Source of the DNA: Treponemataceae bacterium
Lineage (GTDB): Bacteria > Spirochaetota > Spirochaetia > Treponematales > Rectinemataceae
Length of the DNA stretch: 64,000 nucleotides
Assembly (NCBI GenBank): GCA_963677895.2
Contig: CAXXGJ010000006.1
Location: 64,001-128,000 of the forward strand
Reading direction: 5' to 3'
The translations under genes were made by a program, and so were the position numbers. The stretch's first letter is position 1. Each line of letters begins with the position of its first letter. Shown one piece after another: positions 1 through 64,000 of the stretch. The notes beneath the pieces were generated by a model. The model searched no databases. It worked only from the letters and a program-made list of their open reading frames with translations, and was not told the DNA's origin.

Positions 1-429
1 ATTCGATGAAATATAAGAATATACAATAGACTTAACAGCATATACAGGCAGTACTAGCCCCATAACTCTAATGATTGGTATAAGCATATCCTGGTCATAA
101 AACTTCTCGATCATTGGTGCACACACATAAAAAATCCCATATACTGCTACAGATAGTAATACACTGATATACAGTAGTGTTGAATAATCGTCAATATCTG
201 CATCTTTTTTTTGAATAATTGCTGTATTAAGTCCCCCTGAAATGATAACATTTGCAAAACCAAAAAAAATAGTAACTAAACTAACTACACTGTAATCATC
301 TGGGCTAAGAATTCTAGCAATAATAATTGTAACAACTAATGTGATACCTTGAGCAATAAAGCGCTCCATAAATTTCCATATTATACTAAAAAAAGCTTTT
401 TCCTTAATACTATCAACATCTTTTTTCAT
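1..429 (-). CDS. wzx: Wzx-type polysaccharide flippase (LPS biosynthesis protein), 5' part only; runs off the window
   Basis: Manual translation from ATG at 429: MKKDVDSIKEKAFFSIIWKFMERFIAQGITLVVTIIIARILSPDDYSVVSLVTIFFGFANVIISGGLNTAIIQKK, the typical flippase N-terminus (ARIL.P.DYG, G...AIIQ). Confidence 0.85.
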   Translation of the reverse strand, partial: MKKDVDSIKEKAFFSIIWKFMERFIAQGITLVVTIIIARILSPDDYSVVSLVTIFFGFANVIISGGLNTAIIQKKDADIDDYSTLLYISVLLSVAVYGIFYVCAPMIEKFYDQDMLIPIIRVMGLVLPVYAVKSIVYSYISSN

Positions 430-512
430 AATGACTATTACCTTTTTATTTCCCTTTATTGCTGACTAGCGATTACTCAATCTATTGATCGAATAGAGAA
501 TGCATCTAGCTA

Positions 513-2153
513 GGGGTTTCTTAAAAACCCTCTTTTCTATCTTTCAGGCAGCATTAGCTGCCCTTCAACCCAAAGAAAAGAGTTCCTAATCAGTTCGTTA
601 ATAGCATTAATAAGCGACACAAAAAAGGCTTTCGCCTTTCTCCTCGCCAACACCATTAGGTTCATCACCAAGAACACCATCATAATCGATGTCTCGCTCG
701 TTTCCTTAAGTCTTGTACCAATTCTATCGAGCGTATAACGTCGCTTCGCCTCTCCAAACTTCCCTTCTACCGCAATCCTCGTACTCTCATCTTCTCGCTC
801 GATCCTTTTTTGTTCTCGTCTTCTTTCTCTATTATTATCGTTGTCTTTGAATGGCCTTCCCAGCTTCGGCCCCGATAATTGTATCCCATATTCATGACAG
901 TACTGCAGATTCTCTCGCGTCCTATAGATCTTATCCGCACACACTACTTCCGGATATTTCCCATAGCGTTGCTTATATCTTTCAATTTGCCCTTTCAAAT
1001 CTTTGCATTCGTTATAGGCATCCCACGAGAGCCTATAGACCTGCGCCATCACATCCACAAGGCTCAAGGAGAGCTTTGCTCCAAACTCATACATCCCCCT
1101 GGCCTTCCCCTCTCGCTATTGGCCGTACCCAGGGTTTACTTATGCTTAAGATCCTTCCCTCTATTGACCAAGTATCGCTGCGGTACAATTGCTTCTGCTG
1201 CCGGACCAATTCTCCGATCACCCACAGATCCTGCCGCTGCTTCCGGGAAAGAACGCTTAAATCTACTTTATCCTTGTATTCATTGATCAACCGTAGATTC
1301 CGCTCAACATACTGGATCTACGTTTTTATCGCTTTTCTAATCGTGTTCACTCTCGGTTTTCGATTTCGTATGAAGGTCAGAAACTCTTTCCTTGCCTTCT
1401 TCCGATACGTCCTCGGCTTCTCCTAGCCTTCGGACATCTCTTTGTGGAGCGTATCGATGATCCTTTCTGTCTTCCTTCTCGCTTCATCCAGCAGCGTCAC
1501 ATCGTGGAGGAATCTTATGTCTTCGGGCGCACAGGTCGCATCAACAATCAACGTACCTTTATTCTCGCTTTCCTTTGCTTCCCCTTCTCCTGAACAATTC
1601 CCCTTATCGTCATCATTGTGGCTTTCGTCATCGGCTTTGCTTTTCTCTATGATCAGATCATTCACTTCTTTTAGGATATCCGCTGACAGCCTCTTTCTGA
1701 AATGCACCATCATGCTCGGATCGAAAGGTATTTCATATTTGTACCCTTCATATCCCAGGAAGTATTGCTAGTAGGGATTCTCTCGTATATCTTCTACCAG
1801 CTCTTCGTCAGATAGATTCTTCTTCCCTTTTATAATGAGAGCGCCTAACGCGACTTTTACCGGGATCGCCGGTCTACCATTATTGGCGACAAACAGTTTG
1901 GAATACTTTTCTTCAACATCTTTCCATGGTATTAGGCTTGCCAAGATTACCCATCGGTTATCTGCTTTCAGGCTGCCCCCGAACACCATGTCGAACTGGT
2001 CAAACTCAGGCGTATACTTTGGTATTCTGTACATCTCGCCTTCCAAGTGCACGACTTTTTCATGTTTCTCTTCAATTTCCGTGCACTTTTCTGGTCCATT
2101 ATACCATATATCCCTTTGCCTAATTTGACTTTATTACTTTTTCAGGAGCTCTC
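513..2153 (-). mobile_element. Decayed IS5-family insertion sequence
   Basis: Imperfect terminal inverted repeats ggggtttcttaaaaa (513-527) and tttttcaggagctctc (2138-2153) around a broken transposase; CTAG at the left flank; GC shift relative to neighbours. Confidence 0.7.
537..2052 (-). pseudogene. IS5-family transposase pseudogene (at least 4 fragments)
   Basis: Motifs NRWV.LA..IPW, GRPA, ENPY*QYFLG, LIVDATCAP, PWVRPI.RG, ADKIY, VEGKFGEAKRRY spread over ORFs 1768-2052, 1423-1713, 1087-1290 and 537-1094, separated by in-frame TAG stops and a frameshift. Confidence 0.9.
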
Positions 2154-2261
2154 ACTCAGACTCTGTCGAGTCCTAAAATCACCAACTCACCAATAACTCA
2201 AAGCATTACTTTTTAAGGAAACAGCTGGATTATATTCTACTCTGCATGTTTAACTCAATAT

Positions 2262-3575
2262 TTATTTATCGAGTTCGAACTTTTGTTTATCGTGAACAGA
2301 AATATCTTTACCAAGTTGTACTTCAATCAATTTTAACTCGGTTTCTGCGATAATAGTATGTTTACATCCTGCACGCATAATAATAACATCGCCAACAAAG
2401 ACTTTCTGTTCCTTACCATCAATAATAGTATGTCCATTACCGCTGATTACAGTCCACACCTCATCCCTATTGCTATGGCTGTGATAATTCATTTTCTCCC
2501 CAGTACGGAGAGTAACTTTTACAGTCATACTATCTTGGCCTACATCCAAAACTCTATAACTCCCCCAACTTTTTTCTGCGAATCTTGCTGATGTAACAAA
2601 ATTGTCAACATATACCTTAATGTGTGAACTCTGCTCTTTATCAGCCACAAGAATTCCATCTGAACTTGCTGAAATAACAACGTCTTTAAGTCCCATAGCA
2701 AGAACAGGTATATCAAGATCATTTAAAATATGGACGTTCTGACACTTTTCATTCATTATACCATTGCCTATAATATTTTCTTCCATCGTTTCGGTAAGTG
2801 TATTCCAAGAACCTATATCTTTCCATTTACCTAAATAACGTATAACTTGAATTTTTTGGGCTTTTTCTACAACTTCATAATCAAAAGATGTCTTTATCAA
2901 ATTCGTATAGTTAGCATATAACTCAGAATAATCGTTGGTATTTAACAGTCTTAACGTAATATCAAGAACATACTTCAACTTATATGCAAATACGCCAGCA
3001 TTCCAAAGCCCTCCCTGCTTAATATATTGCTCTGCAGTCTTTTCATCTGGTTTTTCTTTAAACGATGACACTTCGCTTAAAAACTCACTTGTTTTAGGGA
3101 TAATATATCCATACTTTTCGCTTGGATAGATGGGTTGAATACCCATAAGTATTAAATCAGCTTCACCTTTTTTTGCTTGAGTTCCCAATTCTTGGATTAG
3201 TTCGAAATAACCATCTTCGACATAAGGGTCTACAGGGCAAACAACAACAACTTCATTCTTATCAATGCCTAAAACATCATGAAGATAAGCTGTAGCTAAT
3301 GCAATTGCCGGGAACGTATCTCTTCTGCATGGTTCGACTGATATCCCAACACTTGTGCCTAACTGGTTATGAATCGCAGACACTTGTGTTTTCGAGGTGG
3401 CAATTGTCACAGTTGCTTCAGGATCAATCTTTTTTATCTGCCCATAAACACGTTGTACCATCGACTCGTAGCCTTCATCAGTTTTGAATATTTTAATGAA
3501 CTGTTTAGATCTGATTTCATTTGATAGAGGCCAAAGTCTCTTTCCAGAACCTCCAGACAATAATATAATATTCAT
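2262..3575 (-). CDS. manC: Mannose-1-phosphate guanylyltransferase / mannose-6-phosphate isomerase
   Basis: LSGGSGKRLWPLS, EP.RRDT, YGYI, FKEKP motifs; C-terminal cupin (KSWGSY, HSHSNRDEVW). Confidence 0.9.
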   Translation of the reverse strand: MNIILLSGGSGKRLWPLSNEIRSKQFIKIFKTDEGYESMVQRVYGQIKKIDPEATVTIATSKTQVSAIHNQLGTSVGISVEPCRRDTFPAIALATAYLHDVLGIDKNEVVVVCPVDPYVEDGYFELIQELGTQAKKGEADLILMGIQPIYPSEKYGYIIPKTSEFLSEVSSFKEKPDEKTAEQYIKQGGLWNAGVFAYKLKYVLDITLRLLNTNDYSELYANYTNLIKTSFDYEVVEKAQKIQVIRYLGKWKDIGSWNTLTETMEENIIGNGIMNEKCQNVHILNDLDIPVLAMGLKDVVISASSDGILVADKEQSSHIKVYVDNFVTSARFAEKSWGSYRVLDVGQDSMTVKVTLRTGEKMNYHSHSNRDEVWTVISGNGHTIIDGKEQKVFVGDVIIMRAGCKHTIIAETELKLIEVQLGKDISVHDKQKFELDK

Positions 3576-3603
3576 TTTAACCTTGTATATAGAATTTGCT
3601 AAA

Positions 3604-4692
3604 TTAAAATGCGTAAAAAGATCTTATCTTTTTACAAATATATTGAATCTGTTCATCTGTAATAGTTATGCTTGATGGCAACCACAATCCCTTATTCGAT
3701 ATCTCTTCCGTAACAGGGAAGTGTAAATCAGTATATCCGTAAGCTGGCTCTGCATGAAGTGGTGGATAAAAGATCCGAGAGCCAATACCATTATCTTTTA
3801 AATATGCTTGAAGTTCTTCTCTTCGTTCGCATAGAATATCATAAAACCAAGGAGAAGTATCCTCATATTTCGTTTTTATAAGTTCCACACCTGGGATGCC
3901 CATAAGAAGCTGATCGTAAAGTTTTCCCATTTCTTTCTTTCGAATAACACGAGCAGGTAGTTTCTTCATCTGTTCAATACCGATTACTGCTTGGAAGTCT
4001 GAAAACTTAAAGTTCCATCCTTTGGTGAGATAGTGATCAACACCTCCTGTAGCCCGACCGAAGTCACGAATTTTCTTAATCCTATCTGCAAGTTCATCAT
4101 CATCAGTAATTAGTGCACCTCCTTGTCCAGTTGTTATAATTTTAGGAGCGCTAAATGAAAAGCTACCAATCTCTCCAAATCTTCCTAAATGCTTTCCGTT
4201 ATAAAAACTACCTAGAGATTGAGCAGCGTCTTCAATAAGGTGGATATTGTTTTTTTTACAGAAATCAACAAATACTTGCACATCTTTTGGGTATCGGCCA
4301 TTTATAGAAACCAACATTACAGCTTTTGTCCTATCAGTAACAGCTGCCTTCATTTGGAAGAAATCCAAACAAAGAGTATCACGATCAATGTCAACGAAAA
4401 CAGCTTTTGCACCAATCAGTTCAGCCGAGTTCGGTGTTGCAACCATAGTGTAATCTGGACATATAACCTCATCACCGATGCCAATTCCTACAGCCATTAA
4501 TGCTGCAGATAGGCTAACTGTACCATTAGAAGTAATCCAGCAATGCTTGGCTCCTGTATAATCTTTAATCATATTCTCAAAATCACGAGTTTTAGAAAAT
4601 TCAGTTCCCCAGCCTCCTCTTTGCATATATTCGTTTAGTGCTTTTCTCTCATGTTCATCGAAACTTGGTTCCATCTGACTGATAAAATTCAT
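3604..4692 (-). CDS. DegT/DnrJ/EryC1/StrS PLP aminotransferase (perosamine-synthase-like)
   Basis: SNGT, IEDAAQSLG, FSFSAPKIITTGQGG, LWLPS motifs; in the gmd/manC block. Confidence 0.88.
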   Translation of the reverse strand: MNFISQMEPSFDEHERKALNEYMQRGGWGTEFSKTRDFENMIKDYTGAKHCWITSNGTVSLSAALMAVGIGIGDEVICPDYTMVATPNSAELIGAKAVFVDIDRDTLCLDFFQMKAAVTDRTKAVMLVSINGRYPKDVQVFVDFCKKNNIHLIEDAAQSLGSFYNGKHLGRFGEIGSFSFSAPKIITTGQGGALITDDDELADRIKKIRDFGRATGGVDHYLTKGWNFKFSDFQAVIGIEQMKKLPARVIRKKEMGKLYDQLLMGIPGVELIKTKYEDTSPWFYDILCERREELQAYLKDNGIGSRIFYPPLHAEPAYGYTDLHFPVTEEISNKGLWLPSSITITDEQIQYICKKIRSFYAF

Positions 4693-4724
4693 ATTTATGT
4701 CCTTATAATAATTTTATTGATTGA

Positions 4725-5126
4725 TCATATTCTATGACGGTCAATTTCTTCGCCAAAGTAAGGCCCGTTCTTAACCTCAAGAACCGATGTCCCTTCTTCA
4801 GTTATCTTATAACCATGCCCACATTCAAGTAGGATTAATATTTCTCCTTGCTTAACTGGTATGGTTTCAACGACCTTATCATCAAGCGTGTAGATTGTTG
4901 CATCTATTCCACCACTAATTATATAAAGTGTTTCACAGGTGCGGCTAATAGTTCTCTCTACAATATTATGGACATGAGCCTTAAGATCTTTACCTTTCTT
5001 ATAACTTCCCCAAACACCTACTTGAATGAACTCTCCATAACTAGAAAAAAAATTCAATCCTTCTTTAATATCACCGTGTGTTATATGCCTCGCAAGTACA
5101 ACGCTATCGATCTTTATTTCTTTCAT
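4725..5126 (-). CDS. Small cupin-fold protein of a nucleotide-sugar pathway
   Basis: AHVH...E.LY....G and GHGY...VLEVKNGPY cupin pattern; coupled to neighbours. Confidence 0.7.
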   Translation of the reverse strand: MKEIKIDSVVLARHITHGDIKEGLNFFSSYGEFIQVGVWGSYKKGKDLKAHVHNIVERTISRTCETLYIISGGIDATIYTLDDKVVETIPVKQGEILILLECGHGYKITEEGTSVLEVKNGPYFGEEIDRHRI

Positions 5127-5497
5127 ATTTCAACCTCCTCCGAATAGATATCTTTTACACCATTCGTTTTTTCAACCGGGATATCATACATTGCTACAAG
5201 AATACAATCTTCAGGAAAGAACATACTATGAACAATAAAAGAATGTAATTCAAAAAATTTTCCTTTGCTAAAGACCACTGTTTCTTCCTTAAAGTCATCT
5301 TTTAAAGTTACCTCCACAGACCCACTAACAACAAAAAAAGCTTCACTCGACACCTTGTGATAATGTCCTCCTCGAACTACACCCTTACGAGTTTCAACAA
5401 CATTTATCTGCTGGTATCCTTTATGAACCAATTGTGTAAGTCTACCTCGATCGTCAGTATGTTCAAAATCAACTTTTTTGACTTCATATAAAGCCAT
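5123..5497 (-). CDS. WxcM/FdtA-like cupin (sugar 3,4-ketoisomerase/epimerase family)
   Basis: Start moved to MALYEVKK (5497); DDRGRL, RGGHYH, EAFFVVSG, VHSM motifs. Confidence 0.75.
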   Translation of the reverse strand: MALYEVKKVDFEHTDDRGRLTQLVHKGYQQINVVETRKGVVRGGHYHKVSSEAFFVVSGSVEVTLKDDFKEETVVFSKGKFFELHSFIVHSMFFPEDCILVAMYDIPVEKTNGVKDIYSEEVEI

Positions 5498-5498
5498 A

Positions 5499-5999
5499 TT
5501 AAGTATCCCTCTCTGAGATAATTGTTGCATCGTCAGGCCACTTAATTTTAAACCTTTCATCATTCCACTTATATGTAAACTGTCTGTATTCACCATAATA
5601 AGTAGATTGTTTATAGGTGTAAACCGCCACGTCTGATAAGACAAAATACCCGTTTCCATACATTGGTGGTATATAAAGCTGGTATTTATTTAAATCAGAA
5701 AGAATAAACGACTGCCATTTTCCAAAGTCTGTGGAAGATTCATCGCAATTTAAGATCACTGCATAAACACTTCCGGAGACACATTGAACAAGCTTATAGG
5801 TAACAGAATCACCATGCATACCTTTTAGGACGCCCTTTATTGATTTTGAAACATCATCTTGAATAAATTTTACAGCTAGTCCTGCATCTTGGTATTCTTT
5901 CTCATTATATGTTTCATAGAAGTTCCCACGACTATCCTCATGAGCAGACAATTTTATAAGGTATACACCCTCAAGATTTGTTTTTTCTACATTGATCAT
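5499..5999 (-). CDS. dTDP-4-dehydrorhamnose 3,5-epimerase family protein (RmlC-like)
   Basis: EDSRGNFYETY, FIQDDVSKS, VLKGMH, KLVQC, QLYIPP motifs; C-terminal WND...I.WP. Confidence 0.8.
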   Translation of the reverse strand: MINVEKTNLEGVYLIKLSAHEDSRGNFYETYNEKEYQDAGLAVKFIQDDVSKSIKGVLKGMHGDSVTYKLVQCVSGSVYAVILNCDESSTDFGKWQSFILSDLNKYQLYIPPMYGNGYFVLSDVAVYTYKQSTYYGEYRQFTYKWNDERFKIKWPDDATIISERDT

Positions 6000-6008
6000 A
6001 TCTTATAC

Positions 6009-7067
6009 CTATGCTTTTTTAAGTGCTTTTTCTCTCTTGGCTAATTCTCTGTCATGAGTAGCCATGATACAAATTAGCTTTTCATATGACGTCTTTTGTG
6101 GATTCCAGCCGAGTACAGTCTTTGCCTTAAAGGGATCACCACAGAGGTTGTTCACATCAGTTGGACGGAACCACTGTGGATTAATGCAAACCAATAGCTT
6201 GCCTGTCTTTATATTGTAGCCCTTTTCATCAAGGCCTTTCCCCTCCCAGCGGATCTCGATACCATTTATTAAAAATGCCTTCTCTGTAAAGTCGCGGACA
6301 GTGTGTTGTACGCCTGTGGCAATAACGAAATCATCTGGTTTCTCCTGCTGCATAATTAGCCACATGCACTCGACATAGTCTTTTGCATAGCCCCAATCAC
6401 GTAGTGAGTCTATATTGCCAAGTTCTAAATGGTCTTGGATTCCTTCAGCAATACGACCTGTGGCTAGCGTAATCTTACGGGTAACAAAATTCTCGCCACG
6501 ACGCTCAGATTCATGGTTAAATAGAATACCATTGACACAGAACATGCCATAAGCATCTCGGTACTCCTTCATCATCCAGAAACCATACTGCTTCGCAATA
6601 GCGTAAGGGCTGTATGGATGGAATGGGGTGGTTTCCTTCTGTGGGATTTCTTCGACCTTGCCATAAAGTTCGGACGTAGACGCCTGATAGATCTTGCATT
6701 TCTTTTCAAGTCCTAATATACGTATCGCTTCTAAGATACGAAGCACACCAATAGCGTCAACATCGCCAGAATATTCCGGAACGTCAAAAGATACTTGGAC
6801 GTGGGACTGAGCAGCTAGATTGTAGATTTCATCTGGATTAACAATATTAATGATACGAATAAGTGATGTGGAATCTGTTAGGTCACCATCGTGGACTTTA
6901 ATCACATTTTTCTTTAGCAGGTGGTCAATTCGTAAGGTATTAGATATAGAAATACGACGGATAATCCCATGTACTTCGTATCCTTTATTAAATAAAAATT
7001 CAGCAAGATATGAACCATCCTGACCAGTAATTCCAGTAATCAATGCAATTTTTTTTCTCATATTCAT
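6009..7067 (-). CDS. gmd: GDP-mannose 4,6-dehydratase
   Basis: ALITGITGQDGSYLAE, YNLAAQSHV, QASTSELYG, SPYAIAK, ILFNHESERRGENFVTRKI. Confidence 0.97.
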   Translation of the reverse strand: MNMRKKIALITGITGQDGSYLAEFLFNKGYEVHGIIRRISISNTLRIDHLLKKNVIKVHDGDLTDSTSLIRIINIVNPDEIYNLAAQSHVQVSFDVPEYSGDVDAIGVLRILEAIRILGLEKKCKIYQASTSELYGKVEEIPQKETTPFHPYSPYAIAKQYGFWMMKEYRDAYGMFCVNGILFNHESERRGENFVTRKITLATGRIAEGIQDHLELGNIDSLRDWGYAKDYVECMWLIMQQEKPDDFVIATGVQHTVRDFTEKAFLINGIEIRWEGKGLDEKGYNIKTGKLLVCINPQWFRPTDVNNLCGDPFKAKTVLGWNPQKTSYEKLICIMATHDRELAKREKALKKA

Positions 7068-7087
7068 TTATCCTTTCTTTTTTGCAT

Positions 7088-7927
7088 TTACCAACTAGTA
7101 GCAAATTTAAAGCCAACCATACTTAATACACGCTTGATATTCTTACGCATTTTTGTGGGAACGATTCGTGTAGCAAACTCATACAATTTTATTTTAATGC
7201 ACTCTCTTTTTGAAATAAAACCTCTTTTAGAATAGTTAATATCATTATAGCCATGTTTAATTAGGACTTTTGCTGACCAAGGAATCCATTTCCCCCATGT
7301 AGCCATATGAACATAATGCAAAAGATTACGTCTATCTGATACATAATTTATGTAATACTCATCTATACTATCAGCACTCTGTCTTGAAAAATCATTTTCT
7401 ATATCCCAGGCGGTTTTAGTACCATCTCCTAAGATTTTTAGGATTTCGTCTCTTTTCCATATAGATGTACCAATAGAAACAGCATAAGCTTTATTTTTTG
7501 GAATCATCTCAACATTTTTATTGTTCTTATACTGTGCATATTTTCGATTTTTTTGCTTAAAAGCCGGAATTCTATAATATTTTATATCATTTTCTTTTAT
7601 AAATTTTATCACCTCATCGATTTCTGAATTGTTTACTTTTTCATATATATAATAATCATCATTAGTTAGTAAAATATATTGACTTTTTGTCCTGCTTATA
7701 GCTTCAATTGCTCCTCTTGTCCAACTTGTATTTTTTCCGCATAGGACTATTTCAGCAATATCGCTATTTAGGTTACATTCTTCCTCAGCTATAAAAATAC
7801 GATATTTACAATTTGGCCAATTAATGCCTAAATAGTAAAGAAAAAACTGTGCAATATCTAAATATTTATCACAACTAACAACAACTATTGACATATCATT
7901 ATCTGGACTCATTCTATCTTCTCTCAT
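7088..7927 (-). CDS. Probable glycosyltransferase (GT-A-like); start uncertain (7927 or 7912)
   Basis: SIVVVSCDKY, ILLTNDDY and AWDIE motifs seen in polysaccharide-cluster transferases. Confidence 0.6.
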   Translation of the reverse strand: MREDRMSPDNDMSIVVVSCDKYLDIAQFFLYYLGINWPNCKYRIFIAEEECNLNSDIAEIVLCGKNTSWTRGAIEAISRTKSQYILLTNDDYYIYEKVNNSEIDEVIKFIKENDIKYYRIPAFKQKNRKYAQYKNNKNVEMIPKNKAYAVSIGTSIWKRDEILKILGDGTKTAWDIENDFSRQSADSIDEYYINYVSDRRNLLHYVHMATWGKWIPWSAKVLIKHGYNDINYSKRGFISKRECIKIKLYEFATRIVPTKMRKNIKRVLSMVGFKFATSW

Positions 7928-7938
7928 ATTGGTAATCC

Positions 7939-9198
7939 TTATAAAAAAAACCAAGATAACCAAAAGCTTTCAGTATAAATTGATAACGAAAAAGCTTCAA
8001 TTAAAACTAAGCATTTTAAAACAAATAACTTATTTTTCATCGGTTTATCTTTGCAATAAAATACTGATGAAAAAGACACAACAATTTGTATCATCACTCC
8101 AATTATTCCAGTATAAAATATCATATCTATCAATGTGTTGTGCGAATATTGAATAAAGATTGCTTGATTTAATAAAGCTTTTCTAGAAAATTCTGCCAAA
8201 CCAAAAAGCTTGTTGAACAAAGGTAATTTGTTGAATACTGCTAAATATGCTGCATTAAGGCCTACTCTCGCTGTAGTAGCTTTAGTAAAATCACCAACTT
8301 GAAAGTCAGTAATCATATTTTCTATCCTATATGTAATTGGTTTTCCAAATGGAGTCATTATAAAAGCTACGATGAAACTTACTATAAATATAAAAACCCA
8401 AATTTTTGTTTTTAGTGATAATGGTCCCCTTGGTAAATCTATACAATTTAACAGAACACAACCTAAAATACCTATTATCAAACAAATAATTGAGGTAATA
8501 CTTATTGTTGAGAATAAGAAAAGTACTAATACTGTTAATCCCAATAATTTTCGTTTTATAGTAATCGGGCTTGATAATAACAATAGAACAGCAATATTGA
8601 TACAAAAACCAGTCTGGTTTGCTCCTTGAATGCCAACAAAAGTAGTTACTCTGCCAAGTCCATCTATCCAGCGCTCATCAAACATTCCGTGGGCTACGCC
8701 AAAAAAACATGACACAATAGTAGATACAACATACGCTTTACACATTTCAGGCCATACTTTTTTATTTACATTGTCATCCAGAGGATCAAATATAAGAGTT
8801 ATTAGTAAAAACTCAAACATAAGGCCAAAACCTGCATAATTATTATTGAAAATTAAACAAACTAAAGCATATAACATATATAAAATTAATGGGAAAATAC
8901 GCCTTAGATGACCACTTTTGCTTGCAAATATTAGTATCAATAATATTAATTGTACAAGTGTTGTTAATGTTCCAATCCCAGGCAAATCAAGACCTCGTTC
9001 CCACGGTAGAAGAATAGCATAAAATGAGAAAGCTCTTTTTAATGGAATATTAATAAATAATAAAATAATAAGAAAAAAAACAATATAACTTAAAATTAGA
9101 TTAATATTTAGTAAGCATAATAGAAGCAAAATAAGAAAAAACCTTTTGTCAAAAAGTTTCTCTTTATTTTCTAAACTAACTATCATAATACTACTCAC
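7939..9198 (-). CDS. wzy: Wzy-like O-antigen/EPS polymerase
   Basis: About 10-12 hydrophobic segments, a periplasmic loop with T.AR and SHNT.ID....GIIG (Wzy_C/ligase-type), located between glycosyltransferases. Confidence 0.75.
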   Translation of the reverse strand: MSSIMIVSLENKEKLFDKRFFLILLLLCLLNINLILSYIVFFLIILLFINIPLKRAFSFYAILLPWERGLDLPGIGTLTTLVQLILLILIFASKSGHLRRIFPLILYMLYALVCLIFNNNYAGFGLMFEFLLITLIFDPLDDNVNKKVWPEMCKAYVVSTIVSCFFGVAHGMFDERWIDGLGRVTTFVGIQGANQTGFCINIAVLLLLSSPITIKRKLLGLTVLVLFLFSTISITSIICLIIGILGCVLLNCIDLPRGPLSLKTKIWVFIFIVSFIVAFIMTPFGKPITYRIENMITDFQVGDFTKATTARVGLNAAYLAVFNKLPLFNKLFGLAEFSRKALLNQAIFIQYSHNTLIDMIFYTGIIGVMIQIVVSFSSVFYCKDKPMKNKLFVLKCLVLIEAFSLSIYTESFWLSWFFL

Positions 9199-9202
9199 TT
9201 TT

Positions 9203-10198
9203 TTAAATCCACTTTGGTACTTTCCGGTTTATTAATGTCATCGTACGAATATATATATTAACCATTGTTACTTTTATTGTATGTGTCATAATATAAAGTT
9301 TCGGCGAATAATTGAATAAAAATGATTTAGCTTTTGTTCTAATATAATAGGCGTTGTTAATTGGTATTGATTTATCATATCTAATTAATAATGAAGTATA
9401 ATCTTTCACTTGACAGATAGCTTTAAGATACAATACTGCAATTTGATCTTTTAGCGCGTTTATAGGTTTTATATTTGATTGATCAAATAGGCTTTGAAGT
9501 TCCTCACATATGTAAAGCAACATTCGCCCTTTCTGTTCCATGTTAGAATCTTGAGTAATTGAATTTGCTCTTACAAAGTGATAATAAAACAATATCCCAG
9601 AATAGTACACGCTTTTTGCTTTTAGTAATACTGAAGGCATCCATAACTCATCCTCGTGCAAAATATTCTCTTTGAAACTTAATCCCTCACGCTCTAAAAA
9701 ATTTTTATTGTATATGCTATACGGTGCGCAAGCAGTATAACAATGCTTTGACTTTAAAAAAACAAGATATTCTTCAATAGAATACTCTTGTTCAGAGATT
9801 AAATAATGTTGATGATATTTTGAGTTACCTTCATCGTCAATTATTTTAGAGTCTCCGACAATTATATCACATGGATGCTTCGCAATAATAGTCTCGAACT
9901 CGCTAATACAACCTTCTTCAAGATAATCATCACTATCTAAAAACATAACATATTCACCACATGAATGACTTATTCCATTATTTCTCGCATTTGATAATCC
10001 TCCATTTTTTTGATGAATTATTTTTACATTATCATATTTTAGTGCATAATCATCACATATTGATCCACTATTATCTGTAGAACCGTCATCAATGAGTATA
10101 ATTTCGTACATTGCTGTATCTTGTACCAATACCGACATTAAGCACTTATTTAAATATTGCTCAACATTATAAACTGGTATGACTATACTTAACTTCAT
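9203..10198 (-). CDS. Glycosyltransferase family 2
   Basis: SIVIPVYNVEQYL, IDDGSTD, NGGLSNARN, FLDSDD, HEDE. Confidence 0.95.
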   Translation of the reverse strand: MKLSIVIPVYNVEQYLNKCLMSVLVQDTAMYEIILIDDGSTDNSGSICDDYALKYDNVKIIHQKNGGLSNARNNGISHSCGEYVMFLDSDDYLEEGCISEFETIIAKHPCDIIVGDSKIIDDEGNSKYHQHYLISEQEYSIEEYLVFLKSKHCYTACAPYSIYNKNFLEREGLSFKENILHEDELWMPSVLLKAKSVYYSGILFYYHFVRANSITQDSNMEQKGRMLLYICEELQSLFDQSNIKPINALKDQIAVLYLKAICQVKDYTSLLIRYDKSIPINNAYYIRTKAKSFLFNYSPKLYIMTHTIKVTMVNIYIRTMTLINRKVPKWI

Positions 10199-10305
10199 TA
10201 TTTATCTCCATATCTTTAATTTATTATGTTGTAAGCGTCCAATTTTCCCCATGTTGACAACATAAAAAATTCGATTATCCATTCCTGCAATGGGAGAAAT
10301 AATCG

Positions 10306-10650
10306 ATGTACTTAAGAAAAGATAAAACCATTTATCTCGTCGCCGGAATCACTAATATGCTAAAACAGATCAACGGGCTTTCGGCAATTGCGCTAACTAA
10401 ACAACCAGAAGAAGTTTTCTCAGGATCGTATTTTGTATTTCTAGGCAAAACAAGAAAAGTCATGAAGATCCTCTATTGGGACAAGAGCGGCTTTTGCATG
10501 TGGATCAAAAGGCTCGAAGAAGAAACCTTCCCTTGGACGAGAAAACAGAAAGGTGTTCTAGAAATCGAACATGCTAAGTTCAAGCTTCTCGTGCGAGGAA
10601 TTGATGTTTTCAGGGAACACCGAAAGCTAGAATATTCTGTGGTATCATAA
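10306..10650 (+). CDS. tnpB: IS66 accessory protein TnpB
   Basis: T.M.K.I.GL, FVF.....KILYWD..GFC..KRLE motifs. Confidence 0.9.
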   Translation: MYLRKDKTIYLVAGITNMLKQINGLSAIALTKQPEEVFSGSYFVFLGKTRKVMKILYWDKSGFCMWIKRLEEETFPWTRKQKGVLEIEHAKFKLLVRGIDVFREHRKLEYSVVS

Positions 10651-12268
10651 GAGATTATAGGCTACAAACAGGGCATTTCATGCTATACTGTCCTGCATGG
10701 TGACCGTGCTTGAAAACCTTCCTAATGATGTTGCCAGCCTCAAAAATATTATCGCCGAACAAGCTACCGCCATTAAGGGATTTCAAGAAAAGCTGCTTAC
10801 CGAGCAAGAGAAATACGCGGCACTGCAGCGCCTGGTATTCGGTTCCAAGAGCGAAAAGCACCAGAAAGAGAATCCCAAGCAGGATCTCCTGTTCAACGAA
10901 GCTGAAACTTTCTTCGATGTTCCCGACCGAAAGCCTGCCACGATAACGGTCGGCCAGCATGAGCGCAAGAAGGCGGGAAGGAAGCCCTTTCCGGACACGC
11001 TTGAGCGCAATGAAATCGTCCATGCCTTGAGCGACGAAGAGCGAGCCTGCCCTTCCTGTGGGGCATTGCGGCCGGAAATCGGCGAAGAGCGCAAGGAAGA
11101 ACTAAAGCTCATTCCCGCCAAGGCAGTGATCGACGTCCACGTCATGAGGAAATATGGGTCTTGCCCCTGTAAAGAGTGCCAGGGCACCGAAACAGCGCCG
11201 ATTATCCAAGCGCCGGGGAACGCGAAGATCGTCCCTGGTTCCAGATTCTCGAATGGAACGATCGCCTTCTTCCTTACGAGCAAGTTTGTTGACGCGCAGC
11301 CCTTCTACCGCATGGAAGAGATTCTGGCCCGCCGGGGCGTGAATACTGGGCATTCAACCTTATGTTCGCTTGCCATGAACGCAGGGCGCGCGGTGGGAGA
11401 CTTAGTCCAAGCGATCCGTGATGATTTAAAGACGTCGCCCGTGATCGGGATGGATGAAACGCCGGTACAGGTCCTGCACGAAAAGAATCGAAGCGCTACG
11501 GCAAAGTCGAATATGTGGGTGGCGTCTGGATTCAGGGAAGGAAAGAAACTCCTCTTCTTTCACTACCGCCCGACACTATCGGGAAGCGTTGCGACAGAAT
11601 TCCTGAAAGGTTACTCAGGCTATCTTCAAACCGATGGCTATTCAGGCTATTCGCAGGTAGGAGAAGCTCCAGGGATTATCCATGTTGATTGCATGGCACA
11701 TATCCGAAGGAAGTTCTTTGATGCTGACAAGGTTTCTGGCGGCTCAGGGGACGCTCTCGAGTTCCTCTCGATGATTTCCGCTCTCTACCATACCGAGACG
11801 CTCCTACGGCAACGGTATGAAAACAAAGAACACGATGAAGGTTCATTTATTGCTGAACGAAAACGGCTTCAGGAACCACAACTTGCGGCAATGCATGAAT
11901 GGCTCACTTTACGAAGCCAGAGCGTGACGCCCTCGAGTAGTCTTGGGAAAGCGGTTTCCTATGCCTTAGGGCAATGGGATCAGGTTGTGTGCTACCTTGA
12001 GCATGTGCTTTTAGCGCCTGACAACAATGCGGTCGAGAATGCGATTCGGCCTTTTGTCCTTGGCAGGAAGAACTGGCTCTTTTCGAACACGTCGGCAGGA
12101 GCTCACACGAGCGCAGGGCTCTACAGCCTCATTGAGACGGCGAAGGCCAATGGCCACGAGCCTTATAAATATCTTTGCTACGTGTTTGAAATGTATACTG
12201 AGCCCATCGGGTAGGACCACTACAGAAACTGAATAAGGTGGAATATCCTAGGAAAAGGAGCGTCCACC

Positions 12269-12571
12269 ATGAGGAAGAAGTTCGACGAGCAGTTCAAGGC
12301 AATGGTAGCCCTCGAGGCAGTAAAAGAGGAGCTTACGCTCCAGGAGTTAGCCGAAAAGTACCAAGTCCATCCGAATCAGATCAGCGTCTGGAAGAAGAAG
12401 CTCTTGGAACAGTCCTCGGCGCTCTTTGAACGAAAGAACAAGAAGGACGAGGAATACAACCAGCTCAAGAAGGAGAAGGAAGAACTCTTCCGCCAGCTAG
12501 GGCAAATGCAGTACGAGAACGAGTGGCTAAAAAAAAAGTACAAACAGCTGTACGGCAAAGATCCAGGCTGA
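12269..12571 (+). CDS. IS3 transposase OrfA (HTH)
   Basis: RKKF..QFKA.VALEA, ELAEKYQVHPNQI..WKK; RBS aggag; A9G slippery site at 12529-12538. Confidence 0.9.
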   Translation: MRKKFDEQFKAMVALEAVKEELTLQELAEKYQVHPNQISVWKKKLLEQSSALFERKNKKDEEYNQLKKEKEELFRQLGQMQYENEWLKKKYKQLYGKDPG

Positions 12572-13404
12572 TCGAACCAAAGGAGCCCGTCTTGTCAGTG
12601 CGACGTCAGTGTGAGCTGCTCAAGGTCCAAAGGAGTTGCGTCTATTATCGCTCTAAGCCTACTCAAGACTTGAACCATGAGCGACATAAAGCGCTTATCC
12701 TCGCTATAAACGGGAAGTTGCCCTTCTATGGCTATCGAAAGATCACGCTGGAACTGCAGTCAAAGAAAAGTGAGCTCAGCCAAAAGCAGGTTCGCAGGCT
12801 CATGCATTCAATGCATCTTAAGGCGTTGCATGCCAAGAAAATGACCAGCATGAAGCATCCTGAGAATCCTATTTATCCGTACCTACTGAAGAATATCGTT
12901 GTACGATATCCCAACCAGGTCTGGATCTCTGACCTGACATACATCAAGCTTCCTGGCCTTGGGTATGTATACCTCGTCGCCATCATGGATCTCTATAGCC
13001 GCAAGGTGCTGTCTTGGAGGCTTTCCAACAGCATGGACTCATTATTCTGCGAAGAAGCCTTGAAAGAGGCCATAACGCGCTATGGTGCCCCTTCTATATT
13101 CAATACCGACCAAGGGAGCCAGTTTACTTCGAATTCGTTTACCCAGATTCTGCAGGATCATTGGATCAGGATCAGCATGGACGACCGAGGCCGCTGGCGG
13201 GACAACGTACACATTGAACGGCTCTGGAGAACCGTCAAGTATGAGGACATCTACCTCCAGAGTTACGAAAATCTAAGGGCATTAAAACGAGGGTTGGCCT
13301 TGTATTTCGATTTCTATAATCGGTACCGGTTTCATCAGAACCTGGACTACGAGACGCCCGATCAGCGCTATCGTTCGTTTCAGGCGAAGGATTTGGCGGC
13401 GTGA
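12523..13404 (+). CDS. IS3 transposase OrfB (DDE/rve), probably expressed by -1 frameshift
   Basis: YGYRKI, PNQVW.SDLTYI, DLYSR, FNTDQGSQFTS, DN..IERLWRTVKYE; -1 frame overlap at the A-run. Confidence 0.92.
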   Translation: MAKKKVQTAVRQRSRLIEPKEPVLSVRRQCELLKVQRSCVYYRSKPTQDLNHERHKALILAINGKLPFYGYRKITLELQSKKSELSQKQVRRLMHSMHLKALHAKKMTSMKHPENPIYPYLLKNIVVRYPNQVWISDLTYIKLPGLGYVYLVAIMDLYSRKVLSWRLSNSMDSLFCEEALKEAITRYGAPSIFNTDQGSQFTSNSFTQILQDHWIRISMDDRGRWRDNVHIERLWRTVKYEDIYLQSYENLRALKRGLALYFDFYNRYRFHQNLDYETPDQRYRSFQAKDLAA

Positions 13405-13599
13405 ATCACCACCGTATTCGTTAGCTGTTTTTAGTCTTGATCTGAGGGCCCAGCATAATCCTTCCGAAAGCAAAGACACTTGAAGAGGAGCTTTCGCTTC
13501 TTCCCTACCGGCTTGGTCCTTCTGATTACTAGGCTTTCGTCAAGACGGGGAGAATTGAACGCTTACGTTCTCTATCTTTCTATTCGCACTTCAAAATTG

Positions 13600-13660
13600 A
13601 ATCCGGAGTAAAAATATTTGATCAGATGAATCTCGCGTAGCCGGTAACAAATACTTTCAA
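13600..13660 (-). pseudogene. N-terminal relic of an NAD-dependent epimerase/dehydratase (rmlB-like)
   Basis: TTG at 13660 reads MKVFVTGYARFI*SN, a decayed K.LVTG.AGFIGSN Rossmann motif, directly downstream of rmlA. Confidence 0.5.
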
Positions 13661-13674
13661 TAAAGTTGCTTTTT

Positions 13675-14559
13675 CTAATACTTCAATGTTCCATTAGCCA
13701 CTTTGCGAAGGTGTTCTCCATATAGAGACTTGCCGTATTTTTCTGCTGATTTCATAAGTTCATCTGTTGAAATCCACCCTTTGCGAAATGCAATTTCCTC
13801 AGGTGCAGATATTTTCACTCCTTGACGTTTCTCAATCATCTGAATAAATGATGTTGCTTCAAACAGGCTGTCCATTGTTCCAGTATCCAACCAAGCGAAA
13901 CCGCGCCCCAGAATCTGCCCCTTAAGTCTCCCTTCTTTTAGGTACATTTCATTGAGGGCTGTAATCTCTAGCTCGCCACGAGCAGAATGCTTAACATTTT
14001 TAGCTTTTATCGATACTTTCCTTGGGTAAAAATACAATCCAGTAATACAATAATTACTCTTCGGATTCTTCGGTTTCTCTTCAACTGAAAGAATATTCAA
14101 ATCTTCATCAAACTCCATGATACCGAACCGACCTGGATCATTTACATAATAGCCAAAGATAGTTGCATAGCCTTCTTCAGCATTCTTGACCGAATCATTG
14201 AGAAACTCTGAAAGACCACCTCCATAGAAAATGTTGTCACCAAGAATCATAGAGCAGCACTCATCACCAATAAACTCCTCTCCAAGAATAAATGCCTGAG
14301 CGAGTCCATCTGGGGATGGCTGCTCCTTATAAGAAAGCCTAATACCAAACTGATTTCCATTACCAAGTAGTTTCTTAAAGTTTGGAAGGTCCTGCGGGGT
14401 TGAAATCACAAGGATGTCCTTGATCCCAGATAGCATTAGAGTAGAGAGCGGATAGTAAATCATCGGTTTATCATAAACAGGTAATAGCTGCTTGCTTGTC
14501 ACCATGGTCAATGGATAAAGGCGAGTCCCAGCCCCACCTGCGAGAATAATGCCCTTCAT
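13675..14559 (-). CDS. rfbA: Glucose-1-phosphate thymidylyltransferase
   Basis: [58 protein letters not shown]. Confidence 0.97.
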
Positions 14560-14583
14560 CTCGTTTTACCTCTTTTAAAATCA

Positions 14584-15510
14584 CTAGTTCTTTCTTATAA
14601 TGTATTCCTTGAATTCTTGGTAATCATGAATATAGTCGTCAGCCCTGTAGTAGTCAGACGCAGCGACACAAAGAACAGAATCCTTTTGCAGCCACAACAT
14701 TTCTCTCCAGGTTGGCTTTTCAATTACTATACCTATTGAAGGATCGGAAAGCGTTATCTCTTCTCTTTTGCTTTCGTTCTCCAAAAATAGCTGAATCTTG
14801 CCATAAGGGCAGAATAATATCTGCTTAAGTTCCTTATGTGCATGAAACCCTCTTTTCACACCACTAGGAACTTTAGAAATGTAATAAAACCTCTTTATTT
14901 CGAAAGTAACTTCGTGATTTGCCTCAAAAAATGAAAGTTCACCAGTATTTATTGTAGATATAGTTTTTATACGAATCACTTTACATCCAGCAATAGAATC
15001 TCTAGTGTATAAATTGTCTCCCTTAAGTACGGAATACCACTTTAAGTTATCGATTCCGGAATACCTTTGTAGTATTTCATCAGGAATTTCAAAAACTTCA
15101 TGAAAATTATGTTTATCGTAAAACCTAACTGCTCTAGCATTTTTCTTCGATACACACCAGTATACACATTCAAGTCCTAACTCATTAAATGCCTTTTGGA
15201 TAATTGATTCCATTCCAAACCATGAATAGCCGTAGCCCATCGACAGCTTTCGAACAGTAATAGCAAACTCTGCAATTCCTTGCTCTCTATCAATGTTCTT
15301 CAGACTTACGGTACCCATGTAATCATCCGTATCTGATGCAATGGCTAAGTTTAAATTTTTAGAAGTATCTTGGCTAATTCTGATGAAATCTTCAGCGTCA
15401 GCCAAAGTTTTAGAAGCAAAATCAGCATGTAAATCATGAACAACACTATCATCATGCATCCACTCAAGCATCAATGGTGCATCATCAAATTTTAATTTTC
15501 TTAAATGCAT
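14584..15510 (-). CDS. GNAT N-acyltransferase fused to FdtA/QdtA-type sugar 3,4-ketoisomerase
   Basis: N-terminal RimJ-like GNAT (N.RA.RFY.K..F); C-terminal cupin GELSFFE, F.IKR.YYI, RGFHAHKELKQ, WREM, ASDYY..DDYI. Confidence 0.85.
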   Translation of the reverse strand: MHLRKLKFDDAPLMLEWMHDDSVVHDLHADFASKTLADAEDFIRISQDTSKNLNLAIASDTDDYMGTVSLKNIDREQGIAEFAITVRKLSMGYGYSWFGMESIIQKAFNELGLECVYWCVSKKNARAVRFYDKHNFHEVFEIPDEILQRYSGIDNLKWYSVLKGDNLYTRDSIAGCKVIRIKTISTINTGELSFFEANHEVTFEIKRFYYISKVPSGVKRGFHAHKELKQILFCPYGKIQLFLENESKREEITLSDPSIGIVIEKPTWREMLWLQKDSVLCVAASDYYRADDYIHDYQEFKEYIIRKN

Positions 15511-15516
15511 ATCATT

Positions 15517-16614
15517 TTACCCATTAAACTTATTTATCATATCGATTATGTAATTGACCTCTTCATCTGTCAGACCAACATATATGGGAAGACTCAACTC
15601 TTCAGCAGCAAATTGCTCTGATTGAGGAATTTCGCCTCTTTTATAGCCCAGTCCTTTATAACATTCAGCTAAATGGCACGGTATAGGATAGTGTATCTGC
15701 GTATGAATACCCTTTTCCGAAAGATAATTGTAGAGATTATCTCTCATTGTGCAACGAATCGCAAATACGTGATATACATGTTCACAACCGAAGCGCAATT
15801 CCGGTAGAAATATCTTGGGGTTTTTGATTCCTTCGAGATACTTCTTTGCGATAATTCTTCTCTCTTCGTTGCCTTCATTAACATGTCTCAAATTAACACC
15901 AAGGATTGCAGCTTGAATCTCGTCCAATCGGCTGTTGATTCCAAGAAGTTCATGCTTGTACTTAATACTACTTCCGTAGTTGCCTAACATACGTACTCTA
16001 TTAGCCACTTCATCTTTATCTGTGATTACTGCTCCTGCATCACCAAATGCGCCAATGGGCTTCGTCGGGTAATAACTAAAACAACCTATATCACCAATGG
16101 TACCAGCCTTTTTCCCTTTATATGTTGCACCATGAGCCTGTGCACAGTCTTCAAGAACATATAGATTATTATTCTGTGCAACCTCAATAATTTTATCCAT
16201 GTCACACATTTGTCCATACAGATGAACCGCCATTATTGCTTTAGTTTTAGGCGTAACAGCTCTTTCAATTAATGCAACATCAATACCAAAATATTTATCA
16301 GCATCTACAAATACAGGAACCGCACCATTTTCCGTAACTGCCAAAGCGGAAGCAATAAAAGTATTTGTCTGAACAATTACTTCATCGCCCTTTCCAATAC
16401 CAAGCGCAGTTAAAGCAAGCCGAAGCGCATCTAGTCCGTTTCCAACACCAACACAATTTTTTACACATTGGTATGCGGAGAAATCTGCTTCAAAATGTTC
16501 AAGCTCTTTACCTAAAATATACCAACCCGAACGAAGCACTCTGAGCGCAGCTTCTTCATATTCGTTCTGATACTTATGGTATTGACGACATAACTCAGCA
16601 AAATTAATGTTCAC
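15517..16614 (-). CDS. FdtB/QdtB-like dTDP-3-amino-3,6-dideoxyhexose aminotransferase (DegT family)
   Basis: SGWYILG, VGNGLDAL, EDCAQAHGA, SYYPTKPIGAFGDAG, NSRLDEIQAA, IHYPIP; likely GTG start at 16614. Confidence 0.88.
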   Translation of the reverse strand: MNINFAELCRQYHKYQNEYEEAALRVLRSGWYILGKELEHFEADFSAYQCVKNCVGVGNGLDALRLALTALGIGKGDEVIVQTNTFIASALAVTENGAVPVFVDADKYFGIDVALIERAVTPKTKAIMAVHLYGQMCDMDKIIEVAQNNNLYVLEDCAQAHGATYKGKKAGTIGDIGCFSYYPTKPIGAFGDAGAVITDKDEVANRVRMLGNYGSSIKYKHELLGINSRLDEIQAAILGVNLRHVNEGNEERRIIAKKYLEGIKNPKIFLPELRFGCEHVYHVFAIRCTMRDNLYNYLSEKGIHTQIHYPIPCHLAECYKGLGYKRGEIPQSEQFAAEELSLPIYVGLTDEEVNYIIDMINKFNG

Positions 16615-16631
16615 GGCTTTATTTCCTTTTA

Positions 16632-17855
16632 TTATTTCTTTTGATAGCATATAATGTTATGCAAATAATTGTCAGCGACCTCTTTTTCAGAAAAATGAAC
16701 AGCAAGATTAATTGCACTCTGCCCCATCGCATTCCTCTCGCCTACTGTCATGTCCTCAATTCTTTGATATATGCTTTCAAGCATTTCGGCGTCACCGGGA
16801 TTACATATAAAACCATTGACCCCATCCTGAATTATTCCATCGAAACCGCTTCCTCTAGAGGCAATTACAATACATCCTTGTAACATAGCTTCGATATATA
16901 CAATACCATAAGTTTCGCCTTCACTAATGAGCGTAAAAATCTGTGCTTCTTTCATCTTTTTAAGCACGCTCACTCTTGGTATTCTCCCAGCAAATGTTAC
17001 TATTTTATCTGCTTTGATTTTTGTCACCAACGCCTTTAATTTTTCTTCTTCCGGTCCACCACCTATAACTTCAAGCGTTGAGCCTAGTGTCCCTCTTTTA
17101 ATAAACGCCTTGATTGTTGATTCTAAGTGTTTTCTAGCTATCAAACTACCAACAAAAATATGCTTTATACCGCTATCAAAGTATTGTTTGCTACATTGTA
17201 TTTCCGCTGCCTCTACAGCGTCGTTAGGCACTCCGGAATAACAAAGGAATGGTTCTTTATCCAAGTTCAAAAGAAGTTTAACACTTTTAGCTTCAATAAC
17301 TGAGCGAACGCCAACAGCTCCTATCTCTTTAATGCAGTTATCAATACGATATTTTTTTATATTTCTTTTAGTGCAATCATGGTGAAAAACGATTGATGAC
17401 TTTGCATTAGGATATTGTTTTGCTATTATCGCGACAAGTTCTGCACTGGGATTAGCGAAATGACCAACAATTAAATCAGGAATGAATTTTTCTGCTTTTA
17501 TCAGCTTTTCTATGTTTTTTACTTGCATCTCCATTTTACGTTTAGAGTAACCCATCCCCGGAAAAAATTTCAGCATTGGAAGTCTATAAACCGTTATTCC
17601 AAATTCTTCACGCTTTAGTCTTTTTCGAGAAGCAAGTGAAGGTATTATGTTTGAAGAGCTACCACCCAATATATTTTTTATCCGTGTAGGTATAAAATAG
17701 AAAACAAGTGGAAATTTGCTTGGGCAATGCATAACAACAACTTTATGCCCTTCGTTTTCCCACACTTTTGCAAAATACTCAACTGTACGAGTTGGTTTAT
17801 TGTCACCAATATCATCAAGCTGCGGGTATAATTGTGTAATGACTAGTATGTTCAT
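16632..17855 (-). CDS. Glycosyltransferase family 4 (GT-B)
   Basis: VGSLIARKH, ETYGIVYIEAM (E-X7-E). Confidence 0.88.
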   Translation of the reverse strand: MNILVITQLYPQLDDIGDNKPTRTVEYFAKVWENEGHKVVVMHCPSKFPLVFYFIPTRIKNILGGSSSNIIPSLASRKRLKREEFGITVYRLPMLKFFPGMGYSKRKMEMQVKNIEKLIKAEKFIPDLIVGHFANPSAELVAIIAKQYPNAKSSIVFHHDCTKRNIKKYRIDNCIKEIGAVGVRSVIEAKSVKLLLNLDKEPFLCYSGVPNDAVEAAEIQCSKQYFDSGIKHIFVGSLIARKHLESTIKAFIKRGTLGSTLEVIGGGPEEEKLKALVTKIKADKIVTFAGRIPRVSVLKKMKEAQIFTLISEGETYGIVYIEAMLQGCIVIASRGSGFDGIIQDGVNGFICNPGDAEMLESIYQRIEDMTVGERNAMGQSAINLAVHFSEKEVADNYLHNIICYQKK

Positions 17856-19135
17856 AGCAGCTTTGTTCCTTTCTCGTTACTTTTGATGAAATCAAATACT
17901 TCACAAAGCCTATCAACCAATCCTGGTTGATCATATGCTTCAGCAACTCTCCGACTGTTATACCCCATCTCTTCTAACTGTTCTTTTTTAAAGCCATAGA
18001 ACTCTTGAATTGTATCCGCAAAAGCCTTAGCAGATTGATTTTCGGTAATAAGCCCACAATTGAACTTAGCAACAAGATTGTACCTCATTTTCATATTACA
18101 GATTATTGGCCTTCCGCTTGCAAGATAATCAAACAGCTTGCTTTGGCTGCCCCCATATTTCATTAAGCTAACTTGCTTATATGTGAATATATTAATTTTA
18201 GCACTAGACAAAATATACGGTATCTTAGCCTTTTCAATTCTCCCATAAAACTTTACATTTTCAATTCCGTTGTCATTAACATATTTTTCAAGCTTTTTCT
18301 GATCAGAACCATTTCCGTATATATGAATAGCTATATCATCGATTCCTCGATTTACTAACTCTTTTCCAGCATCACAAATCTGCCTAACTTGATTTGCATG
18401 ACGAACAGAACCACAATAAACAATATTAAATTTGTTCATATCCCAAGGAAGTAAATCTTTATACTGAACTATATTTTTATCAAATTCCTCCATATCGCAA
18501 CCCATATTTATATTATAGACCTTACGATAATCAATTTTTTTTGAATACTTTTGTTCTCGAAGGTACTGTTCACCTCCCTCTATAGAAAATATTAGGGCAT
18601 CACTTTTTAAATACGCCATTTTTTCAAGCGCATAAAGTATTGTAACAATTGGATTTCTCTTTGAAAAATTTGCATACTCAATAATGCTAGCTGGCCATAA
18701 GTCGACTGTATCAGTAATAATTGGCCTGTGTTGAAAAAAAAGCTTCACGAATGGAAATGTATAGGCTTCACAGGTAATGACAACATCTGCTTTTGGTAAT
18801 ATCTTAGTTTTCTTTGAAAGACCAAGACAAAAGCTCATCATGTTCCAAATTCTTTGCGTTCTATTCCCTCTGTATTTCGGAGTCTTAACATAAAGATAAT
18901 TAATACCATCACAAATACTTTCGCTTGAACCCAATAAATCAATGATATCTATATCTGTATTATGAACGGTACTCGCTGCGACTATTACAACTTTATAACC
19001 TCTCTTTACAAGTTGTTTCCCCCAATTATGGTAGCGTAACATTGTGTTGTAAGGTGGTTGCTGTGCATAATGACAGACAATCAATATAAAATTAATTTTA
19101 TTCTTTTCATTAAAATTACTTTTAATCATATACAT
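17852..19135 (-). CDS. Glycosyltransferase family 4 (WbuB-like)
   Basis: DLWPAS, YCGS, SKLFDYLASGRPII. Confidence 0.88.
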   Translation of the reverse strand: MYMIKSNFNEKNKINFILIVCHYAQQPPYNTMLRYHNWGKQLVKRGYKVVIVAASTVHNTDIDIIDLLGSSESICDGINYLYVKTPKYRGNRTQRIWNMMSFCLGLSKKTKILPKADVVITCEAYTFPFVKLFFQHRPIITDTVDLWPASIIEYANFSKRNPIVTILYALEKMAYLKSDALIFSIEGGEQYLREQKYSKKIDYRKVYNINMGCDMEEFDKNIVQYKDLLPWDMNKFNIVYCGSVRHANQVRQICDAGKELVNRGIDDIAIHIYGNGSDQKKLEKYVNDNGIENVKFYGRIEKAKIPYILSSAKINIFTYKQVSLMKYGGSQSKLFDYLASGRPIICNMKMRYNLVAKFNCGLITENQSAKAFADTIQEFYGFKKEQLEEMGYNSRRVAEAYDQPGLVDRLCEVFDFIKSNEKGTKLL

Positions 19136-19144
19136 TGCTTCCAA

Positions 19145-19756
19145 TTAATGGGGTTTATACCGATACTCATTCAATTTTCGGCCCTCGTGAGTTGTGAATT
19201 CTCGTTCTAATAAAAAACCATTTTTTTGATAAAAAAAATTTACAGCATCATTATTTATAGCATCCGTCTCAAGGGTTATATAAGCATATTTTTCAAAATC
19301 AACTTTATCTATTAGTGCCTTTATTAACATTGAGCCGATTCCGTGCGATTTTTCTTGTAAATCAACGCCTATTGATGCAAGCTCCACATATGCCTTGTTT
19401 CGCTTCGACTCACTAGGTTTCAGGAAAGCACGTATCAAACGCATGAACACTTTTGGTTTTCTAAAAAAAGCTATGAGACTGTACCAAGTAAATGGAATAA
19501 GTCTCTTCCTTATCATGTATTTGTAAAGACTACTCAGATTGCTAGAATATGCTAGAAAGCCGATCGGTTTGCCGTAATTAAATGCCACTAAAAGTCCAGA
19601 ATTATTTTCTTCACAATAAGATTGGTACATCTGGCGCAAGAAGCCTTGTCCCATCGATGTGAGGAAGAATCCTTGAAATGTAGCTAAATGGATTGAAACA
19701 ATTTGATTAATGATATTTTTTTCAGCTTCTCCTACTATTCTTATTTGTGTACTCAT
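19145..19756 (-). CDS. GNAT family N-acetyltransferase
   Basis: ELASIGVD....HGIGS.L, N..VNFFYQKNGF; RBS gagga before ATG 19756. Confidence 0.85.
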   Translation of the reverse strand: MSTQIRIVGEAEKNIINQIVSIHLATFQGFFLTSMGQGFLRQMYQSYCEENNSGLLVAFNYGKPIGFLAYSSNLSSLYKYMIRKRLIPFTWYSLIAFFRKPKVFMRLIRAFLKPSESKRNKAYVELASIGVDLQEKSHGIGSMLIKALIDKVDFEKYAYITLETDAINNDAVNFFYQKNGFLLEREFTTHEGRKLNEYRYKPH

Positions 19757-19932
19757 AATTCCTCTCATCTGAGACAACCGTGTACCGTTGCATAAAGGCC
19801 TTAATTTAGCCTAAAATAATATATAAACTAAAGCATTTATCTTTGAATACAATTTTTGCGTTATGCAGTAACTCCTCATTTTTAGTTACATCAAATGTTT
19901 TTGCATGATATCGATGCGAGGCTTTGTGCTAT

Positions 19933-20667
19933 TTATTTATTAAAAAACTTCTGGGCTTCTAAGTAGCTATCTAGGGAACCAATATCGTGCCGTTTGCCGG
20001 CGAATCTGTAAGCATAGATCGGTTTTCTTTTTATAAGCCATCCTACGAACTGGCCAGGAGCGTCAGAGTTGTTGCCTTCTTCTACGTAGGTATGGATCAG
20101 GTGGAGGGTCTCCTTTTTATAAATGTAGAATGGAGGAACTGCATAATCGGATTTAGGTGCTTTCGGTTTTTCCTCGAAGGAAAGGACTTTACCTTGGTCG
20201 TCAATCTCCGCTACACCCGTCTTTTGGAGCGATTCAATTCGCTCTTCCTTGTGGGTAGTGATGCAATCGGCTTGTACTAAATTAAAAAATGCAGCGAAGT
20301 CGGCCAGAGAGAAATCGAAGAGGTTGTCGCCCGCGAGCACCATGAGATCTTCGTCTATCGCATTTTGGTGGATAGCTAGGGACATGTCGCCAATGGCACC
20401 GAGACGGGTTTCGTTATCACAGGTGCCGTCGTTGATTATAGAGATCCTGCTATCCTGTCCAATTTCTTTTATATATTCCGAAAACTGCTCAGAAAAGCGG
20501 GCATTCGATACCAGAATAGTCTCGTTGATCTCCTTAACCTTGTCGATCTTTTCCAACAGACGCTCAAGAATGGTCTTCCCTCCTACAGGAAGGAGGCTTT
20601 TAGGTTTATCCTTGGTGAGGGGATAGAGCCTGGTGGCATAACCAGCGACAAGAATCACGCATTTCAT
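19933..20667 (-). CDS. Sugar-1-phosphate nucleotidyltransferase (candidate GalA-1-P uridylyltransferase)
   Basis: LVAGYATRLYPLT...PKSLLPV, AGDNLF, FEEKP, DAPG, R.DIG. Confidence 0.85.
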   Translation of the reverse strand: MKCVILVAGYATRLYPLTKDKPKSLLPVGGKTILERLLEKIDKVKEINETILVSNARFSEQFSEYIKEIGQDSRISIINDGTCDNETRLGAIGDMSLAIHQNAIDEDLMVLAGDNLFDFSLADFAAFFNLVQADCITTHKEERIESLQKTGVAEIDDQGKVLSFEEKPKAPKSDYAVPPFYIYKKETLHLIHTYVEEGNNSDAPGQFVGWLIKRKPIYAYRFAGKRHDIGSLDSYLEAQKFFNK

Positions 20668-20671
20668 CGCT

Positions 20672-21871
20672 TCAATCCTTCACACCGCATTTTGTCATAT
20701 AAGAAGCCCCATCCGCTGTCTTGCAGAAATATACTTTGTACTTGTCAGCATATTGAGGATGTTTTACTGGATAGACTTCTGCAATTCGTCCTTCAACTTC
20801 TGCATGGCTGGTAGGATCGACCATCCCAATACAGCAGCCCCTGTACCCCGCCCCGCTGAAACGGGCTCCGTAGACACCAGGGATATTCTTTAAAGTATTG
20901 AAAATCGTAATGAGTTCTGGAGATCCGCATTGATAGTCGTGCACCGAACTCTCGCCGGATTCCACCATCAGCTTTCCAAAAGTCTTGATATCGCCCTGTT
21001 TCCAGGCTTCAGTACCATCGATCACGCGTTGATTCTCGGTGAAATAGTGCTTCGCTCTTCGTCCAAATCGTCCTGGGAGAGAATTTCTATGCGCCATCCA
21101 TTCATCATGTGTCACGCTGTGGAGCACGATATCCTTGTAAGGTGTCGTTGCTCCTCGGGACAACTCCTGCAACAGCGACGCCGCGATTTTGCACTCGTCC
21201 ACCCGGTTGTTGTAGTCGGTACCGATGAGGGCTTTCGTAAAGCCAGAGTTGACGATGACCACCTCGAACTCAGGCATGGAGGGACTCTTGGGAATAAGCT
21301 CCCACTCGCTTGTGGCGCAGTCCATTCTCATCAAATAGCCATCTTTGCTAAGAATATTGGCCGACTGGTCTAAAATGCCATTCTTTAACCCGATGAAGGC
21401 TGTCTCCACCCAGTGGCTGTATTGGATAAGCTTTTCTTTGGGAATTTCGATGCCGTTGACATCGGCCAACGCCATCAAATAGGCTGTAGTGACCGCCGCG
21501 GAGGAACTCAATCCCCCCATGGGAAGACGACCGCGTATCACCGCCTTCAAACCCTTCCTGAGCTTGAAATCCCGTGAAAGCGAGAGCACGGAACCCCTGA
21601 TATAGTTGCCCCAGAACCCCGGAAGCATTTCCGGTACCTGATCGATATGGAAGTATTCCTCGTCCGGGAAATCCATGCTCTGGATTTTCACGAAACCCGC
21701 GTCGTCGGGCGCGTAGAGCAGATCCACGTTCACGTCCAGAGCCATGCCTGTTACCAGTCCGCCCTGGTGATCTATATGCGCCCCAAGGGGACAAATCCTC
21801 AAAGGGGAACGAATCTGGCCGCAATGAGGAATACCGAAGATGTCGACGAACTGGCGTGCGATCGTATCCAT
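20672..21871 (-). CDS. GHMP sugar kinase, galacturonokinase-like
   Basis: SPLRICPLGAHIDHQGG, GGLSSSAA, GLKNGILDQSA, GARFSGAGYRGCC; recalled as closer to plant GalAK than to GalK (GEHTDY). Confidence 0.8.
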   Translation of the reverse strand: MDTIARQFVDIFGIPHCGQIRSPLRICPLGAHIDHQGGLVTGMALDVNVDLLYAPDDAGFVKIQSMDFPDEEYFHIDQVPEMLPGFWGNYIRGSVLSLSRDFKLRKGLKAVIRGRLPMGGLSSSAAVTTAYLMALADVNGIEIPKEKLIQYSHWVETAFIGLKNGILDQSANILSKDGYLMRMDCATSEWELIPKSPSMPEFEVVIVNSGFTKALIGTDYNNRVDECKIAASLLQELSRGATTPYKDIVLHSVTHDEWMAHRNSLPGRFGRRAKHYFTENQRVIDGTEAWKQGDIKTFGKLMVESGESSVHDYQCGSPELITIFNTLKNIPGVYGARFSGAGYRGCCIGMVDPTSHAEVEGRIAEVYPVKHPQYADKYKVYFCKTADGASYMTKCGVKD

Positions 21872-21894
21872 ATAATCCTGTTATCCCCTATGTT

Positions 21895-22995
21895 TTAAGT
21901 CAATATCTCCACGGTTCCCAAAGAACTTAGTTTATAAAACCTCAACTTTCGAAGCCGTTCCTCCTCCGTGCAGAAGTGATACATCTCATGCTTCGACAAC
22001 AAGGTATACATTAACTCAAGCATGTGCCGGGCGACAGCCACAATCGCAATGCGCTTTCCTCGACGCTCGGCAATTCGATCGTATACAGCTCTGAAATGTA
22101 CTCCCATTGGAGAGCGGACCGCCGCCCATGCCGCCTGCACTAGAGCCCGCCTCAATGCTGGGCTTCCCTGTTTCGTAATATGCCCCATGTGGTGAATGGA
22201 GGTTCCAGAAAGCTCTACCCGAGGCACCATTCCCACGTAGTAGCTAACCTGGGCAGGATTCTCAAAACGGTCCTCCGTCCCTACAAATCCTAAGTAGGCG
22301 AGCGCCACTGTAGGCCCCACCCCGGGAATTGACAGGAGGATTTCTGCCTCCTTTTCCCGCTTCAGCAGGGCTTGGCGTACCTGTTCCTTGACGAGCACTC
22401 TCTGCGATTCTATCGCCGCGAGAATGACGCAGTATTGCTCGGCCAGCATGCGATAGATTCCCGTCATGCGCCCAAGGATCGCCATTCGCCCTTTCTCCGT
22501 TGCCAGATCCTTCTTGGTGATCTCCGTCATGCCATGCTCGACGCATGCCGCATGAAACCGATTTATGATCCCTGTTCGCTCCCGGTTGAGAAAGATCTGG
22601 TGGTTCGCAAGCCTCCGCGCCTCTTCATCTTCTTGGCTCGGCAGGTTTACCTCAGGCAGACATTCTTCTGCGGTTCCTTGCAGCACCCGGGCAAGCTTGA
22701 GCGCGTCTTCTTTATCCGTCTTCCTCATGGAGCTGTAGATGACCGCCAGTTTTGCTGAATGCAAAACCTTCACCCGCACTCCGTCGACCTGCGCAAGCCT
22801 TCGTGCAAGGGTGAACGACAGCGCCCCTGCCTCAAGCGCCACCACGTCCCCCGCTTCGAGTTTCCCCGCAAGCTCATCTCTTCCCTCTGCGTCCGTCGTC
22901 CCTCTCCAGCGAATGATCTTTTCCCCGGCATGCAGTACACAGGCTTCGTAGTGACGTTTGCCGAGGTCGATTCCTATGAATCGCCGTGCTTCCAT
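21895..22995 (-). CDS. IS110 transposase/recombinase
   Basis: FIGIDLGK, ALEAG, KTDKEDA (DEDD RuvC domain), SIPGVG, RF......Y.G.VP....SG, ITKQGS..LR..LVQAA, AIVAVARH. Confidence 0.95.
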   Translation of the reverse strand: MEARRFIGIDLGKRHYEACVLHAGEKIIRWRGTTDAEGRDELAGKLEAGDVVALEAGALSFTLARRLAQVDGVRVKVLHSAKLAVIYSSMRKTDKEDALKLARVLQGTAEECLPEVNLPSQEDEEARRLANHQIFLNRERTGIINRFHAACVEHGMTEITKKDLATEKGRMAILGRMTGIYRMLAEQYCVILAAIESQRVLVKEQVRQALLKREKEAEILLSIPGVGPTVALAYLGFVGTEDRFENPAQVSYYVGMVPRVELSGTSIHHMGHITKQGSPALRRALVQAAWAAVRSPMGVHFRAVYDRIAERRGKRIAIVAVARHMLELMYTLLSKHEMYHFCTEEERLRKLRFYKLSSLGTVEILT

Positions 22996-23009
22996 ACGTC
23001 CCTCCTCAC

Positions 23010-23245
23010 CTCAATGAAAAGGGAACCGGGAGACTTGTGATTCGCCCACAAGTACGCGAAATCTCCTATTCGCGGTCACACTAGGCTTTCGTCAATGCGC
23101 CGCACTGCAGATGTTCGATGGCCGGTTTAGGTGATACTTGTCGTCAAGGTCTCCTCTTTTGGCCCTTAGGGGTGGTGCCTTGCGGATAACAGACTACCTG
23201 CCACCGGCTCCCGAGTCCCGTCGAACTCAGAATACTACGGGCGCT
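23010..23245 (-). ncRNA. Predicted IS110 bridge (seek) RNA
   Basis: Hand folding gives a 5' hairpin and two internal loops; loop segments match the insertion-site flanks and the element's right end (see findings). RNA ends are approximate. Confidence 0.75.
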
Positions 23246-23269
23246 TCACACTTTAAACATAGCTACTTG

Positions 23270-24325
23270 TCAAAATTGCTTAGAATGTGTAGCAAACCAA
23301 TCAGCAAAGCGCTTTAAACCTTCGGCAATGCTTGTGTGGGGTTTCCACTGCACCGTGCTTTCAAGATCGTCGATCTCGGCTTCCGTGGCGTACACATCGC
23401 CCGGCTGCATCGGAAGGTACTTCTTTATGGCCACCTTTCCGATCGCCTTTTCCAGCTCTTCGATGAAGACCGAAAGCCGCTCCGAATGATTGTTGCCGAT
23501 ATTGAAGACCCTGTAGGGCGCCCTCGACCGGGAAGGATCGGGATTCGCAGGATCCCAGGTTTTATCGCCCTGGGGGATTTTATCGGCTATGCGGAGAATA
23601 CCCTCGACGATGTCGTCGACATAGGTAAAATCCCTCCACATATCCCCATTGTTATAGATATCGATCGAGCGGCCCTCGACGATAGCCTTCGCGAATTTGA
23701 AATAAGCCATATCAGGGCGGCCCCAGGGACCATAGACCGTAAAAAACCGCAGACCCGTCGTCGGCAAGCCGTAGAGATGGCTGTAGCTATGAGCCATGAG
23801 CTCGTTCGATTTCTTGGTAGCGGCATAGAGGCTCACCGGATGATCGGTATGATCTTTCGTGCTAAAAGGTCTCGTGTCGTTGAGGCCATAGACCGAGGAA
23901 CTCGAGGCGTAGACAAGATGGGAAACCTTCGCGTGCCTGCAAGCCTCGAGCATATTCAGGAATCCAACGATGTTCGAATCGATGTACTCGCGGGGATGAT
24001 CGATGCTGTACCGAACCCCCGCCTGAGCGGCGAGATTAATGACCCTGTCGAAGGCAAATTCCTTGAAGAGCGACTCGATCGCGGCCTGGTCCTCAAGCTT
24101 CATCCGGATAAAACGCATGTTTGGGTAAGCGGCGCTGTGTACGGCCTTTCCCCAGACTTCCGCTTCCCGATCGATCCCCAACTCCGCGAGACGCGCGAAC
24201 TTGAGCTCCGGGTCATAGTAGCTATTGATGGAGTCGATCCCGACGACGGAATCCCCGCGTTCCAAAAGCCTCTTCGTCGTATGAAAGCCAATAAATCCGG
24301 CCGCGCCGGTCAACAATATTCGCAT
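23270..24325 (-). CDS. UDP-glucuronate 4-epimerase (NAD-dependent epimerase)
   Basis: TGAAGFIG, NLAAQAGVRYS, YASSSSVYG, SLYAATKK, LRFFTVYGPWGRPDMA, MQPGDV. Confidence 0.92.
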   Translation of the reverse strand: MRILLTGAAGFIGFHTTKRLLERGDSVVGIDSINSYYDPELKFARLAELGIDREAEVWGKAVHSAAYPNMRFIRMKLEDQAAIESLFKEFAFDRVINLAAQAGVRYSIDHPREYIDSNIVGFLNMLEACRHAKVSHLVYASSSSVYGLNDTRPFSTKDHTDHPVSLYAATKKSNELMAHSYSHLYGLPTTGLRFFTVYGPWGRPDMAYFKFAKAIVEGRSIDIYNNGDMWRDFTYVDDIVEGILRIADKIPQGDKTWDPANPDPSRSRAPYRVFNIGNNHSERLSVFIEELEKAIGKVAIKKYLPMQPGDVYATEAEIDDLESTVQWKPHTSIAEGLKRFADWFATHSKQF

Positions 24326-24328
24326 TCG

Positions 24329-25672
24329 CTATCTCCCGACACCGATGTAGGCAAACCCCAAAGCTTCGGCCTGAGCGCGGTCGTAAATATTTCTGAAATC
24401 GAAAAGCATAGGTGTCTTCAGAAGGCGCTTTACCTTGGCAAGGTCCAGGTTCCGGAACTGGTTCCACTCTGTAAGGATGACGAGAGCGTCGGCGTCCTTC
24501 ATCGTGTCGTACTCTCCCGCGCAGTAGGTGACATGATCATCGATAGCTTGAAGCCTCCATGAAGCCTCTTTCATCGCCTCCGGATCGTAGGCTTTGATTT
24601 TCGCACCGCCTGATACCAGCGCGGCGAGGATCGCGAGGGCCGGGGCTTCGCGCATGTCGTCCGTGTTGGGCTTGAAAGCAAGACCAAGGACAGCCAGCTT
24701 TTTGCCTTCAAGGCTGCCGAGGGTCGCCTCGATCTTGTCCACCATACGCAGCTTTTGGGCTTCGTTCGCCAGGATCGTCGCTTCCACTACTTTCAGAGGG
24801 CTATCATTCTTTCGCGCTATATCGGCGAGCGCCTTCGTGTCCTTGGGGAAACAGGAGCCACCATAGCCAGGACCCGGATGGAGGAATTTAGCCCCAATGC
24901 GGCCATCCTTCCCCATCGCCGTGGCGACTGCCTTGACGTCGGCCCCCACCTTCTCGCAGAGATTTGCTATCTCGTTGATGAAGGTTATCTTGACCGCCAA
25001 AAAAGCGTTGGAAGCGTACTTGATCATCTCGGCCGACTCGAGGTTGGTCTCAATGAAGGGCGTCTCGTTGAGATACAGCACCCGGTAGATCGCGCGCATC
25101 GCCTCGCGAGCCTTGTCCGACTCTATGCCGAGCACGACCCTATCAGGATGCATGAAGTCGTAGACAGCCGAGCCTTCGCGAAGGAACTCGGGGTTGGAGA
25201 CAACATCGAACTCATGCGAGAGGGCGCTGGTAGGGCTTTTGCTGGCGCGAGCGGCCAGCTCTTCGGCAATCCATTTTTTGACGAGCCTGCCGGTGCCGAT
25301 AGGCACCGTGCTCTTGTCTACCACTACGCGGTAACTGTTTATCGTGCGGCCGATAGTCCGAGCGGCTTCTTCAACATAGCGAAGATCGGCCGAACCATCG
25401 TCCGAGGGGGGCGTTCCCACCGCTATAAATATCACTTCCGCCGCTTGGATGGCCGGGAATGCGTCGTTGGTGAAGAAAAGGCGTTCTGCGGCCACGTTCC
25501 GCGCCACCACATCGGAGAGCCCCGGCTCGAAGATGGGGATTTGTCCCGCTCGAAGGCCTTCGATTTTTTTCTCGTCGACGTCGACGCAGGTTACCGTGTT
25601 GCCGAAATCGGCCAGGCAGGCGCCCGACACGAGACCGACGTAGCCGGTACCGATCACCGCGATTGATGCCAT
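24329..25672 (-). CDS. ugd: UDP-glucose 6-dehydrogenase
   Basis: VIGTGYVGL, KSTVPIGT, SNPEFLREG, AEMIKYASN, GYGGSCFPKD, GLAFKPNTDDMRE. Confidence 0.95.
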   Translation of the reverse strand: MASIAVIGTGYVGLVSGACLADFGNTVTCVDVDEKKIEGLRAGQIPIFEPGLSDVVARNVAAERLFFTNDAFPAIQAAEVIFIAVGTPPSDDGSADLRYVEEAARTIGRTINSYRVVVDKSTVPIGTGRLVKKWIAEELAARASKSPTSALSHEFDVVSNPEFLREGSAVYDFMHPDRVVLGIESDKAREAMRAIYRVLYLNETPFIETNLESAEMIKYASNAFLAVKITFINEIANLCEKVGADVKAVATAMGKDGRIGAKFLHPGPGYGGSCFPKDTKALADIARKNDSPLKVVEATILANEAQKLRMVDKIEATLGSLEGKKLAVLGLAFKPNTDDMREAPALAILAALVSGGAKIKAYDPEAMKEASWRLQAIDDHVTYCAGEYDTMKDADALVILTEWNQFRNLDLAKVKRLLKTPMLFDFRNIYDRAQAEALGFAYIGVGR

Positions 25673-26454
25673 ATAACTTCCAATTATGAGTATTTAATTA
25701 TAGAATTATTTATTACGATGTGACTCGAGAACTGCACAGCTTCGCCCTCCAGCCTCCTGTGGCTGGATCCTCCTAAAGCAGAGGAATTGTCGCCGCCGCG
25801 TATCGATCGCGGCCGAAACACGCTGATCGTTCGCTACGGTTCTTTGGGCATTCTTGGAACATTTGAAAAGTGGAATTGGAGGAATAGCATTTCATTGGAG
25901 ATGGTTAATCTCCAAAAAGCTTACAAAACCCAACCCTCAACATAGCTAATCATTTTTGTAAAGCATTTTTTGCTATTCCGGGGCTTCCGCTTCGGCAATG
26001 TTCAATCTTTGAACATTCTATGAACAGTATCGGCAGGACGCAAGGGCTGGCACAAAAATTTTTTATGTTTCTTGGGTTAAAAAGAGTTGAAGGATTGGCG
26101 GGATGTTTTTAAAGGGGATCGACTTCAACAACAGATCACGAGACTTTCTGGAATACTTCAAGCTTTTTATCGAGAGCGATCGGCTCGGGAAGCGGACAAT
26201 ATCGCTTTCTGTACTCAGCTACCGTCATCCATTCCTTGCCCACTCGGATGTGCCACTCCCTATCATCTGTCGGGACATGGTAATGTACTATGACGGCGAT
26301 AAGCGTTATCAGAAAACCGAGAATCGATAACCATTGAAGGATCATGATCATGATTCCACCTCTTTCATGAAAGAGGATACCGCCAGAAGAGCTTTATAGT
26401 TGCTGTGAATATTCGATTTATTCCCATGATAATGAACACTAGTGTATAGTATCG

Positions 26455-27096
26455 ATGATGAAATTCAGTAAAATCGTGCAAACCTTCGGGGATAGAGCCT
26501 GGTTTGACTTCGAGATGGTCCATCTTCTCTCGGGCGAGGCCTCAGCCTGCGTGCATACAGAGCTGTACCGATGGCGGGAATCGGGCAAACTGATCGAGCT
26601 TAGGCGAGGCTTGTTCGCGCTGGCCGAGCCTTGGAGACATTCGCCCGTCGATGGCGCCTGCCTGGCCGAAGCCTTGTATCCGCCCTCCTCTCTTTCGGGA
26701 GCCTGGGCCTTGCGGCGCTATGGGCTGCTTCCTAGTTGCGTCGTGGGTGGGGCTGAGGGCTGCGCGCGCCCGGAGTTCGACTTGGTGACGGCGCGCCCCG
26801 CTAAGATCTTCGAGAACCCCTTTGGCCGCTATTCCTACACCACCTTTCCCCGCGACCTGCTTTTCGGCACGAAGACCGAGATGATTGGCGGGAACAGGGT
26901 GCGGATGGCCCTTCCCGAGAAGGCGCTTCTGGACTACTGGTTCATCGAGGGCGGGGAATGGGACGAGGAGCGGATCGAGAACGCGGGCTTGAGAAGAGAG
27001 CCGCTGGATATGGAGAGGCTGGAGGCGCTTGCGGCGCGCGCGGGCCGGCCACGGCTCGCGCGCGCCACCGGAGCCTACCTGAGGGCAGCCCTATGA
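26455..27096 (+). CDS. AbiEi-like type IV toxin-antitoxin antitoxin / transcriptional regulator
   Basis: L.RW...GKLI.LRRGL, LY.PS.LS..WAL..YGL.P, A.PEKALLD. Confidence 0.8.
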   Translation: MMKFSKIVQTFGDRAWFDFEMVHLLSGEASACVHTELYRWRESGKLIELRRGLFALAEPWRHSPVDGACLAEALYPPSSLSGAWALRRYGLLPSCVVGGAEGCARPEFDLVTARPAKIFENPFGRYSYTTFPRDLLFGTKTEMIGGNRVRMALPEKALLDYWFIEGGEWDEERIENAGLRREPLDMERLEALAARAGRPRLARATGAYLRAAL

Positions 27097-27575
27097 TGCG
27101 GGAAGAAATCCTCGAGATAGCCGACATGGCCGAAACGCCTGAAGAGAAGCTTTGCGCGACACGAGCATGCATCCAGGCCGCGGCGCTTCGCTCGCTGCAC
27201 GAGCTGGGAGCCTTCGAAAAACTCTGCCTGACCGGAGAAAGCGCCCGCCATTTCGCCTCCGGAACGCCAGAATACATGACCGACCTCGAATTCGGGCTTG
27301 TGGACAAGAAGGGGTACAAACCCGAACAGTGGCTCTTCGCGGTCAAACGCCGGCTGCGTTTCATGGGACTGGACGCACGCATCGCCTTCGCGCGAAAAAC
27401 ATCCGTCCACTCAGGCTGGGTAAAGGTGACCGGCCTCCTCGCCGAGGAAGTCGGCTTCAGGATCGTCATAGATATCGCGCCAGTCGAGCCCGCGACCTGC
27501 AAGGTGAAACTAGTGGACATGGCGGGAGAGTGCTTCGGTATTCGGTATAGTAGCGATTTGGCGAGAGTATTATGA
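27093..27575 (+). CDS. Degenerate, truncated AbiEii-like nucleotidyltransferase
   Basis: ATGA overlap with abiEi; N-terminus R..IQ...LR.L...GAF..L, then GES...EYMTDLEF in place of GGT...RFSEDLDF; only 160 aa. Confidence 0.6.
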   Translation: MMREEILEIADMAETPEEKLCATRACIQAAALRSLHELGAFEKLCLTGESARHFASGTPEYMTDLEFGLVDKKGYKPEQWLFAVKRRLRFMGLDARIAFARKTSVHSGWVKVTGLLAEEVGFRIVIDIAPVEPATCKVKLVDMAGECFGIRYSSDLARVL

Positions 27576-27665
27576 TGAAGACTCTTGGGTAGCTAAAATT
27601 TTAGGCACGAATCAACATGTTTCATAGGTTGTCTGCATCAGGAAATACACTAGTCCCCACTATGA

Positions 27666-28646
27666 TCAACGTCTCACATGAATTTTGTATTGGAAACGCG
27701 TCGTGTTATTCGGATTCCGTATACTATCGATAATGACGACAATGACAATGACTAGTCCCGTGAGCACACGTTTCACCGGTTCAGATGCGCCCAACTGTGA
27801 TAGACCTGTCTCTAAGGCTACCATGATAATTGTTCCCAGGAAGCTTGACCATACATTCCCTTCCCCTCCCCTCAGACTGGTCCCACCCACAGCCACGGCA
27901 GCGATCACGTAAAGCTCAAGGCTTCCCCCAGTATTCGGGTCAACCGCCTCCATGCGCGCGCTTTCAAAGATCGCGGCTATTGCCACCAGCATCCCCGATA
28001 GGGCGAAGGTTGCTACCTTAATTTTCCCTGTAAAAACCCCCGAAAGATACATCGCTTCCTCGTTCGTTCCGATTCCGACTACATATCGGCCAAAAACCGT
28101 CGATCTGAGAATGTACTCGAAGAGGATTATCATCATGAGGGTGATAATGAAAGCAAGCGATACGCTGTTCAATACGATCGTGTTCAAGACTGAAAGTACT
28201 GATCCGAGATAAATGGTCCGGGAGCCGGAAAAAAGGTATGACATTCCCCTATATATCTCCATAGTGCCTAAAGTCACGATAAAAGGAGATGCGCGCCACT
28301 TGACAATGACAAGACCGTTTATCATTCCCAACACTATACCAAGCGCGATGGTAATAACGATGGCGATAGGCGTGGCCATGCCAAAATTGGTTATGGCCAC
28401 GGCAAGTGTGATCGAACAACATGCCATAATTGAGCCGACAGACAGATCGATGCAACCGACTAAGATCACGAAGGTCATTCCTGTCGCGACGATTGCGTTA
28501 CTCGCCACTTGATTGAGGATCGTGCTAAATGTCTGGATCGAACGATAAGGATTCTTTCCGGAACCTAGAAGCGACATAATGAGAAGTATCCCGATGGGAA
28601 AAAGCAGGAATTTAATATAGCTCATGTAAGTCTTTTTAATGTTCAT
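27666..28646 (-). CDS. Ribose-type ABC permease (copy 2, associated with the sensor genes)
   Basis: GMTFVIL...IDLSVG, FIVTLG, GR....IG.NEEA..LSG, ELYVIAAV.VGGTSL.GG.G. Confidence 0.9.
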   Translation of the reverse strand: MNIKKTYMSYIKFLLFPIGILLIMSLLGSGKNPYRSIQTFSTILNQVASNAIVATGMTFVILVGCIDLSVGSIMACCSITLAVAITNFGMATPIAIVITIALGIVLGMINGLVIVKWRASPFIVTLGTMEIYRGMSYLFSGSRTIYLGSVLSVLNTIVLNSVSLAFIITLMMIILFEYILRSTVFGRYVVGIGTNEEAMYLSGVFTGKIKVATFALSGMLVAIAAIFESARMEAVDPNTGGSLELYVIAAVAVGGTSLRGGEGNVWSSFLGTIIMVALETGLSQLGASEPVKRVLTGLVIVIVVIIDSIRNPNNTTRFQYKIHVRR

Positions 28647-29637
28647 TATTTTCGTTTTCCTTGAATACTTTAACATCGACGGGTGTTTCTCTGTCTTCCT
28701 GGAGGGTCCCTGTTCTTATAGCCTGCAAAGCACACTCTATCCCCTCGACGACAATCTTATCGGGATATTGTTCAGCAGTAGCAATTATCCGTTTCTCCTT
28801 GAGAATTTCGTTGACGGCCGTTATATTGTCGAATCCCACGATTTCAACGTTTTTTGCTACTTTACCGAGGGCTTTTATAGCGGCGAGCGCCCCAAGCGCC
28901 ATTGTATCATTGGCGCACGCAATTCCCCGTATATTAGGGTATTTTCTGAAAATGGCAGTGGTCGCAGTGTTGGCCTTTGTGATATCCCAGTCGCAGGGCT
29001 TAATCTCGACGATATTCATCCCGTAGTCTAGAAAAGCCTCTACAAAACCTTCCACCCGCTCTTTTGAATTGAAAGCTGTCGGAATACCTTCAAGGATCGC
29101 AACCTCTGAGCCTTTTTCAATTTTTTCAGCGAGCTTTGTGGCTACTTGCATAGCCGCGTAGCGGTTGTTAGGTCCGACAAAAGTGATAGAATGTTTTTTT
29201 TCTTTTAGTATTTCGGAATCCAACTGGTTATCTATATTTATTATAACTATCCCTTTTTCGATGGCTTTCGTGCATATCGGTATCAAGGCTTTCGAATCGG
29301 CTGGCGCTATAACTATAGCGTCAACGTTTTTCGCTATCATATTTTCAACAATATGAATCTGCCCTGAAATATCATTTTCATTCTTTATGCCGTTTACGAT
29401 CAAGCCATAGTCATCATGATGTTCGCGTTGATGTGCGGTAGCGCTCTGCCTCATGGTGATGAAGAAATCATTAGCCAACGATTTCATCACGATTGCAATA
29501 GTTGGTTTGTTTTCATTGTTGTTCTTTTCTGCTATATCACAACACAATAACAGGAAAATGGTGACTGCTATAACGATGACAAAGCGAGACAGCTTGTGCC
29601 CTTGTAGCATTCTTGTAGTATATTTTTTTCCCATCAT
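28636..29637 (-). CDS. Ribose-type sugar-binding protein (copy 2)
   Basis: Signal/anchor segment; VMKSLANDFF, IAPADS, FVGPNN, AND.MALGA, VGFD. Confidence 0.9.
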   Translation of the reverse strand: MMGKKYTTRMLQGHKLSRFVIVIAVTIFLLLCCDIAEKNNNENKPTIAIVMKSLANDFFITMRQSATAHQREHHDDYGLIVNGIKNENDISGQIHIVENMIAKNVDAIVIAPADSKALIPICTKAIEKGIVIINIDNQLDSEILKEKKHSITFVGPNNRYAAMQVATKLAEKIEKGSEVAILEGIPTAFNSKERVEGFVEAFLDYGMNIVEIKPCDWDITKANTATTAIFRKYPNIRGIACANDTMALGALAAIKALGKVAKNVEIVGFDNITAVNEILKEKRIIATAEQYPDKIVVEGIECALQAIRTGTLQEDRETPVDVKVFKENENNEH

Positions 29638-31511
29638 GACATTTTCTCTTCAGAGATATCCGAAGTTTTCTGATTTCCCGATATGTTACCATGCATATGT
29701 CTCAATAGAGGCAACTTTATGACCATGATAGTCCCCTCCTTTCCGGATTCGCATTCAATGATCCCTTGATGCGCTTCGATGATATGCTGGCAAATAGATA
29801 AGCCTAATCCGCTGTTGTTCCTGCTGTTTTTCGTACTAAAAAATGGATCAAATATCTTGTCTATTATCTCCACAGGAATACCTGGCCCATTATCCTTGAT
29901 CGCAATTTCCGCAATGTTCTTATCGAACACCGTCGACAATCGTATTTCTATTATGCCTTTGCTTAAGAATGATTCCATGCTGTTCTTTATTAGGTTAAGG
30001 AACACTTGTTTTAACCTGTTTTCATCACCGTTTATAAGTATTGCCTCTGTTGGACGATTCCATATTATTTCGATATCGTTCTTCATAAGAATGTTCTTCA
30101 TGAAAGACAGAAGGCTTTCAATCGTATCAGCCACATTAACTTCTTTATACGGGGTACTTTTTATTTTTGTAAAAGAAAGGAGATCCTTTATAATCTCCGA
30201 CACTCTGTTCAATTCATTTCGCACCTTGTTTATCTTAATACGGTTATCTTCATCGCTAACATGTCTATCCAGCAATTCCAGATAATTGATGCATATCCCT
30301 ATAGGGTTGTTTATCTCGTGGGCAACACTCGCAGCCAGTTCAGCCACCGAGGCAATCTTCTCCGTCCTAATGAGATAATCATTAAATAGTCTTTCCCTTG
30401 TGATATCCTCCATTATGATGATTGTTCCCCAGAAGGTTAACTCCCCGTCATTGAAAGGGTACGAAGCGATTCGATATACAATGCCTTTGTTGTTTGAGAC
30501 TTCTCTCCAGAATCCTTCCTTCTTTTTTTTGATATTTTCTATGATCTCCACCGCGATAGGCATCGATTCGGTATTGAATACTTCATCGACTGCTATATCA
30601 TGTACTTCTTTTTCTTCCTTTCCGAGCATCTTTAAGGCAGGATTATTTATTATATAGGTATTGCCTATAGCATCTAAAACAATAACTCCTAGAGGTATAT
30701 TCTTGATGACTGTTTCGTTGTACTTCTTAAGATAAAGGAGTTCTCGATTATTCTGGTTGAGTTCATCCCTCGTTAAGACGAATGAATACGTCATTTTGAT
30801 GAGCTTGCCGCGATCTAGATTTTCGATGTCCTCTGTTCCTGAGATGCGGCCTTTATTCATGATGGTCACACGGTCAGATATTGCGAATATTTCATCAAAG
30901 TTGTGAGAAATATAGATTGCCGATTTATTCTTCTGTTTGCATTCCGATAATATGCGATAAACCGTCTCCATCTCGACTGGAGTCAGTTTATTGGAAATTT
31001 CATCGAATATTATGATATCAGGATTAATTGATATAGCTTTCATGAGCTCAACCATGAGTTGTTTGTCCTCTGGTAAAGCCCCTAGAGGCATACGAATATC
31101 TATATCAATTCCGAAGTGCCGAAAAAGCTTTTCTGTTTCCTGCTCCATCCTCGATCGTGCCAACATTCCTAAAAAATTGAAACTCATCCTTCCAGAATTG
31201 ATATATTCAGTGGCGTTTAGCGTCGGTACTATGTTTGTATTTTGATAGACTGTAGCGATTCCCATCTCTAATGCCAATCGCGGGGTCAGATTTTCGTATA
31301 TCTTGCCTTTTATAAATATTTCACCTTTTGTCTTTTTTATCGCTCCGCTAATTATCTTTATCAATGTTGATTTGCCTGCCCGGTGTTCCCCTACCAAGGC
31401 ATGGGCTTCCCCGCGTTTCAATGAAAAATTGATACCTTTGATGACTTCTATACCATTATACTCCGCATGAATATCGCGCATTACGATCAATAATTCTTCG
31501 GGATCACACAT
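29634..31511 (-). CDS. Fusion of a single CUT2 ABC ATPase domain, a PAS domain and a histidine kinase
   Basis: Walker A GEHRAGKST, Q-loop TVYQ, Walker B IIIFDE, H-loop YISH; PAS (NIPLGVIVLD..G....IN..A); H-box AHEINNPI, N-box QVFLNLIKNS, DNGPGI, IFDPFFSTK, SGLGLSIC. One continuous 625-aa ORF. Confidence 0.9.
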   Translation of the reverse strand: MCDPEELLIVMRDIHAEYNGIEVIKGINFSLKRGEAHALVGEHRAGKSTLIKIISGAIKKTKGEIFIKGKIYENLTPRLALEMGIATVYQNTNIVPTLNATEYINSGRMSFNFLGMLARSRMEQETEKLFRHFGIDIDIRMPLGALPEDKQLMVELMKAISINPDIIIFDEISNKLTPVEMETVYRILSECKQKNKSAIYISHNFDEIFAISDRVTIMNKGRISGTEDIENLDRGKLIKMTYSFVLTRDELNQNNRELLYLKKYNETVIKNIPLGVIVLDAIGNTYIINNPALKMLGKEEKEVHDIAVDEVFNTESMPIAVEIIENIKKKKEGFWREVSNNKGIVYRIASYPFNDGELTFWGTIIIMEDITRERLFNDYLIRTEKIASVAELAASVAHEINNPIGICINYLELLDRHVSDEDNRIKINKVRNELNRVSEIIKDLLSFTKIKSTPYKEVNVADTIESLLSFMKNILMKNDIEIIWNRPTEAILINGDENRLKQVFLNLIKNSMESFLSKGIIEIRLSTVFDKNIAEIAIKDNGPGIPVEIIDKIFDPFFSTKNSRNNSGLGLSICQHIIEAHQGIIECESGKEGTIMVIKLPLLRHMHGNISGNQKTSDISEEKMS

Positions 31512-31517
31512 TGAAAC

Positions 31518-32858
31518 TCACATGCTTAATCGTTTCATTCGGTTGTAAAGCGTTTTTCTAGTCACGTTCAATATTTCTGCTGCTTTAATCTTTACACCTC
31601 CGCTTTTTGATAATGCATCGAGTATCATCTCTCTATTGATTTCATCAATTGCGTCGCTATATTCATCGTGATCGATATCGTTGATCTGAAGATACTGCGA
31701 TGGAAGATCCAATAAACCTATAACAGGACCATCAGAAAAAATGACTGCACGTTCTACGCAATTCTTCAATTCGCGTATGTTTCCCGGCCAGTTATGGTGC
31801 GCAAACAAATTATAGACTTCATCGCTTGCGCCGATAATATTTCTATGATGAAGTGATGAAAATTCCTCGATAAAATGATCCGTGAGAAGACGTACATCGC
31901 CAGGGCGATCTTTAAGTGGTGGTAGATCAAAGTTTATCACCGATAGTCGATAATACAAATCTTCCCTAAAGAGACTTTCTTTGATCATCTGGACTAAGTT
32001 TTTGTTTGTTGCAGCAATTATCCTAATATCGACGGAAATAGAACCGTTCCCTCCAACGCGTTCAAATGTTCTTTCCTGGAGCGCTTGAAGAATCTTTGCC
32101 TGAGCCGCGAGTGACAAGTCACCTACTTCATCGAGAAAGAGCGTCCCATAATTGGCTTGTTCGAATCTTCCAATCCGAGTCTTTTTTGCATCAGTAAATG
32201 CCCCTTTTTCATAGCCGAATAGCTCGCTCTCAATAAGAGTATCCGGAATTGCTGCACAATTTACATGGACGAAAGGCTGTGCAATTCGATGGCTGTAATG
32301 ATGGATAGCTTTCGCAACAAGCTCTTTCCCAGTCCCGCTTTCACCTGTAATGAGTACAGGCGTATCAACATCTGCCGCTTTGCGGATAAAGAGTTTCATA
32401 TCAGCGATTTTTGGCGCATTTGAGATGATTTGGTCTAGGCCGTCTTTCTGTAGCTTTGGCTGCGCGTTAACGGTTATTACAAGACGGATTTCTTCGATAA
32501 GCGCCCTTAAATCCAAGGGCTTTGAAAAGTAATTTACCGCACCATATTTCATAGCTCGTACAGCGGTATCCACGGATGGATATCCTGTGATCATGATCAC
32601 GGGTGTGTTGGGTGAATGCCGCTTAACAGATTTTAAAAGATCTATCCCACCAATCCCTGGCATCCGTATATCCATCAGTATAAGATCGATATGTTCCTTG
32701 GATAAAAGAGCTTCCAGCTCCCTTGGGTCATCTATGAAAGTAGCTCGGTACCCCTCGTCCAAGAGGATTTCTTTGATAGACAAGCACATTTCCAATTCGT
32801 CATCAATAATTAAAATATGCGCTTTCGCTAAATCCATATGATGCATAATGGCTACCAT
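31518..32858 (-). CDS. Sigma54-dependent NtrC-family response regulator
   Basis: Receiver (IIDD, MDIRMP, SKP), AAA+ GESGTGKE, ESELFG, GAFTDA, LFLDEV, WPGNIREL, C-terminal Fis HTH. Confidence 0.95.
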   Translation of the reverse strand: MVAIMHHMDLAKAHILIIDDELEMCLSIKEILLDEGYRATFIDDPRELEALLSKEHIDLILMDIRMPGIGGIDLLKSVKRHSPNTPVIMITGYPSVDTAVRAMKYGAVNYFSKPLDLRALIEEIRLVITVNAQPKLQKDGLDQIISNAPKIADMKLFIRKAADVDTPVLITGESGTGKELVAKAIHHYSHRIAQPFVHVNCAAIPDTLIESELFGYEKGAFTDAKKTRIGRFEQANYGTLFLDEVGDLSLAAQAKILQALQERTFERVGGNGSISVDIRIIAATNKNLVQMIKESLFREDLYYRLSVINFDLPPLKDRPGDVRLLTDHFIEEFSSLHHRNIIGASDEVYNLFAHHNWPGNIRELKNCVERAVIFSDGPVIGLLDLPSQYLQINDIDHDEYSDAIDEINREMILDALSKSGGVKIKAAEILNVTRKTLYNRMKRLSM

Positions 32859-33757
32859 GACTGGATATTTAATATTTCTTCACGTGTTGGTATAGAAACA
32901 CTTGCACCTTCGCGCGACACACAGAGAGATGCTGCTATTGTAGCTTCCTCGAGCGCCTTTTCAGGTGGTTCACCTCGAAGCTCTGCAGCGATAAAAAATC
33001 CTGTGAACGTATCGCCTGCAGCAGTCGTATCAACCACCCTAACGTTACGCGACGGGAATTCTATATAGGTCCCGTCAGCCCCCATATACGTTACACCTTC
33101 AGATCCGAGCGTCAATACGATATTGGTTAAAGGGTAAGCCGCATGCAATGTTTTCACCATCGCGTCGACAGCCGATGTATTAGAAATTGCCCGGGCTTCG
33201 ACTTCGTTGAGAATGAGGCAGTGGATGCGCTTTAAATCAATGCCTACAAGGCGCTTGTCAATCGGAGATGGATTTAAGTAGATGTATAGACCTCTTTCTA
33301 TCGCTTTTTCGATCGCATAGGGCAATTCGGATATTTCATTCTGAAATAGAACAGAATCCCCGACACCCCATCCTGATAGAAAGTTCTCAATATCTTCTCT
33401 TGTTATCTTCTGGTTAGCGCCTCCGAAAAGAACAATTGAATTCTGCCCATCCTCTTGTACCTGGATGAAAGCTTTCCCCGTAGGTGTTTCTGATTGTATG
33501 ATTTTTGTAGTATCGACACCTCTTCCTTGCAGCGCCAGAAGAACTGGTTCAGCGTCAGGGCCTATTTTCCCAGCATGAAACACATTAGCGCCTGCGCAAG
33601 CGAGAGCTATAGATTGGTTATTCCCTTTGCCGCCGATGTTCCTATAAAATTTCATGCAAGCTATGGTTTCGCCAGGTGCAACAAAATGAGGTACTAAAAA
33701 TACTTCATCAAAATTAATCGAACCAATATTTAGGATCCTGTTTATATTATTACTCAT
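32852..33757 (-). CDS. rbsK: Ribokinase (PfkB family)
   Basis: GSIN.D, GGKG.NQ, TG.AFIQV...GQNSI, QNE, NE.EA, DTTAAGDTF. Confidence 0.9.
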   Translation of the reverse strand: MSNNINRILNIGSINFDEVFLVPHFVAPGETIACMKFYRNIGGKGNNQSIALACAGANVFHAGKIGPDAEPVLLALQGRGVDTTKIIQSETPTGKAFIQVQEDGQNSIVLFGGANQKITREDIENFLSGWGVGDSVLFQNEISELPYAIEKAIERGLYIYLNPSPIDKRLVGIDLKRIHCLILNEVEARAISNTSAVDAMVKTLHAAYPLTNIVLTLGSEGVTYMGADGTYIEFPSRNVRVVDTTAAGDTFTGFFIAAELRGEPPEKALEEATIAASLCVSREGASVSIPTREEILNIQSW

Positions 33758-33839
33758 ATATTTATCCCATGCCCTTTCTCTGATTGGGGAGAGTAAAAGT
33801 ATCGATTAATTGGAGCGAAGAAATACTATGACCAAAAAA

Positions 33840-33868
33840 AGTATCATTCTCATTATAGTTTTTGTCAA
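33840..33868 (-). promoter_or_regulatory. Sigma70-type promoter for the rbsK-regulator-sensor operon
   Basis: TTGACA-17 bp-GATACT on the minus strand upstream of rbsK. Confidence 0.55.
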
Positions 33869-33934
33869 GCTTTATTGATGTATTCTCAATCGGCATTTTA
33901 GTAAACCTTGATTGGCCCTGATAAAGCCACATTA

Positions 33935-34915
33935 TCAATTATTCGATGCGAGCATCAACGAAAGTTTCGCCCTGTACGTATCGAGAATCACGGCTCCGAT
34001 AATGATAAAACCGGTTATCATTTGTCGCGCAAAATCACCTATTCCAAGCAGCAACAACCCGTTGTTCAGCACACCCATGATACAGGCGCCAAGAAAAGTG
34101 CCGACGAGCGAACCTTTGCCACCGCTCATGCTTGTTCCACCGATGACAGCGGCCGCAATTGCGTTCATATCGAAACCGTTCCCCAATATCGGACTGGCAA
34201 TATTGAGTCGTAGCATATACATTATTGCCGCGATTCCGACAGTTCCACCGCAAATAGCGAAAGCGAAGATCTTATACATGCCTGTATTATGCCCGGAGAG
34301 CCTAACTGATTCTTCGTTATTTCCAATAGCGTAAATAAATCGCCCGAAAACTGTCTTCTGAAGGACGAATATGCCGGCGATCACAATGAGCAGCGCGATG
34401 ATAAAAATATAAGGTATTCCAATGACGGCACCGCTCCCGAACTTATTGAAGGATGGAGGGAAACTGAAGATCGTCCTTGAATTACTGACCTGTAAGGCGG
34501 CGCCACGGGCGATATTCATCATTCCAAGCGTCACGATGAAAGGATGTATCTTCCAACGCACAGTGAAGAAACCATTAAATATACCGCACAACGTTCCAAC
34601 AATTATACTGGCGAGTACCGCCGCTGGTATACTTATTATAGAAGAAACACCGGGGATATTCATGATCAAGCCGGCAATGACTGAACATAGCGCAAGCACC
34701 GCGCCTACTGAAAGGTCGATACCGCCGAGAAGGATCACTAGGGTCATTCCAACCGAGATCACCGTGTTGATGCTTATTTGAGTTAAAATATTAGTAATAT
34801 TCAGCGATGTTGCGAAATTGGGCGCAAAAATGGAGAACAACAACGTAAGGGCGATTAACGCTACGCCGATGCCGGCTTCCCGCAAGAGAAAGTACAGTAT
34901 TTTTTTTGATTTCAT
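33935..34915 (-). CDS. rbsC: Ribose-type ABC permease (copy 1)
   Basis: GGIDLSVG, FIVTLGMM, GRFIYAIGNNEESVRLSG, IAAAVIGGTSMSGGKG. Confidence 0.9.
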   Translation of the reverse strand: MKSKKILYFLLREAGIGVALIALTLLFSIFAPNFATSLNITNILTQISINTVISVGMTLVILLGGIDLSVGAVLALCSVIAGLIMNIPGVSSIISIPAAVLASIIVGTLCGIFNGFFTVRWKIHPFIVTLGMMNIARGAALQVSNSRTIFSFPPSFNKFGSGAVIGIPYIFIIALLIVIAGIFVLQKTVFGRFIYAIGNNEESVRLSGHNTGMYKIFAFAICGGTVGIAAIMYMLRLNIASPILGNGFDMNAIAAAVIGGTSMSGGKGSLVGTFLGACIMGVLNNGLLLLGIGDFARQMITGFIIIGAVILDTYRAKLSLMLASNN

Positions 34916-36444
34916 GGTTTCTCCTTACTTCGTTTTTCACTATCGTCTATAAACGCTTTGTAGGCATAAAACAGCACCTTCTCTTGATCAAAATCCTTTC
35001 GTTCAAATTCGCCTGTTACGCTGTTATTCGAAAAGACAAGCACTCTATGGCAAAGTCCAAGAACTTCCGATAAATCCGAGGAAATAACAATAATTCCCTT
35101 CCCTGCCTTCGCTAATGCCCACAAGAGTAGGTAGATCTCGTACTTCGCCCCAACATCGATTCCGCGCGTTGGTTCGTCGAAAATCAGAATGCGTGCGTCG
35201 TTGAATAGCCATTTAGAGATGACGATTTTCTGCTGATTACCACCCGAGAGATTCCTCACTAACTGTGATGAAGATGGAGTCCGTATCGACAGCTCATCGA
35301 TATACTTTTGGGCAACTACCCGTTCTTCTCGCTTATTCATCAACCCGAACTTCGACACCTTAGTAGGCTGCGTTATGGTTATATTCGCCGTACAAGACAT
35401 GTCGAGAATCAGCCCTTGATTCTTCCGATCTTCAGTTAAGAGTCCTATCCCGTTCCGCACCGCGTCCTTCGGCGATTTTATTTTAAGCTCTTTTCCATCG
35501 AGCCATATCGTCCCAGAATCCTTCGGATCGGCGCCGAAAAGGGCGCGCATCGTTTCCGTGCGTCCCGACCCCACTAGACCGGCAATACCAAGAATTTCCC
35601 CTTTTTTCACGTCGAAGGAAACATCAGTCGCGCTGCCACGAAAACGGAGATTACGTACTTTTAAAAGAGTTTCTCCTACAACGCACTCAGGATCGAAAGG
35701 ATATTCGGAGTTCATATCCCTTCCGACCATTTTCTTGACAATTCCGGAAATATCGATATTGGAAACAAACGTCGTATCAACGACACTTCCGTTTCTCAGA
35801 ACGGTGATCCGGTCGCCGATCTCAAATATTTCTTTTAAACGGTGGGATATATAGATGATAGTCACACCTTCTTTTTTCAAGGTTTTTATAAGAACAAAGA
35901 GCCGATCTATTTCCCTGGATGTAAGCGTTGCTGTAGGTTCGTCAAGGATTATGATACGGCTCTCGTATGCCAAAGCTTTTGCAATTTCTATTAGCTGCAT
36001 TTGAGCTATACCGAGCATCTCCACTGGCGTGTGGGGATCGATAGAAAGTCCTATTTTATCGAGGATGACCTTGGCATCGGCATAGATTTTCTCATAATCA
36101 ACTATTCCATATTTGCGTGGAAGTCGTTCGAAAAAAATATTTTCCGCGATTGATAAATAAGGAAGGAGATTAAACTCTTGGTAGACAATCCTGATCCCAG
36201 CCCTAATAGCGTCCTGCGGTCCTCGAGGAACGAACGGTTTGTTATCAAGGTAGAGGACCCCGGAATCCGGTTTGTTAATTCCACAGATGACTTTCACCAG
36301 ACTGGACTTCCCCGCTCCATTCTCTCCGACGAGGATGTGCACTTCTCCCCGTTCGATATTCATATTAACATTGTTAAGCGCCATAACGCCGGGAAAACTT
36401 TTATATATCCCTTCCAACCTCAGTATGCTTCTACTGTGATCCAT
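34912..36444 (-). CDS. rbsA: Ribose-type ABC ATPase with two NBDs
   Basis: GENGAGKS, DEPTA; second half GLVGSGRTE, LSGGNQQK, DEPTRGIDVGAK. Confidence 0.93.
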   Translation of the reverse strand: MDHSRSILRLEGIYKSFPGVMALNNVNMNIERGEVHILVGENGAGKSSLVKVICGINKPDSGVLYLDNKPFVPRGPQDAIRAGIRIVYQEFNLLPYLSIAENIFFERLPRKYGIVDYEKIYADAKVILDKIGLSIDPHTPVEMLGIAQMQLIEIAKALAYESRIIILDEPTATLTSREIDRLFVLIKTLKKEGVTIIYISHRLKEIFEIGDRITVLRNGSVVDTTFVSNIDISGIVKKMVGRDMNSEYPFDPECVVGETLLKVRNLRFRGSATDVSFDVKKGEILGIAGLVGSGRTETMRALFGADPKDSGTIWLDGKELKIKSPKDAVRNGIGLLTEDRKNQGLILDMSCTANITITQPTKVSKFGLMNKREERVVAQKYIDELSIRTPSSSQLVRNLSGGNQQKIVISKWLFNDARILIFDEPTRGIDVGAKYEIYLLLWALAKAGKGIIVISSDLSEVLGLCHRVLVFSNNSVTGEFERKDFDQEKVLFYAYKAFIDDSEKRSKEKP

Positions 36445-36503
36445 ATCATCTCTTCTCTGGTTTTGATCCGCGTACCTGACAAGCGTCGCGTAAAAGATTA
36501 CAA

Positions 36504-36534
36504 AGGCGTCGCCGAATGAAATTCAACGACGCCT
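36504..36534 (-). terminator. Stem-loop after the binding-protein gene (partial terminator or mRNA stabiliser)
   Basis: Minus strand aggcgtcgttgaat-ttc-attcggcgacgcct forms a full stem with G-U pairs. Confidence 0.6.
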
Positions 36535-36553
36535 ATAAACGCAGTACGATTTT

Positions 36554-37513
36554 TTATTTTTTTAGATTATCGATAGTTATCAATTTAACTGGAGTCTTCT
36601 GCCAACCTGTAAGCGAATTTGCCTTGGCTCCCGTCTGAAGCAACTCAAGGCCGATTTTGATAGCATTCGCCGCAAGATCACCGCCAAATTGATCGACTGT
36701 TGCGAGCACTTTGCCCTGCTTGATCAGGTCCTGCACCGCCGCGATATTGTCGAATCCTACGATTTTTATGTCTTTGCGGCCGGCGGCTTCGATCGCGCGG
36801 GCGGCACCAAGCGCCATTGAGTCATTCGCACACATAATTCCCTTAATGTCGGGGTGAGCGGTGAGCAGATTGGTTACGACCGTGTTGGCTTCTTCCGTCT
36901 CCCAATGAGCAGTAGTCGAGGCTATAAGGTTGAGGCGACCTTTCTTGATCGAGCGAAGGAATCCTTCTTTTCGTTGTTTGGCATTGTCCGCGCCAGGCAT
37001 ACCCTCGATTATCACAACTTTACCACCAGCGCCGAGGCTCTTAGCCAAACAATCACCGACAAGTTCGGCACCTTCAGCATTATCGGGGCCAACGAAGAGG
37101 AAGTTTTCGGGCAGTCCCGCTTCCTTGAGAGCTTTTTTATCCAGCGTGACATCAATATTGATAACCGGGATGCCCGCGTTGATCGCTTTCTTCACCGATG
37201 CGACCATACCCACAGAATCGGAAGGCGCAATAACGATAAGGTCGACTTTTCTCGCGATGAAGTTGTCCATCGCAGCCACTTGAGTGTCGATATCGGTTTC
37301 GGAATTCATTCCTACTGGTATTAGGGTGAAGCTACCATCAGCTGCGGCAAATTTCCGCGCCCCTTCTTCCATAGTCTTGAAGAATTCATTCGCAAGCGAC
37401 TTCATCACGAGGCCAACCACGGGTTTCGCGCTCACACTGCTAACGGAAGCGATGAAAAGAATGAGAGAAAAAAGTACAACCTTGCCCAAGAATCCGTTAA
37501 TTTTTCTGTTCAT
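36554..37513 (-). CDS. rbsB: Ribose-type sugar-binding protein (copy 1)
   Basis: Signal peptide; VMKSLANEFF, FVGPDN, ANDSMALGA, VGFDNI. Confidence 0.88.
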   Translation of the reverse strand: MNRKINGFLGKVVLFSLILFIASVSSVSAKPVVGLVMKSLANEFFKTMEEGARKFAAADGSFTLIPVGMNSETDIDTQVAAMDNFIARKVDLIVIAPSDSVGMVASVKKAINAGIPVINIDVTLDKKALKEAGLPENFLFVGPDNAEGAELVGDCLAKSLGAGGKVVIIEGMPGADNAKQRKEGFLRSIKKGRLNLIASTTAHWETEEANTVVTNLLTAHPDIKGIMCANDSMALGAARAIEAAGRKDIKIVGFDNIAAVQDLIKQGKVLATVDQFGGDLAANAIKIGLELLQTGAKANSLTGWQKTPVKLITIDNLKK

Positions 37514-37514
37514 G

Positions 37515-38768
37515 TTATTCTCCTCTCGAGGGATCTATCAGTGCCGGGTAGACGATAGTGCTCCAAAATTTGTCTTCATCAATGAAGTTTTGAATTGCCG
37601 CTTTCCGCGATCCGATCGGGCCCGCATCCTTGGTGTATGCAGTGCTTCTACCGTAATCCTGAGTCATTTCAGCGTTCACATCGACATAGACACCAAACAT
37701 TTTTTGCGGGGTTCCGTCGGCAGGAATGGGGCTGTCGTTCCAGGAAAGAACGATTGTAGGGTCGATGATGTAACCAACGGCTAGAACATCCCAAATGTTA
37801 GAAGGTGCCTTATTCTTATTTTTAAGCAGGAAAAGGTCTCTGAGCCCAGGGTAGGTAGTTTCAAGCACTTTGTCATAAATGGCTTGTGGCATCCCATGGG
37901 TATTGTCGTTGGCTTCCAGCCCGGAGATCATTTGGTTCCCATATATTTTATATGACTCGGAATTCTTGTCACCCCACTGAGCACGGACGGAGATCTTGGC
38001 GGCGTCTGGATCGGCCCACCAGTTGAACTCGGCAGCGGCAGATGAATTCCCTTTCAAGTAAAATGAGCCTCCCATATAGACGATCTCTTTCACTTTCGAA
38101 GGCAGAGTAGGATCTTTCATGATCGCTCTCGCAATATTAGTCGCAGGGCCGATCGCTGCGATGGTCACTTCCCCTGGGTACTTGTTGACGGTGTTTACGA
38201 TAAAGTCAACAGCATCTGTGTTGCCTTCGGGATCGGGAGAAGTAGGTCCATACACGTATTTATAGGTGGGATCCTTGCCATAGTAGAATTTATACACATC
38301 TTGCCACTTGGCCATGGGGTCAGTGTCGATACCGGTGTTTTTTTCGGGGTATTGAGCCTTCCGGAGGTACCCTGCGTATCCTACAGGCCCGGTTATCGCC
38401 AGTTCTGCGCTCAACACTTCAGGAATGGCGCGACTGGAACGTATACCGTAGCGGCTGCCTTCATAAATAGGTACTTTCGAGCCAATGATTTCTAGTTGAC
38501 GAACGCCAGAGGAGACACCATTGGGCATAGAACGGTTCCCTGCAACGACAGTAACGCCAAGGAGTTCCGTTTCAGGGGATTGATCGAGGACAATCATGGC
38601 GATTCCGTCATCAAAGCACTCAACCATGTCTGTGTCGAGGATCACTTTTCGCGCAGAGGCCTTCTTCACTTGCCAGCTGGCTTCCTGAGCGCCAACCACG
38701 GATACAAAGCACAGCGCGATGATAAGGCAGAACGCCTTAGTCCAGAAGCCCTTCATCATTTTATTCAT
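37515..38768 (-). CDS. Nucleoside hydrolase (IUNH family) with an N-terminal signal peptide
   Basis: ILDTDMVECFDDG, AIGPATNIA, YMGG, AAEFNWWADPDAA; signal-like MNKMMKGFWTKAFCLIIALCFVSVVGA. Confidence 0.88.
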   Translation of the reverse strand: MNKMMKGFWTKAFCLIIALCFVSVVGAQEASWQVKKASARKVILDTDMVECFDDGIAMIVLDQSPETELLGVTVVAGNRSMPNGVSSGVRQLEIIGSKVPIYEGSRYGIRSSRAIPEVLSAELAITGPVGYAGYLRKAQYPEKNTGIDTDPMAKWQDVYKFYYGKDPTYKYVYGPTSPDPEGNTDAVDFIVNTVNKYPGEVTIAAIGPATNIARAIMKDPTLPSKVKEIVYMGGSFYLKGNSSAAAEFNWWADPDAAKISVRAQWGDKNSESYKIYGNQMISGLEANDNTHGMPQAIYDKVLETTYPGLRDLFLLKNKNKAPSNIWDVLAVGYIIDPTIVLSWNDSPIPADGTPQKMFGVYVDVNAEMTQDYGRSTAYTKDAGPIGSRKAAIQNFIDEDKFWSTIVYPALIDPSRGE

Positions 38769-38823
38769 ATGCCTTCCTTTGTATTGATCATGCGATCAAT
38801 GCTCATTGAGATACATTCTTAAT

Positions 38824-38839
38824 AGCAAAAGCCATGCCA
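38824..38839 (-). promoter_or_regulatory. Sigma54 (-24/-12) promoter
   Basis: TGGCAT-GGCTT-TTGCT versus consensus TGGCAC-N5-TTGCW, about 55 bp upstream of the hydrolase ATG. Confidence 0.8.
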
Positions 38840-38995
38840 GACGGATAGAATTCTATTATGAATAAGTGAACCGGTTTTCATTGAAGATTTGAGTCCTGAA
38901 ACGATCAAAAAACCATAAGCTTTAGTCAACCAGAAAGAGGTTGTTGCCGGAGCTAAACGGAAGAAAAATTTTTGATAAAATCCATGTATTTTTTT

Positions 38996-39033
38996 TTACC
39001 CACGTGAGTAATGAATGGGTAATTAGTTACACA
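38996..39033. promoter_or_regulatory. Candidate enhancer (UAS) sites for the NtrC-type regulator
   Basis: Two adjacent near-palindromes, TTACCCACGTGAGTAA and TGGGTAATTAGTTACACA, about 160-190 bp upstream of the sigma54 promoter. Confidence 0.5.
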
Positions 39034-39154
39034 ATCACGGAAACATCAATCGTAGACTTATAAAGCACTTCACATAGCATATTCTTCAGGAGTAAAACTA
39101 GTTTAGTACCGGTTAGGATATCATCGATAAGTAAGAATAGCGGGCAAAAGAGAA

Positions 39155-39410
39155 CAGATTCGCTTCAATAGTCACGGCATCGCGTCCACGAGGTGCCAGG
39201 ACAAAATCCATTTCATTCCCCTCCTTATCGACGCGATTATATTAGGTACGAATGGCGTTCCAAACGAAAGAATTCGAGCACATCCCAGGCTCAAAAGGCT
39301 TCCCTCCACTCCGAGTTGTCCCTATCGTCGCGCAGTTTGGAGAGTTAGAAGCAGGGAAACCCTACCGAAACAAACCGCTTCGTTCTGTCCCCATATCCAA
39401 GAAGATCCAT
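39155..39410 (-). pseudogene. Relic of an AAA_14/DUF4143 ATPase gene
   Basis: Manual translation gives EWREAF*AWDVLEFFRLER and, in another frame, DKEGNEMDFVLAPRGR...IEA; both resemble this family, with stops and a large internal deletion. Confidence 0.5.
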
Positions 39411-39699
39411 GTTTTTTAACAAAGCAACGTAAGCTTGAGCTAAGCTTTGTATCCAACGATGTATATCGCAAAATTTCACCGACATCTCCCGACGTATCGC
39501 AAGTTAGGTTTCACTTAGTCATGACAAAAATGAAAGTGGCATAAGCAATTCGTGAGTGTAAACAAGATAACGAGATGAGCAGAATTTACAAGAAAAGTAT
39601 TTAGGTAAAGACGAGAAAACTCGATTCTTTACCTATAAATTTTTTCCGTCGGTCCTGTTATCCTGTCAAAGATTCTCTTTCTCCGGTATTATCCACGTA

Positions 39700-40974
39700 A
39701 TGCCTACTATTCAAACCTATACGGCTATCATCATCGGCGCTGGTCCCGCTGGCCTCTTCGCCGCCATTCGACTCGCCGAAACCATCGGCGGCGGCGAGGG
39801 CATCCTCATTCTCGAGCGCCGCGAGAAGCCCGCCCGCAAGCTTCTTCTCTCCGGCTCCGGCCAGTGCAACCTCACCCACGCGGGGGAAATCGCCGACTTC
39901 CTCGGCCGCTACAGCGGCGGAGTGAAGGCCGAATCGGCCGCCCGCTTCCTCAAGCCGGCCCTCTACGCCTTCACCAACGAGGAACTCCTCGCCTGGTTCA
40001 GCGCCAAGGGCATGGAATTCGAGACCGAGGATTCGGGCAAGATATTCCCCGCCGACCGCCGCGCCACCTCCGTTCTCAAGATTCTCCAGGATGAAGCCTA
40101 TCGCCTCGGCCTGCGCATCGTCGCGAATAGCCGCGTCAGCGGCATAAGCGTCTCCGAGGGCTTTCTTGTGCGGGTGGAGTCGGAAGCTTTCGAATATCGC
40201 GCCCCGATCGTCCTCATCGCCACGGGAGGGCTGTCCTACCCCAAGACCGGCAGCACGGGCGACGGCTACGCGCTCGCGGCCTCCCTTGGGCACCGCATCG
40301 TACCGCCCAGGCCGGCCCTCGCGCCCGTTTACATCAGGAATTTCGCGCTCAACCCTCTCGCGGGGCTTTCCTTCCATGACGCGGGCCTTTCGGTGCTGCG
40401 CGTGGGCAAACGCGTCTTCTCAGCCGAAGGCGATCTTCTCATAACCCACGAAGGCCTCTCGGGCCCTCTCATCCTCGACGCGTCGCGCCATATCGCGCCG
40501 GGCGACAGCCTCGAGGTCAATTTTGTCGATGTGACTATTGAGGAATTCCGGAACCGCCTCGACGCCGAGCTTAAAACCAACCCCCGGCGCCTGGTCCGCA
40601 CGGCCCTCGCCGATCTCGGCCTGACGAAAAACATGGCTGAACTATTCTGCGACCTTTCAGGCGTGACCAAGGAAGAAACCGCGGCCGCCCTTCCCCGCGC
40701 CAAGCGGGATGCTCTGTGCCGCTTCGCCTGCGCCCATCCCTTCTACGTGGCGCGCCTCGGCACGCTTGAGGTGGCCATGGTCACCGCGGGAGGCGTCGAT
40801 CTCGCCGAAGTGAATCCCGGCAGCATGGAGTCGCGCCTGGTCCCCGGCCTTTTCTTCGCGGGCGAGGTCCTGGACATCGACGGCGACACGGGCGGCTACA
40901 ACCTTCAGGCAGTCTTCTCGACCGGATCGCTCGCGGCCGAGGCTATGGCTAAAAAGCCGCGCGTCGATAACTAG
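39700..40974 (+). CDS. HI0933/YhiN(BaiN)-family flavoprotein
   Basis: IIGAGPAG, KLLLSGSGQCNLT, ATGGLSYPKTGSTGDGY, THEGLSGP, VTAGGV, GEVLDIDGDTGGYNLQ. Confidence 0.92.
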   Translation: MPTIQTYTAIIIGAGPAGLFAAIRLAETIGGGEGILILERREKPARKLLLSGSGQCNLTHAGEIADFLGRYSGGVKAESAARFLKPALYAFTNEELLAWFSAKGMEFETEDSGKIFPADRRATSVLKILQDEAYRLGLRIVANSRVSGISVSEGFLVRVESEAFEYRAPIVLIATGGLSYPKTGSTGDGYALAASLGHRIVPPRPALAPVYIRNFALNPLAGLSFHDAGLSVLRVGKRVFSAEGDLLITHEGLSGPLILDASRHIAPGDSLEVNFVDVTIEEFRNRLDAELKTNPRRLVRTALADLGLTKNMAELFCDLSGVTKEETAAALPRAKRDALCRFACAHPFYVARLGTLEVAMVTAGGVDLAEVNPGSMESRLVPGLFFAGEVLDIDGDTGGYNLQAVFSTGSLAAEAMAKKPRVDN

Positions 40975-42002
40975 GCGTAGTAGCGCGCGAGGTCGTAGGG
41001 CGGGAAGATACCCTTGTCGGTGACGATGCCGTCGCAGAGTTTGGGCGGGGTGATGTCGAAGGCGGGGTAGAAGCCGTGCACGCCCTGCATGGCGGTGCGG
41101 ACGCCCATGGCTTCGAGGACGTCGTTCTCGTCGCGCTCTTCGATCTTCACCGTGTCGATGGTGGGGTGCTGGCGGTTGGGCGAGCCCGTGCAGAAGTAGG
41201 GTATGCCCCAATAGCGCGCCGCGAGGGCGATCTGGAAGGTGCCGACCTTGTTGACGATGTGGCCGTCCATGCAGATGACGTCGGCGGCCGAGGTGAAGAC
41301 GTCGACGTGTTTGGCTTTCATGGTGTAGCCGGGCATGTTGTCGGTGATGACGGTGACGTCGAAGTCCATGTCGCGGACGACGCTGGCGGTGAGGCGGGCG
41401 CCCTGGAAGTAGGGTCTGGTCTCGGGGCAGATCACTTTGATGGTCTTGCCTCGGCTCCGGCATTCACGCAGCATCATGCCGACGATGGTTTCCGCGAAGC
41501 ACTGGGTCATGACGGTGCCGTCGTCGGGGAACTGGTCGACGAGGTATATCGTGCTCGCGGCGCTGCGGGCGTAGCGTTTGTTCACCGCGTCGATGGTGTG
41601 CTCGAAGACGGCCTTGTCGGGCGCCTTGCCGGCGGCTTTCGCCTCGATGGCCACCTTGGCGCAGGCTTCGGTGATCGTGGCCATTTTTTCGGCCGTGGTG
41701 GGGCGTGCGTGGGAGATTTCGAAGGATGCCTTGGCGATGCGCGAGGGGAAGCTGCCTTTGTCGTCGCTGTCTATGGCTTTGGCGGCGAGGGCCATGCCCA
41801 TGCCGGCGGCCACGTAGGGGCCTCCCGACTGGGTGACCATGGCTTTGATGGCCGCGATCACATCCGCGTAGGTTTTGCAGGTGACGTATTCGATCCTGGC
41901 GGGATAGACGCGGCGGTCGAGGATGCGCACCGCTTCGCCGTCGTACCAGGCGACGTTTTCGTACTTGAGCATGAAGGCGAGGTCTTTGTCCTGTCGTTCC
42001 AT
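40971..42002 (-). CDS. mtnA: Methylthioribose-1-phosphate isomerase (eIF2B-like)
   Basis: LDRR.YP, ARPT, ETRPYFQGARLTA, ITDNM, NKVGT, YPAFDITPP; divergent TQCFAET in place of THCN.G. Confidence 0.88.
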   Translation of the reverse strand: MERQDKDLAFMLKYENVAWYDGEAVRILDRRVYPARIEYVTCKTYADVIAAIKAMVTQSGGPYVAAGMGMALAAKAIDSDDKGSFPSRIAKASFEISHARPTTAEKMATITEACAKVAIEAKAAGKAPDKAVFEHTIDAVNKRYARSAASTIYLVDQFPDDGTVMTQCFAETIVGMMLRECRSRGKTIKVICPETRPYFQGARLTASVVRDMDFDVTVITDNMPGYTMKAKHVDVFTSAADVICMDGHIVNKVGTFQIALAARYWGIPYFCTGSPNRQHPTIDTVKIEERDENDVLEAMGVRTAMQGVHGFYPAFDITPPKLCDGIVTDKGIFPPYDLARYYA

Positions 42003-42071
42003 AATCGCTCCTTGAATATCGTCCGGAAAAAGCCGAGGCTCGCGGCCCCGGCGCCGCGGTTCCCCCGCGCG

Positions 42072-42716
42072 TTAATCAGGCAGGCCCAACCGGGCTTTCA
42101 TGGCCTTGACGGCCTCTTCCGGAATGGTCTGGATCTTGCCGGCGCCGAGGGCGAGGGAATAGATCTTGGCCGCGTCCTCGACGTAGATGGCGCGCAGATG
42201 GGCTTGTTCGATGGTGGAACCGACGGCGACGGCCCCGTGGTTGCGCATGAGGCAGGCATTGCGCTTCGCAAGGCTTTCGACAACGCGTTCGCCCAGGGCC
42301 ACGGTGCCAGGCATGGCGAAGTCGGAGACGGGGATGTCGCCGCCTATGTAGGCCAGCATTTCTATGAGGATGAGGGGGATGGGCATGCAGGTGACCGCGA
42401 AGCTCGTCGCGTAGGGCGAATGGGTGTGGACGACGCCGAAGATGTCGGGGCGTCCGTTCATGATGGCGGTGTGCATGCGCCACTCGGATGAGGGCCGGTG
42501 CCTGCCCTCGACGATGGATCCGTCGCTCATCCTTATCACCATGATGTCGTCCAGGGTCATCTTTTCGTAGCGGAAGGAGCTCGGCGTGATGGCCAGGAGT
42601 TCCTTGGCCTCGTCGCAGGCGCTCAGGTTGCCGCTCGTGCCCGCGAAAAGGCCTTCGTCGTAGGCCATGAGCGTGTTTTCGAGCACTTTTTCCTTCAATT
42701 CCCTTATCGTCAGCAT
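42072..42716 (-). CDS. Class II aldolase (FucA-like; Ald2 of the DHAP shunt)
   Basis: GTSGNLS, ITPS, PSSEW.MH, VHTHS, LMRNHG; start MLTIRELK at 42716. Confidence 0.88.
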   Translation of the reverse strand: MLTIRELKEKVLENTLMAYDEGLFAGTSGNLSACDEAKELLAITPSSFRYEKMTLDDIMVIRMSDGSIVEGRHRPSSEWRMHTAIMNGRPDIFGVVHTHSPYATSFAVTCMPIPLILIEMLAYIGGDIPVSDFAMPGTVALGERVVESLAKRNACLMRNHGAVAVGSTIEQAHLRAIYVEDAAKIYSLALGAGKIQTIPEEAVKAMKARLGLPD

Positions 42717-43957
42717 AGGTTCCTCTTTTCGCGTAGCGATGCGTCGACGAGCGCGCGCAGAAAGTCGCGGCCTTCCCGGTAGTTCCGGCGGTCTTTTATG
42801 TAGGCCTTGGCGGCGAGAACGACGATCCTTTCGGCTCTCGCCCTGGCCTCGGCTGGTTCTATGGAGGTGAGGTCCTTCACTTGGGCCACGCCCACGGCTC
42901 GGCGGATCATCTCGAGTCCGGCCACGCCCGCCGTATCGGCTATGATAGTCGAAAGAAACCATTCGGCGTAACCGGGGGTCCTCCCCATGGGGTCGGTGGC
43001 GCTCGTTTTGTAGAGCGCGAGGAATTTCGCCTTGAAGAGGTCGACGGTGGCGACGATGGTCTCCTCCAGCCAGCCGATGTAGCTATCCTTGGTGGCGGCG
43101 CCTGTGGCACCCTCCCCCATCGTGACCCGGGCGTTGGCCCAGGCGAAGCAGAAATTGCCGATGACGTTGCCGACGTCGTAGCCTATGGGGCCGAAGTAGG
43201 CGAATTCGGGGTCTATCACCTTGGTGGAGTCTTCCCTGACGAAAATGGAGCCCGAATGGAGGTCGCCGTGGATGAGGGCCTGGGCGTCGTTCATGAAGGC
43301 ATACTTGAGCTTGGCCACCTCGAGATGGAGTTCGGTGTCGGAAAAGAGCTCCTCTTGCGCGAAGGCCGCGTTGGGCGGGAAGACCTTGGTCCGCCCCGGC
43401 TTGTTGGTGTAAGGCTCGGTGTAGACGAGCTGCTCGGTGATGGCGCAGAGCGGCGGGTTGGTGTAGCGCTTCACGAGCTCCTTCTTCTTGCTTGGGTCCA
43501 TCACCATGTCGAGGGTGGGCACGAGGGTCTTGGCCATGAAGTCGCTGATATCTTCGGCGAGCCTGGGAAAGATTTTGTGCCTTATGAGCTCGTAGCGGAG
43601 GATGACGTGGTCGGAGAGATCCTCCATGGAGAGGCAGGCCATCACGGGGTCGTAGTCGTAGACTTGGGGCACGAGGCCGGGGGCCAGCTCGCCCTCCATC
43701 TTGAGGATTTCCGCCTCGATGCGGTTGCGGTCGAAGCCGAGGGTCCGGGAGCCCGAACGCGTGTCGGCGTCGGCATGCTTGACGATGACGGAATCGCCGC
43801 TGTCCGGATCCCTCACCCTGAAGATGAAGTTGATGTTGCCGTCGCCGATCTCCTTGGCCTCGAGCCGCTTCGATGCCGCGAAGCGGGGGAGTCGGTATCG
43901 GGCGTATTCGGCCGCGTCGGCCTCGCCCATGCGGAAATGGCTGTCGAATTTCGGCAT
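42710..43957 (-). CDS. mtnK: S-methyl-5-thioribose kinase
   Basis: EIGDGNINFIF, MEDLS, LCAITEQLVYTEPY, LIHGDLHSGS, IDPEFA.FGP.G.D; start MPKFDSHF at 43957. Confidence 0.93.
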   Translation of the reverse strand: MPKFDSHFRMGEADAAEYARYRLPRFAASKRLEAKEIGDGNINFIFRVRDPDSGDSVIVKHADADTRSGSRTLGFDRNRIEAEILKMEGELAPGLVPQVYDYDPVMACLSMEDLSDHVILRYELIRHKIFPRLAEDISDFMAKTLVPTLDMVMDPSKKKELVKRYTNPPLCAITEQLVYTEPYTNKPGRTKVFPPNAAFAQEELFSDTELHLEVAKLKYAFMNDAQALIHGDLHSGSIFVREDSTKVIDPEFAYFGPIGYDVGNVIGNFCFAWANARVTMGEGATGAATKDSYIGWLEETIVATVDLFKAKFLALYKTSATDPMGRTPGYAEWFLSTIIADTAGVAGLEMIRRAVGVAQVKDLTSIEPAEARARAERIVVLAAKAYIKDRRNYREGRDFLRALVDASLREKRNLC

Positions 43958-43977
43958 AGCTGCGTCCTTCCCCTTCC

Positions 43978-44976
43978 TCAATTGTCGCTGGTGCTGGAGT
44001 AGTAGGTGGAAGCGAGGGCCAGGGCGAGCACGACGCCCTTGACCGCGTTCAGCGAATAGTAGGGCACCGACATCATGATGAGGCCGTTTTCCAGTATGCC
44101 CACGAGGGAGGCTCCCACGAAGGTGCCGAAGGCGTTGGGCTTGCCCGCGCCCGCCACGGAGCGTCCGATGAAGACGGCGGAGATGGCCGGCATGGCGTAG
44201 CCGGCGGCGCCCTGGATCTGGGCCGACATGTTGCGCGAGGCGACGAGGACGCCGCCCAGGCCTATGAAGGCCGCGGCGAGAAGGCCGGCGTAGACGCGGT
44301 AGCGGTAGATGGGTATGCCCGAGAGGCGCGCGGCTTCCTTGTTGCCGCCGACGGCGTAGATGTAGCGTCCGTACTTGGTGTAGGTGAGGAATATGTGCAC
44401 CACGACGACGATGACGATCATGATGATGATGATGGTGGGCGCCTGGCCCATGTTCTTGAAGGTCTGGGAGATCTTGCCCAGGGTGTCGGCGCCGTTGGGC
44501 CTCGGCATGCCTTCGGAGAGGGCGCCGCCGCCCGAGTAGGTGAGGCTGAGCCCGTCCAGCATGAACATCATGGCGAGGGTGGCCAGGAGGTCGGGGATCT
44601 TGAATTTGACGATGAGGAGCATGGTGATCATCATCAGGCCCATGGTGAGGACAAGGGCGAGGGGAATGGCCAGCCACATGCTCATCTGGTACCAGACGAT
44701 GAAGCTGATGACGAGGGATCCCGCCATGGAGGCCATCGAGCCGGAGGAGAGGTCGAAGCCTCCCACGGCGAGGGTGATGGTGAGGCCGATGCCGATGATG
44801 GTGGTTATCGAGATGGACCTCAGGATGGTGATCATGTTGCTGCTGGTGAGAAACATCTTGGGCATGCGCAGGGCGAAGAACGCGAATACCGCGACGAGGG
44901 CGATGAGGGATGCCCATTTTCCCAAAAAGTCCGAGGCCTTGCCCTTAGGCATGGCCGTGGCTTCCGCTTTCGACAT
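43978..44976 (-). CDS. Sugar ABC permease (candidate methylthioribose/5-deoxyribose uptake)
   Basis: GGFDLS, IPDLLATLA, GRYIYAVGGNKEAARLSG; TAATG coupling with the ATPase gene. Confidence 0.9.
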   Translation of the reverse strand: MSKAEATAMPKGKASDFLGKWASLIALVAVFAFFALRMPKMFLTSSNMITILRSISITTIIGIGLTITLAVGGFDLSSGSMASMAGSLVISFIVWYQMSMWLAIPLALVLTMGLMMITMLLIVKFKIPDLLATLAMMFMLDGLSLTYSGGGALSEGMPRPNGADTLGKISQTFKNMGQAPTIIIIMIVIVVVVHIFLTYTKYGRYIYAVGGNKEAARLSGIPIYRYRVYAGLLAAAFIGLGGVLVASRNMSAQIQGAAGYAMPAISAVFIGRSVAGAGKPNAFGTFVGASLVGILENGLIMMSVPYYSLNAVKGVVLALALASTYYSSTSDN

Positions 44977-46499
44977 TATTTGTTGCCCCCCGTGGCGTAG
45001 AATAGGATTTCTTCTTCGGTCGCCGTCCCTGTAGGGAGTTCGGCGACGACGCTGCCGTTGTACATGATATAGATCCTGTCGGTGATGGCCAGGATCTCGT
45101 TGATTTCTGACGAAGCGTAGAGCACGGCCTTGCCCTTGCCGGCGAGGCCCTGGATCAGCTGGAATATGTCGCGCTTGGCGCCCACGTCGACGCCCTTGGT
45201 GGGCTCGTCCAGCATGTAGACGTCGGAATCGGAGGTGAGCCACTTGCCGACGGCCACTTTCTGCTGGTTGCCGCCGGAGAGGAACTTCAGGCGCTGGTAC
45301 ACCGAGGGGGTTTTTATGCCCAGTTCGGAGACGAGGCGCTTGGCGTTCTGGATTTCGAGGTGCTTTCTCACGAAGGAAAACCTATCGCAGAATTTTCCGA
45401 GGCAGGCGGCGGAGAGGTTGAAGTAGACGGGTTCGGTGACGAGGACGCCTTCCTTGCGCCTTTCCTCGGGCACGAGGGCGATTTTCTGCCGCACCGCCGT
45501 GGTAGGGCTGCGTATCGCGAGCGCCTTGCCCTTGAGGCTGACCTTTCCGCTTTTCATCCTGTTCGCGCCGAAGAGGAGCTTGCAGAGTTCCGTCTTGCCC
45601 GCGCCGACGAGGCCGCAGACGCCGACGATCTCCCCGCTTCTGACGTTGAAGGACACGTTCTTCACCTTCCCCGCTTCGTCAAAGAGGTTCGCCGCCTCGA
45701 ACATGACGTCGCCGATAGCGGTGGGGATCTTGGGGAAGTTTTCCTCGAAGCTGCGCCCGAGCATGAGGTTGACGATCTCGCGGGTGCTGAGGTCCTTGTC
45801 CACTATCCGATTGGCCACCACGGTTCCGTCCTTCATGACGGTGAGGCTGTGGCAGATCTGGAAGAGTTCGGGGAGGCGGTGGGAGATGAAGATGACGCCC
45901 ACGCCTTCCTTTTCCGCCAGGTCGCGGACTATCCTGAAGAGTTCCTCGACTTCGCCCATGCTCAAGGGGGCTGTGGGTTCGTCGAGAATGAGGAAGCGGC
46001 AGCGCTCCCTCACCGCGCGGGCGATGAGGACCATCTGCTTTTCGGCGAGGGTGAGGCTGGATACCTTGCGGGACACGTCGATGTCCATGTGGAGGCGTCC
46101 GAGGATTTCCCTGGCGGATTTCCTCATCCTGCCCCAGCGGATGATGGACTTGCCCTTCATGCCGGTGACGAGGCTGTTGAACATGATGTTTTCGGCCACC
46201 GAGAGGTAGGGAAAGAGGGCCGTGTCCACTTCCTGGTAGACGAGTTCGATGCCGAGCATCTTGGCGGTGCGCGGTTCGCGGATCTCGCGGGTTTCGCCGT
46301 CGATGAGGATGCTGCCGGTGTAGCCGGCGTTGGCGCCCGCGAGCACTTTCATGAGAGTGGACTTGCCGGCCCCGTTGGCGCCGACGACGGCGCGGATTTC
46401 CCCGCTTTTCATGGAGAAGTCCACGCCGCTCAGGGCTTTGACGCCGGGGAATTCGATGCTGATGCCTTTCATCTCGATGCTGCTGACTGTTTGGCTCAT
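44976..46499 (-). CDS. Sugar ABC ATPase with two NBDs
   Basis: GANGAGKST, DEPTAPL, GLVGAGKTE, LSGGNQQK, DEPTKGVDVGAK. Confidence 0.93.
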   Translation of the reverse strand: MSQTVSSIEMKGISIEFPGVKALSGVDFSMKSGEIRAVVGANGAGKSTLMKVLAGANAGYTGSILIDGETREIREPRTAKMLGIELVYQEVDTALFPYLSVAENIMFNSLVTGMKGKSIIRWGRMRKSAREILGRLHMDIDVSRKVSSLTLAEKQMVLIARAVRERCRFLILDEPTAPLSMGEVEELFRIVRDLAEKEGVGVIFISHRLPELFQICHSLTVMKDGTVVANRIVDKDLSTREIVNLMLGRSFEENFPKIPTAIGDVMFEAANLFDEAGKVKNVSFNVRSGEIVGVCGLVGAGKTELCKLLFGANRMKSGKVSLKGKALAIRSPTTAVRQKIALVPEERRKEGVLVTEPVYFNLSAACLGKFCDRFSFVRKHLEIQNAKRLVSELGIKTPSVYQRLKFLSGGNQQKVAVGKWLTSDSDVYMLDEPTKGVDVGAKRDIFQLIQGLAGKGKAVLYASSEINEILAITDRIYIMYNGSVVAELPTGTATEEEILFYATGGNK

Positions 46500-46596
46500 T
46501 CGTTACCCTTGCTCCGATGGATGGGCTTTGGGGGGCGGCCGCCGCGCGCGGCGGCCGCCCCCGGAGCCCCTTTGCTTCTGTACGTTGGCGCCGGGC

Positions 46597-47679
46597 TTAT
46601 TTGACCCCGGCCGCCTTTCTGATTTCGGCCATCCAGTCGGTGATGTTGTCGACATTGAGGCCGTAGCCGGGGATTATGGTGCCGAGGTTGGTGACGTTGG
46701 CGGCCGGCGTCAGCTGGGTAGCGAGTATGACCGAGGGCTGGAGGATGTATTCGGGGGGCGTGGTCTCGCCGTTGAGTTTCTGCGAGAGGAGGCGGACCGC
46801 CGAGATGCCGATGTTGGGGAAGTGCGTGGCCACGCAGGCTTTCCAGATCTTGTCCTGGGAGCGCATGAAGTTGATGTCCTGGTTGGAGATGTCGATGGTG
46901 ACGAGGGGGATGTCGCTCCTCCCCGCTTCGATGAGGGCCTTGTAGGCGCCGCGTGCGTAGGCGTCATAGGCGCTCCAGATCACGTCGACCGTTCCCTTGG
47001 GATACTTGGGAAGGATGGAGGACACGACGGTGGCGATGGAGCCTTCGGAGTCGGCGGGGTTGGAGGGGCCCAGCACTTCGAGGGTCTTGATCTTGCCGGC
47101 TTCCTCGAATTTCTTGTAGGTTTCCTGTCTCCTGTCGAAGGGGGGGATGCCGGGGCCGCGCCAGAGCTTGAGCACTCTGATGGGTCTGGGTCTGTCCTTG
47201 AGCAGGTCGTCGACGATGTAGTCGAGGGTGAGGCGGGCCATTTCCTGATCGCTCTGGAACATGGTGGTGACGCCGGGGATGCCCTTGCCTGACGCGTCGG
47301 CGATCACGGTGTCGAAGGTGACGACCTTGATGCCTTTGGCGACGACGTTCTTTACGAGGTCGTAGGAATACTGGGGCTTGCCGTGGGAGATGATCATGCC
47401 CTGATAGCCCTGCTGCGCGCACTGGTTGACGATGTCCTGGAAGCGGATGTCGTCTCCGTCCGCGGTGAATACGTCTACCTTGATGCCGTAGAGCGCTCCT
47501 TCCTTGATGGCGGCGTCGAATGCCATCTTGAAGATTTCAGTCGATGTCCCGTTGAGTACATAGGCGACTCTGTACCCCTTCGACTTGAACTGCTGACCGA
47601 TCTGCTTCGCGTCGGCGCTGGTGAACAGCAGCACCGAAACGAGCGCCATGATCGCGAGCATTGTGGTCGTTTTCTTCAC
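46597..47679 (-). CDS. Sugar ABC substrate-binding protein
   Basis: Signal peptide; periplasmic-binding-protein motifs (ISHG, VVTFD, YDAYARG, IDIS). Confidence 0.85.
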   Translation of the reverse strand: MKKTTTMLAIMALVSVLLFTSADAKQIGQQFKSKGYRVAYVLNGTSTEIFKMAFDAAIKEGALYGIKVDVFTADGDDIRFQDIVNQCAQQGYQGMIISHGKPQYSYDLVKNVVAKGIKVVTFDTVIADASGKGIPGVTTMFQSDQEMARLTLDYIVDDLLKDRPRPIRVLKLWRGPGIPPFDRRQETYKKFEEAGKIKTLEVLGPSNPADSEGSIATVVSSILPKYPKGTVDVIWSAYDAYARGAYKALIEAGRSDIPLVTIDISNQDINFMRSQDKIWKACVATHFPNIGISAVRLLSQKLNGETTPPEYILQPSVILATQLTPAANVTNLGTIIPGYGLNVDNITDWMAEIRKAAGVK

Positions 47680-47719
47680 AATCTGCCTCCTGTTATTGCA
47701 TGGACACGTTCGCGTGTCC

Positions 47720-48658
47720 CTAAGCCCTGAAAATCTCGAGAGCGGCCTCGGCCGTCTTCTCGTCGGTGACGATGCCCGATATCAGCTTGCCCCTGATGGC
47801 GCCCACGATGGGCAGGACCTTGTCCTCTCCGTAAGCCACCGCGGTGACGGGGCAGCGGAGCGGGACGTCGGCCGTGACGGAGCGTTCTTCCACGGCGGAG
47901 GGGATCCTGGCGCCGTCCAAGGTGAAGAAGTGGGTGAAGACGTCGCCCACGGCGCCCTGGGCGGCCAGGTTTTCGGCGTCCTGTGCCGTTATGAAACCTC
48001 TGGAGATGAGGACGGAGTTCTTCACCGAGCCCAGGCCTATCATCGCGCAGTCCACGGCGTTGGCCATGGCGAGGATAGAGGCGAGGACGTGGTCGTTTCT
48101 CATGATGTGGGCCGTTTCCTTCGTCGAAGCGATGGCCGGCGCCCAGATATGGAAATAGTCGACGCCGAGGCTTCTGGAGAGGAGAATGCCGCTCGAGCTG
48201 GGGTTTGTGGCGTTTACCGCGTAATTGGGCATGGTGGAGCCGGTGAGGGAGACGATCCTTTTGACGGTCATCTTTTTAGGGGCTTCCACGAGGGAGAGGC
48301 TGGCGGAGAGGGCGCGGCTCGACCCGAGGCCGATGCTTTCGTATTGCCTGCACATGTCGGCGAATCGCAGGGAGGCGGCGTAGGCGACGTTGCCCGCCGC
48401 GCTGCCGTCGTTGGGCACGATGGTGATGTCCGTGAGGCCGGTGGCTTGGGAAAAGTCCTTCTCGAGCTCGAAGAGGGACACGTAGCACCTGGCTATCTTT
48501 ATTTCGACGATTTTCTTTTCGCGGATAACCTTGAGGAGGCGGACAACCTTGATTCTCGGTATGCCCAGGAGGTCAGCGATCTGCTGCTGGCTCTTGTCTT
48601 CGTAGTAATAGAGCCAGGCTATCCTCGTGAGCAACGAATTGTTCAAATGTTCATCCAT
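47720..48658 (-). CDS. SorC/DeoR(Bs)/LsrR-family sugar-phosphate-responsive repressor
   Basis: IAWLYY....QQQIA..LGI.R.KV.RLL HTH; sugar-binding domain GAVGD, K...I.GA.RG....IVTDE.TA. Confidence 0.9.
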   Translation of the reverse strand: MDEHLNNSLLTRIAWLYYYEDKSQQQIADLLGIPRIKVVRLLKVIREKKIVEIKIARCYVSLFELEKDFSQATGLTDITIVPNDGSAAGNVAYAASLRFADMCRQYESIGLGSSRALSASLSLVEAPKKMTVKRIVSLTGSTMPNYAVNATNPSSSGILLSRSLGVDYFHIWAPAIASTKETAHIMRNDHVLASILAMANAVDCAMIGLGSVKNSVLISRGFITAQDAENLAAQGAVGDVFTHFFTLDGARIPSAVEERSVTADVPLRCPVTAVAYGEDKVLPIVGAIRGKLISGIVTDEKTAEAALEIFRA

Positions 48659-48694
48659 GTGAACAAGTATGTGGTCGGTTTTTCCGGCTGTCAA
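48640..48694 (-). promoter_or_regulatory. Sigma70 promoter with overlapping operator-like motif (probably leaderless transcript)
   Basis: TTGACA-17-CATACT, then TGTTCA-N6-TGAACA-N2-TGAACA across the ATG, which lies 7 nt after the -10 box. Confidence 0.7.
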
Positions 48695-48735
48695 GAAATA
48701 TTTTTAAATAATTCCTGCCTCCGGAACTTTATAGC

Positions 48736-50577
48736 TCACGAGTTCGAAAGGACGCCGGAGAGGCCGAGTTCCTTCATTTTTTCCTTTGTCGGGACTCCGT
48801 CTTTCGTCCAGCCCCGCAGCGCGTAGTATCGGTCCAGGGAGGCTTCGAAGTCGGCGGGGAGGTTCTGGCCGGCCCCGCCGCCCTTGGGTTCGGAGAGGAT
48901 GCGCTTGGGCAGGCGGTCGTCCTTACGGCTGACGCCCCGCGTCACGTTGTAAAGGCGCTTGAGGTTGAAGATGCGCTCGCCGGCTTTGAGGAACTCGTCC
49001 AGGCTCATGCCCCAGCCGGTGGCCGCGTTGATCCACTGGAAGGCCTGGGTGGCGCTGTTGCCTCCGCCGATGGAGAATTTGCATAGCTTGAGGCTGTCCA
49101 CGAGGCTCATGAAGTTCTGGGTGGCGATGACGAGTTCGGGTTTCCGTTCATTGCCGAAGCGGTCCTGGGGGGTGTCGAAGCCTTCCTCCGGGAATGCGAG
49201 TTTGCGTTCGTAGTTGTAGCTCATGCCCTGGAGGTGGCAGGCGCCGCGGTTGGAGGTGGCGTAGGAGAGGGCCATGCTGTTGAAGGCCCTGGGGTCGTGG
49301 CCGGGGAATTCCAGGCCTTTGACGTGGACGGCGTAGTCGGGGCTGCCGAGCCTGAGGCTGGTCTTGGCCACGCCTTCGCCGAGGAGGGCTCCGATGCCCG
49401 TTTTCGTGCCGATGAGGTCGATGAGTTCGACGAGGGCCTTGCCGCTGCCCCAGGTCGGGACAACGCCCGAGAGGTCCTGTCCCCGGATCTGGCCTTTTTC
49501 GTAGGCTTCCATGAGGAAAGCTATGGCGCTGCCGGCCGAGATGGTGTCGATGCCGTAGCGGTTGGCTTTCTCGTTGGCGGTTAGGATGGCTTCTATGTCG
49601 TCGATCATGCAGTTGGCGCCGAGGAGGGAGAGGGTTTCGTATTCGGGGCCTCCGCCGAGGCTGCCGTCGGAGAGTTCGACGACGCGGCCGCAGCCGATGG
49701 GGCACATAGTGCAGAAGAAGCGTTTTTTGAGGCGGCCCGATTCGGTCATCCTCTGGCCTGAGATGGCGGCGATGTCGAGGTCGGCGGCGCCCAGGGCCCA
49801 GTTCTTTACGGGCACGTCGCCCATGTCATAGAAGCCGCCGAGGGAGCCTGCCGTGCCGAATTTGCCCATGGCTTCCGTGGCGGCTGCCATTTTCCTGGCC
49901 ACCTCGCGGGAGGCCAAGCCGAGAGCGGCGGCGTCGTGGATCCTGCGCGGCGCCTTGCCAGAGGGGGCGGCGACCACGGTCTTGAGTTTCTTGGAGCCCA
50001 TGACGGCCCCGAGGCCGCAGCGGCCTGCCATGCGGGCGTCCCTTCCGTCATGGGCGACGCAGGCGATGCTCACCATGCGTTCGCCCGCTACGCCGATGCA
50101 GGCGGTTTCGGAGCCGGGGTATTTCGCGCCGTAGTGGTCGTAGGCGGCGAAAGTATCGAGGCCCCAGACGGCGGCCGCGTCTTCGACGCGGCCGCCCGCC
50201 TCGGTGACCACGAGGGACACGGGCTTGTCGGAGGCGCCGGATATGACGAGAAAATCGAAGCCCGTGTTCCGGAAGACCGAGCCCCAGGCGCCGCCCACGT
50301 CAGACTCGGCGAAGAGGCCGGTCAAAGGCGAGAGGGCCGCCACCTCGTGCCGCCCCGAGGTGGGAGCTGAGGTGCCGCAGAGAGGCCCCAAGGCAAAGAC
50401 GAGGGGATTGGCCGGGTCGAGGGGACCTATGCCGGCCGGCGCCTGGCGGGAAAAGAGCCATGCCGCGACGCCCGAGCCGCCGATGAAGGAGCGAAGCAGC
50501 GGTTCCTCGAGGACTTCCACCGTCGAAGCTCCCGTCGAAAGATCCACGAAAAGCGCTTTTCCGTACGCTATGTCCAT
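48736..50577 (-). CDS. Aldehyde:ferredoxin oxidoreductase family (W/Mo-pterin)
   Basis: SPLTG, GRCGLGAVMGSKKLK, C..CPIGC, GPEYET, GIDTIS, VKGLE.PGHDPR, RGACH, D.LP.R; start MDIAYGK at 50577. Confidence 0.92.
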   Translation of the reverse strand: MDIAYGKALFVDLSTGASTVEVLEEPLLRSFIGGSGVAAWLFSRQAPAGIGPLDPANPLVFALGPLCGTSAPTSGRHEVAALSPLTGLFAESDVGGAWGSVFRNTGFDFLVISGASDKPVSLVVTEAGGRVEDAAAVWGLDTFAAYDHYGAKYPGSETACIGVAGERMVSIACVAHDGRDARMAGRCGLGAVMGSKKLKTVVAAPSGKAPRRIHDAAALGLASREVARKMAAATEAMGKFGTAGSLGGFYDMGDVPVKNWALGAADLDIAAISGQRMTESGRLKKRFFCTMCPIGCGRVVELSDGSLGGGPEYETLSLLGANCMIDDIEAILTANEKANRYGIDTISAGSAIAFLMEAYEKGQIRGQDLSGVVPTWGSGKALVELIDLIGTKTGIGALLGEGVAKTSLRLGSPDYAVHVKGLEFPGHDPRAFNSMALSYATSNRGACHLQGMSYNYERKLAFPEEGFDTPQDRFGNERKPELVIATQNFMSLVDSLKLCKFSIGGGNSATQAFQWINAATGWGMSLDEFLKAGERIFNLKRLYNVTRGVSRKDDRLPKRILSEPKGGGAGQNLPADFEASLDRYYALRGWTKDGVPTKEKMKELGLSGVLSNS

Positions 50578-50587
50578 TTTCGGCTCC

Positions 50588-51562
50588 TCATTCCCCGAGG
50601 GGTTCGATCTCGGCGCTCTTACGCGCCGCCCGGGGGTTTTTCTGCGAAAGCATATACAGAGTGACCGTCGCCATGACGACGAAAGCCCCGAATCCCTGCG
50701 TGAAGGAGCTGATCCCCTCCCCCAGCAGTATCCAGGAAAAGGCAATGGTGCTGGTGAGCCGCCAGGCCTGTATGGTCGAGTAGGTGGCGGCGCCCAGATG
50801 TTTTACCGCGTTGTTCTGAAGGATCGTGCCCAGGAGAAGGACGAGGATGGCGAAGGCCAGGGCGGCCGCTATGCCCGAGAGAGGCAGGGAAAGCCAGGGT
50901 CTCCAGTCTTCGCCGAGGCTGACGCTGCCCGCCGTCATGAATAGGGCCAGGGAGCCGAACTGCGCGAAGGCGAGGGTTTCCGACGAAGCGCCTTTTTTCG
51001 CCGCGTGTTTGATGGAGAGCATGAGGAAGGCGAGGAGGATGCCGCCCAACACCGAAAGGCCGATGCCGATCCAGTTGGCGACGGGGTCCAGCTTCGCCGA
51101 GGAGCCTGAGTTCGAGGCGCCGAAGATCATGAGCAGGGATCCCGCGAGGGAAAAGCAGAGCGCGAGGAGGGTATACTTCGGCAGGGTTTCCTTGAGGAAG
51201 GTCTTGCTGAGAAAGGCCACGATGAAGGGCGCGAGGAGGGAGAAAAGCTGGACGTTGGTGGCGTAGGTCAGGCGGGCGGCGTAGAGGTTGAGCAAGCCGC
51301 GCGACACGACGATGAAGATGAAGCCGAGGAGTTCCTTGAGGCCGATGGTCTTCATGTCGATATTGCGGAACATCATCGCGAGAAGAATGGTCATGGCCAG
51401 GATGTTGGTCACGGCCGAGAGGCTCATGGTGCCTATGTGGTGGCTGTTCTGAAGGTAGCGGGCGAGGACGGGATAGCCGCCCCAGGCCGTGTGGGAGATA
51501 ATGGCGAAGATGACCCAAGCGGTCTTGGGGGTCGCGGAAGCTTGGGCGTGATTTCTGTTCAA
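50588..51562 (-). CDS. DMT/EamA-family transporter
   Basis: Ten-TM repeat pattern, AWG, P...A.L...FLKE, ILLGE; likely TTG start at 51562. Confidence 0.85.
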   Translation of the reverse strand: MNRNHAQASATPKTAWVIFAIISHTAWGGYPVLARYLQNSHHIGTMSLSAVTNILAMTILLAMMFRNIDMKTIGLKELLGFIFIVVSRGLLNLYAARLTYATNVQLFSLLAPFIVAFLSKTFLKETLPKYTLLALCFSLAGSLLMIFGASNSGSSAKLDPVANWIGIGLSVLGGILLAFLMLSIKHAAKKGASSETLAFAQFGSLALFMTAGSVSLGEDWRPWLSLPLSGIAAALAFAILVLLLGTILQNNAVKHLGAATYSTIQAWRLTSTIAFSWILLGEGISSFTQGFGAFVVMATVTLYMLSQKNPRAARKSAEIEPLGE

Positions 51563-51610
51563 TTGTGCATACCTATGTACATATATCTCACCTATTAGTC
51601 CAGCTGTCAA
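51556..51610 (-). promoter_or_regulatory. Promoter with operator-like motif upstream of eamA-AOR
   Basis: TTGACA-N23-TGTACA-N6-TGCACA-N2-TGAACA, the same geometry as at 48640-48694. Confidence 0.65.
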
Positions 51611-51678
51611 GTTTATCTTTTTTTGAGAAGAAAGATAGAACAAGCAATAATCAGATACTAGTTTAGCTTTTTTGATTT

Positions 51679-51978
51679 TTAGCTGAATGCATTTATTTTA
51701 TCGAGTTCGGTTCCAATCTTTTTTTTGGTTTCTCGTATTTCCAGCTCATTCTGAAGATTGAGCCAAAACTTATACGAGTTCCCGAAAAACTTTGATAGAC
51801 GCAATGCCATCTCAACAGTAATTTTTCTCTTGTTATGCAGCAGGTCCAGTACTGTGCTTGTCGATACTTTTAGTTCTTTAGATAGCCTATATGGAGTAAT
51901 ACCGAGGGGCTCAAGGAATTCTTCTCGTATGATTTCTCCTATTGTAGGTGTTTCGATATATTCCTTCGTCATATTCAT
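51679..51978 (-). CDS. higA: HigA-family antitoxin (XRE HTH)
   Basis: GEI.REEFLEPLGIT.Y.L, KR.IT.EMALRLSKFFG.S..FWLNLQ. Confidence 0.9.
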   Translation of the reverse strand: MNMTKEYIETPTIGEIIREEFLEPLGITPYRLSKELKVSTSTVLDLLHNKRKITVEMALRLSKFFGNSYKFWLNLQNELEIRETKKKIGTELDKINAFS

Positions 51979-51985
51979 CTTCTCC

Positions 51986-52018
51986 TTAATGATAGTCGAC
52001 AATAGATACCTCTTCAAT
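51986..52018 (-). pseudogene. C-terminal relic of a HigB toxin
   Basis: IEEVSIVDYH* directly upstream of the higA RBS matches the conserved V.I.DYH end of HigB. Confidence 0.6.
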
Positions 52019-52042
52019 CGTGTAAATCCTGTATGACTTCCA

Positions 52043-52080
52043 TAAAAAGAAGGCCGCCCGCGCTTTCGCGTGGGCGGCCT
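52043..52080 (-). terminator. Rho-independent terminator
   Basis: aggccgcccacgc-gaaa-gcgcgggcggcct followed by tctttttat on the minus strand. Confidence 0.8.
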
Positions 52081-52105
52081 GTCGATGATGGCAAGGAGTC
52101 AGCGG

Positions 52106-52663
52106 TTATTTGCCGCTCTTGCCGTTACCATTGTTGTTACCGTTGCTTTCGCCGTCGCTGTCGTCGCCTTCATCGTCATTGTCGTTCTCGCCTTTGCCCT
52201 TGCCGCCGGCGCTGTTTTCGCGCTCCTGCTTCATTTCCTTGAAGATTTTGCCCTGGTGGTCGCCCCATTTCAGTTTGAGGGCATGGAACTCGGCCGATCC
52301 GGGGGTTATGCCGATGGTCTGGGCGAGGATGCCCCAGCCGTGGCCTTCCACGCCGTCCGCCAGAAGAATGGCTTCGGCGAGGGGTTTTTCGGTGGCCTGG
52401 GAGATTTCCAGGGCCAGCCAGATTTCGCCGGGCGCGTAACCTTGGGTGGAGAGGTCTTGGAGGACGAGGATATCGACGTTGAATTCCACGCTTAGCTTGA
52501 TGAGAAGTCCTTCCAGGTCCTCTTCTCCGGCTTCATTGACCAGCGAGAGTTCCTCGTCGAGATCGTCGTCTTCGCCCGTGGTCTGGGCCGAAAGACCCAT
52601 GGCCGCTATGAATGAAAATGCCAGTATCGCCAACAGGGCGATGATTTTTTTGTTTTTCCGCAT
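52106..52663 (-). CDS. Secreted hypothetical protein with a GWG.LA..LGI.PGS.EFHALK motif and G/N/K/D-rich tail
   Basis: RBS ggagg and ATG at 52663; signal peptide; low-complexity tail. Confidence 0.75.
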   Translation of the reverse strand: MRKNKKIIALLAILAFSFIAAMGLSAQTTGEDDDLDEELSLVNEAGEEDLEGLLIKLSVEFNVDILVLQDLSTQGYAPGEIWLALEISQATEKPLAEAILLADGVEGHGWGILAQTIGITPGSAEFHALKLKWGDHQGKIFKEMKQERENSAGGKGKGENDNDDEGDDSDGESNGNNNGNGKSGK

Positions 52664-52781
52664 TCTATACCTCCGTTTCCCTTTTTCGAGGGAGTCTATG
52701 GGTGGATACGCGCCCAGGCCGCGCGTGGTTGCAGGAATTGGTTCTGGCATGAAGGCCTCGTCTTGGGTATACTTCGTCCAT

Positions 52782-53369
52782 ATGACCGGTGAGTTGCGCA
52801 ACAATGACAGCGAGGTGGTGGCCAGAGTTCTCTCGGGCGACCGGGAGGCCTACCGCATCCTCGTGGATAAATATGGAAGCAGGGTTTTCGCGTTCTGCCG
52901 GTCCAGGATGAGATCCGACGAGGATGCCCGCGACGCCGCCCAGGATGTTTTCATCAGGGCTTTCAACTCGCTGGCTTCCTTCAGGCAGGGGGAAAGTTTC
53001 CCGGCCTGGCTCTTCGCTATCGCGGGCAATCACGTGCGCACGCGATTCCGCGTTTTTTCTTCGGAGCGGCGCAAGACCGAGGCGGCCGGCATGATGGCGG
53101 CGACCGCGGCTCCCGCCGATCCGGCCGAGGATGTGGAACGGAAGTTGAGCGGGGAGGCGCTGCGACGCGCGGTTTCCGCCTTGCCTGTCGAGCTGCGCTG
53201 GCCGGTGGAGTTCTATTATTTCGCCGAGTTGTCGGTGGCGGAAACCGCGCGCGTCCTGGGCCTGGGCGATGAGGCGGTAAAGACGAGGCTGTTCCGGGCG
53301 CGCAAGGCACTGCGCCTATTATTGGAAGATGAGCAACCGAAAAGCGTTTCGCGAGGTATAGCTTTATGA
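52782..53369 (+). CDS. ECF RNA polymerase sigma factor
   Basis: D..VV..V..GD..A...LV..Y, DA.D..Q.VF, F..WL..IA.N, LS..E.A..LG......KTRL.RAR. Confidence 0.92.
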   Translation: MTGELRNNDSEVVARVLSGDREAYRILVDKYGSRVFAFCRSRMRSDEDARDAAQDVFIRAFNSLASFRQGESFPAWLFAIAGNHVRTRFRVFSSERRKTEAAGMMAATAAPADPAEDVERKLSGEALRRAVSALPVELRWPVEFYYFAELSVAETARVLGLGDEAVKTRLFRARKALRLLLEDEQPKSVSRGIAL

Positions 53370-53986
53370 TGAAATGTGAAGATGTTCGTTCCTTCGTCGA
53401 CGCGTGGGAAGAAGGCAGAAAGACGCTCGACGATCCGGAAGAATTCCGGGCGCACCTCGACGGATGCCGCGAATGTTCGCGGCGCTTCGGCGCGCTGCTG
53501 CCTTTGATGATGAGGGACGCCGATATATCCGGCATCGCGGCGCCGCCGGATGGCTTGACCGATTCCGTGATGAACGCCATCGGCGGCGTCCGCGGCAATA
53601 GCGGCAGCGTCGGCCGCGGACGGTTTGCCTTTGCCGCAAGGCCGGTCCTCGCGGCCGCCGCGGCGGCTATTTTCGTCGTCGGCCTGGGGCTCGGCGTCTT
53701 CTTCACGAAGCTGGACAGGGAGAACGTCACCGTCAGGTTCGTGCTGAGCGCTCCCGAGGCCAGTTCCGTATATCTGGCCGGGGACTTCAATTCCTGGAAC
53801 GGCGAGCGTTACCAGCTCAAGCGCGCCGGATCCGACGGCTTGTGGGAGATCATGGTCCCCTTAAGGAAAGGAAAGGTTTACGTCTACAATTTCATTCTCG
53901 ACGGCACCACGTGGATCGCCGATCCTCAGGTTCCGGCGAAGATAGACGATGGATTCGGAGGCTCGGGGAGCCTCCTGAGGTTATAA
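53366..53986 (+). CDS. Anti-sigma factor: zinc finger (HxxxCxxC), TM helix and CBM48/AMPK-type glycogen-binding domain
   Basis: HLDGCREC; hydrophobic TM; VRF...APEA.SV.LAGDFN.W, G.W, Y.F..DG..W..DP....DDGFGG. Confidence 0.85.
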   Translation: MMKCEDVRSFVDAWEEGRKTLDDPEEFRAHLDGCRECSRRFGALLPLMMRDADISGIAAPPDGLTDSVMNAIGGVRGNSGSVGRGRFAFAARPVLAAAAAAIFVVGLGLGVFFTKLDRENVTVRFVLSAPEASSVYLAGDFNSWNGERYQLKRAGSDGLWEIMVPLRKGKVYVYNFILDGTTWIADPQVPAKIDDGFGGSGSLLRL

Positions 53987-53991
53987 AAAGT

Positions 53992-54804
53992 ATGAAAAAG
54001 CCCGTATACCGAAAAGTCGCTCACCTTATTCTCGCGTTGTCTCTCGTCCTCCTGTTTCCCCTCAATGCGGCGGCGCAGGATTTACAGGCTTGGTTCAGCA
54101 AACCGGCCAATCAGGCGGCCTATGGCGCCATCGCGGCGGAAACGCGGATTCTGGCCGAGGCTATCCAGGGGGCTTCCCTCTCCGATTCCCTCATAGCGGC
54201 GAGACTTGAGGAAGCCGCAAAAAAGCGCATCCCGGCAAACGTGCTTCTCGCGACCCTAAGGGACGATACGGCGCGTTACCTCATCGTTTCAGACGTCCTG
54301 CGGCTCCGGGGGCTTCTGCCCGATAACGAAAATCAGGCGACGGCCATGGTTGAGCAGGTGGCGCTTCTCCTCAGGGCGGGAATCGACCGGACCGAGCTCG
54401 ACGCCACGCTCGACGCGGCGGTTTCCAAGCTGGGCATGAAGGCCGGCGGCAAAACCGCCGTCACGCGGACGGTGGCCGCCCTTTCGGTAGTCGCCAACGC
54501 GCAGGTCGAATACGGCATGAGCAAGGAAGAAAGTCTCCTTCTCGCCATGGCTCTCGTGGAAAGCAAGCTGTCGGACAAAAAACTGGATTCGGTCCTCGAT
54601 GCCATAAAGAAGACCATGGCCAAGGGCGGCACGATCGGCGAGGCGCTGGACTCGGTGATCGAGAAGGAATTGAATTTGAAGGCCATAGAAGCCAAGTCCA
54701 AGACGAAGGCCGAGGAAAATACCAAGGAAAAGTCCAATCAGGGAAAATCCGAAGACAGGGGCAATTCGGACGGAAGCACGGGCAACGGCAATAGTAAAAA
54801 ATAG
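53992..54804 (+). CDS. Secreted hypothetical protein
   Basis: ATG at 53992 just after the anti-sigma stop; signal peptide ending AAA-Q; G/N/K-rich tail. Confidence 0.7.
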   Translation: MKKPVYRKVAHLILALSLVLLFPLNAAAQDLQAWFSKPANQAAYGAIAAETRILAEAIQGASLSDSLIAARLEEAAKKRIPANVLLATLRDDTARYLIVSDVLRLRGLLPDNENQATAMVEQVALLLRAGIDRTELDATLDAAVSKLGMKAGGKTAVTRTVAALSVVANAQVEYGMSKEESLLLAMALVESKLSDKKLDSVLDAIKKTMAKGGTIGEALDSVIEKELNLKAIEAKSKTKAEENTKEKSNQGKSEDRGNSDGSTGNGNSKK

Positions 54805-55020
54805 CCTTTCGGCATGGCTGAAGGCCAGCCGCCGCGCTCTAGTTGAACAAATGCAGCCAATGCGCTATACTGCAAGAAATTCACCGATTGGCGTCGCATG
54901 AATCGTTTATACCTTGTATAATTCGAACGCCATCGTTTTGAGCTCGCATCGGCCATCCAGTATGGCTCCGATCTTGATTGACCAGGTTCATGCTGTTCAA
55001 GCAAACATATAGGATCTTCA

Positions 55021-56142
55021 TTGAATTTCTCATCATTCTCATTCGACAAAACCATCGCGTCCAACATAGCCCAAGCCGGCTATGAAACCCCGACCCCTAT
55101 CCAGGAAAAGACGATTCCCGCCATTCTCGAGGGCAAGGATGTGCTTGGGCTCGCGCAGACCGGCACGGGCAAAACGGCCGCTTTCGCCCTCCCCATCCTC
55201 CAGCGTCTCATGGGCGGAGAGCGCTGCGTGCGCCGCGCGCTCATCATTTCGCCAACCAGGGAGCTTGCCCAACAAACCCATACGACTTTTGAATCATTGG
55301 GCAAGGGCACGGGCTTCAGGAGCATGAGCATTTATGGCGGGGTGACGGCCAAATCCCAGATAAAAACGCTTAAAAACATCATGCCGGAGATCGTCGTCGC
55401 CTGTCCCGGCCGTCTTCTGGACCTCATGGGCCAGGGTTTCGTGGATCTGCGCTCGATCGAGATTCTCGTCCTGGACGAGGCCGACCAGATGTTCGACATG
55501 GGCTTCCTGCCTTCGATCAAGAAGATCATCCAGGCCCTGCCCAGGAATCACCAGACCTTGCTCTTCTCCGCGACGCTTCCTTCGGAGATAAGGACGCTGG
55601 CCAGGCAGTTCCAGAACGATCCGGTGCGTGTGGAGATCGGGAATTCCAAGCCGGTCGAAACCGTGAGCCATTTCGTAAGCCCGGTGAGCCAGGCCGACAA
55701 GTACGAGGCTTTGCGATCGGTGCTGTCCACGGGGACCACGGGTCAGACGCTCATTTTCACGAGGACGAAGCATAGGGCGAAGAAGCTGGCCCTGCAGCTG
55801 ACGAGCGCCGGCTACGGCGCCACGTCGATCCAGGGGAATCTTTCCCAGGGGCAGAGGGAAAAGGCCATGTCCAGTTTCCGCTCCGGCAGGGCCAAGATCA
55901 TGGTGGCCACCGATATCGCGGCGCGCGGCATCGATATTTCCCAGATTTCCCAGGTCATCAATTTCGATATTCCCGACACTCCCGAGGCTTACACCCACAG
56001 GATCGGCAGGACCGGCCGCATGCTGCACAAGGGCGTGGCGCTGACCTTCGTCACTCCCGAGGACAAGCAGATTCTGCGCTCGATCGAGCGCTTCATCGGC
56101 GCCCCGATCGCGCAGATGGCCATAGCCAGGCTGGCGATATAG
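55021..56142 (+). CDS. DEAD-box RNA helicase (RhlE-like, short C-terminus)
   Basis: PTPIQ, AQTGTGKT, PTRELA, DEAD, SAT, ARGID, HRIGRTGR. Confidence 0.95.
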   Translation: MNFSSFSFDKTIASNIAQAGYETPTPIQEKTIPAILEGKDVLGLAQTGTGKTAAFALPILQRLMGGERCVRRALIISPTRELAQQTHTTFESLGKGTGFRSMSIYGGVTAKSQIKTLKNIMPEIVVACPGRLLDLMGQGFVDLRSIEILVLDEADQMFDMGFLPSIKKIIQALPRNHQTLLFSATLPSEIRTLARQFQNDPVRVEIGNSKPVETVSHFVSPVSQADKYEALRSVLSTGTTGQTLIFTRTKHRAKKLALQLTSAGYGATSIQGNLSQGQREKAMSSFRSGRAKIMVATDIAARGIDISQISQVINFDIPDTPEAYTHRIGRTGRMLHKGVALTFVTPEDKQILRSIERFIGAPIAQMAIARLAI

Positions 56143-56173
56143 TTTCTCTTCCCCGATAGGGGATGCGCCTGAA

Positions 56174-56215
56174 GGGCGGCCGGCTCCATCTTCGATGGGG
56201 CCGGCCGCTCTTTTT
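56174..56215 (+). terminator. Rho-independent terminator between convergent genes
   Basis: gggcggccggctccatc-ttc-gatggggccggccgctc followed by ttttt. Confidence 0.85.
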
Positions 56216-56216
56216 G

Positions 56217-58022
56217 TCAGTTTTGCTCGCGCAGGACGAATGCCGCGAGGAGGCCCGCCAGAGCGGCGAGTCCGGCGGCCAGGATGATGCCGGTGGCTTG
56301 GGCCGGGGCCGGTTTCTTTTCCTCGTTCAGGACGCTCATGGTTATGGGGATGCCCGAGGCGGAGTCCGGACTCGCCGATTTCCCGAGCAGCCTGACCACG
56401 CCGAAATCGCGAGCCGCCAGGTAGGAAATGAGGGCAGCCTGCCTGGCCGGCAGGCCGACATAGGCGGCGGCGACAGCGTCCAGCGCCGCCTTGGCCACGG
56501 CGCTCGAGCCCGCTTCGTCCGTCGTATCGACGACTATCTTGATCAGGCTCGATTCAGTCTCATACAGGACCTCGGGCGCTTCGTGGAGCGTAGACGAGGC
56601 CTTCGTGGCGGCGCCTTCGGCCGCCTTGAGCACCTTGGCGTCGTCGGAGGCTTTCGTGATTAGGCCCGCCGGTTCCGGCACGAGGGGGTCGTTGAAATAA
56701 GCGCTCAGTTCGAGCCTGTGGTGTTCCACGTCCGCGGCGGCGCCGGCGGCCGGCACGATGAGGGCGCCAAGCGCGAGAACGGCGATCGCCGTCATTCCGA
56801 TTATCACGCGCCGGCTTTTCTTCTTTTTCTCTTCGCCCATTGTCATGCTCCTTGTCGCCGCGATGTCCTCGTCGGCTTTATGTTCTTTCGCCAAAAGGCA
56901 AATGCCCAGGAAATAACCGAGAAAACGCAGGCCTCCCGGATTTATCGTGTCGGAAGCTATCAGAAAAATGAACGCTATGAACGCGAGGTCGAAAAAGTCG
57001 GGCTTCCTGCCGAGGGACAGGGTTCTGGCCGCGAAAATCGCTATGAAGCCGGCCAGGGCGAAGAGTCCGTTTTCGAAGAGCATCGTCAGGTGGGAGTTGT
57101 GGCCTCCAAGGCCTTCTATCTTGAAACTCTGATAGATCGCTGTCCCTTCGAGGCTGTTCCCTAGAATTCTTATGTTGTCCGCTTCGTCCGTATAGCCCCA
57201 GCCGAAGAAGGGGCGCTCCGCGGCCATCGCCGTATAGCCCCGCCAGAGGTCGAGCCGTCCCGTGAGGATGTCGTTGAGGCGCTCGGGCCCCGCCACCATG
57301 ATGAGGAGAAGGGCTATGAGCGAGGCGGCATAGAGGGCCGTGGACAGGGTTTTTATGTGTATTTTGCCCTTGAGCGCGACGATGAGGGAGATGAAGGCGA
57401 AGGCGATGGGGCCCACGCGCCAGCCGCCCGCCAAGGAAAGAATGACGAGAAAGATTTCTCCCAGGGCAAAGGCGCCCAGCTTGAAAAGCCAGGCTTTTTT
57501 TCCCTTTCGTCTGTCGGCCGCGATGGTCGCGTAGAGGGGGAGCCAGAGGGCGAGAAGCCCCGGCGTGTTGCGATGCATGACTTCCCCGAACGAGAGGGGC
57601 GAACCCATTTTATAGCGGACATTGAACCAGTAGAAGGTCATGGCCACGGCGGTGGCGCCCAGCGCCTTGGCGAAGATGTCCTCGACCTTCCTCCGGGGGT
57701 ATGCCTGGAGGAGGGCGGCGCTTCCCGCGAGAATGAAGACGCGCGATCCGGACTTGGCGAAGGCCTTGAAGCTTCCATCGCCCAGGGCGAGCGCGACGAG
57801 GTCCTTGAGGGCTATGGCCGCGAAGAATCCCATGACGAGGAGGGCCCAGCGCGATTTGAGGACTTCCCGCCAGTTCAGGGCGAGGTACCAGGCCGAAACG
57901 GCCAGGATCAGGGCGGTTCCGATGCTATTCCAGTAGCTGAAGACGAAGGCTAGGGGAAGGATGAAGGGCAGGTAGCGGGCCGAGGTTTCAAGGAGCTTCG
58001 GCTTGAGCGATTCCAGTCTCAT
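56217..58022 (-). CDS. O-antigen ligase/polymerase family protein with a C-terminal Wzz/PCP-like extension
   Basis: Multi-TM region with TGRLDLW, P.FGWG, HNS.L..L.E.G; then TM, about 130-aa soluble region and a final TM. Confidence 0.75.
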   Translation of the reverse strand: MRLESLKPKLLETSARYLPFILPLAFVFSYWNSIGTALILAVSAWYLALNWREVLKSRWALLVMGFFAAIALKDLVALALGDGSFKAFAKSGSRVFILAGSAALLQAYPRRKVEDIFAKALGATAVAMTFYWFNVRYKMGSPLSFGEVMHRNTPGLLALWLPLYATIAADRRKGKKAWLFKLGAFALGEIFLVILSLAGGWRVGPIAFAFISLIVALKGKIHIKTLSTALYAASLIALLLIMVAGPERLNDILTGRLDLWRGYTAMAAERPFFGWGYTDEADNIRILGNSLEGTAIYQSFKIEGLGGHNSHLTMLFENGLFALAGFIAIFAARTLSLGRKPDFFDLAFIAFIFLIASDTINPGGLRFLGYFLGICLLAKEHKADEDIAATRSMTMGEEKKKKSRRVIIGMTAIAVLALGALIVPAAGAAADVEHHRLELSAYFNDPLVPEPAGLITKASDDAKVLKAAEGAATKASSTLHEAPEVLYETESSLIKIVVDTTDEAGSSAVAKAALDAVAAAYVGLPARQAALISYLAARDFGVVRLLGKSASPDSASGIPITMSVLNEEKKPAPAQATGIILAAGLAALAGLLAAFVLREQN

Positions 58023-58936
58023 GATCTCTCCTTGGAGGCTTTTCCCAGCTTCCTCGAGTCCATGATTTTAGCCGCCCAGCCGAGGGGCGAGGCCAGGATG
58101 GCGAGGGTTCGGCGCCCGGGTTCGAGTTCGCGCAGGGCGGCGCCGAAGGCTTTCGCGTGAAAGGCGAAGCGGCCGAAGTTGATCGCCTCGCGGAAGGCGG
58201 CCTTCGCGGGCAGGTCGAGTTCGAGTTTTTCCTTGTAGAAGAGTCTCGTGCCCAGGGGATTCCTTACACGCAGGGCAAGGCTCGCGGCCGAAAGTCCGCC
58301 GGGCAGGTAGTCGGCTTCATAGATCACCTTGTCGAGAAGGAAAAGTTTCCATCCCGCGCGCGCTATCCTGTTCCAGACCACGGCTTCGCTCATGAAGCGT
58401 TCCCCTTCGAACTCTGGGAAGGGAAAGGCGCGCAGGACTTCCGTCCTGAACACTTCGGCCTTGTCGGCCTTGATGCCGTATCGGTGGCGCAGCTCGATCG
58501 AGTCGGCCAGCGCGACGCCTTCCGGAAAATCGCCGGTTATGGGGCTTCCGTCGCCGTGGGCTTTCAGGCCGACGATGCCTCCGCAGTTCGCGTTTCCTTC
58601 GCAGCGCGGGACGGCCGAGGCGATGGAAGCGAGGGCATCGGGAGGGAGTCTGTCGTCCGAGTCCACCACGAAGGTCCAGTCGCCCGACACTAGTTCCATG
58701 CCTCTGTTCAGCGCCCGGTGTTTTCCCCCGTTGGGGAGGCTGAACGTGACGAGTCCGTAAGCGGTCTGGCCTTTCCAGGATTCGAGGAGGGCGGCCGTGC
58801 CGTCGCTCGACCCATCGTCCACGACGATCCATTCGAAGTCAGCGCGATTCTGCGCGTCCAGGGAGGCCTTGAGGGCTGGCAGCCTGTCCGCCCTGTTGTA
58901 GGCCGGGGTCAGCACGCTTATGAGGGGCTTCGGCAT
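58019..58936 (-). CDS. Glycosyltransferase family 2
   Basis: SVLTPAYNR, VDDGSSD, NGGKHRALN, VDSDD, FPEFEGE.F. Confidence 0.93.
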   Translation of the reverse strand: MPKPLISVLTPAYNRADRLPALKASLDAQNRADFEWIVVDDGSSDGTAALLESWKGQTAYGLVTFSLPNGGKHRALNRGMELVSGDWTFVVDSDDRLPPDALASIASAVPRCEGNANCGGIVGLKAHGDGSPITGDFPEGVALADSIELRHRYGIKADKAEVFRTEVLRAFPFPEFEGERFMSEAVVWNRIARAGWKLFLLDKVIYEADYLPGGLSAASLALRVRNPLGTRLFYKEKLELDLPAKAAFREAINFGRFAFHAKAFGAALRELEPGRRTLAILASPLGWAAKIMDSRKLGKASKERS

Positions 58937-58940
58937 TTCG

Positions 58941-60516
58941 TCATCTCCTTTCCGTATCGAGCCGGAGCGAGGCGCCGAGGGTGAGGGTCAGAAGGGGTTT
59001 CGTGTTTCCTTTCACGGGCGCGTAGATCCAGATGCCGGAATCGGCGGGCGCGACGCTGGTTTCCGAGGAAGCTATTTCAGGCGCTCTTAGCTCGAGGGCG
59101 TCGAAGGCGATGCCTCCCGCGACACTGCCGTAGAGCGTCCAGGCGCCGCGCTTCCAGTCGGCGTCGAGGCTGAGCATGAAGCGTTTTTCGAGCACGGGAT
59201 CGTCGAGCCAGTGGGTTCCGTCCTGAGGGTCCCTCAAAAGGTCGCCCCAGGCGTTGGCTGGGCTGTTGGAACCCGCGAGGCGGAACTCGAAGGCGGCGCC
59301 CAGATCCAGGTCGCCGAAGTCTTTCGCCCAATTCAGCCTCATGGCCAGGTTGTTCTGTCCGTAGAGGTAGCCGATCTGGTTGTCTTCTATGGCTATGGCG
59401 CGCGGCTGGAATCCCGCGCTTCCCGAGTCGATGTCGAAGCGGGTATCGGGATAATAAGTATAGCCATAGGCCGCCGTGCTCTGGATTTCGGCGAGGGTCG
59501 CGCCGCTGAAGTCGCCCACCTGGCGCGGCTCGAAGGTATATCTGGTCGCCCCCGCCACGTGGAAGCCGAAGCTGCCGGCCCGGGTTTCGAGGCTTCCGCC
59601 CGCGGTGGCGGCCAGCTGCCATGGGTTGTTCACCCATTCGCCCTATGCCAAAGGCGCCGAAATCGTCGACGAGGACCTGGGCGTCGGCAGCGAACTCGCC
59701 CGGCCGGCGCCAATCCCAGAAAATCCCCATGATGCTGTTGTCGTCGTAGCCTGTCGACCAGGGCCGGCCGCCCTGGCCGCTTATGTACTGAATGAGATAT
59801 TGGGGCACGGGGCTTAGGAAATATTCGGCGTCGAAATTTCGTCTCGCGTAGACGGCGATATCCTGGAAGCCGGCCCTCATTTCGCCGCCGGCGAATTTAA
59901 TGCCGTAGGTCTTGAGGTTGGCGCCTCTGTCGGGAAATCCATCGAAGTCGGATTCGGGCCAGCCGTCGGTGTTCATCGAGGAGTCATGGTTGAGCGATAT
60001 CCATCGCGTTTCGTAGAAGAATCTTTCGTCTTCGTATCGCGCGCGCATAATGAACGCCGAGAGGCCGCGGCCGTTAACCGCGAGAGAATAGGGCGAATCT
60101 ATTTCGTCGTAATGTCTAAATCGCCCAACTTCAAAAGTGAAATTGCCCGGCTTCGCCTTGATGCCTCCTTCTTCCATCATCGCGTATATATCGCCCAACG
60201 TTCCCATCGGCGTGTCGGCGAGGATGGGCGCGTATTTTCCGTCGGTTTGCGCCGAGGCTTCCGCCACGAGGCTGAAGATGCCCGCGTCGAAGCGGATCGC
60301 CGCCCCGAGGGAGGGAGAGAATCCGCGGTCCAGGAATTCTTCACCCAGGCTTCCCAGTCTTTCCGTGGCTTCGGCCTTGACGGTAAAGCTTAAGGACGAT
60401 GGCTGCTCCCCGTCGGCCGCGAAGGCGGGCATTGCGAAGATACGCACCGCGAAGATACGCGTCGCGAGGAGGGCCAGGGCGAACAGGATCGTCATTCCGG
60501 TTTTCGTCATTTTCAT
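58941..60516 (-). pseudogene. Outer-membrane beta-barrel protein (Wzi-like), frameshifted at about 59642
   Basis: Signal peptide and beta-strand pattern; removing one G from GGG (59641-3) joins ORF 59077-60516 to 58941-59633 (FGIGEWVNNPW). May be an assembly error. Confidence 0.65.
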
Positions 60517-60520
60517 ATCC

Positions 60521-62187
60521 TTAAAAATGGAGGCCGAGGCCGAGCCAGCCTTCGATTTTGCCCGCGTCGTAGCTTCCGGTTTGTATGAAATCGAGGAGGT
60601 CGTAGCCGAGCGACAGCCTGTATATGAAGGACCGCGCGTAGCGAGGGAAGACCGCCAGCTCGAAGCCGGCGCAGAGGATGCCGTCGCTTTGGAGGTCGAT
60701 TGCCTTGGTTGGATCGGCTCGGAGTATTCCCGCGTCGACGAAGGGAGTCGCGAGGACTTCGGCTTCCAGCTTGGACCAGGTGAAGAATTGGCCCTGCGCG
60801 AAGTTCAGGGGAAACTCGAGGTTGGCGATAAGGGCCAGGTCGCCGTAGCTCGCCGCCGAGATGCCTCGCACGTAGGTGCCCCAATCCACGTCGTCGTAGT
60901 TTCTCGTGTTGCCGAACATCGTCCAGCCGGCGTCCCAGCGGCCGCTCAGCCTGAAGTTGACGCCGAAAAGGTTCCTGAAGGCGAAAAAAGCGGTGGAATC
61001 GAGCGTGAGGATGATGTCCTGTTCCTTCGCGGGATCGCTTTCCAGCCAATGGCGCGTATAGCTCGCCGAAAGGTTCGCCGAACTGCCGCGCCTGAAGCTG
61101 CCGATCCAGTCCACGGCCGAGTAGCCTAAGCCCAAGCTGGCGCCCAGGGTGGGGTCGAGGGGAGCGAGACCGGGCAGCTCCATGTCGAAGGAGGCGCTCA
61201 GGCCCGGGTTCAGCGAGAGCGTCGCCCGCGAGGGAAGACCGAGCAGGGGTATGGATCCGGCGAGGGAGAGGTCGTTAGTCAGACTCTGCGCGACGGCGAC
61301 GTTTTTCTGCGCCTGGTACCCGGCCGTGGCCGAAAAGCTCCAGTCCTGGCCGCGGCCGAAGCGTCTGAGCGCCTTCACCGTGGCGTTCAGCGTCGGAAGC
61401 GTGTCGTCGATGTCGTAGACGTAGGATAGTCCGGGACTGATCGTCCATGCCTTGTCGGGTTCGCCCGTCGGGTAGTCAGAGCCGATCGAGACGTTTACGG
61501 CATCGAGGTCGATGTCGGATGGCGCGTCGTAGCGCAGGGAGCCGTCGAAGGACCAGGACCAGGTGTTGCCGAACATGAAGGGATAGACGCCGAAGCTGGC
61601 GCCCAGGATGGTGCGATTCAGCTCGAAGTATTCGTCCAGGTTTATGGTGAGGGCGTTGAGGGTTCCTAGAAAGTTGAAATCCTTGTAACGGAGCGCGAGC
61701 TGGAATCCGTCGTCGACGCTGTATTTGGGAAGGGAACGGCGAGTATCGTCCAGGTGTCCTTGGCCAGCACGACTATCCGGATGTCCGCGGGATCGGCGGG
61801 ATCCTCGGGCTCCGTAGGACCGCCCGGGGCTATCGGCTCGAAGCGTACCGTCGAGGAAAGGTCGAATATCGTATTGCTCCGGAGGAGGCGTTCCTTCGTT
61901 ATGACATAATCTTCGAGTTCGCGGGGAGAGGCGAATTCCTTGCCGACCCGTATGTCCAGATACGCGCGCAGGGCGGACTCCATGGTGTGGCCCTCAATTT
62001 CGTATCGCACGTCGGCGACGCGGAATCGCCCGACTTCGGGCGGCGTAGGCAGGCCGGGCTGGGCGGGTTGAGCCAGCTGGGCCGGCAAAGCTCCCGCCGC
62101 GGCGCTCAGGATGAGGATCAGCAGCGTCAGCTTCCATGTATGTCCAAGGCTATGGGCCTTTTTCAGCATCGTCATTTCCTTATTCAC
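60521..62187 (-). pseudogene. POTRA plus beta-barrel (Omp85/BamA-like) outer-membrane protein, frameshifted at about 61727
   Basis: POTRA-like N-terminus ending DTWT...P; +1 nt at 61724-61729 gives PKYSVDDGFQLALRYKDFNFLGT and continues into ORF 60521-61576, which ends GLGLHF. Confidence 0.7.
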
Positions 62188-62193
62188 GGGCTT

Positions 62194-63312
62194 TCAGCGC
62201 TGGTCCCGAATGCTGTCGTAGAGCGCGCCATAGCGTTCCACCATCAGCGCGGCCGAATATTCCTTCTGCCATGCCAGGCGCGCCTCCCTGCCCGCTTCTT
62301 CCCTGAACCGGTGGTTGGAGGCGAGGTTGGCGATGGCATCGGCGAAGGCGATCACCTCATTCCTGACGATATAGCCGTACGGCGTCTTGATGATCCGTCC
62401 GGACATCGCGCGTTCCGGGTCCATGGCCGCAAGGCCGAGCAGCTCCGGTATTCCGCCGACGCCGGAAGCCACGACGGAAAGGCCGGCCGAGAAAGCCTCG
62501 AGCAGGGACACGGGCATTCCTTCGTGTTCGGAGGCGAGGAGGAATATATCGGCCAGCCCCAGGTAAGCCGAGGCATTGGGCAGGGCGCCCATCGCGTTGA
62601 AGTTGGGGGGATCCAGCGGCGTTGGAGAGCCGCCGATCCAGAATATCTCGACATATCCTTCCAGCATCCTCGCCGCGGCCCGCAGGATGTCGACGCGTTT
62701 GGGCGGCGCGTCGCGCGCGATGGCCAGGGCGATGGTCATTCCTTTGGAGCGGGCGGCGCACATCGCCTCGGCGATTGGGTTGCCGGGCTTCAGGCTCCCC
62801 GATGATTCCCCGACGCCGTTGGGTATATAGAGCGCCCCGTAGCCGTCCCGGTTCATCGCGTCGCGATCGCGCCGGGATACGGCCACGACAGCCCCGCAGC
62901 GTTTTCTCAAGGCCTTGTCGATATGGAGAAGTTTTCGGTTCGCCGTTTTCAGCTGATCGTAGCCGTGCATCGTGTAAACAATCCTTCGCCGGTCGATTCC
63001 GCCCGCGAGCCTCCCGAGGGCGGCCGCCTTGGAGGTGTGGAGATGAAGGATGTCGGGCTTCCAGGAAGCGCAGAGTCGGGATATTTCGCCCAGGACGCGC
63101 AGATCGCGGGCGGGAGATATGGATCGCCGCAGGTTCGGCAGGGGGATGCGTTCGATCGCGGGATCGAGGTTGGCCCAGGCTTCCCCGTTTCCTTCGGGGC
63201 CGTAGGCTATGGCCACCTTGTGGCCCGCCGATCCGGCGCCCCCGGCGAGGATCGAGGCGATGGTCTGCCCGCCTCCGGGCTCCGATCGGGTTATGAGGTG
63301 AAGTATTCTCAT
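62194..63312 (-). CDS. Glycosyltransferase family 4
   Basis: ILHLIT..E.GGGQ, HLHTSKA, S.HEGMP.SLLEA. Confidence 0.92.
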   Translation of the reverse strand: MRILHLITRSEPGGGQTIASILAGGAGSAGHKVAIAYGPEGNGEAWANLDPAIERIPLPNLRRSISPARDLRVLGEISRLCASWKPDILHLHTSKAAALGRLAGGIDRRRIVYTMHGYDQLKTANRKLLHIDKALRKRCGAVVAVSRRDRDAMNRDGYGALYIPNGVGESSGSLKPGNPIAEAMCAARSKGMTIALAIARDAPPKRVDILRAAARMLEGYVEIFWIGGSPTPLDPPNFNAMGALPNASAYLGLADIFLLASEHEGMPVSLLEAFSAGLSVVASGVGGIPELLGLAAMDPERAMSGRIIKTPYGYIVRNEVIAFADAIANLASNHRFREEAGREARLAWQKEYSAALMVERYGALYDSIRDQR

Positions 63313-64000
63313 TTTTGGGATTCCTTCAGGCGGCCGTAAAGCTCAGCGTAGGCGCCGACGGTAGCCTCGATGGAGTATCCGGCCGCGCGCGCCTTCCCCG
63401 CGTCGACGGCGGTCTTTCGGGCATCGGGCTCTTCGAGTTCCAGGATTCGCCGGGCCGCCGCCGTCCACTCGCCCGCGGGAAACAGAAGCCCCGCCCCCGC
63501 CACCAGCGGCCCCAGCCCCGGGACGTCGGCGGCGGCCACGGGCAGCCCCGCGGCCATGGCCTCGAGCGCCGCTATGCCGAAACCTTCCTTGCGCGACGTC
63601 TGGAGGTAAACCTCGCAGGCGGCGAGAATTTCAGGCACGTCGTTCCTGGATCCCGTGAAGAGGCAGCGCTCTGCGACGCCCAGGGTCTTCGCGAGCCTCT
63701 CCATGCCGGGCTTTTCGTCGCCGTCGCCCACGAGGACGAGGGCGTGATTTTCGGGCAGGCTCGCGAGGGCGCGGATCGCCGTCTCGTGATCCTTGGCCGG
63801 CACGAAGCGCGCGACCATGACGATGCCGCATCGGCCGGCCAGCCAGGCGGCCACGTCGGCGGCGGGAGCGCGCGCCGAGGCGAATCGATCGAGAGGCACG
63901 CCGTTCGGCGCCACGGAAATCCCGCTTCCGCCCAGGCCGAGCCAGTCGCCGAGCGCCTGGGCCACCGAGGGGCTGACGCAGACGATGCTGTCGTAGCGGC
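63309..64000 (-). CDS. Glycosyltransferase family 4, 3' part only (starts beyond the window)
   Basis: NGV, VARF.PAKDH, G.R.DV, EGFGIAALEAMAAG. Confidence 0.9.
   Translation of the reverse strand, partial: RYDSIVCVSPSVAQALGDWLGLGGSGISVAPNGVPLDRFASARAPAADVAAWLAGRCGIVMVARFVPAKDHETAIRALASLPENHALVLVGDGDEKPGMERLAKTLGVAERCLFTGSRNDVPEILAACEVYLQTSRKEGFGIAALEAMAAGLPVAAADVPGLGPLVAGAGLLFPAGEWTAAARRILELEEPDARKTAVDAGKARAAGYSIEATVGAYAELYGRLKESQK

Follow-up and report, generated by a model that had tools for sequence, protein, structure and literature searches.

A histidine kinase carrying half of a CUT2 importer ATPase: a candidate receptor built from importer parts

Can a soluble histidine kinase, whose sole input domain is half the motor of a sugar importer, turn an ABC importer into a receptor that induces sugar uptake? 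This question was raised by a locus of a Treponemataceae bacterium lying in a 64,000-nucleotide stretch of contig CAXXGJ010000006.1, referred to here as the window. In this study, the fusion kinase, its gene neighbourhood and its relatives were analyzed computationally.

The fusion protein and its locus

The fusion of 625 amino acids is encoded by a single open reading frame on the minus strand (29634..31511), as are all the genes described below. Pfam assigned ABC_tran to residues 25–172, PAS_9 to 274–371, HisKA (PF00512) to 390–452, and HATPase_c (PF02518) to 495–602, the last two above cut-off. Residues of about 5–250 resemble the N-terminal half of CUT2 ATPases; the nucleotide-binding domain (NBD) takes up about 5–245 and the linker 242–273, and the predicted phosphorylatable histidine is H398. 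Among distant members of the family, H398 was present in 134/134 and N506 in 133/134. The two tandem NBDs that define a CUT2 ATPase are reduced to one ABC_tran stretch. The maximum Kyte-Doolittle mean over a 19-residue window was 1.18, so the protein has no transmembrane helix. Pfam and hydropathy thus agreed with the first-pass annotation, which had described a first RbsA-type NBD followed by PAS, HisKA and HATPase domains with no membrane segment.

The fusion is real. Positions 27400–39200 lay on one contig with 0 differences in each of sequencing runs X1 and X3, and the source sample could be either of them. Of the 119 best non-self homologues, 118 aligned over at least 95% of the fusion (44–56% identity), and clustering at 50% left at least 134 full-length relatives that keep it. 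An assembly join of two genes was ruled out by these single contigs and near-full-length homologues. Current database labels for the homologues are AtoS or "ATP-binding protein".

Upstream, the target operon starts with an IU-type nucleoside hydrolase (37515..38768; PF01156). A complete importer spans 33935–37513 and consists of an RbsB-like binding protein 1 (36554..37513; PF13407, RbsB the best NCBIfam match, below cut-off), a two-NBD CUT2 ATPase (34912..36444) with GENGAGKS in NBD1 and LSGGNQQ in NBD2, and permease 1 (33935..34915; PF02653). The sigma-54 −24/−12 motif TGGCAT-N5-TTGC (38825..38839, minus strand) lies 57 bp ahead of the nucleoside hydrolase gene and is the probable target promoter; within the window alone such motifs were not enriched (9 matches against 8.3 expected). 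The genome carries two rpoN genes. The sequence upstream of this promoter showed no outstanding operator candidate.

A second gene group follows a 177-bp gap. The gap holds a sigma-70-like site, TTGACA-17-GATACT (33840..33868, minus strand; 10/12 consensus positions), a candidate promoter for the whole group; it is a consensus match only, because the region has 31 such sites against 24 expected. The group comprises a ribokinase-like PfkB kinase (rbsK; 32852..33757; PF00294, TIGR02152 the best match, below cut-off), an NtrC-type response regulator (31518..32858), the fusion, binding protein 2 and permease 2. The regulator has a receiver (D63), a sigma-54 AAA+ domain and HTH_8; it carries GAFTDA, not GAFTGA, and GAFTDA was the commonest form in homologous loci (51/100 rows). 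The orphan binding protein 2 (28636..29637; RbsB/AlsB-like) overlaps the fusion at ATGA and is translationally coupled to it. The orphan permease 2 (27666..28676, start possibly 28646; PF02653) has no ATPase of its own. The regulator, the second binding protein and permease, and the upstream complete importer had all been recognized earlier. The label "ribose-type" given to the binding proteins held by likeness, but both fell below the NCBIfam cut-offs (RbsB). A ribokinase-like gene and a nucleoside hydrolase gene nearby point towards ribose or nucleosides as the ligand.

Gene neighbourhood across the family

The neighbourhood survey covered 87 dereplicated fusion loci, 34 of them well flanked. 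A sigma-54 activator lay directly upstream of the fusion in 74/74 testable loci, and a CUT2 importer lay beside it in 33 of the 34 well-flanked loci. CUT2 genes were found within 7 kb of the fusion in 75/87 loci, compared with 3/76 other kinase loci (from a contig scan giving 4 fusions among 80 loci, not taxon-matched) and 0/16 other kinase matches in the fusion's own genome. The −24/−12 motif preceded 59/74 importer groups, 35 of them perfectly; before the activator, as a control, it occurred in 7/70 with none perfect, and in shuffles at 4%. Among own-genome importer groups unlinked to the fusion the motif preceded 1/12, a weak control, as the same anchor missed both fusion-linked groups. The results supported a conserved NBD–kinase family whose members go with a sigma-54 activator and a CUT2 importer preceded by a −24/−12 motif; neighbourhood conservation, a check proposed by the first-pass annotation, was borne out.

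The three control kinases next to CUT2 genes were membrane HAMP kinases, and they ranked 1–3 of 76 for likeness to the linker–PAS part of the fusion. The fusion NBD therefore occupies the position of a transmembrane input. The module adjoined XylF-like, RhaS-like and RbsB-like binding proteins without tracking their class; the kinase itself thus does not seem to set the sugar specificity.

Only one permease was present in 23/34 well-flanked loci, none lay within 7 kb in 2/34, and 32/34 had a normal ATPase; LSGGNQQK was found in 56/58 full-length neighbouring ATPases. Most members are thus without a private pair of binding protein and permease, and a private permease was dropped as a family rule. 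Clear orphan pairs were found only in the window and in loci L120, L231 and L194. In a comparison of five orthologous importers, the fusion, the −24/−12 motif and the orphan pair occurred together in the window, L120 and L231, while L238 and L243 had none of the three and carried LacI instead. The pair thus accompanied the importer in 3/3 loci with the fusion and 0/2 without it (a small split, one-sided p 0.1; the loci are kin). Binding protein 2 retains all invariant residues of its alignment; in L139 and L234, members of its subfamily come with an ATPase of their own. Among 401 genomes, the search for permease 2 relatives at 1e-55 returned the window itself only. The private pair suggested earlier is probably genuine in the window; most other loci hold one complete importer.

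Proposed receptor and competing readings

The reading we favour, at somewhat better than even chances, has the dimeric kinase docked on a permease dimer, where it senses the binding protein in its sugar-loaded form. Two copies of the fusion would make up the histidine kinase, and their paired ABC domains, able to bind ATP but hydrolysing it slowly or not at all, would act as its input. This NBD pair would take the place of RbsA at the coupling helices of the dimeric CUT2 permease. A sugar-loaded binding protein would shift the permease and move the two NBDs, and a helical linker of fixed length would relay the motion to the kinase core by way of the PAS dimer. H398 would then pass phosphate to D63 of the regulator, which would open the sigma-54 promoter for the nucleoside hydrolase and importer, with sugar as the on-switch. 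In the window, the receptor would most likely consist of binding protein 2 and permease 2, expressed from the sigma-70-like site inside the cluster; in most relatives, where the kinase would control a single importer, that importer's own permease and binding protein would serve instead. The wider proposal stands at slightly below even odds: a class of receptors in which a binding protein and a permease dimer are combined with a dimer of kinase-fused NBDs, transport is off, and alternating access is wired into the kinase coiled coil. In it, kinase and regulator would be a plug-in for any CUT2 permease, sharing a working importer or, as here, owning a non-transporting copy with its own promoter.

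The linker agrees with such a relay. The NBD-to-PAS distance was 31 residues in 106/106 homologues and in 112/134 distant members. Residues 200–275 had no indel in 115 homologues and were the best-conserved stretch of the fusion (0.83, against 0.54 for the PAS domain). Predicted docking of the NBD on the permease 2 dimer scored 0.52, while the best of three controls scored 0.00; the runs agreed in at least 88% of contacts, and partner pLDDT was at least 77. In calibration, the docking mark was reached by 116/157 solved and 2/215 mismatched pairs; scores of 0.60 or less included 18 solved pairs and both mismatches, so 0.52 counts as weak. The model weakly suggests that the NBD docks on permease 2, and the score may reflect general NBD–permease likeness. 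The sensing complex proposed by the first-pass annotation thus gained from the CUT2/sigma-54 linkage, the linker and, weakly, the docking, but the private pair it included is not general. Where there is no private permease, the kinase would face competition from RbsA, whose two NBDs come covalently paired; this counts against the model, as do the 2/34 well-flanked loci with no permease within 7 kb.

Co-divergence of the NBD and the neighbouring permease was not found in 26 loci (Spearman 0.04; partial 0.11, p 0.07), a set that left out loci with two fusions, two permeases, or split or truncated genes. NBD distances followed those of its own kinase part (0.86), and the reference pair of permease and RbsA reached only 0.42. 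A private interface would be expected to co-diverge, so this counts against docking. It fits a cytoplasmic sensor, in which the NBD or PAS domain binds nucleotide, imported sugar or sugar phosphate and never a permease, while binding protein 2 and permease 2 borrow RbsA. The presence of a PAS domain and the family-specific H43 (95/134 distant members) and K/R175 (103/134), both near the phosphate site, also suit it. However, it leaves unexplained the near-constant partnership with CUT2 importers, the occurrence of one conserved module with importers of different classes, and the absence of the orphan pair where the fusion is missing; PAS conservation is also low. We regard this sensor as unlikely.

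The motifs of the NBD bear on the remaining readings. GEHRAGKST, DEISNKL and the lack of LSGGQ were present as described earlier. The Walker A is altered in its letters but still satisfies GX4GK(S/T). Loss of the LSGG(N)Q signature had been taken as a mark of rewiring; this was dropped. The window's own RbsA reads LGIAQ at the NBD1 signature position and the LSGG consensus was absent from 47 aligned NBD1 rows, so NBD1 of RbsA ordinarily lacks the signature, and the fusion inherited this lack. The residues for ATP binding are retained in the fusion NBD: K47, Q90, D170, E171 and H203 were invariant in 115 close homologues, and among 134 distant members the Walker A lysine was kept in 131, the Q-loop in 108, the Walker B aspartate in 129, the glutamate in 120, and the H-switch in 81. 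R44 was rejected as a family-wide arginine finger, as only 24/134 distant members have R and 88 have G.

Five invariant catalytic residues in the close clade are not needed by a pure pseudo-ATPase and count against the favoured model. They agree with a flux sensor in which one fusion NBD pairs with NBD2 of RbsA, or with a half-size ATPase, on a working importer, and the hybrid catalytic site reports turnover; the normal, signature-bearing ATPase beside nearly all fusions would supply the partner. Yet both RbsA NBDs are on one chain, H203 is kept in fewer distant members, the D-loop proline is replaced, and the partial NBD–RbsA correlation was weak (0.17, p 0.05). This reading is quite improbable. 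Lower still is the chance that the fusion NBD dimer drives transport through permease 2 and signals while cycling. The retained catalytic residues, permease 2 without another dedicated ATPase, and the intact binding protein 2 would suit such a motor, but an LSGG-like signature was found in 1/134 distant members and the normal ATPase is almost never lost. It is hardly credible that the NBD serves as a passive anchor or is a relic, or that the frame is an assembly artefact: the monomer model is uncertain (pTM 0.43; pLDDT <50 at residues 243–255) and some distant members lack Walker A residues (e.g. L231:4957-6816), but the gene is spanned by single contigs, the Walker A lysine is nearly always kept and the linker length is fixed.

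Relation to known systems

In PstSCAB-PhoU-PhoR and UhpC-UhpB, an importer or a transport-poor copy of it reports outside solute to a kinase; these are separate proteins, with PhoU as adaptor or an MFS fold, and no NBD–kinase fusion. In the Bce and Pst systems, sensor and motor are separate proteins that meet transiently, which makes signalling from ABC transporter to kinase difficult to take apart. If the favoured docking model is true, the fusion makes this coupling covalent and brings it down to a single NBD, 31 linker residues and a PAS–kinase core, so that point mutations could separate ATP binding, hydrolysis, transport and signalling. Should the module be able to read any CUT2 permease, it would also be a sugar-biosensor chassis with specificity set by the binding protein. 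The PDB copy searched held no full-length CUT2 ATPase at E 1e-30 and no CUT2 permease relative at E 0.01, so a structure would be doubly informative. Foldseek with the fusion model matched NBDs and PAS-kinases as separate structures. No description of an NBD–kinase fusion was found in the literature searched, which was largely without subscription papers or supplements, where a domain-architecture table could list it.

As in the fusion model, the kinase of BceAB-BceS/BceR needs an ABC transporter to induce the transporter's own genes, according to the available part of PMC3023708. BceS is described there as a separate intramembrane kinase and BceAB as an intact resistance transporter, whereas the fusion is soluble, carries the NBD on the kinase itself, and serves a binding-protein-dependent sugar importer via a sigma-54 activator. 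By the definition in that part of the source, a Bce-like module also differs in its permease, which here is PF02653 and not a BceB type with a large outer loop. The SLC5/STAC kinases CbrA, CrbS and RpuS likewise have a transporter part fused to a kinase, and the uptake system induced by this kinase is a separate one (PMC9100948, available part); theirs is a membrane symporter domain joined via STAC, while that of the fusion is a cytoplasmic ABC motor domain, with no STAC or SLC5 Pfam match and no transmembrane helix.

In the available part of PMC6906923, the state of the ATPase subunit MalK in E. coli likewise controls importer transcription through MalT, and its effector part is also C-terminal to the NBD; there MalK is a working motor that sequesters a separate activator, without kinase or phosphorylation. 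The NBD1 of RbsA and other CUT2 ATPases also has intact Walker A and B with a degenerate signature, as far as the parts of PMC11466899 and PMC13739795 describe it; in the fusion, NBD2 is replaced by the PAS–kinase, N-G of the P-loop by H-R or H-G, and PT of the D-loop by IS.K. A dedicated sugar-binding protein likewise feeds a kinase inducing the adjoining importer in XylFII-LytS and other binding protein–kinase pairs (PMC8050422, available part). LytS contacts the binding protein by its own outer domain and transmembrane helices; the fusion has no outer ligand-binding domain and no such helices, so that crossing the membrane would fall to a permease. An apparent XylFII-LytS-like conventional layout with a related PAS–kinase core was seen at three loci (L005, L012 and L023).

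The fusion kinase and its family

The fusion was encoded by a 625-aa ORF at 29634-31511 (-), in which a domain search placed ABC_tran at residues 25-172, PAS_9 at 274-371, HisKA at 390-452, and HATPase_c at 495-602. Residues 1-250 matched the N-terminal half of CUT2 (RbsA-type sugar importer) ATPases, and no TM helix was found in the protein. The neighbouring genes were as the first-pass annotation had described them. Its worry about an assembly join was checked in two runs, either of which could be the window's source sample; in each, a single contig with 0 differences covered 27400-39200. In the AlphaFold2 model (mean pLDDT 77.8, pTM 0.43), a complete NBD fold was followed by a helical linker, predicted with low confidence at 243-255, then by PAS, a long helix leading to the kinase core, and finally the ATPase domain. 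Foldseek paired the NBD with LptB and domains like it, at rmsd 2.8, and the remainder with PAS-kinases; no solved structure with both parts was found.

The fusion was retained in its homologues, against the earlier concern that they might lack it: 118 of the 119 best non-self matches spanned at least 95% of it, at 44-56% identity. Named homologues were mostly from Spirochaetota, with Vecturithrix and a Spartobacteria bin in addition. Of the best 150 clusters (50% identity) in a profile search, 134 were full-length fusions. Matches at 1e-100 were obtained in 14 of 401 genomes of the phylum sample, with just three candidates scored per genome, and in 13 of 69 of the family. A quick tree of 79 domains placed all 39 fusion NBDs together on one side of a branch with SH-aLRT 99; they grouped with NBD1 rows, away from NBD2 and half-size ATPases (91). 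A single origin of the fusion NBDs from CUT2 NBD1 would be the simplest reading.

A second fusion of the same genome (G000 contig C12, L099:10295-13534) had GERRAGKS and had lost the H-switch. Compared with intact orthologues from the same genus, a one-base difference splits this gene between its PAS and kinase parts; it is either a real frameshift or an assembly error. The fusion at L231:4957-6816 lacked the Walker A lysine and H-switch and retained the linker; its contig carried two further fusion modules. At L004, L136, and L172 the whole activator-fusion-importer module was repeated in tandem, each importer of L004 and L136 having its own -24/-12 motif. Atlas ranks 3-4 were two clusters from Actinomycetota, of 166 and 64 members and ~830-850 aa, that combine ABC_tran, GAF, HisKA, and HATPase. 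They are possibly an independent ABC-kinase fusion, of which the literature search found no description, so that the design may have more than one origin.

The GC content of the cluster at 27666-38768 was 39-50% vs 55-62% in its flanks, and an IS110 transposase lay nearby at 21895-22995; the cluster was therefore probably acquired as a block. Immediately past it, PADLOC found an AbiEi/AbiEii-like pair at 26455-27575 (+), the AbiEii-like gene being short (205 aa).

Importers, activator and probable target promoter

At 90% identity the 121 fusion genes collapsed to 87, with only one of the two halves of a frameshifted gene kept. Those from metagenomes came from the best 80 of 158 loci and had been retrieved by motif, so that the set leans to the fusion's own clade. 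An activator lay directly upstream of the fusion at 74 of 74 testable loci (71 by the main count, three added by tblastn). CUT2 genes lay within 7 kb at 75 of 87 loci and at 33 of the 34 well-flanked ones; among 18 kinase matches in the window's own genome, just the two fusion genes were near a CUT2 permease. Of 74 importer groups, 59 had a -24/-12 motif in front of them, and in 35 it was perfect. The controls gave 7 of 70 for the stretch preceding the activator, none of them perfect, 6 of 74 for the opposite strand, and 4% for shuffled sequence. On this enrichment, the importer is likely the activator's target. The window's motif stood at 38825-38839, before the nucleoside hydrolase gene. The genome, with a listed contamination of 5.5%, held two rpoN genes (G000 C2:196638-197123 and C18:581595-582068). 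A sigma-70-like consensus match at 33868-33840 is a candidate promoter, from which ribokinase, regulator, fusion, and the orphan binding protein and permease could be expressed apart from the target operon.

The proposal that the fusion has its own binding protein and permease was suggestively supported at this locus and failed as a family rule: a single permease was present at 23 of 34 well-flanked loci, and a normal ATPase at 32 of 34. An orthologous importer (57-77% identity) occurred in five places. The window, L120, and L231 combined it with a fusion (NBD identity just 24% at L231), the -24/-12 motif, and the ATPase-less pair; L238 and L243, in genomes without the fusion, had neither motif nor pair, and L243 had a LacI repressor. 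That the pair tracks the fusion is suggestive (3 vs 2 loci, p 0.1 by hand). Its subfamily had its own ATPase at L139 and L234, and a second kind of orphan pair adjoined the fusion at L194.

Between the binding-protein and ATPase genes of six fusion loci (L137, at 5991-7271, and five related ones) stood the gene for a 426-aa protein with no Pfam match at 1e-5 and no NCBIfam match at 1e-10. L220-L223 had an unnamed gene of similar size in that position.

Signalling model and alternatives

A kinase dimer would place its pair of ATP-binding NBDs against a permease dimer; the sugar-loaded binding protein would shift both NBDs, the linker and PAS would relay the shift to H398, and the phosphorylated activator would open the sigma-54 promoter. 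This reading was considered the most probable, with moderate confidence. Gene context suggests ribose or a nucleoside as ligand.

Residues 200-275 had zero indels in 115 homologues and the highest conservation of the protein (0.83; PAS 0.54, kinase 0.62-0.71). The Y242-P273 linker was 31 residues long in 106 of 106 testable rows and in 112 of 134 distant members. CUT2 genes occurred at three of 76 ordinary kinase loci (L005, L012, L023), all HAMP-PAS kinases beside CUT2 importers; L012 had an additional binding protein immediately before the kinase. These three kinases, of the membrane HAMP type with a sigma-54 activator, resembled the linker-PAS part of the fusion most closely of the 76 (ranks 1-3). 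On a related kinase core, therefore, the NBD stands in for a transmembrane input.

At 26 single-importer loci, NBD distances followed those of the fusion's own kinase, PAS, and activator (0.73-0.86) and not those of the permease (0.04), the binding protein (0.18), or RbsA (0.18). This speaks against a private co-evolving NBD-permease interface, in a test of limited power (permease-RbsA correlation itself just 0.42). It also shows that one module has moved among XylF-like, RhaS-like, and RbsB-like importers, and such mobility is more readily explained by a generic docking site than by a kinase-borne sugar pocket. Sensing in the cytoplasm by the fusion itself was judged unlikely. A hybrid site of fusion NBD and RbsA NBD2, for which a normal ATPase is at hand at most loci, was held to be quite improbable.

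For docking of the NBD on the permease, the predicted complex with two copies of permease 2 (27666-28676), the one permease of two covered, scored 0.52, and the best control of three scored 0.00; at least 88% of the contacts recurred between runs, and the partner pLDDT was 77 or higher. Of the solved pairs 116 of 157 reached the mark, as did 2 of 215 mismatched ones. The prediction gives docking weak support, because scores from the mark to 0.60 comprised just 18 solved pairs and both mismatches; the pass may reflect general NBD-permease likeness. The PDB copy searched held no sequence relative of any CUT2 permease. The positions I85, Y89-Q90, F105, and G107, presumed to face the permease by analogy with MalK, were 96-100% kept in the close set.

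K47, Q90, D170, E171, and H203 were invariant in this set (115 of 120 matches, as aligned). When compared with 47 NBD1 sequences of RbsA proteins encoded at the fusions' own loci, the P-loop had H43 (100%) and R44 (97%) for N and G (both 100%), the D-loop had I172, S173, and K175 for P, T, and A, and a conserved C-terminal stretch also differed. The missing signature, read earlier as a mark of rewiring, lost that meaning: neither set had an intact signature but a degenerate one, in line with the description of RbsA (PMC11466899), and its absence is thus inherited, not new. The Walker A lysine was kept in 131 of the 134 distant members, Walker B aspartate in 129, glutamate in 120, H-switch in 81, H43 in 95, R44 in just 24, and an LSGG-like motif in 1. 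This pattern suggests selection on ATP binding and less on hydrolysis; a fusion homodimer would have no signature to complete either ATP site. A working motor that signals as well, despite its retained ATP-binding residues, was regarded as very improbable, and a relic or artefact scarcely credible.

Known systems and a further importer

Transporter-coupled kinases are already known as a kind. Bce (PMC3023708), SLC5/STAC kinases (PMC9100948), MalK-MalT (PMC6906923), and XylFII-LytS (PMC8050422) work in a similar way, but the fusion did not qualify as a member of any of them. A literature search, covering few subscription papers and no supplements, found no description of an NBD-kinase fusion. 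A non-transporting ABC receptor, if proven, would come near to being a class of its own.

A third CUT2 importer, with an IF-2B-family isomerase, lay at 40971-47679 (-). Methylthioribose kinase-like and class II aldolase-like genes were recognized there by eye, and this group of genes likely serves methylthioribose or 5-deoxyribose salvage.

Follow-up and report, generated by a model that had tools for sequence, protein, structure and literature searches.

Association of an aldehyde:ferredoxin oxidoreductase with a DHAP-shunt-type gene cluster in Rectinemataceae suggests an oxidative variant of the pathway

In a Rectinemataceae metagenome-assembled genome (MAG; Treponemataceae bacterium), a DHAP-shunt-type gene cluster lies beside a gene for an aldehyde:ferredoxin oxidoreductase (AOR), and this arrangement is likely a new DHAP-shunt variant with an oxidative ending. 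Judging from gene content, promoters and genome comparison, we favor by a modest degree the reading that eamA-AOR and the genes from the regulator to mtnA form one SorC-repressed regulon, by which free 5-deoxyribose or 5-methylthioribose (MTR), both leftovers of S-adenosylmethionine chemistry, would be taken up and converted to DHAP and an aldehyde that AOR would oxidize to the acid. On a bolder and less probable reading, 5-deoxyribose and methylthioribose released by neighbors would become fermentable, with DHAP, H2 and either acetate or methylthioacetate as products. The link between AOR and the DHAP-shunt cluster is the point of interest. It had been proposed in a first-pass annotation of the window (the whole stretch of 64,000 nucleotides that was analyzed), and it gained support here from a common operator, co-occurrence, Fe-ADH/AOR complementarity and a block indel, all beyond what that annotation had; the oxidation of the aldehyde itself is what we infer.

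Results

Nine genes, all on the minus strand, were confirmed at positions 40971-51562 in the order eamA, AOR, SorC-type regulator, sugar-binding protein (SBP), ATPase, permease, MtnK, class II aldolase and MtnA, with family matches throughout, so that the gene set and location of the first-pass annotation were borne out. Its single operon was upheld in its genes and not as one unit: the sequence points to two adjacent transcription units, eamA-AOR and regulator to mtnA, each with its own promoter, rather than to a demonstrated single operon. The genome itself (G000; 3.51 Mb, 3,509,965 bases) is a MAG of 92.8% completeness, and the three genomes of its genus are MAGs that are 92-97% complete. 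Comparisons covered 69 Rectinemataceae genomes and a wider set of 400 sampled genomes of other Spirochaetota.

The eamA promoter, read directly in the sequence, has a -35 hexamer TTGACA (51605-51610, minus strand) and, after a 17-nt spacer, a -10-like GATATA (51582-51587, minus strand); CTTGACA is invariant in 6/6 aligned eamA promoters. An operator-like element, TGTACA-N14-TGAACA (51556-51581, minus strand), follows directly after the -10, and the TTG start codon of eamA falls within its last bases. This element is kept upstream of eamA in G050, G049, G034, G033, G010 and the metagenome locus L118. The gap between AOR and the regulator gene holds the second promoter (48666-48694, minus strand), with TTGACA at 48689-48694, a 17-nt spacer and CATACT at 48666-48671; its hexamers score 10/12 matches and are kept in all seven aligned regulator promoters, both ADH-type genomes included. 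Here the operator-like element, TGTTCA-N14-TGAACA (48640-48665, minus strand), overlaps the regulator ATG at 48658, which would leave the regulator mRNA with a very short leader or none.

Both promoters of the predicted regulon thus carry a palindromic operator-like element in the same layout: CTTGACA, 17 nt, -10, then TGTWCA-N14-TGAACA. The pattern was found at these two sites only in 3,509,965 bases (0.47 expected), and in 2.46 Mb from 184 fetched loci it was found only at regulator and eamA promoters and at one unrelated site; as it was derived from its two sites, only its uniqueness and conservation count as evidence. Alignment of 13 promoters showed 22 invariant columns, and the conservation spans genera.

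The regulator gene (47720-48658, minus strand; 312 aa) encodes a SorC/DeoR-type protein with a Sugar-bind match (PF04198, 118.9 bits) and HTH hits. Its ORF spans 47720-48694, and ATG 48658 is the most likely start; in the relative G050, a stop lies within the upstream extension. The layout, an N-terminal HTH followed by a Sugar-bind (NagB-like) effector domain, is that of SorC/DeoR(Bacillus)-type repressors, and full-length matches were obtained with LsrR (4GO1, 97.6 bits), SorC (79 bits) and B. subtilis DeoR (8R7Y, 74 bits), as well as with E. coli YjhU, which is MtnR (23% identity). Beyond the regulator family, the similarity to B. subtilis DeoR extends to the half-site TTGAACA/TGTTCA: in the available text of PMC11229326, TTGAACA is the half-site contacted base-specifically in the DeoR operator, and it is present in the element at the regulator promoter. 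The DeoR operator described there lies at -60 to -21, whereas the locus analyzed here has one TGTWCA-N14-TGAACA, with an inner TGmACA, downstream of the -10.

The association of the AOR clade with MtnK is both phyletic and positional. An AOR orthologue (at least 65% identity) is present in 8/69 Rectinemataceae genomes, and all eight are among the 11/69 with an MtnK match; none was found in the 58 MtnK-less genomes of the family or, at E <= 1e-180, in the 400 sampled genomes of other Spirochaetota. The co-occurrence check proposed by the first-pass annotation thus gave a positive answer, with AOR directly upstream of the regulator in six of the eight genomes. In genus g21, the orthologue does not adjoin mtnK. 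It is isolated and without the operator in G067; in G068, the gene after it encodes a paralogous SorC regulator (52% identity), accompanied by an FGGY kinase and another ABC system.

Two genomes of a sister clade (G041 and G023) show the order regulator-SBP-ATPase-permease-mtnK-ald2-FeADH-mtnA, with neither AOR nor EamA upstream of the cluster and with no AOR orthologue found in either genome. The order ald2-ADH-mtnA also occurs in a Clostridium MAG (L073), and where MtnA is of the DHAP type (identity of at least 45%), a Fe-ADH lies within the ±10-kb locus in 11/17 cases, versus 1/63 of the other loci. The three Fe-ADHs of the own genome are located elsewhere and are 31-33% identical to the sister-clade cluster ADH, where aligned. 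Fe-ADH and AOR are complementary between the sister clades. In the tree of MtnK, Ald2 and MtnA, the ADH-type pair is sister to one AOR-type clade, so the ADH/AOR contrast is a single evolutionary event and the eight co-occurring genomes are kin. In the genome analyzed here, AOR likely oxidizes the aldehyde to the acid, whereas related bacteria carry an ADH that would reduce it.

A contig that is a 94-95% identical variant (C3) lacks eamA through ald2 as a single block of 9.7 kb (42002-51692 by blastn of C3 against the window), and in its place has one different class II aldolase-like gene, whose protein is 35% identical to Ald2.

These observations bear on the alternative that eamA-AOR is a separate module for aldehyde detoxification or amino acid fermentation that came to lie upstream by chance, with the shunt aldehyde passing to unlinked dehydrogenases. 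AOR-family enzymes accept many aldehydes, and such a module would agree with this range, with the three unlinked Fe-ADHs, with the separation of AOR from mtnK in G067 and G068, and with EamA orthologues that occur without AOR or MtnK in G060 and G061. It is at odds with the operator shared by both promoters and unique in the genome, with the confinement of the AOR orthologue to MtnK-bearing genomes (8/8), with the indel that removes eamA-AOR along with the genes through ald2, and with the absence of the usual Fe-ADH of such clusters exactly where AOR is present, and we consider it unlikely.

The enzymes of the second unit form a DHAP-shunt-type set, as the first-pass annotation had it. The predicted 5-methylthioribose/5-deoxyribose kinase of the MtnK family (42710-43900, minus strand) scores 376 bits with TIGR01767, over the cut-off of 275, and 240.8 bits with B. 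subtilis MtnK (2OLC). The class II aldolase gene (42072-42716, minus strand; PF00596) has a 7-nt overlap with the mtnK end. Its product has no NCBIfam equivalog at cut-off, in libraries that hold no curated Ald2/DrdA model (TIGR03328, the MtnB model, 67 versus 137 bits), and it is called Ald2/DrdA-like by context, the score to B. thuringiensis DrdA (6BTD, 106 bits) being no closer than that to S. pneumoniae FucA (4C24, 113.5 bits). The 69-nt gap between ald2 and mtnA holds a GC-rich hairpin followed by a T-run (42032-42052, minus strand), at the place where the Fe-ADH gene sits in the sister genomes. The MTR-1-P/5-deoxyribose-1-P isomerase (MtnA/DrdI-like; 40971-42002, minus strand) scores 325.9 bits with NF004326, over the cut-off of 271, and is under the TIGR00512 cut-off (187 versus 279); it shares 54-60% identity with isomerases from other DHAP-type clusters and only 25-37% with those of the other MtnK loci in the set. 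MtnB (TIGR03328) over cut-off was found in 0/3 genus genomes, and a search of the own genome (92.8% complete) gave no ARD/MtnD, as the first-pass annotation had noted for the window.

Directly upstream of mtnK, a ribose-type importer is encoded by genes for a periplasmic SBP of the ribose/allose-type fold family (46597-47679, minus strand; Peripla_BP_4, PF13407; N-terminal signal peptide), a monosaccharide-type ATPase with two fused nucleotide-binding domains (44976-46499, minus strand; PF00005 twice; AraG/XylG/RbsA-like) and an RbsC-like permease (43978-44961, minus strand; BPD_transp_2); all equivalog scores are below cut-off, so that the models name no ligand. In Bacillota and Chloroflexota loci, SBP orthologues of 33-52% identity are encoded upstream of mtnK, and an ABC importer is present in 43/80 MtnK loci. 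Neither MtnN nor MTAP was found over cut-off in the own genome, where two weak matches are DeoD-type phosphorylases. This absence and the conserved SBP-ATPase-permease set fit the uptake of a free sugar, as the first-pass annotation had supposed. Its view of the importer and the carbon-source role as an extension of the DHAP shunt does not hold, since both are in print in the available text of PMC6079011, PMC3228920 and PMC10986504, the importer as mtrABC (PMC3228920) and as sugar transporters.

The regulon might instead serve another 5-substituted or deoxy pentose, with AOR oxidizing, for example, lactaldehyde or glycolaldehyde, and the AOR clade would then be a general oxidizer of aldehydes from class II aldolase routes. 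The aldolase, without an equivalog match and as near to FucA as to DrdA, and the SBP, which matches allose/ribose binders weakly, leave room for this. AOR also adjoins class II aldolase/sugar-kinase genes independently in L113, L104 and G068, which speaks for the favored regulon, yet two of these cases leave room for the alternative as well: AOR accompanies an FGGY-kinase sugar cluster in G068 and an FGGY kinase with a class II aldolase in L104. On the other side, MtnK is over a curated equivalog cut-off and the MtnA-like isomerase over a subfamily cut-off, and of the sugars offered to the MtnK/DrdK enzyme tested in PMC6079011 (available portion), 5-deoxyribose and MTR alone were accepted. Such an alternative substrate appears decidedly unlikely.

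The AOR gene (48736-50580, minus strand; 614 aa) starts 7 nt past the eamA stop and encodes a protein of the AOR sensu stricto type (PF02730, 213 bits; PF01314, 418 bits). Among solved structures, P. furiosus AOR (1AOR; 389 bits) comes closest, aligned over residues 6-608, the full length. The motifs CxxCPIGCGR and NRGxCH, which do not vary among 17 clade members, have aligned counterparts in 1AOR; we take their cysteines to be the [4Fe-4S] cluster ligands. As in P. furiosus, the subunit stands alone, with no AorA/AorC-like partner genes adjacent. Unlike the P. furiosus enzyme, it is bacterial, belongs to a predicted sugar regulon and occurs in a genus without a detectable pterin pathway.

The pterin cofactor is a difficulty that the first-pass annotation did not have: membership in the AOR family stood, whereas for activity the genus has no detectable MoaA, MoaC, MoaE or MoeA and no detectable tungstate-type ABC transporter. 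MoaA was not found over cut-off in the own genome (77.6 versus 284 bits), nor were MoaC, MoaE and MoeA_N found there. MoaC was found in none of the three genus genomes (92-97% complete) versus 37/69 in the family, and MoeA_N in none of the three (G000 and two more). In G000, nothing corresponds to the Moco and tungstate-type ABC block of the relative G033, although the flank of that block is syntenic there, within a contig of 131 kb. Cofactor supply by the host genus was thus not detected, which would bear on activity in the host and not on the assignment of the sequence to AOR. Tentatively, the AOR clade may be the dedicated fourth enzyme of a ferredoxin-linked DHAP shunt that replaces the Fe-ADH, with its pterin cofactor coming, in this genus, from the community rather than from the cell's own synthesis. 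That AOR is inactive or conditionally active in the genus, a relic of an ancestor able to make the tungsto- or molybdopterin cofactor, would account for the missing cofactor genes and G033-type block and is very unlikely, given an intact frame under purifying selection (dN/dS 0.13-0.16 across the genus, as in neighboring genes), three AOR-family genes retained in the genome, a conserved promoter and operator, and genomes that are incomplete MAGs.

Discussion

In the regulon that we favor, the SorC-type repressor encoded by the second unit would bind both operators and be released by a phosphosugar intermediate, as SorC-family repressors are; B. subtilis DeoR, of the same family, is described in the available text of PMC11229326 as controlled by the phosphosugar of the pathway it regulates. 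The ABC system would take up free 5-deoxyribose and/or 5-methylthioribose; MtnK, MtnA and Ald2 are predicted to turn the sugar into DHAP and either acetaldehyde or 2-(methylthio)acetaldehyde; and AOR would oxidize this aldehyde to the acid, yielding reduced ferredoxin. Five [FeFe]-hydrogenase-type matches in the own genome suggest that the reduced ferredoxin would be disposed of as H2.

Kinase, isomerase and class II aldolase without MtnB/MtnD, together with a SorC/Sugar-bind-type repressor, recall the DHAP shunt of E. coli ATCC 25922 and Rhodospirillum rubrum (Pfs+MtnK or MtnP, MtnA, Ald2; repressor MtnR, which is YjhU). Unlike that system, no nucleosidase/phosphorylase was found over cut-off here, an ABC importer is part of the operon, and the regulator gene is the first of its operon rather than convergent. 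E. coli makes ethanol/2-methylthioethanol through AdhA/AdhE, whose genes are unlinked, and cannot ferment 5-deoxyribose, whereas an AOR predicted to be co-regulated would handle the aldehyde here. According to the available text of PMC10986504 and PMC12632272, 5-deoxy sugars supplied from outside can serve as a carbon source.

The same three chemistries make up the DrdK-DrdI-DrdA disposal of 5-deoxyribose in B. thuringiensis, and four clusters in a figure of PMC6079011 include putative sugar transporter genes. Ald2 is only distantly related to DrdA (its score with FucA being slightly higher), and the fate of acetaldehyde is not discussed in the available part of that paper. Enterobacterial salvage clusters with the predicted MTR transporter mtrABC likewise link a ribose-type ABC system to mtnK and have a co-regulated ADH gene, ybdH; as the accessible text of PMC3228920 has it, they feed full methionine salvage under MetJ, unlike the SorC-type repressor and the lack of MtnB/MtnD here. 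In E. coli L-fucose/L-rhamnose catabolism, too, a kinase, an isomerase and a class II aldolase yield DHAP and an aldehyde, and the redox balance depends on what becomes of the latter, lactaldehyde being reduced anaerobically or oxidized aerobically (PMC10986504, available text). There the oxic oxidation relies on an NAD-dependent aldehyde dehydrogenase, whereas the predicted oxidant here is ferredoxin, in an anaerobe.

The EamA/DMT-family membrane transporter (50588-51562, minus strand; 324 aa; PF00892 in two stretches) had been proposed to export the acid, and this was not borne out: the connection is one of predicted co-regulation, and the orthologues in G060 and G061 occur without AOR or MtnK. 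That it exports the acid, or some other by-product, would be a guess. The TTG start at 51562 agrees with a stop that breaks the upstream frame extension in G049; the neighbors of EamA in the Atlas are all EamA clusters, and dN/dS of eamA within the genus is 0.22-0.23.

The gene cluster and its importer

The cluster comprises nine genes arranged head to tail on the minus strand (40971-51562), encoding in order an EamA-type transporter, an aldehyde:ferredoxin oxidoreductase (AOR), a SorC-type regulator, a substrate-binding protein (SBP), a double ABC ATPase, a permease, MtnK, a class II aldolase (Ald2) and an MtnA-like isomerase. Every family was confirmed by Pfam and NCBIfam. MtnK scored 376 bits against an equivalog cut-off of 275, and the isomerase lay above the cut-off of the PRK05720 MtnA subfamily; no curated equivalog in Pfam or NCBIfam fitted the aldolase. 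MtnB did not exceed its cut-off in any of the three genomes of the host genus, and no MtnD was found in the host MAG (3.51 Mb, 92.8% complete, 5.5% contaminated), whose contig C6 includes the window. Since the gene families matched and MtnB and MtnD were not found, the gene content described in the first-pass annotation was confirmed at its location, with gene starts slightly corrected because relatives have stops within the upstream extensions. Among the matches listed, those named relatives that came nearest to this MtnK and AOR were Rectinemataceae (Spirochaetota). No RNA data were listed for positions 42000-51700. Contigs of a sequencing run labelled as metatranscriptomic cDNA, for which an RNA origin is only a guess, contained short pieces from a 90-99% similar strain that covered ald2, the ATPase, the SBP, the SBP-regulator junction, the regulator and the AOR.

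The ABC importer had been presented as an extension of the DHAP shunt, in which MtnK, MtnA and Ald2 convert 5-deoxyribose or methylthioribose (MTR) into DHAP and an aldehyde. This did not hold, as such importers are common at mtnK loci and are already in print. An SBP-ATPase-permease set lies directly 5' of mtnK in 43 of the 80 loci of MtnK relatives among the matches listed, from Bacillota, Chloroflexota and Spirochaetota. A part of PMC3228920 predicts that mtrABC, linked to mtnK, transports MTR, a figure legend of PMC6079011 depicts 5-deoxyribose clusters with sugar transporter genes, and growth on 5-deoxy sugars via the DHAP shunt is stated in a passage of PMC10986504. Because of these precedents, neither the importer nor the use of the sugar as a carbon source is novel. 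A repressor of the shunt is also known, MtnR, identical to YjhU (a section of PMC12632272). Its full-length alignment with the cluster's regulator gave 23% identity, and the regulator type, too, is therefore common to both systems. No publication joining AOR with methylthioribose or with the DHAP shunt was found in the literature available without subscription.

A shared promoter and operator architecture probably links AOR to the shunt genes

The strongest result on the AOR link came from the control regions. Between the AOR stop and the regulator ATG lie 77 nt, which contain the regulator promoter (TTGACA, a 17-nt spacer and CATACT) and, after it, TGTTCA-N14-TGAACA overlapping the ATG. The promoter 5' of eamA is built likewise, with TTGACA, a 17-nt spacer, GATATA and TGTACA-N14-TGAACA ending in the eamA start codon. 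The pattern TGTWCA-N14-TGAACA occurs twice in the 3.51-Mb genome, at these promoters only (0.47 sites expected). Six genomes keep the architecture 5' of eamA and seven keep it 5' of the regulator; 22 columns are invariant, and the intergenic DNA around the operators is unalignable between genera. In 184 loci (2.46 Mb), the strict operator pattern was found only at such promoters and at one unrelated site. TTGAACA is the half-site contacted base-specifically by DeoR of B. subtilis, a repressor of the SorC family, according to a part of PMC11229326. A unique, conserved operator shared by both promoters, together with the DeoR half-site, argues for reading the locus as a pair of transcription units governed by a single repressor, which is predicted to bind both sites. 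The shared operator opens the idea to direct testing, with a single regulator, two promoters and a handful of candidate phosphosugar effectors.

AOR stands in place of Fe-ADH within one family

Two other genomes of the family (G041 and G023) carry the same operon with an Fe-ADH, the reductive counterpart, between ald2 and mtnA; they have no AOR orthologue and nothing AOR- or EamA-like upstream of the operon. The same ald2-ADH-mtnA order was found in a Clostridium MAG. Among the matches listed, Fe-ADH was located within 11 of 17 clusters with a DHAP-type isomerase versus 1 of 63 others, indicating that the usual fourth gene is reductive and is missing exactly where AOR is present. The Fe-ADHs of the host genome are only 31-33% identical to the operon Fe-ADH. 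In a tree of MtnK, Ald2 and MtnA, the ADH-type pair was sister to a single AOR-type clade; all of the evidence on the AOR link therefore represents a single evolutionary switch across kin genomes and not repeated evidence.

The proposed co-occurrence of AOR with mtnK clusters was borne out, all cases lying in one family. MtnK was present in 11 of the 69 family genomes and an AOR orthologue (at least 65% identity) in 8, every one of which also carried MtnK. The eamA-AOR-regulator order was kept in six of these eight genomes. At E<=1e-180, no AOR orthologue was found in the 400 other Spirochaetota genomes sampled, and AOR together with EamA occurred in only one of the 80 MtnK loci among the matches listed, a Rectinemataceae MAG. 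Protein-database matches hint at six further contigs that perhaps carry both MtnK and AOR. A metagenome scan with the AOR-clade alignment returned, among the matches listed, mostly AORs of 36-48% identity; the only near matches listed were L109 (62%, partial) and L118 (69%, partial), the latter with eamA and the operator 5' of AOR. No other gene of the set was present at 55 of the 79 metagenome AOR loci among the matches listed.

Two AOR orthologues belong to another genus, g21. One stands alone in its genome (G067), in which mtnK-ald2-mtnA appears fragmentary (L177, G067:C59, 900-2600), with a 69-aa MtnK piece, MtnA in two pieces and ald2 intact, reflecting either decay or an assembly fault. 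The other (L174, G068:C125, 1-7775), at 65% identity, precedes a gene for a paralogous SorC regulator, itself 52% identical, after which come an SBP, an ATPase, two permeases and an FGGY kinase. The promoter of this regulator, CTTGACA, 17 nt, TATATA and TGTACA-N14-CGAACA, is near-identical in architecture to that of the regulator in the window. L174 represents another sugar operon to which this AOR clade is coupled. The g21 placement fits a broader role, in which the clade would oxidise the aldehydes of aldolase-based sugar routes.

AORs beside aldolase and isomerase genes in other lineages

In the metagenome locus L113 (2368-4894), a class II aldolase gene and the start of an AOR gene share 11 nt, and the unannotated L112 showed the same two matches. 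In L104 (9878-17274), AOR is followed by genes for an IclR regulator, an FGGY kinase, an MFS transporter, a class II aldolase and a 2-hydroxyacid dehydrogenase. L113 and L104 represent independent aldolase-AOR neighbourhoods.

AORs also adjoin MtnA-like genes in the metagenome loci L094-L098, L130 and L136. L095 and L098 were rejected as DHAP shunts, being annotated as archaeal ribose-1,5-bisphosphate isomerase/type III RuBisCO clusters. Both (L095, 9974-14262; L098, 775-7082) carry archaeal-type AORs (47-48% identity) directly 5' of the isomerase gene or genes and type III RuBisCO, and L098 has two ribose-1,5-bisphosphate isomerases and a PRPP-synthase-like gene. Both clusters represent the nucleotide pentose-bisphosphate route. 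The same AOR with an isomerase-like match was seen in L094 and L096, which are unannotated.

Cofactor supply and the proposed oxidative ending

One contradiction to the AOR reading concerns the supply of the pterin cofactor. In the host genome, MoaA was below cut-off and MoaC, MoaE and MoeA were not found; MoeA was absent from the other two host-genus genomes too, and MoaC was present in 37 of the 69 family genomes versus none of the three of the host genus. A relative (G033) carries a compact block (L184, G033:C12, 7415-13188) in which MoaB/Mog, MOSC, MoaC, MoaA and MoeA are encoded together with an ABC transporter of the tungstate/molybdate type. The DNA flanking the block is syntenic with an interior stretch of contig C12 of the host MAG, but the block itself has no counterpart anywhere in that MAG.

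There are three possibilities: the cofactor genes may have escaped assembly in all three MAGs, the cofactor may be supplied from outside, or the AOR enzymes may not be active. The host genus retains three AOR-family genes, and the operon AOR showed a dN/dS of 0.13-0.16, indicating purifying selection as for its neighbours (eamA and the regulator computed from their true starts, as upstream ORF extensions hold stops in relatives). Comparison of AOR with G033 revealed an in-frame stop within the matched stretch. This separate puzzle would bear on the sharing of metal cofactors in communities.

The AOR link has good comparative and regulatory support, against which stands the contradiction over the cofactor. 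AOR would plausibly mark a novel form of the DHAP shunt, for which no account in print was found, with the oxidative ending put forward in the first-pass annotation as its predicted last step. Neither MtnN nor MTAP was found over cut-off in the host genome, the weak matches being two DeoD-type phosphorylases; this would be compatible with uptake of the sugar in free form. The same genome gave five [FeFe]-hydrogenase matches, which could provide a sink for reduced ferredoxin. Every cell makes 5'-deoxyadenosine and methylthioadenosine, and many excrete the sugars. If the reading is true, ferredoxin-linked aldehyde oxidation and hydrogenases would allow strict anaerobes in syntrophic communities to live on waste sugars, and AOR-family enzymes would gain a defined physiological substrate in bacteria.

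Export of the product by EamA, as previously suggested, was unsupported. Pfam, NCBIfam (35.7 vs 230 bits) and Atlas assigned only "EamA/DMT". In two genomes (G060 and G061), orthologues lie beside an SDH_alpha-like gene, RpiR and an Opp-type ABC transporter, which gave no functional lead, and since orthologues occur without AOR or MtnK, no specific export role is indicated.

A variant contig and the mosaic surroundings

The bin also includes an 11.8-kb contig (C3, locus L180) that represents, over positions 1-5750, a 92-95% identical variant of window positions 26430-53228. In this contig a single, different class II aldolase-like gene takes the place of the entire 9.7-kb stretch from eamA through ald2; it encodes 223 aa with 35% identity to Ald2 and lies directly 5' of mtnA. 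This behaviour as one block adds to the case for the AOR link. C3 keeps mtnA (97% identical) and both flanks; kinase, importer, regulator, AOR and EamA are all absent from it. C3 either stems from a sister population binned together with the host or is a second copy. A contig of another sequencing run (X7) carries regulator, AOR and eamA contiguously in another population.

A low-GC block on the minus strand (27548-39659), absent from C3, encodes a nucleoside hydrolase (IU_nuc_hydro, 37515-38768, minus strand) with a signal-peptide-like N-terminus, a ribose-type SBP, an ATPase, a permease, a PfkB kinase, a sigma-54 response regulator and a second SBP and permease, together with a joined ORF of an ABC ATPase domain and a histidine kinase (29634-31511, minus strand). 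The block looks like a nucleoside/ribose scavenging island beside a 5-deoxy-sugar regulon, and the whole neighbourhood looks devoted to nucleoside and pentose scavenging.

The region is mosaic. GC content ranged from 0.29 to 0.67 in 2-kb steps over positions 1-64000, climbing sharply from 0.48 to 0.64 near position 40000, and an IS110-family transposase gene is located at 21895-22995. A low-GC HigA/Xre-like HTH gene (51679-51978, minus strand), with no partner toxin gene seen, lies just 5' of the eamA promoter; the X7 contig joins 51621 to 52046 without it.
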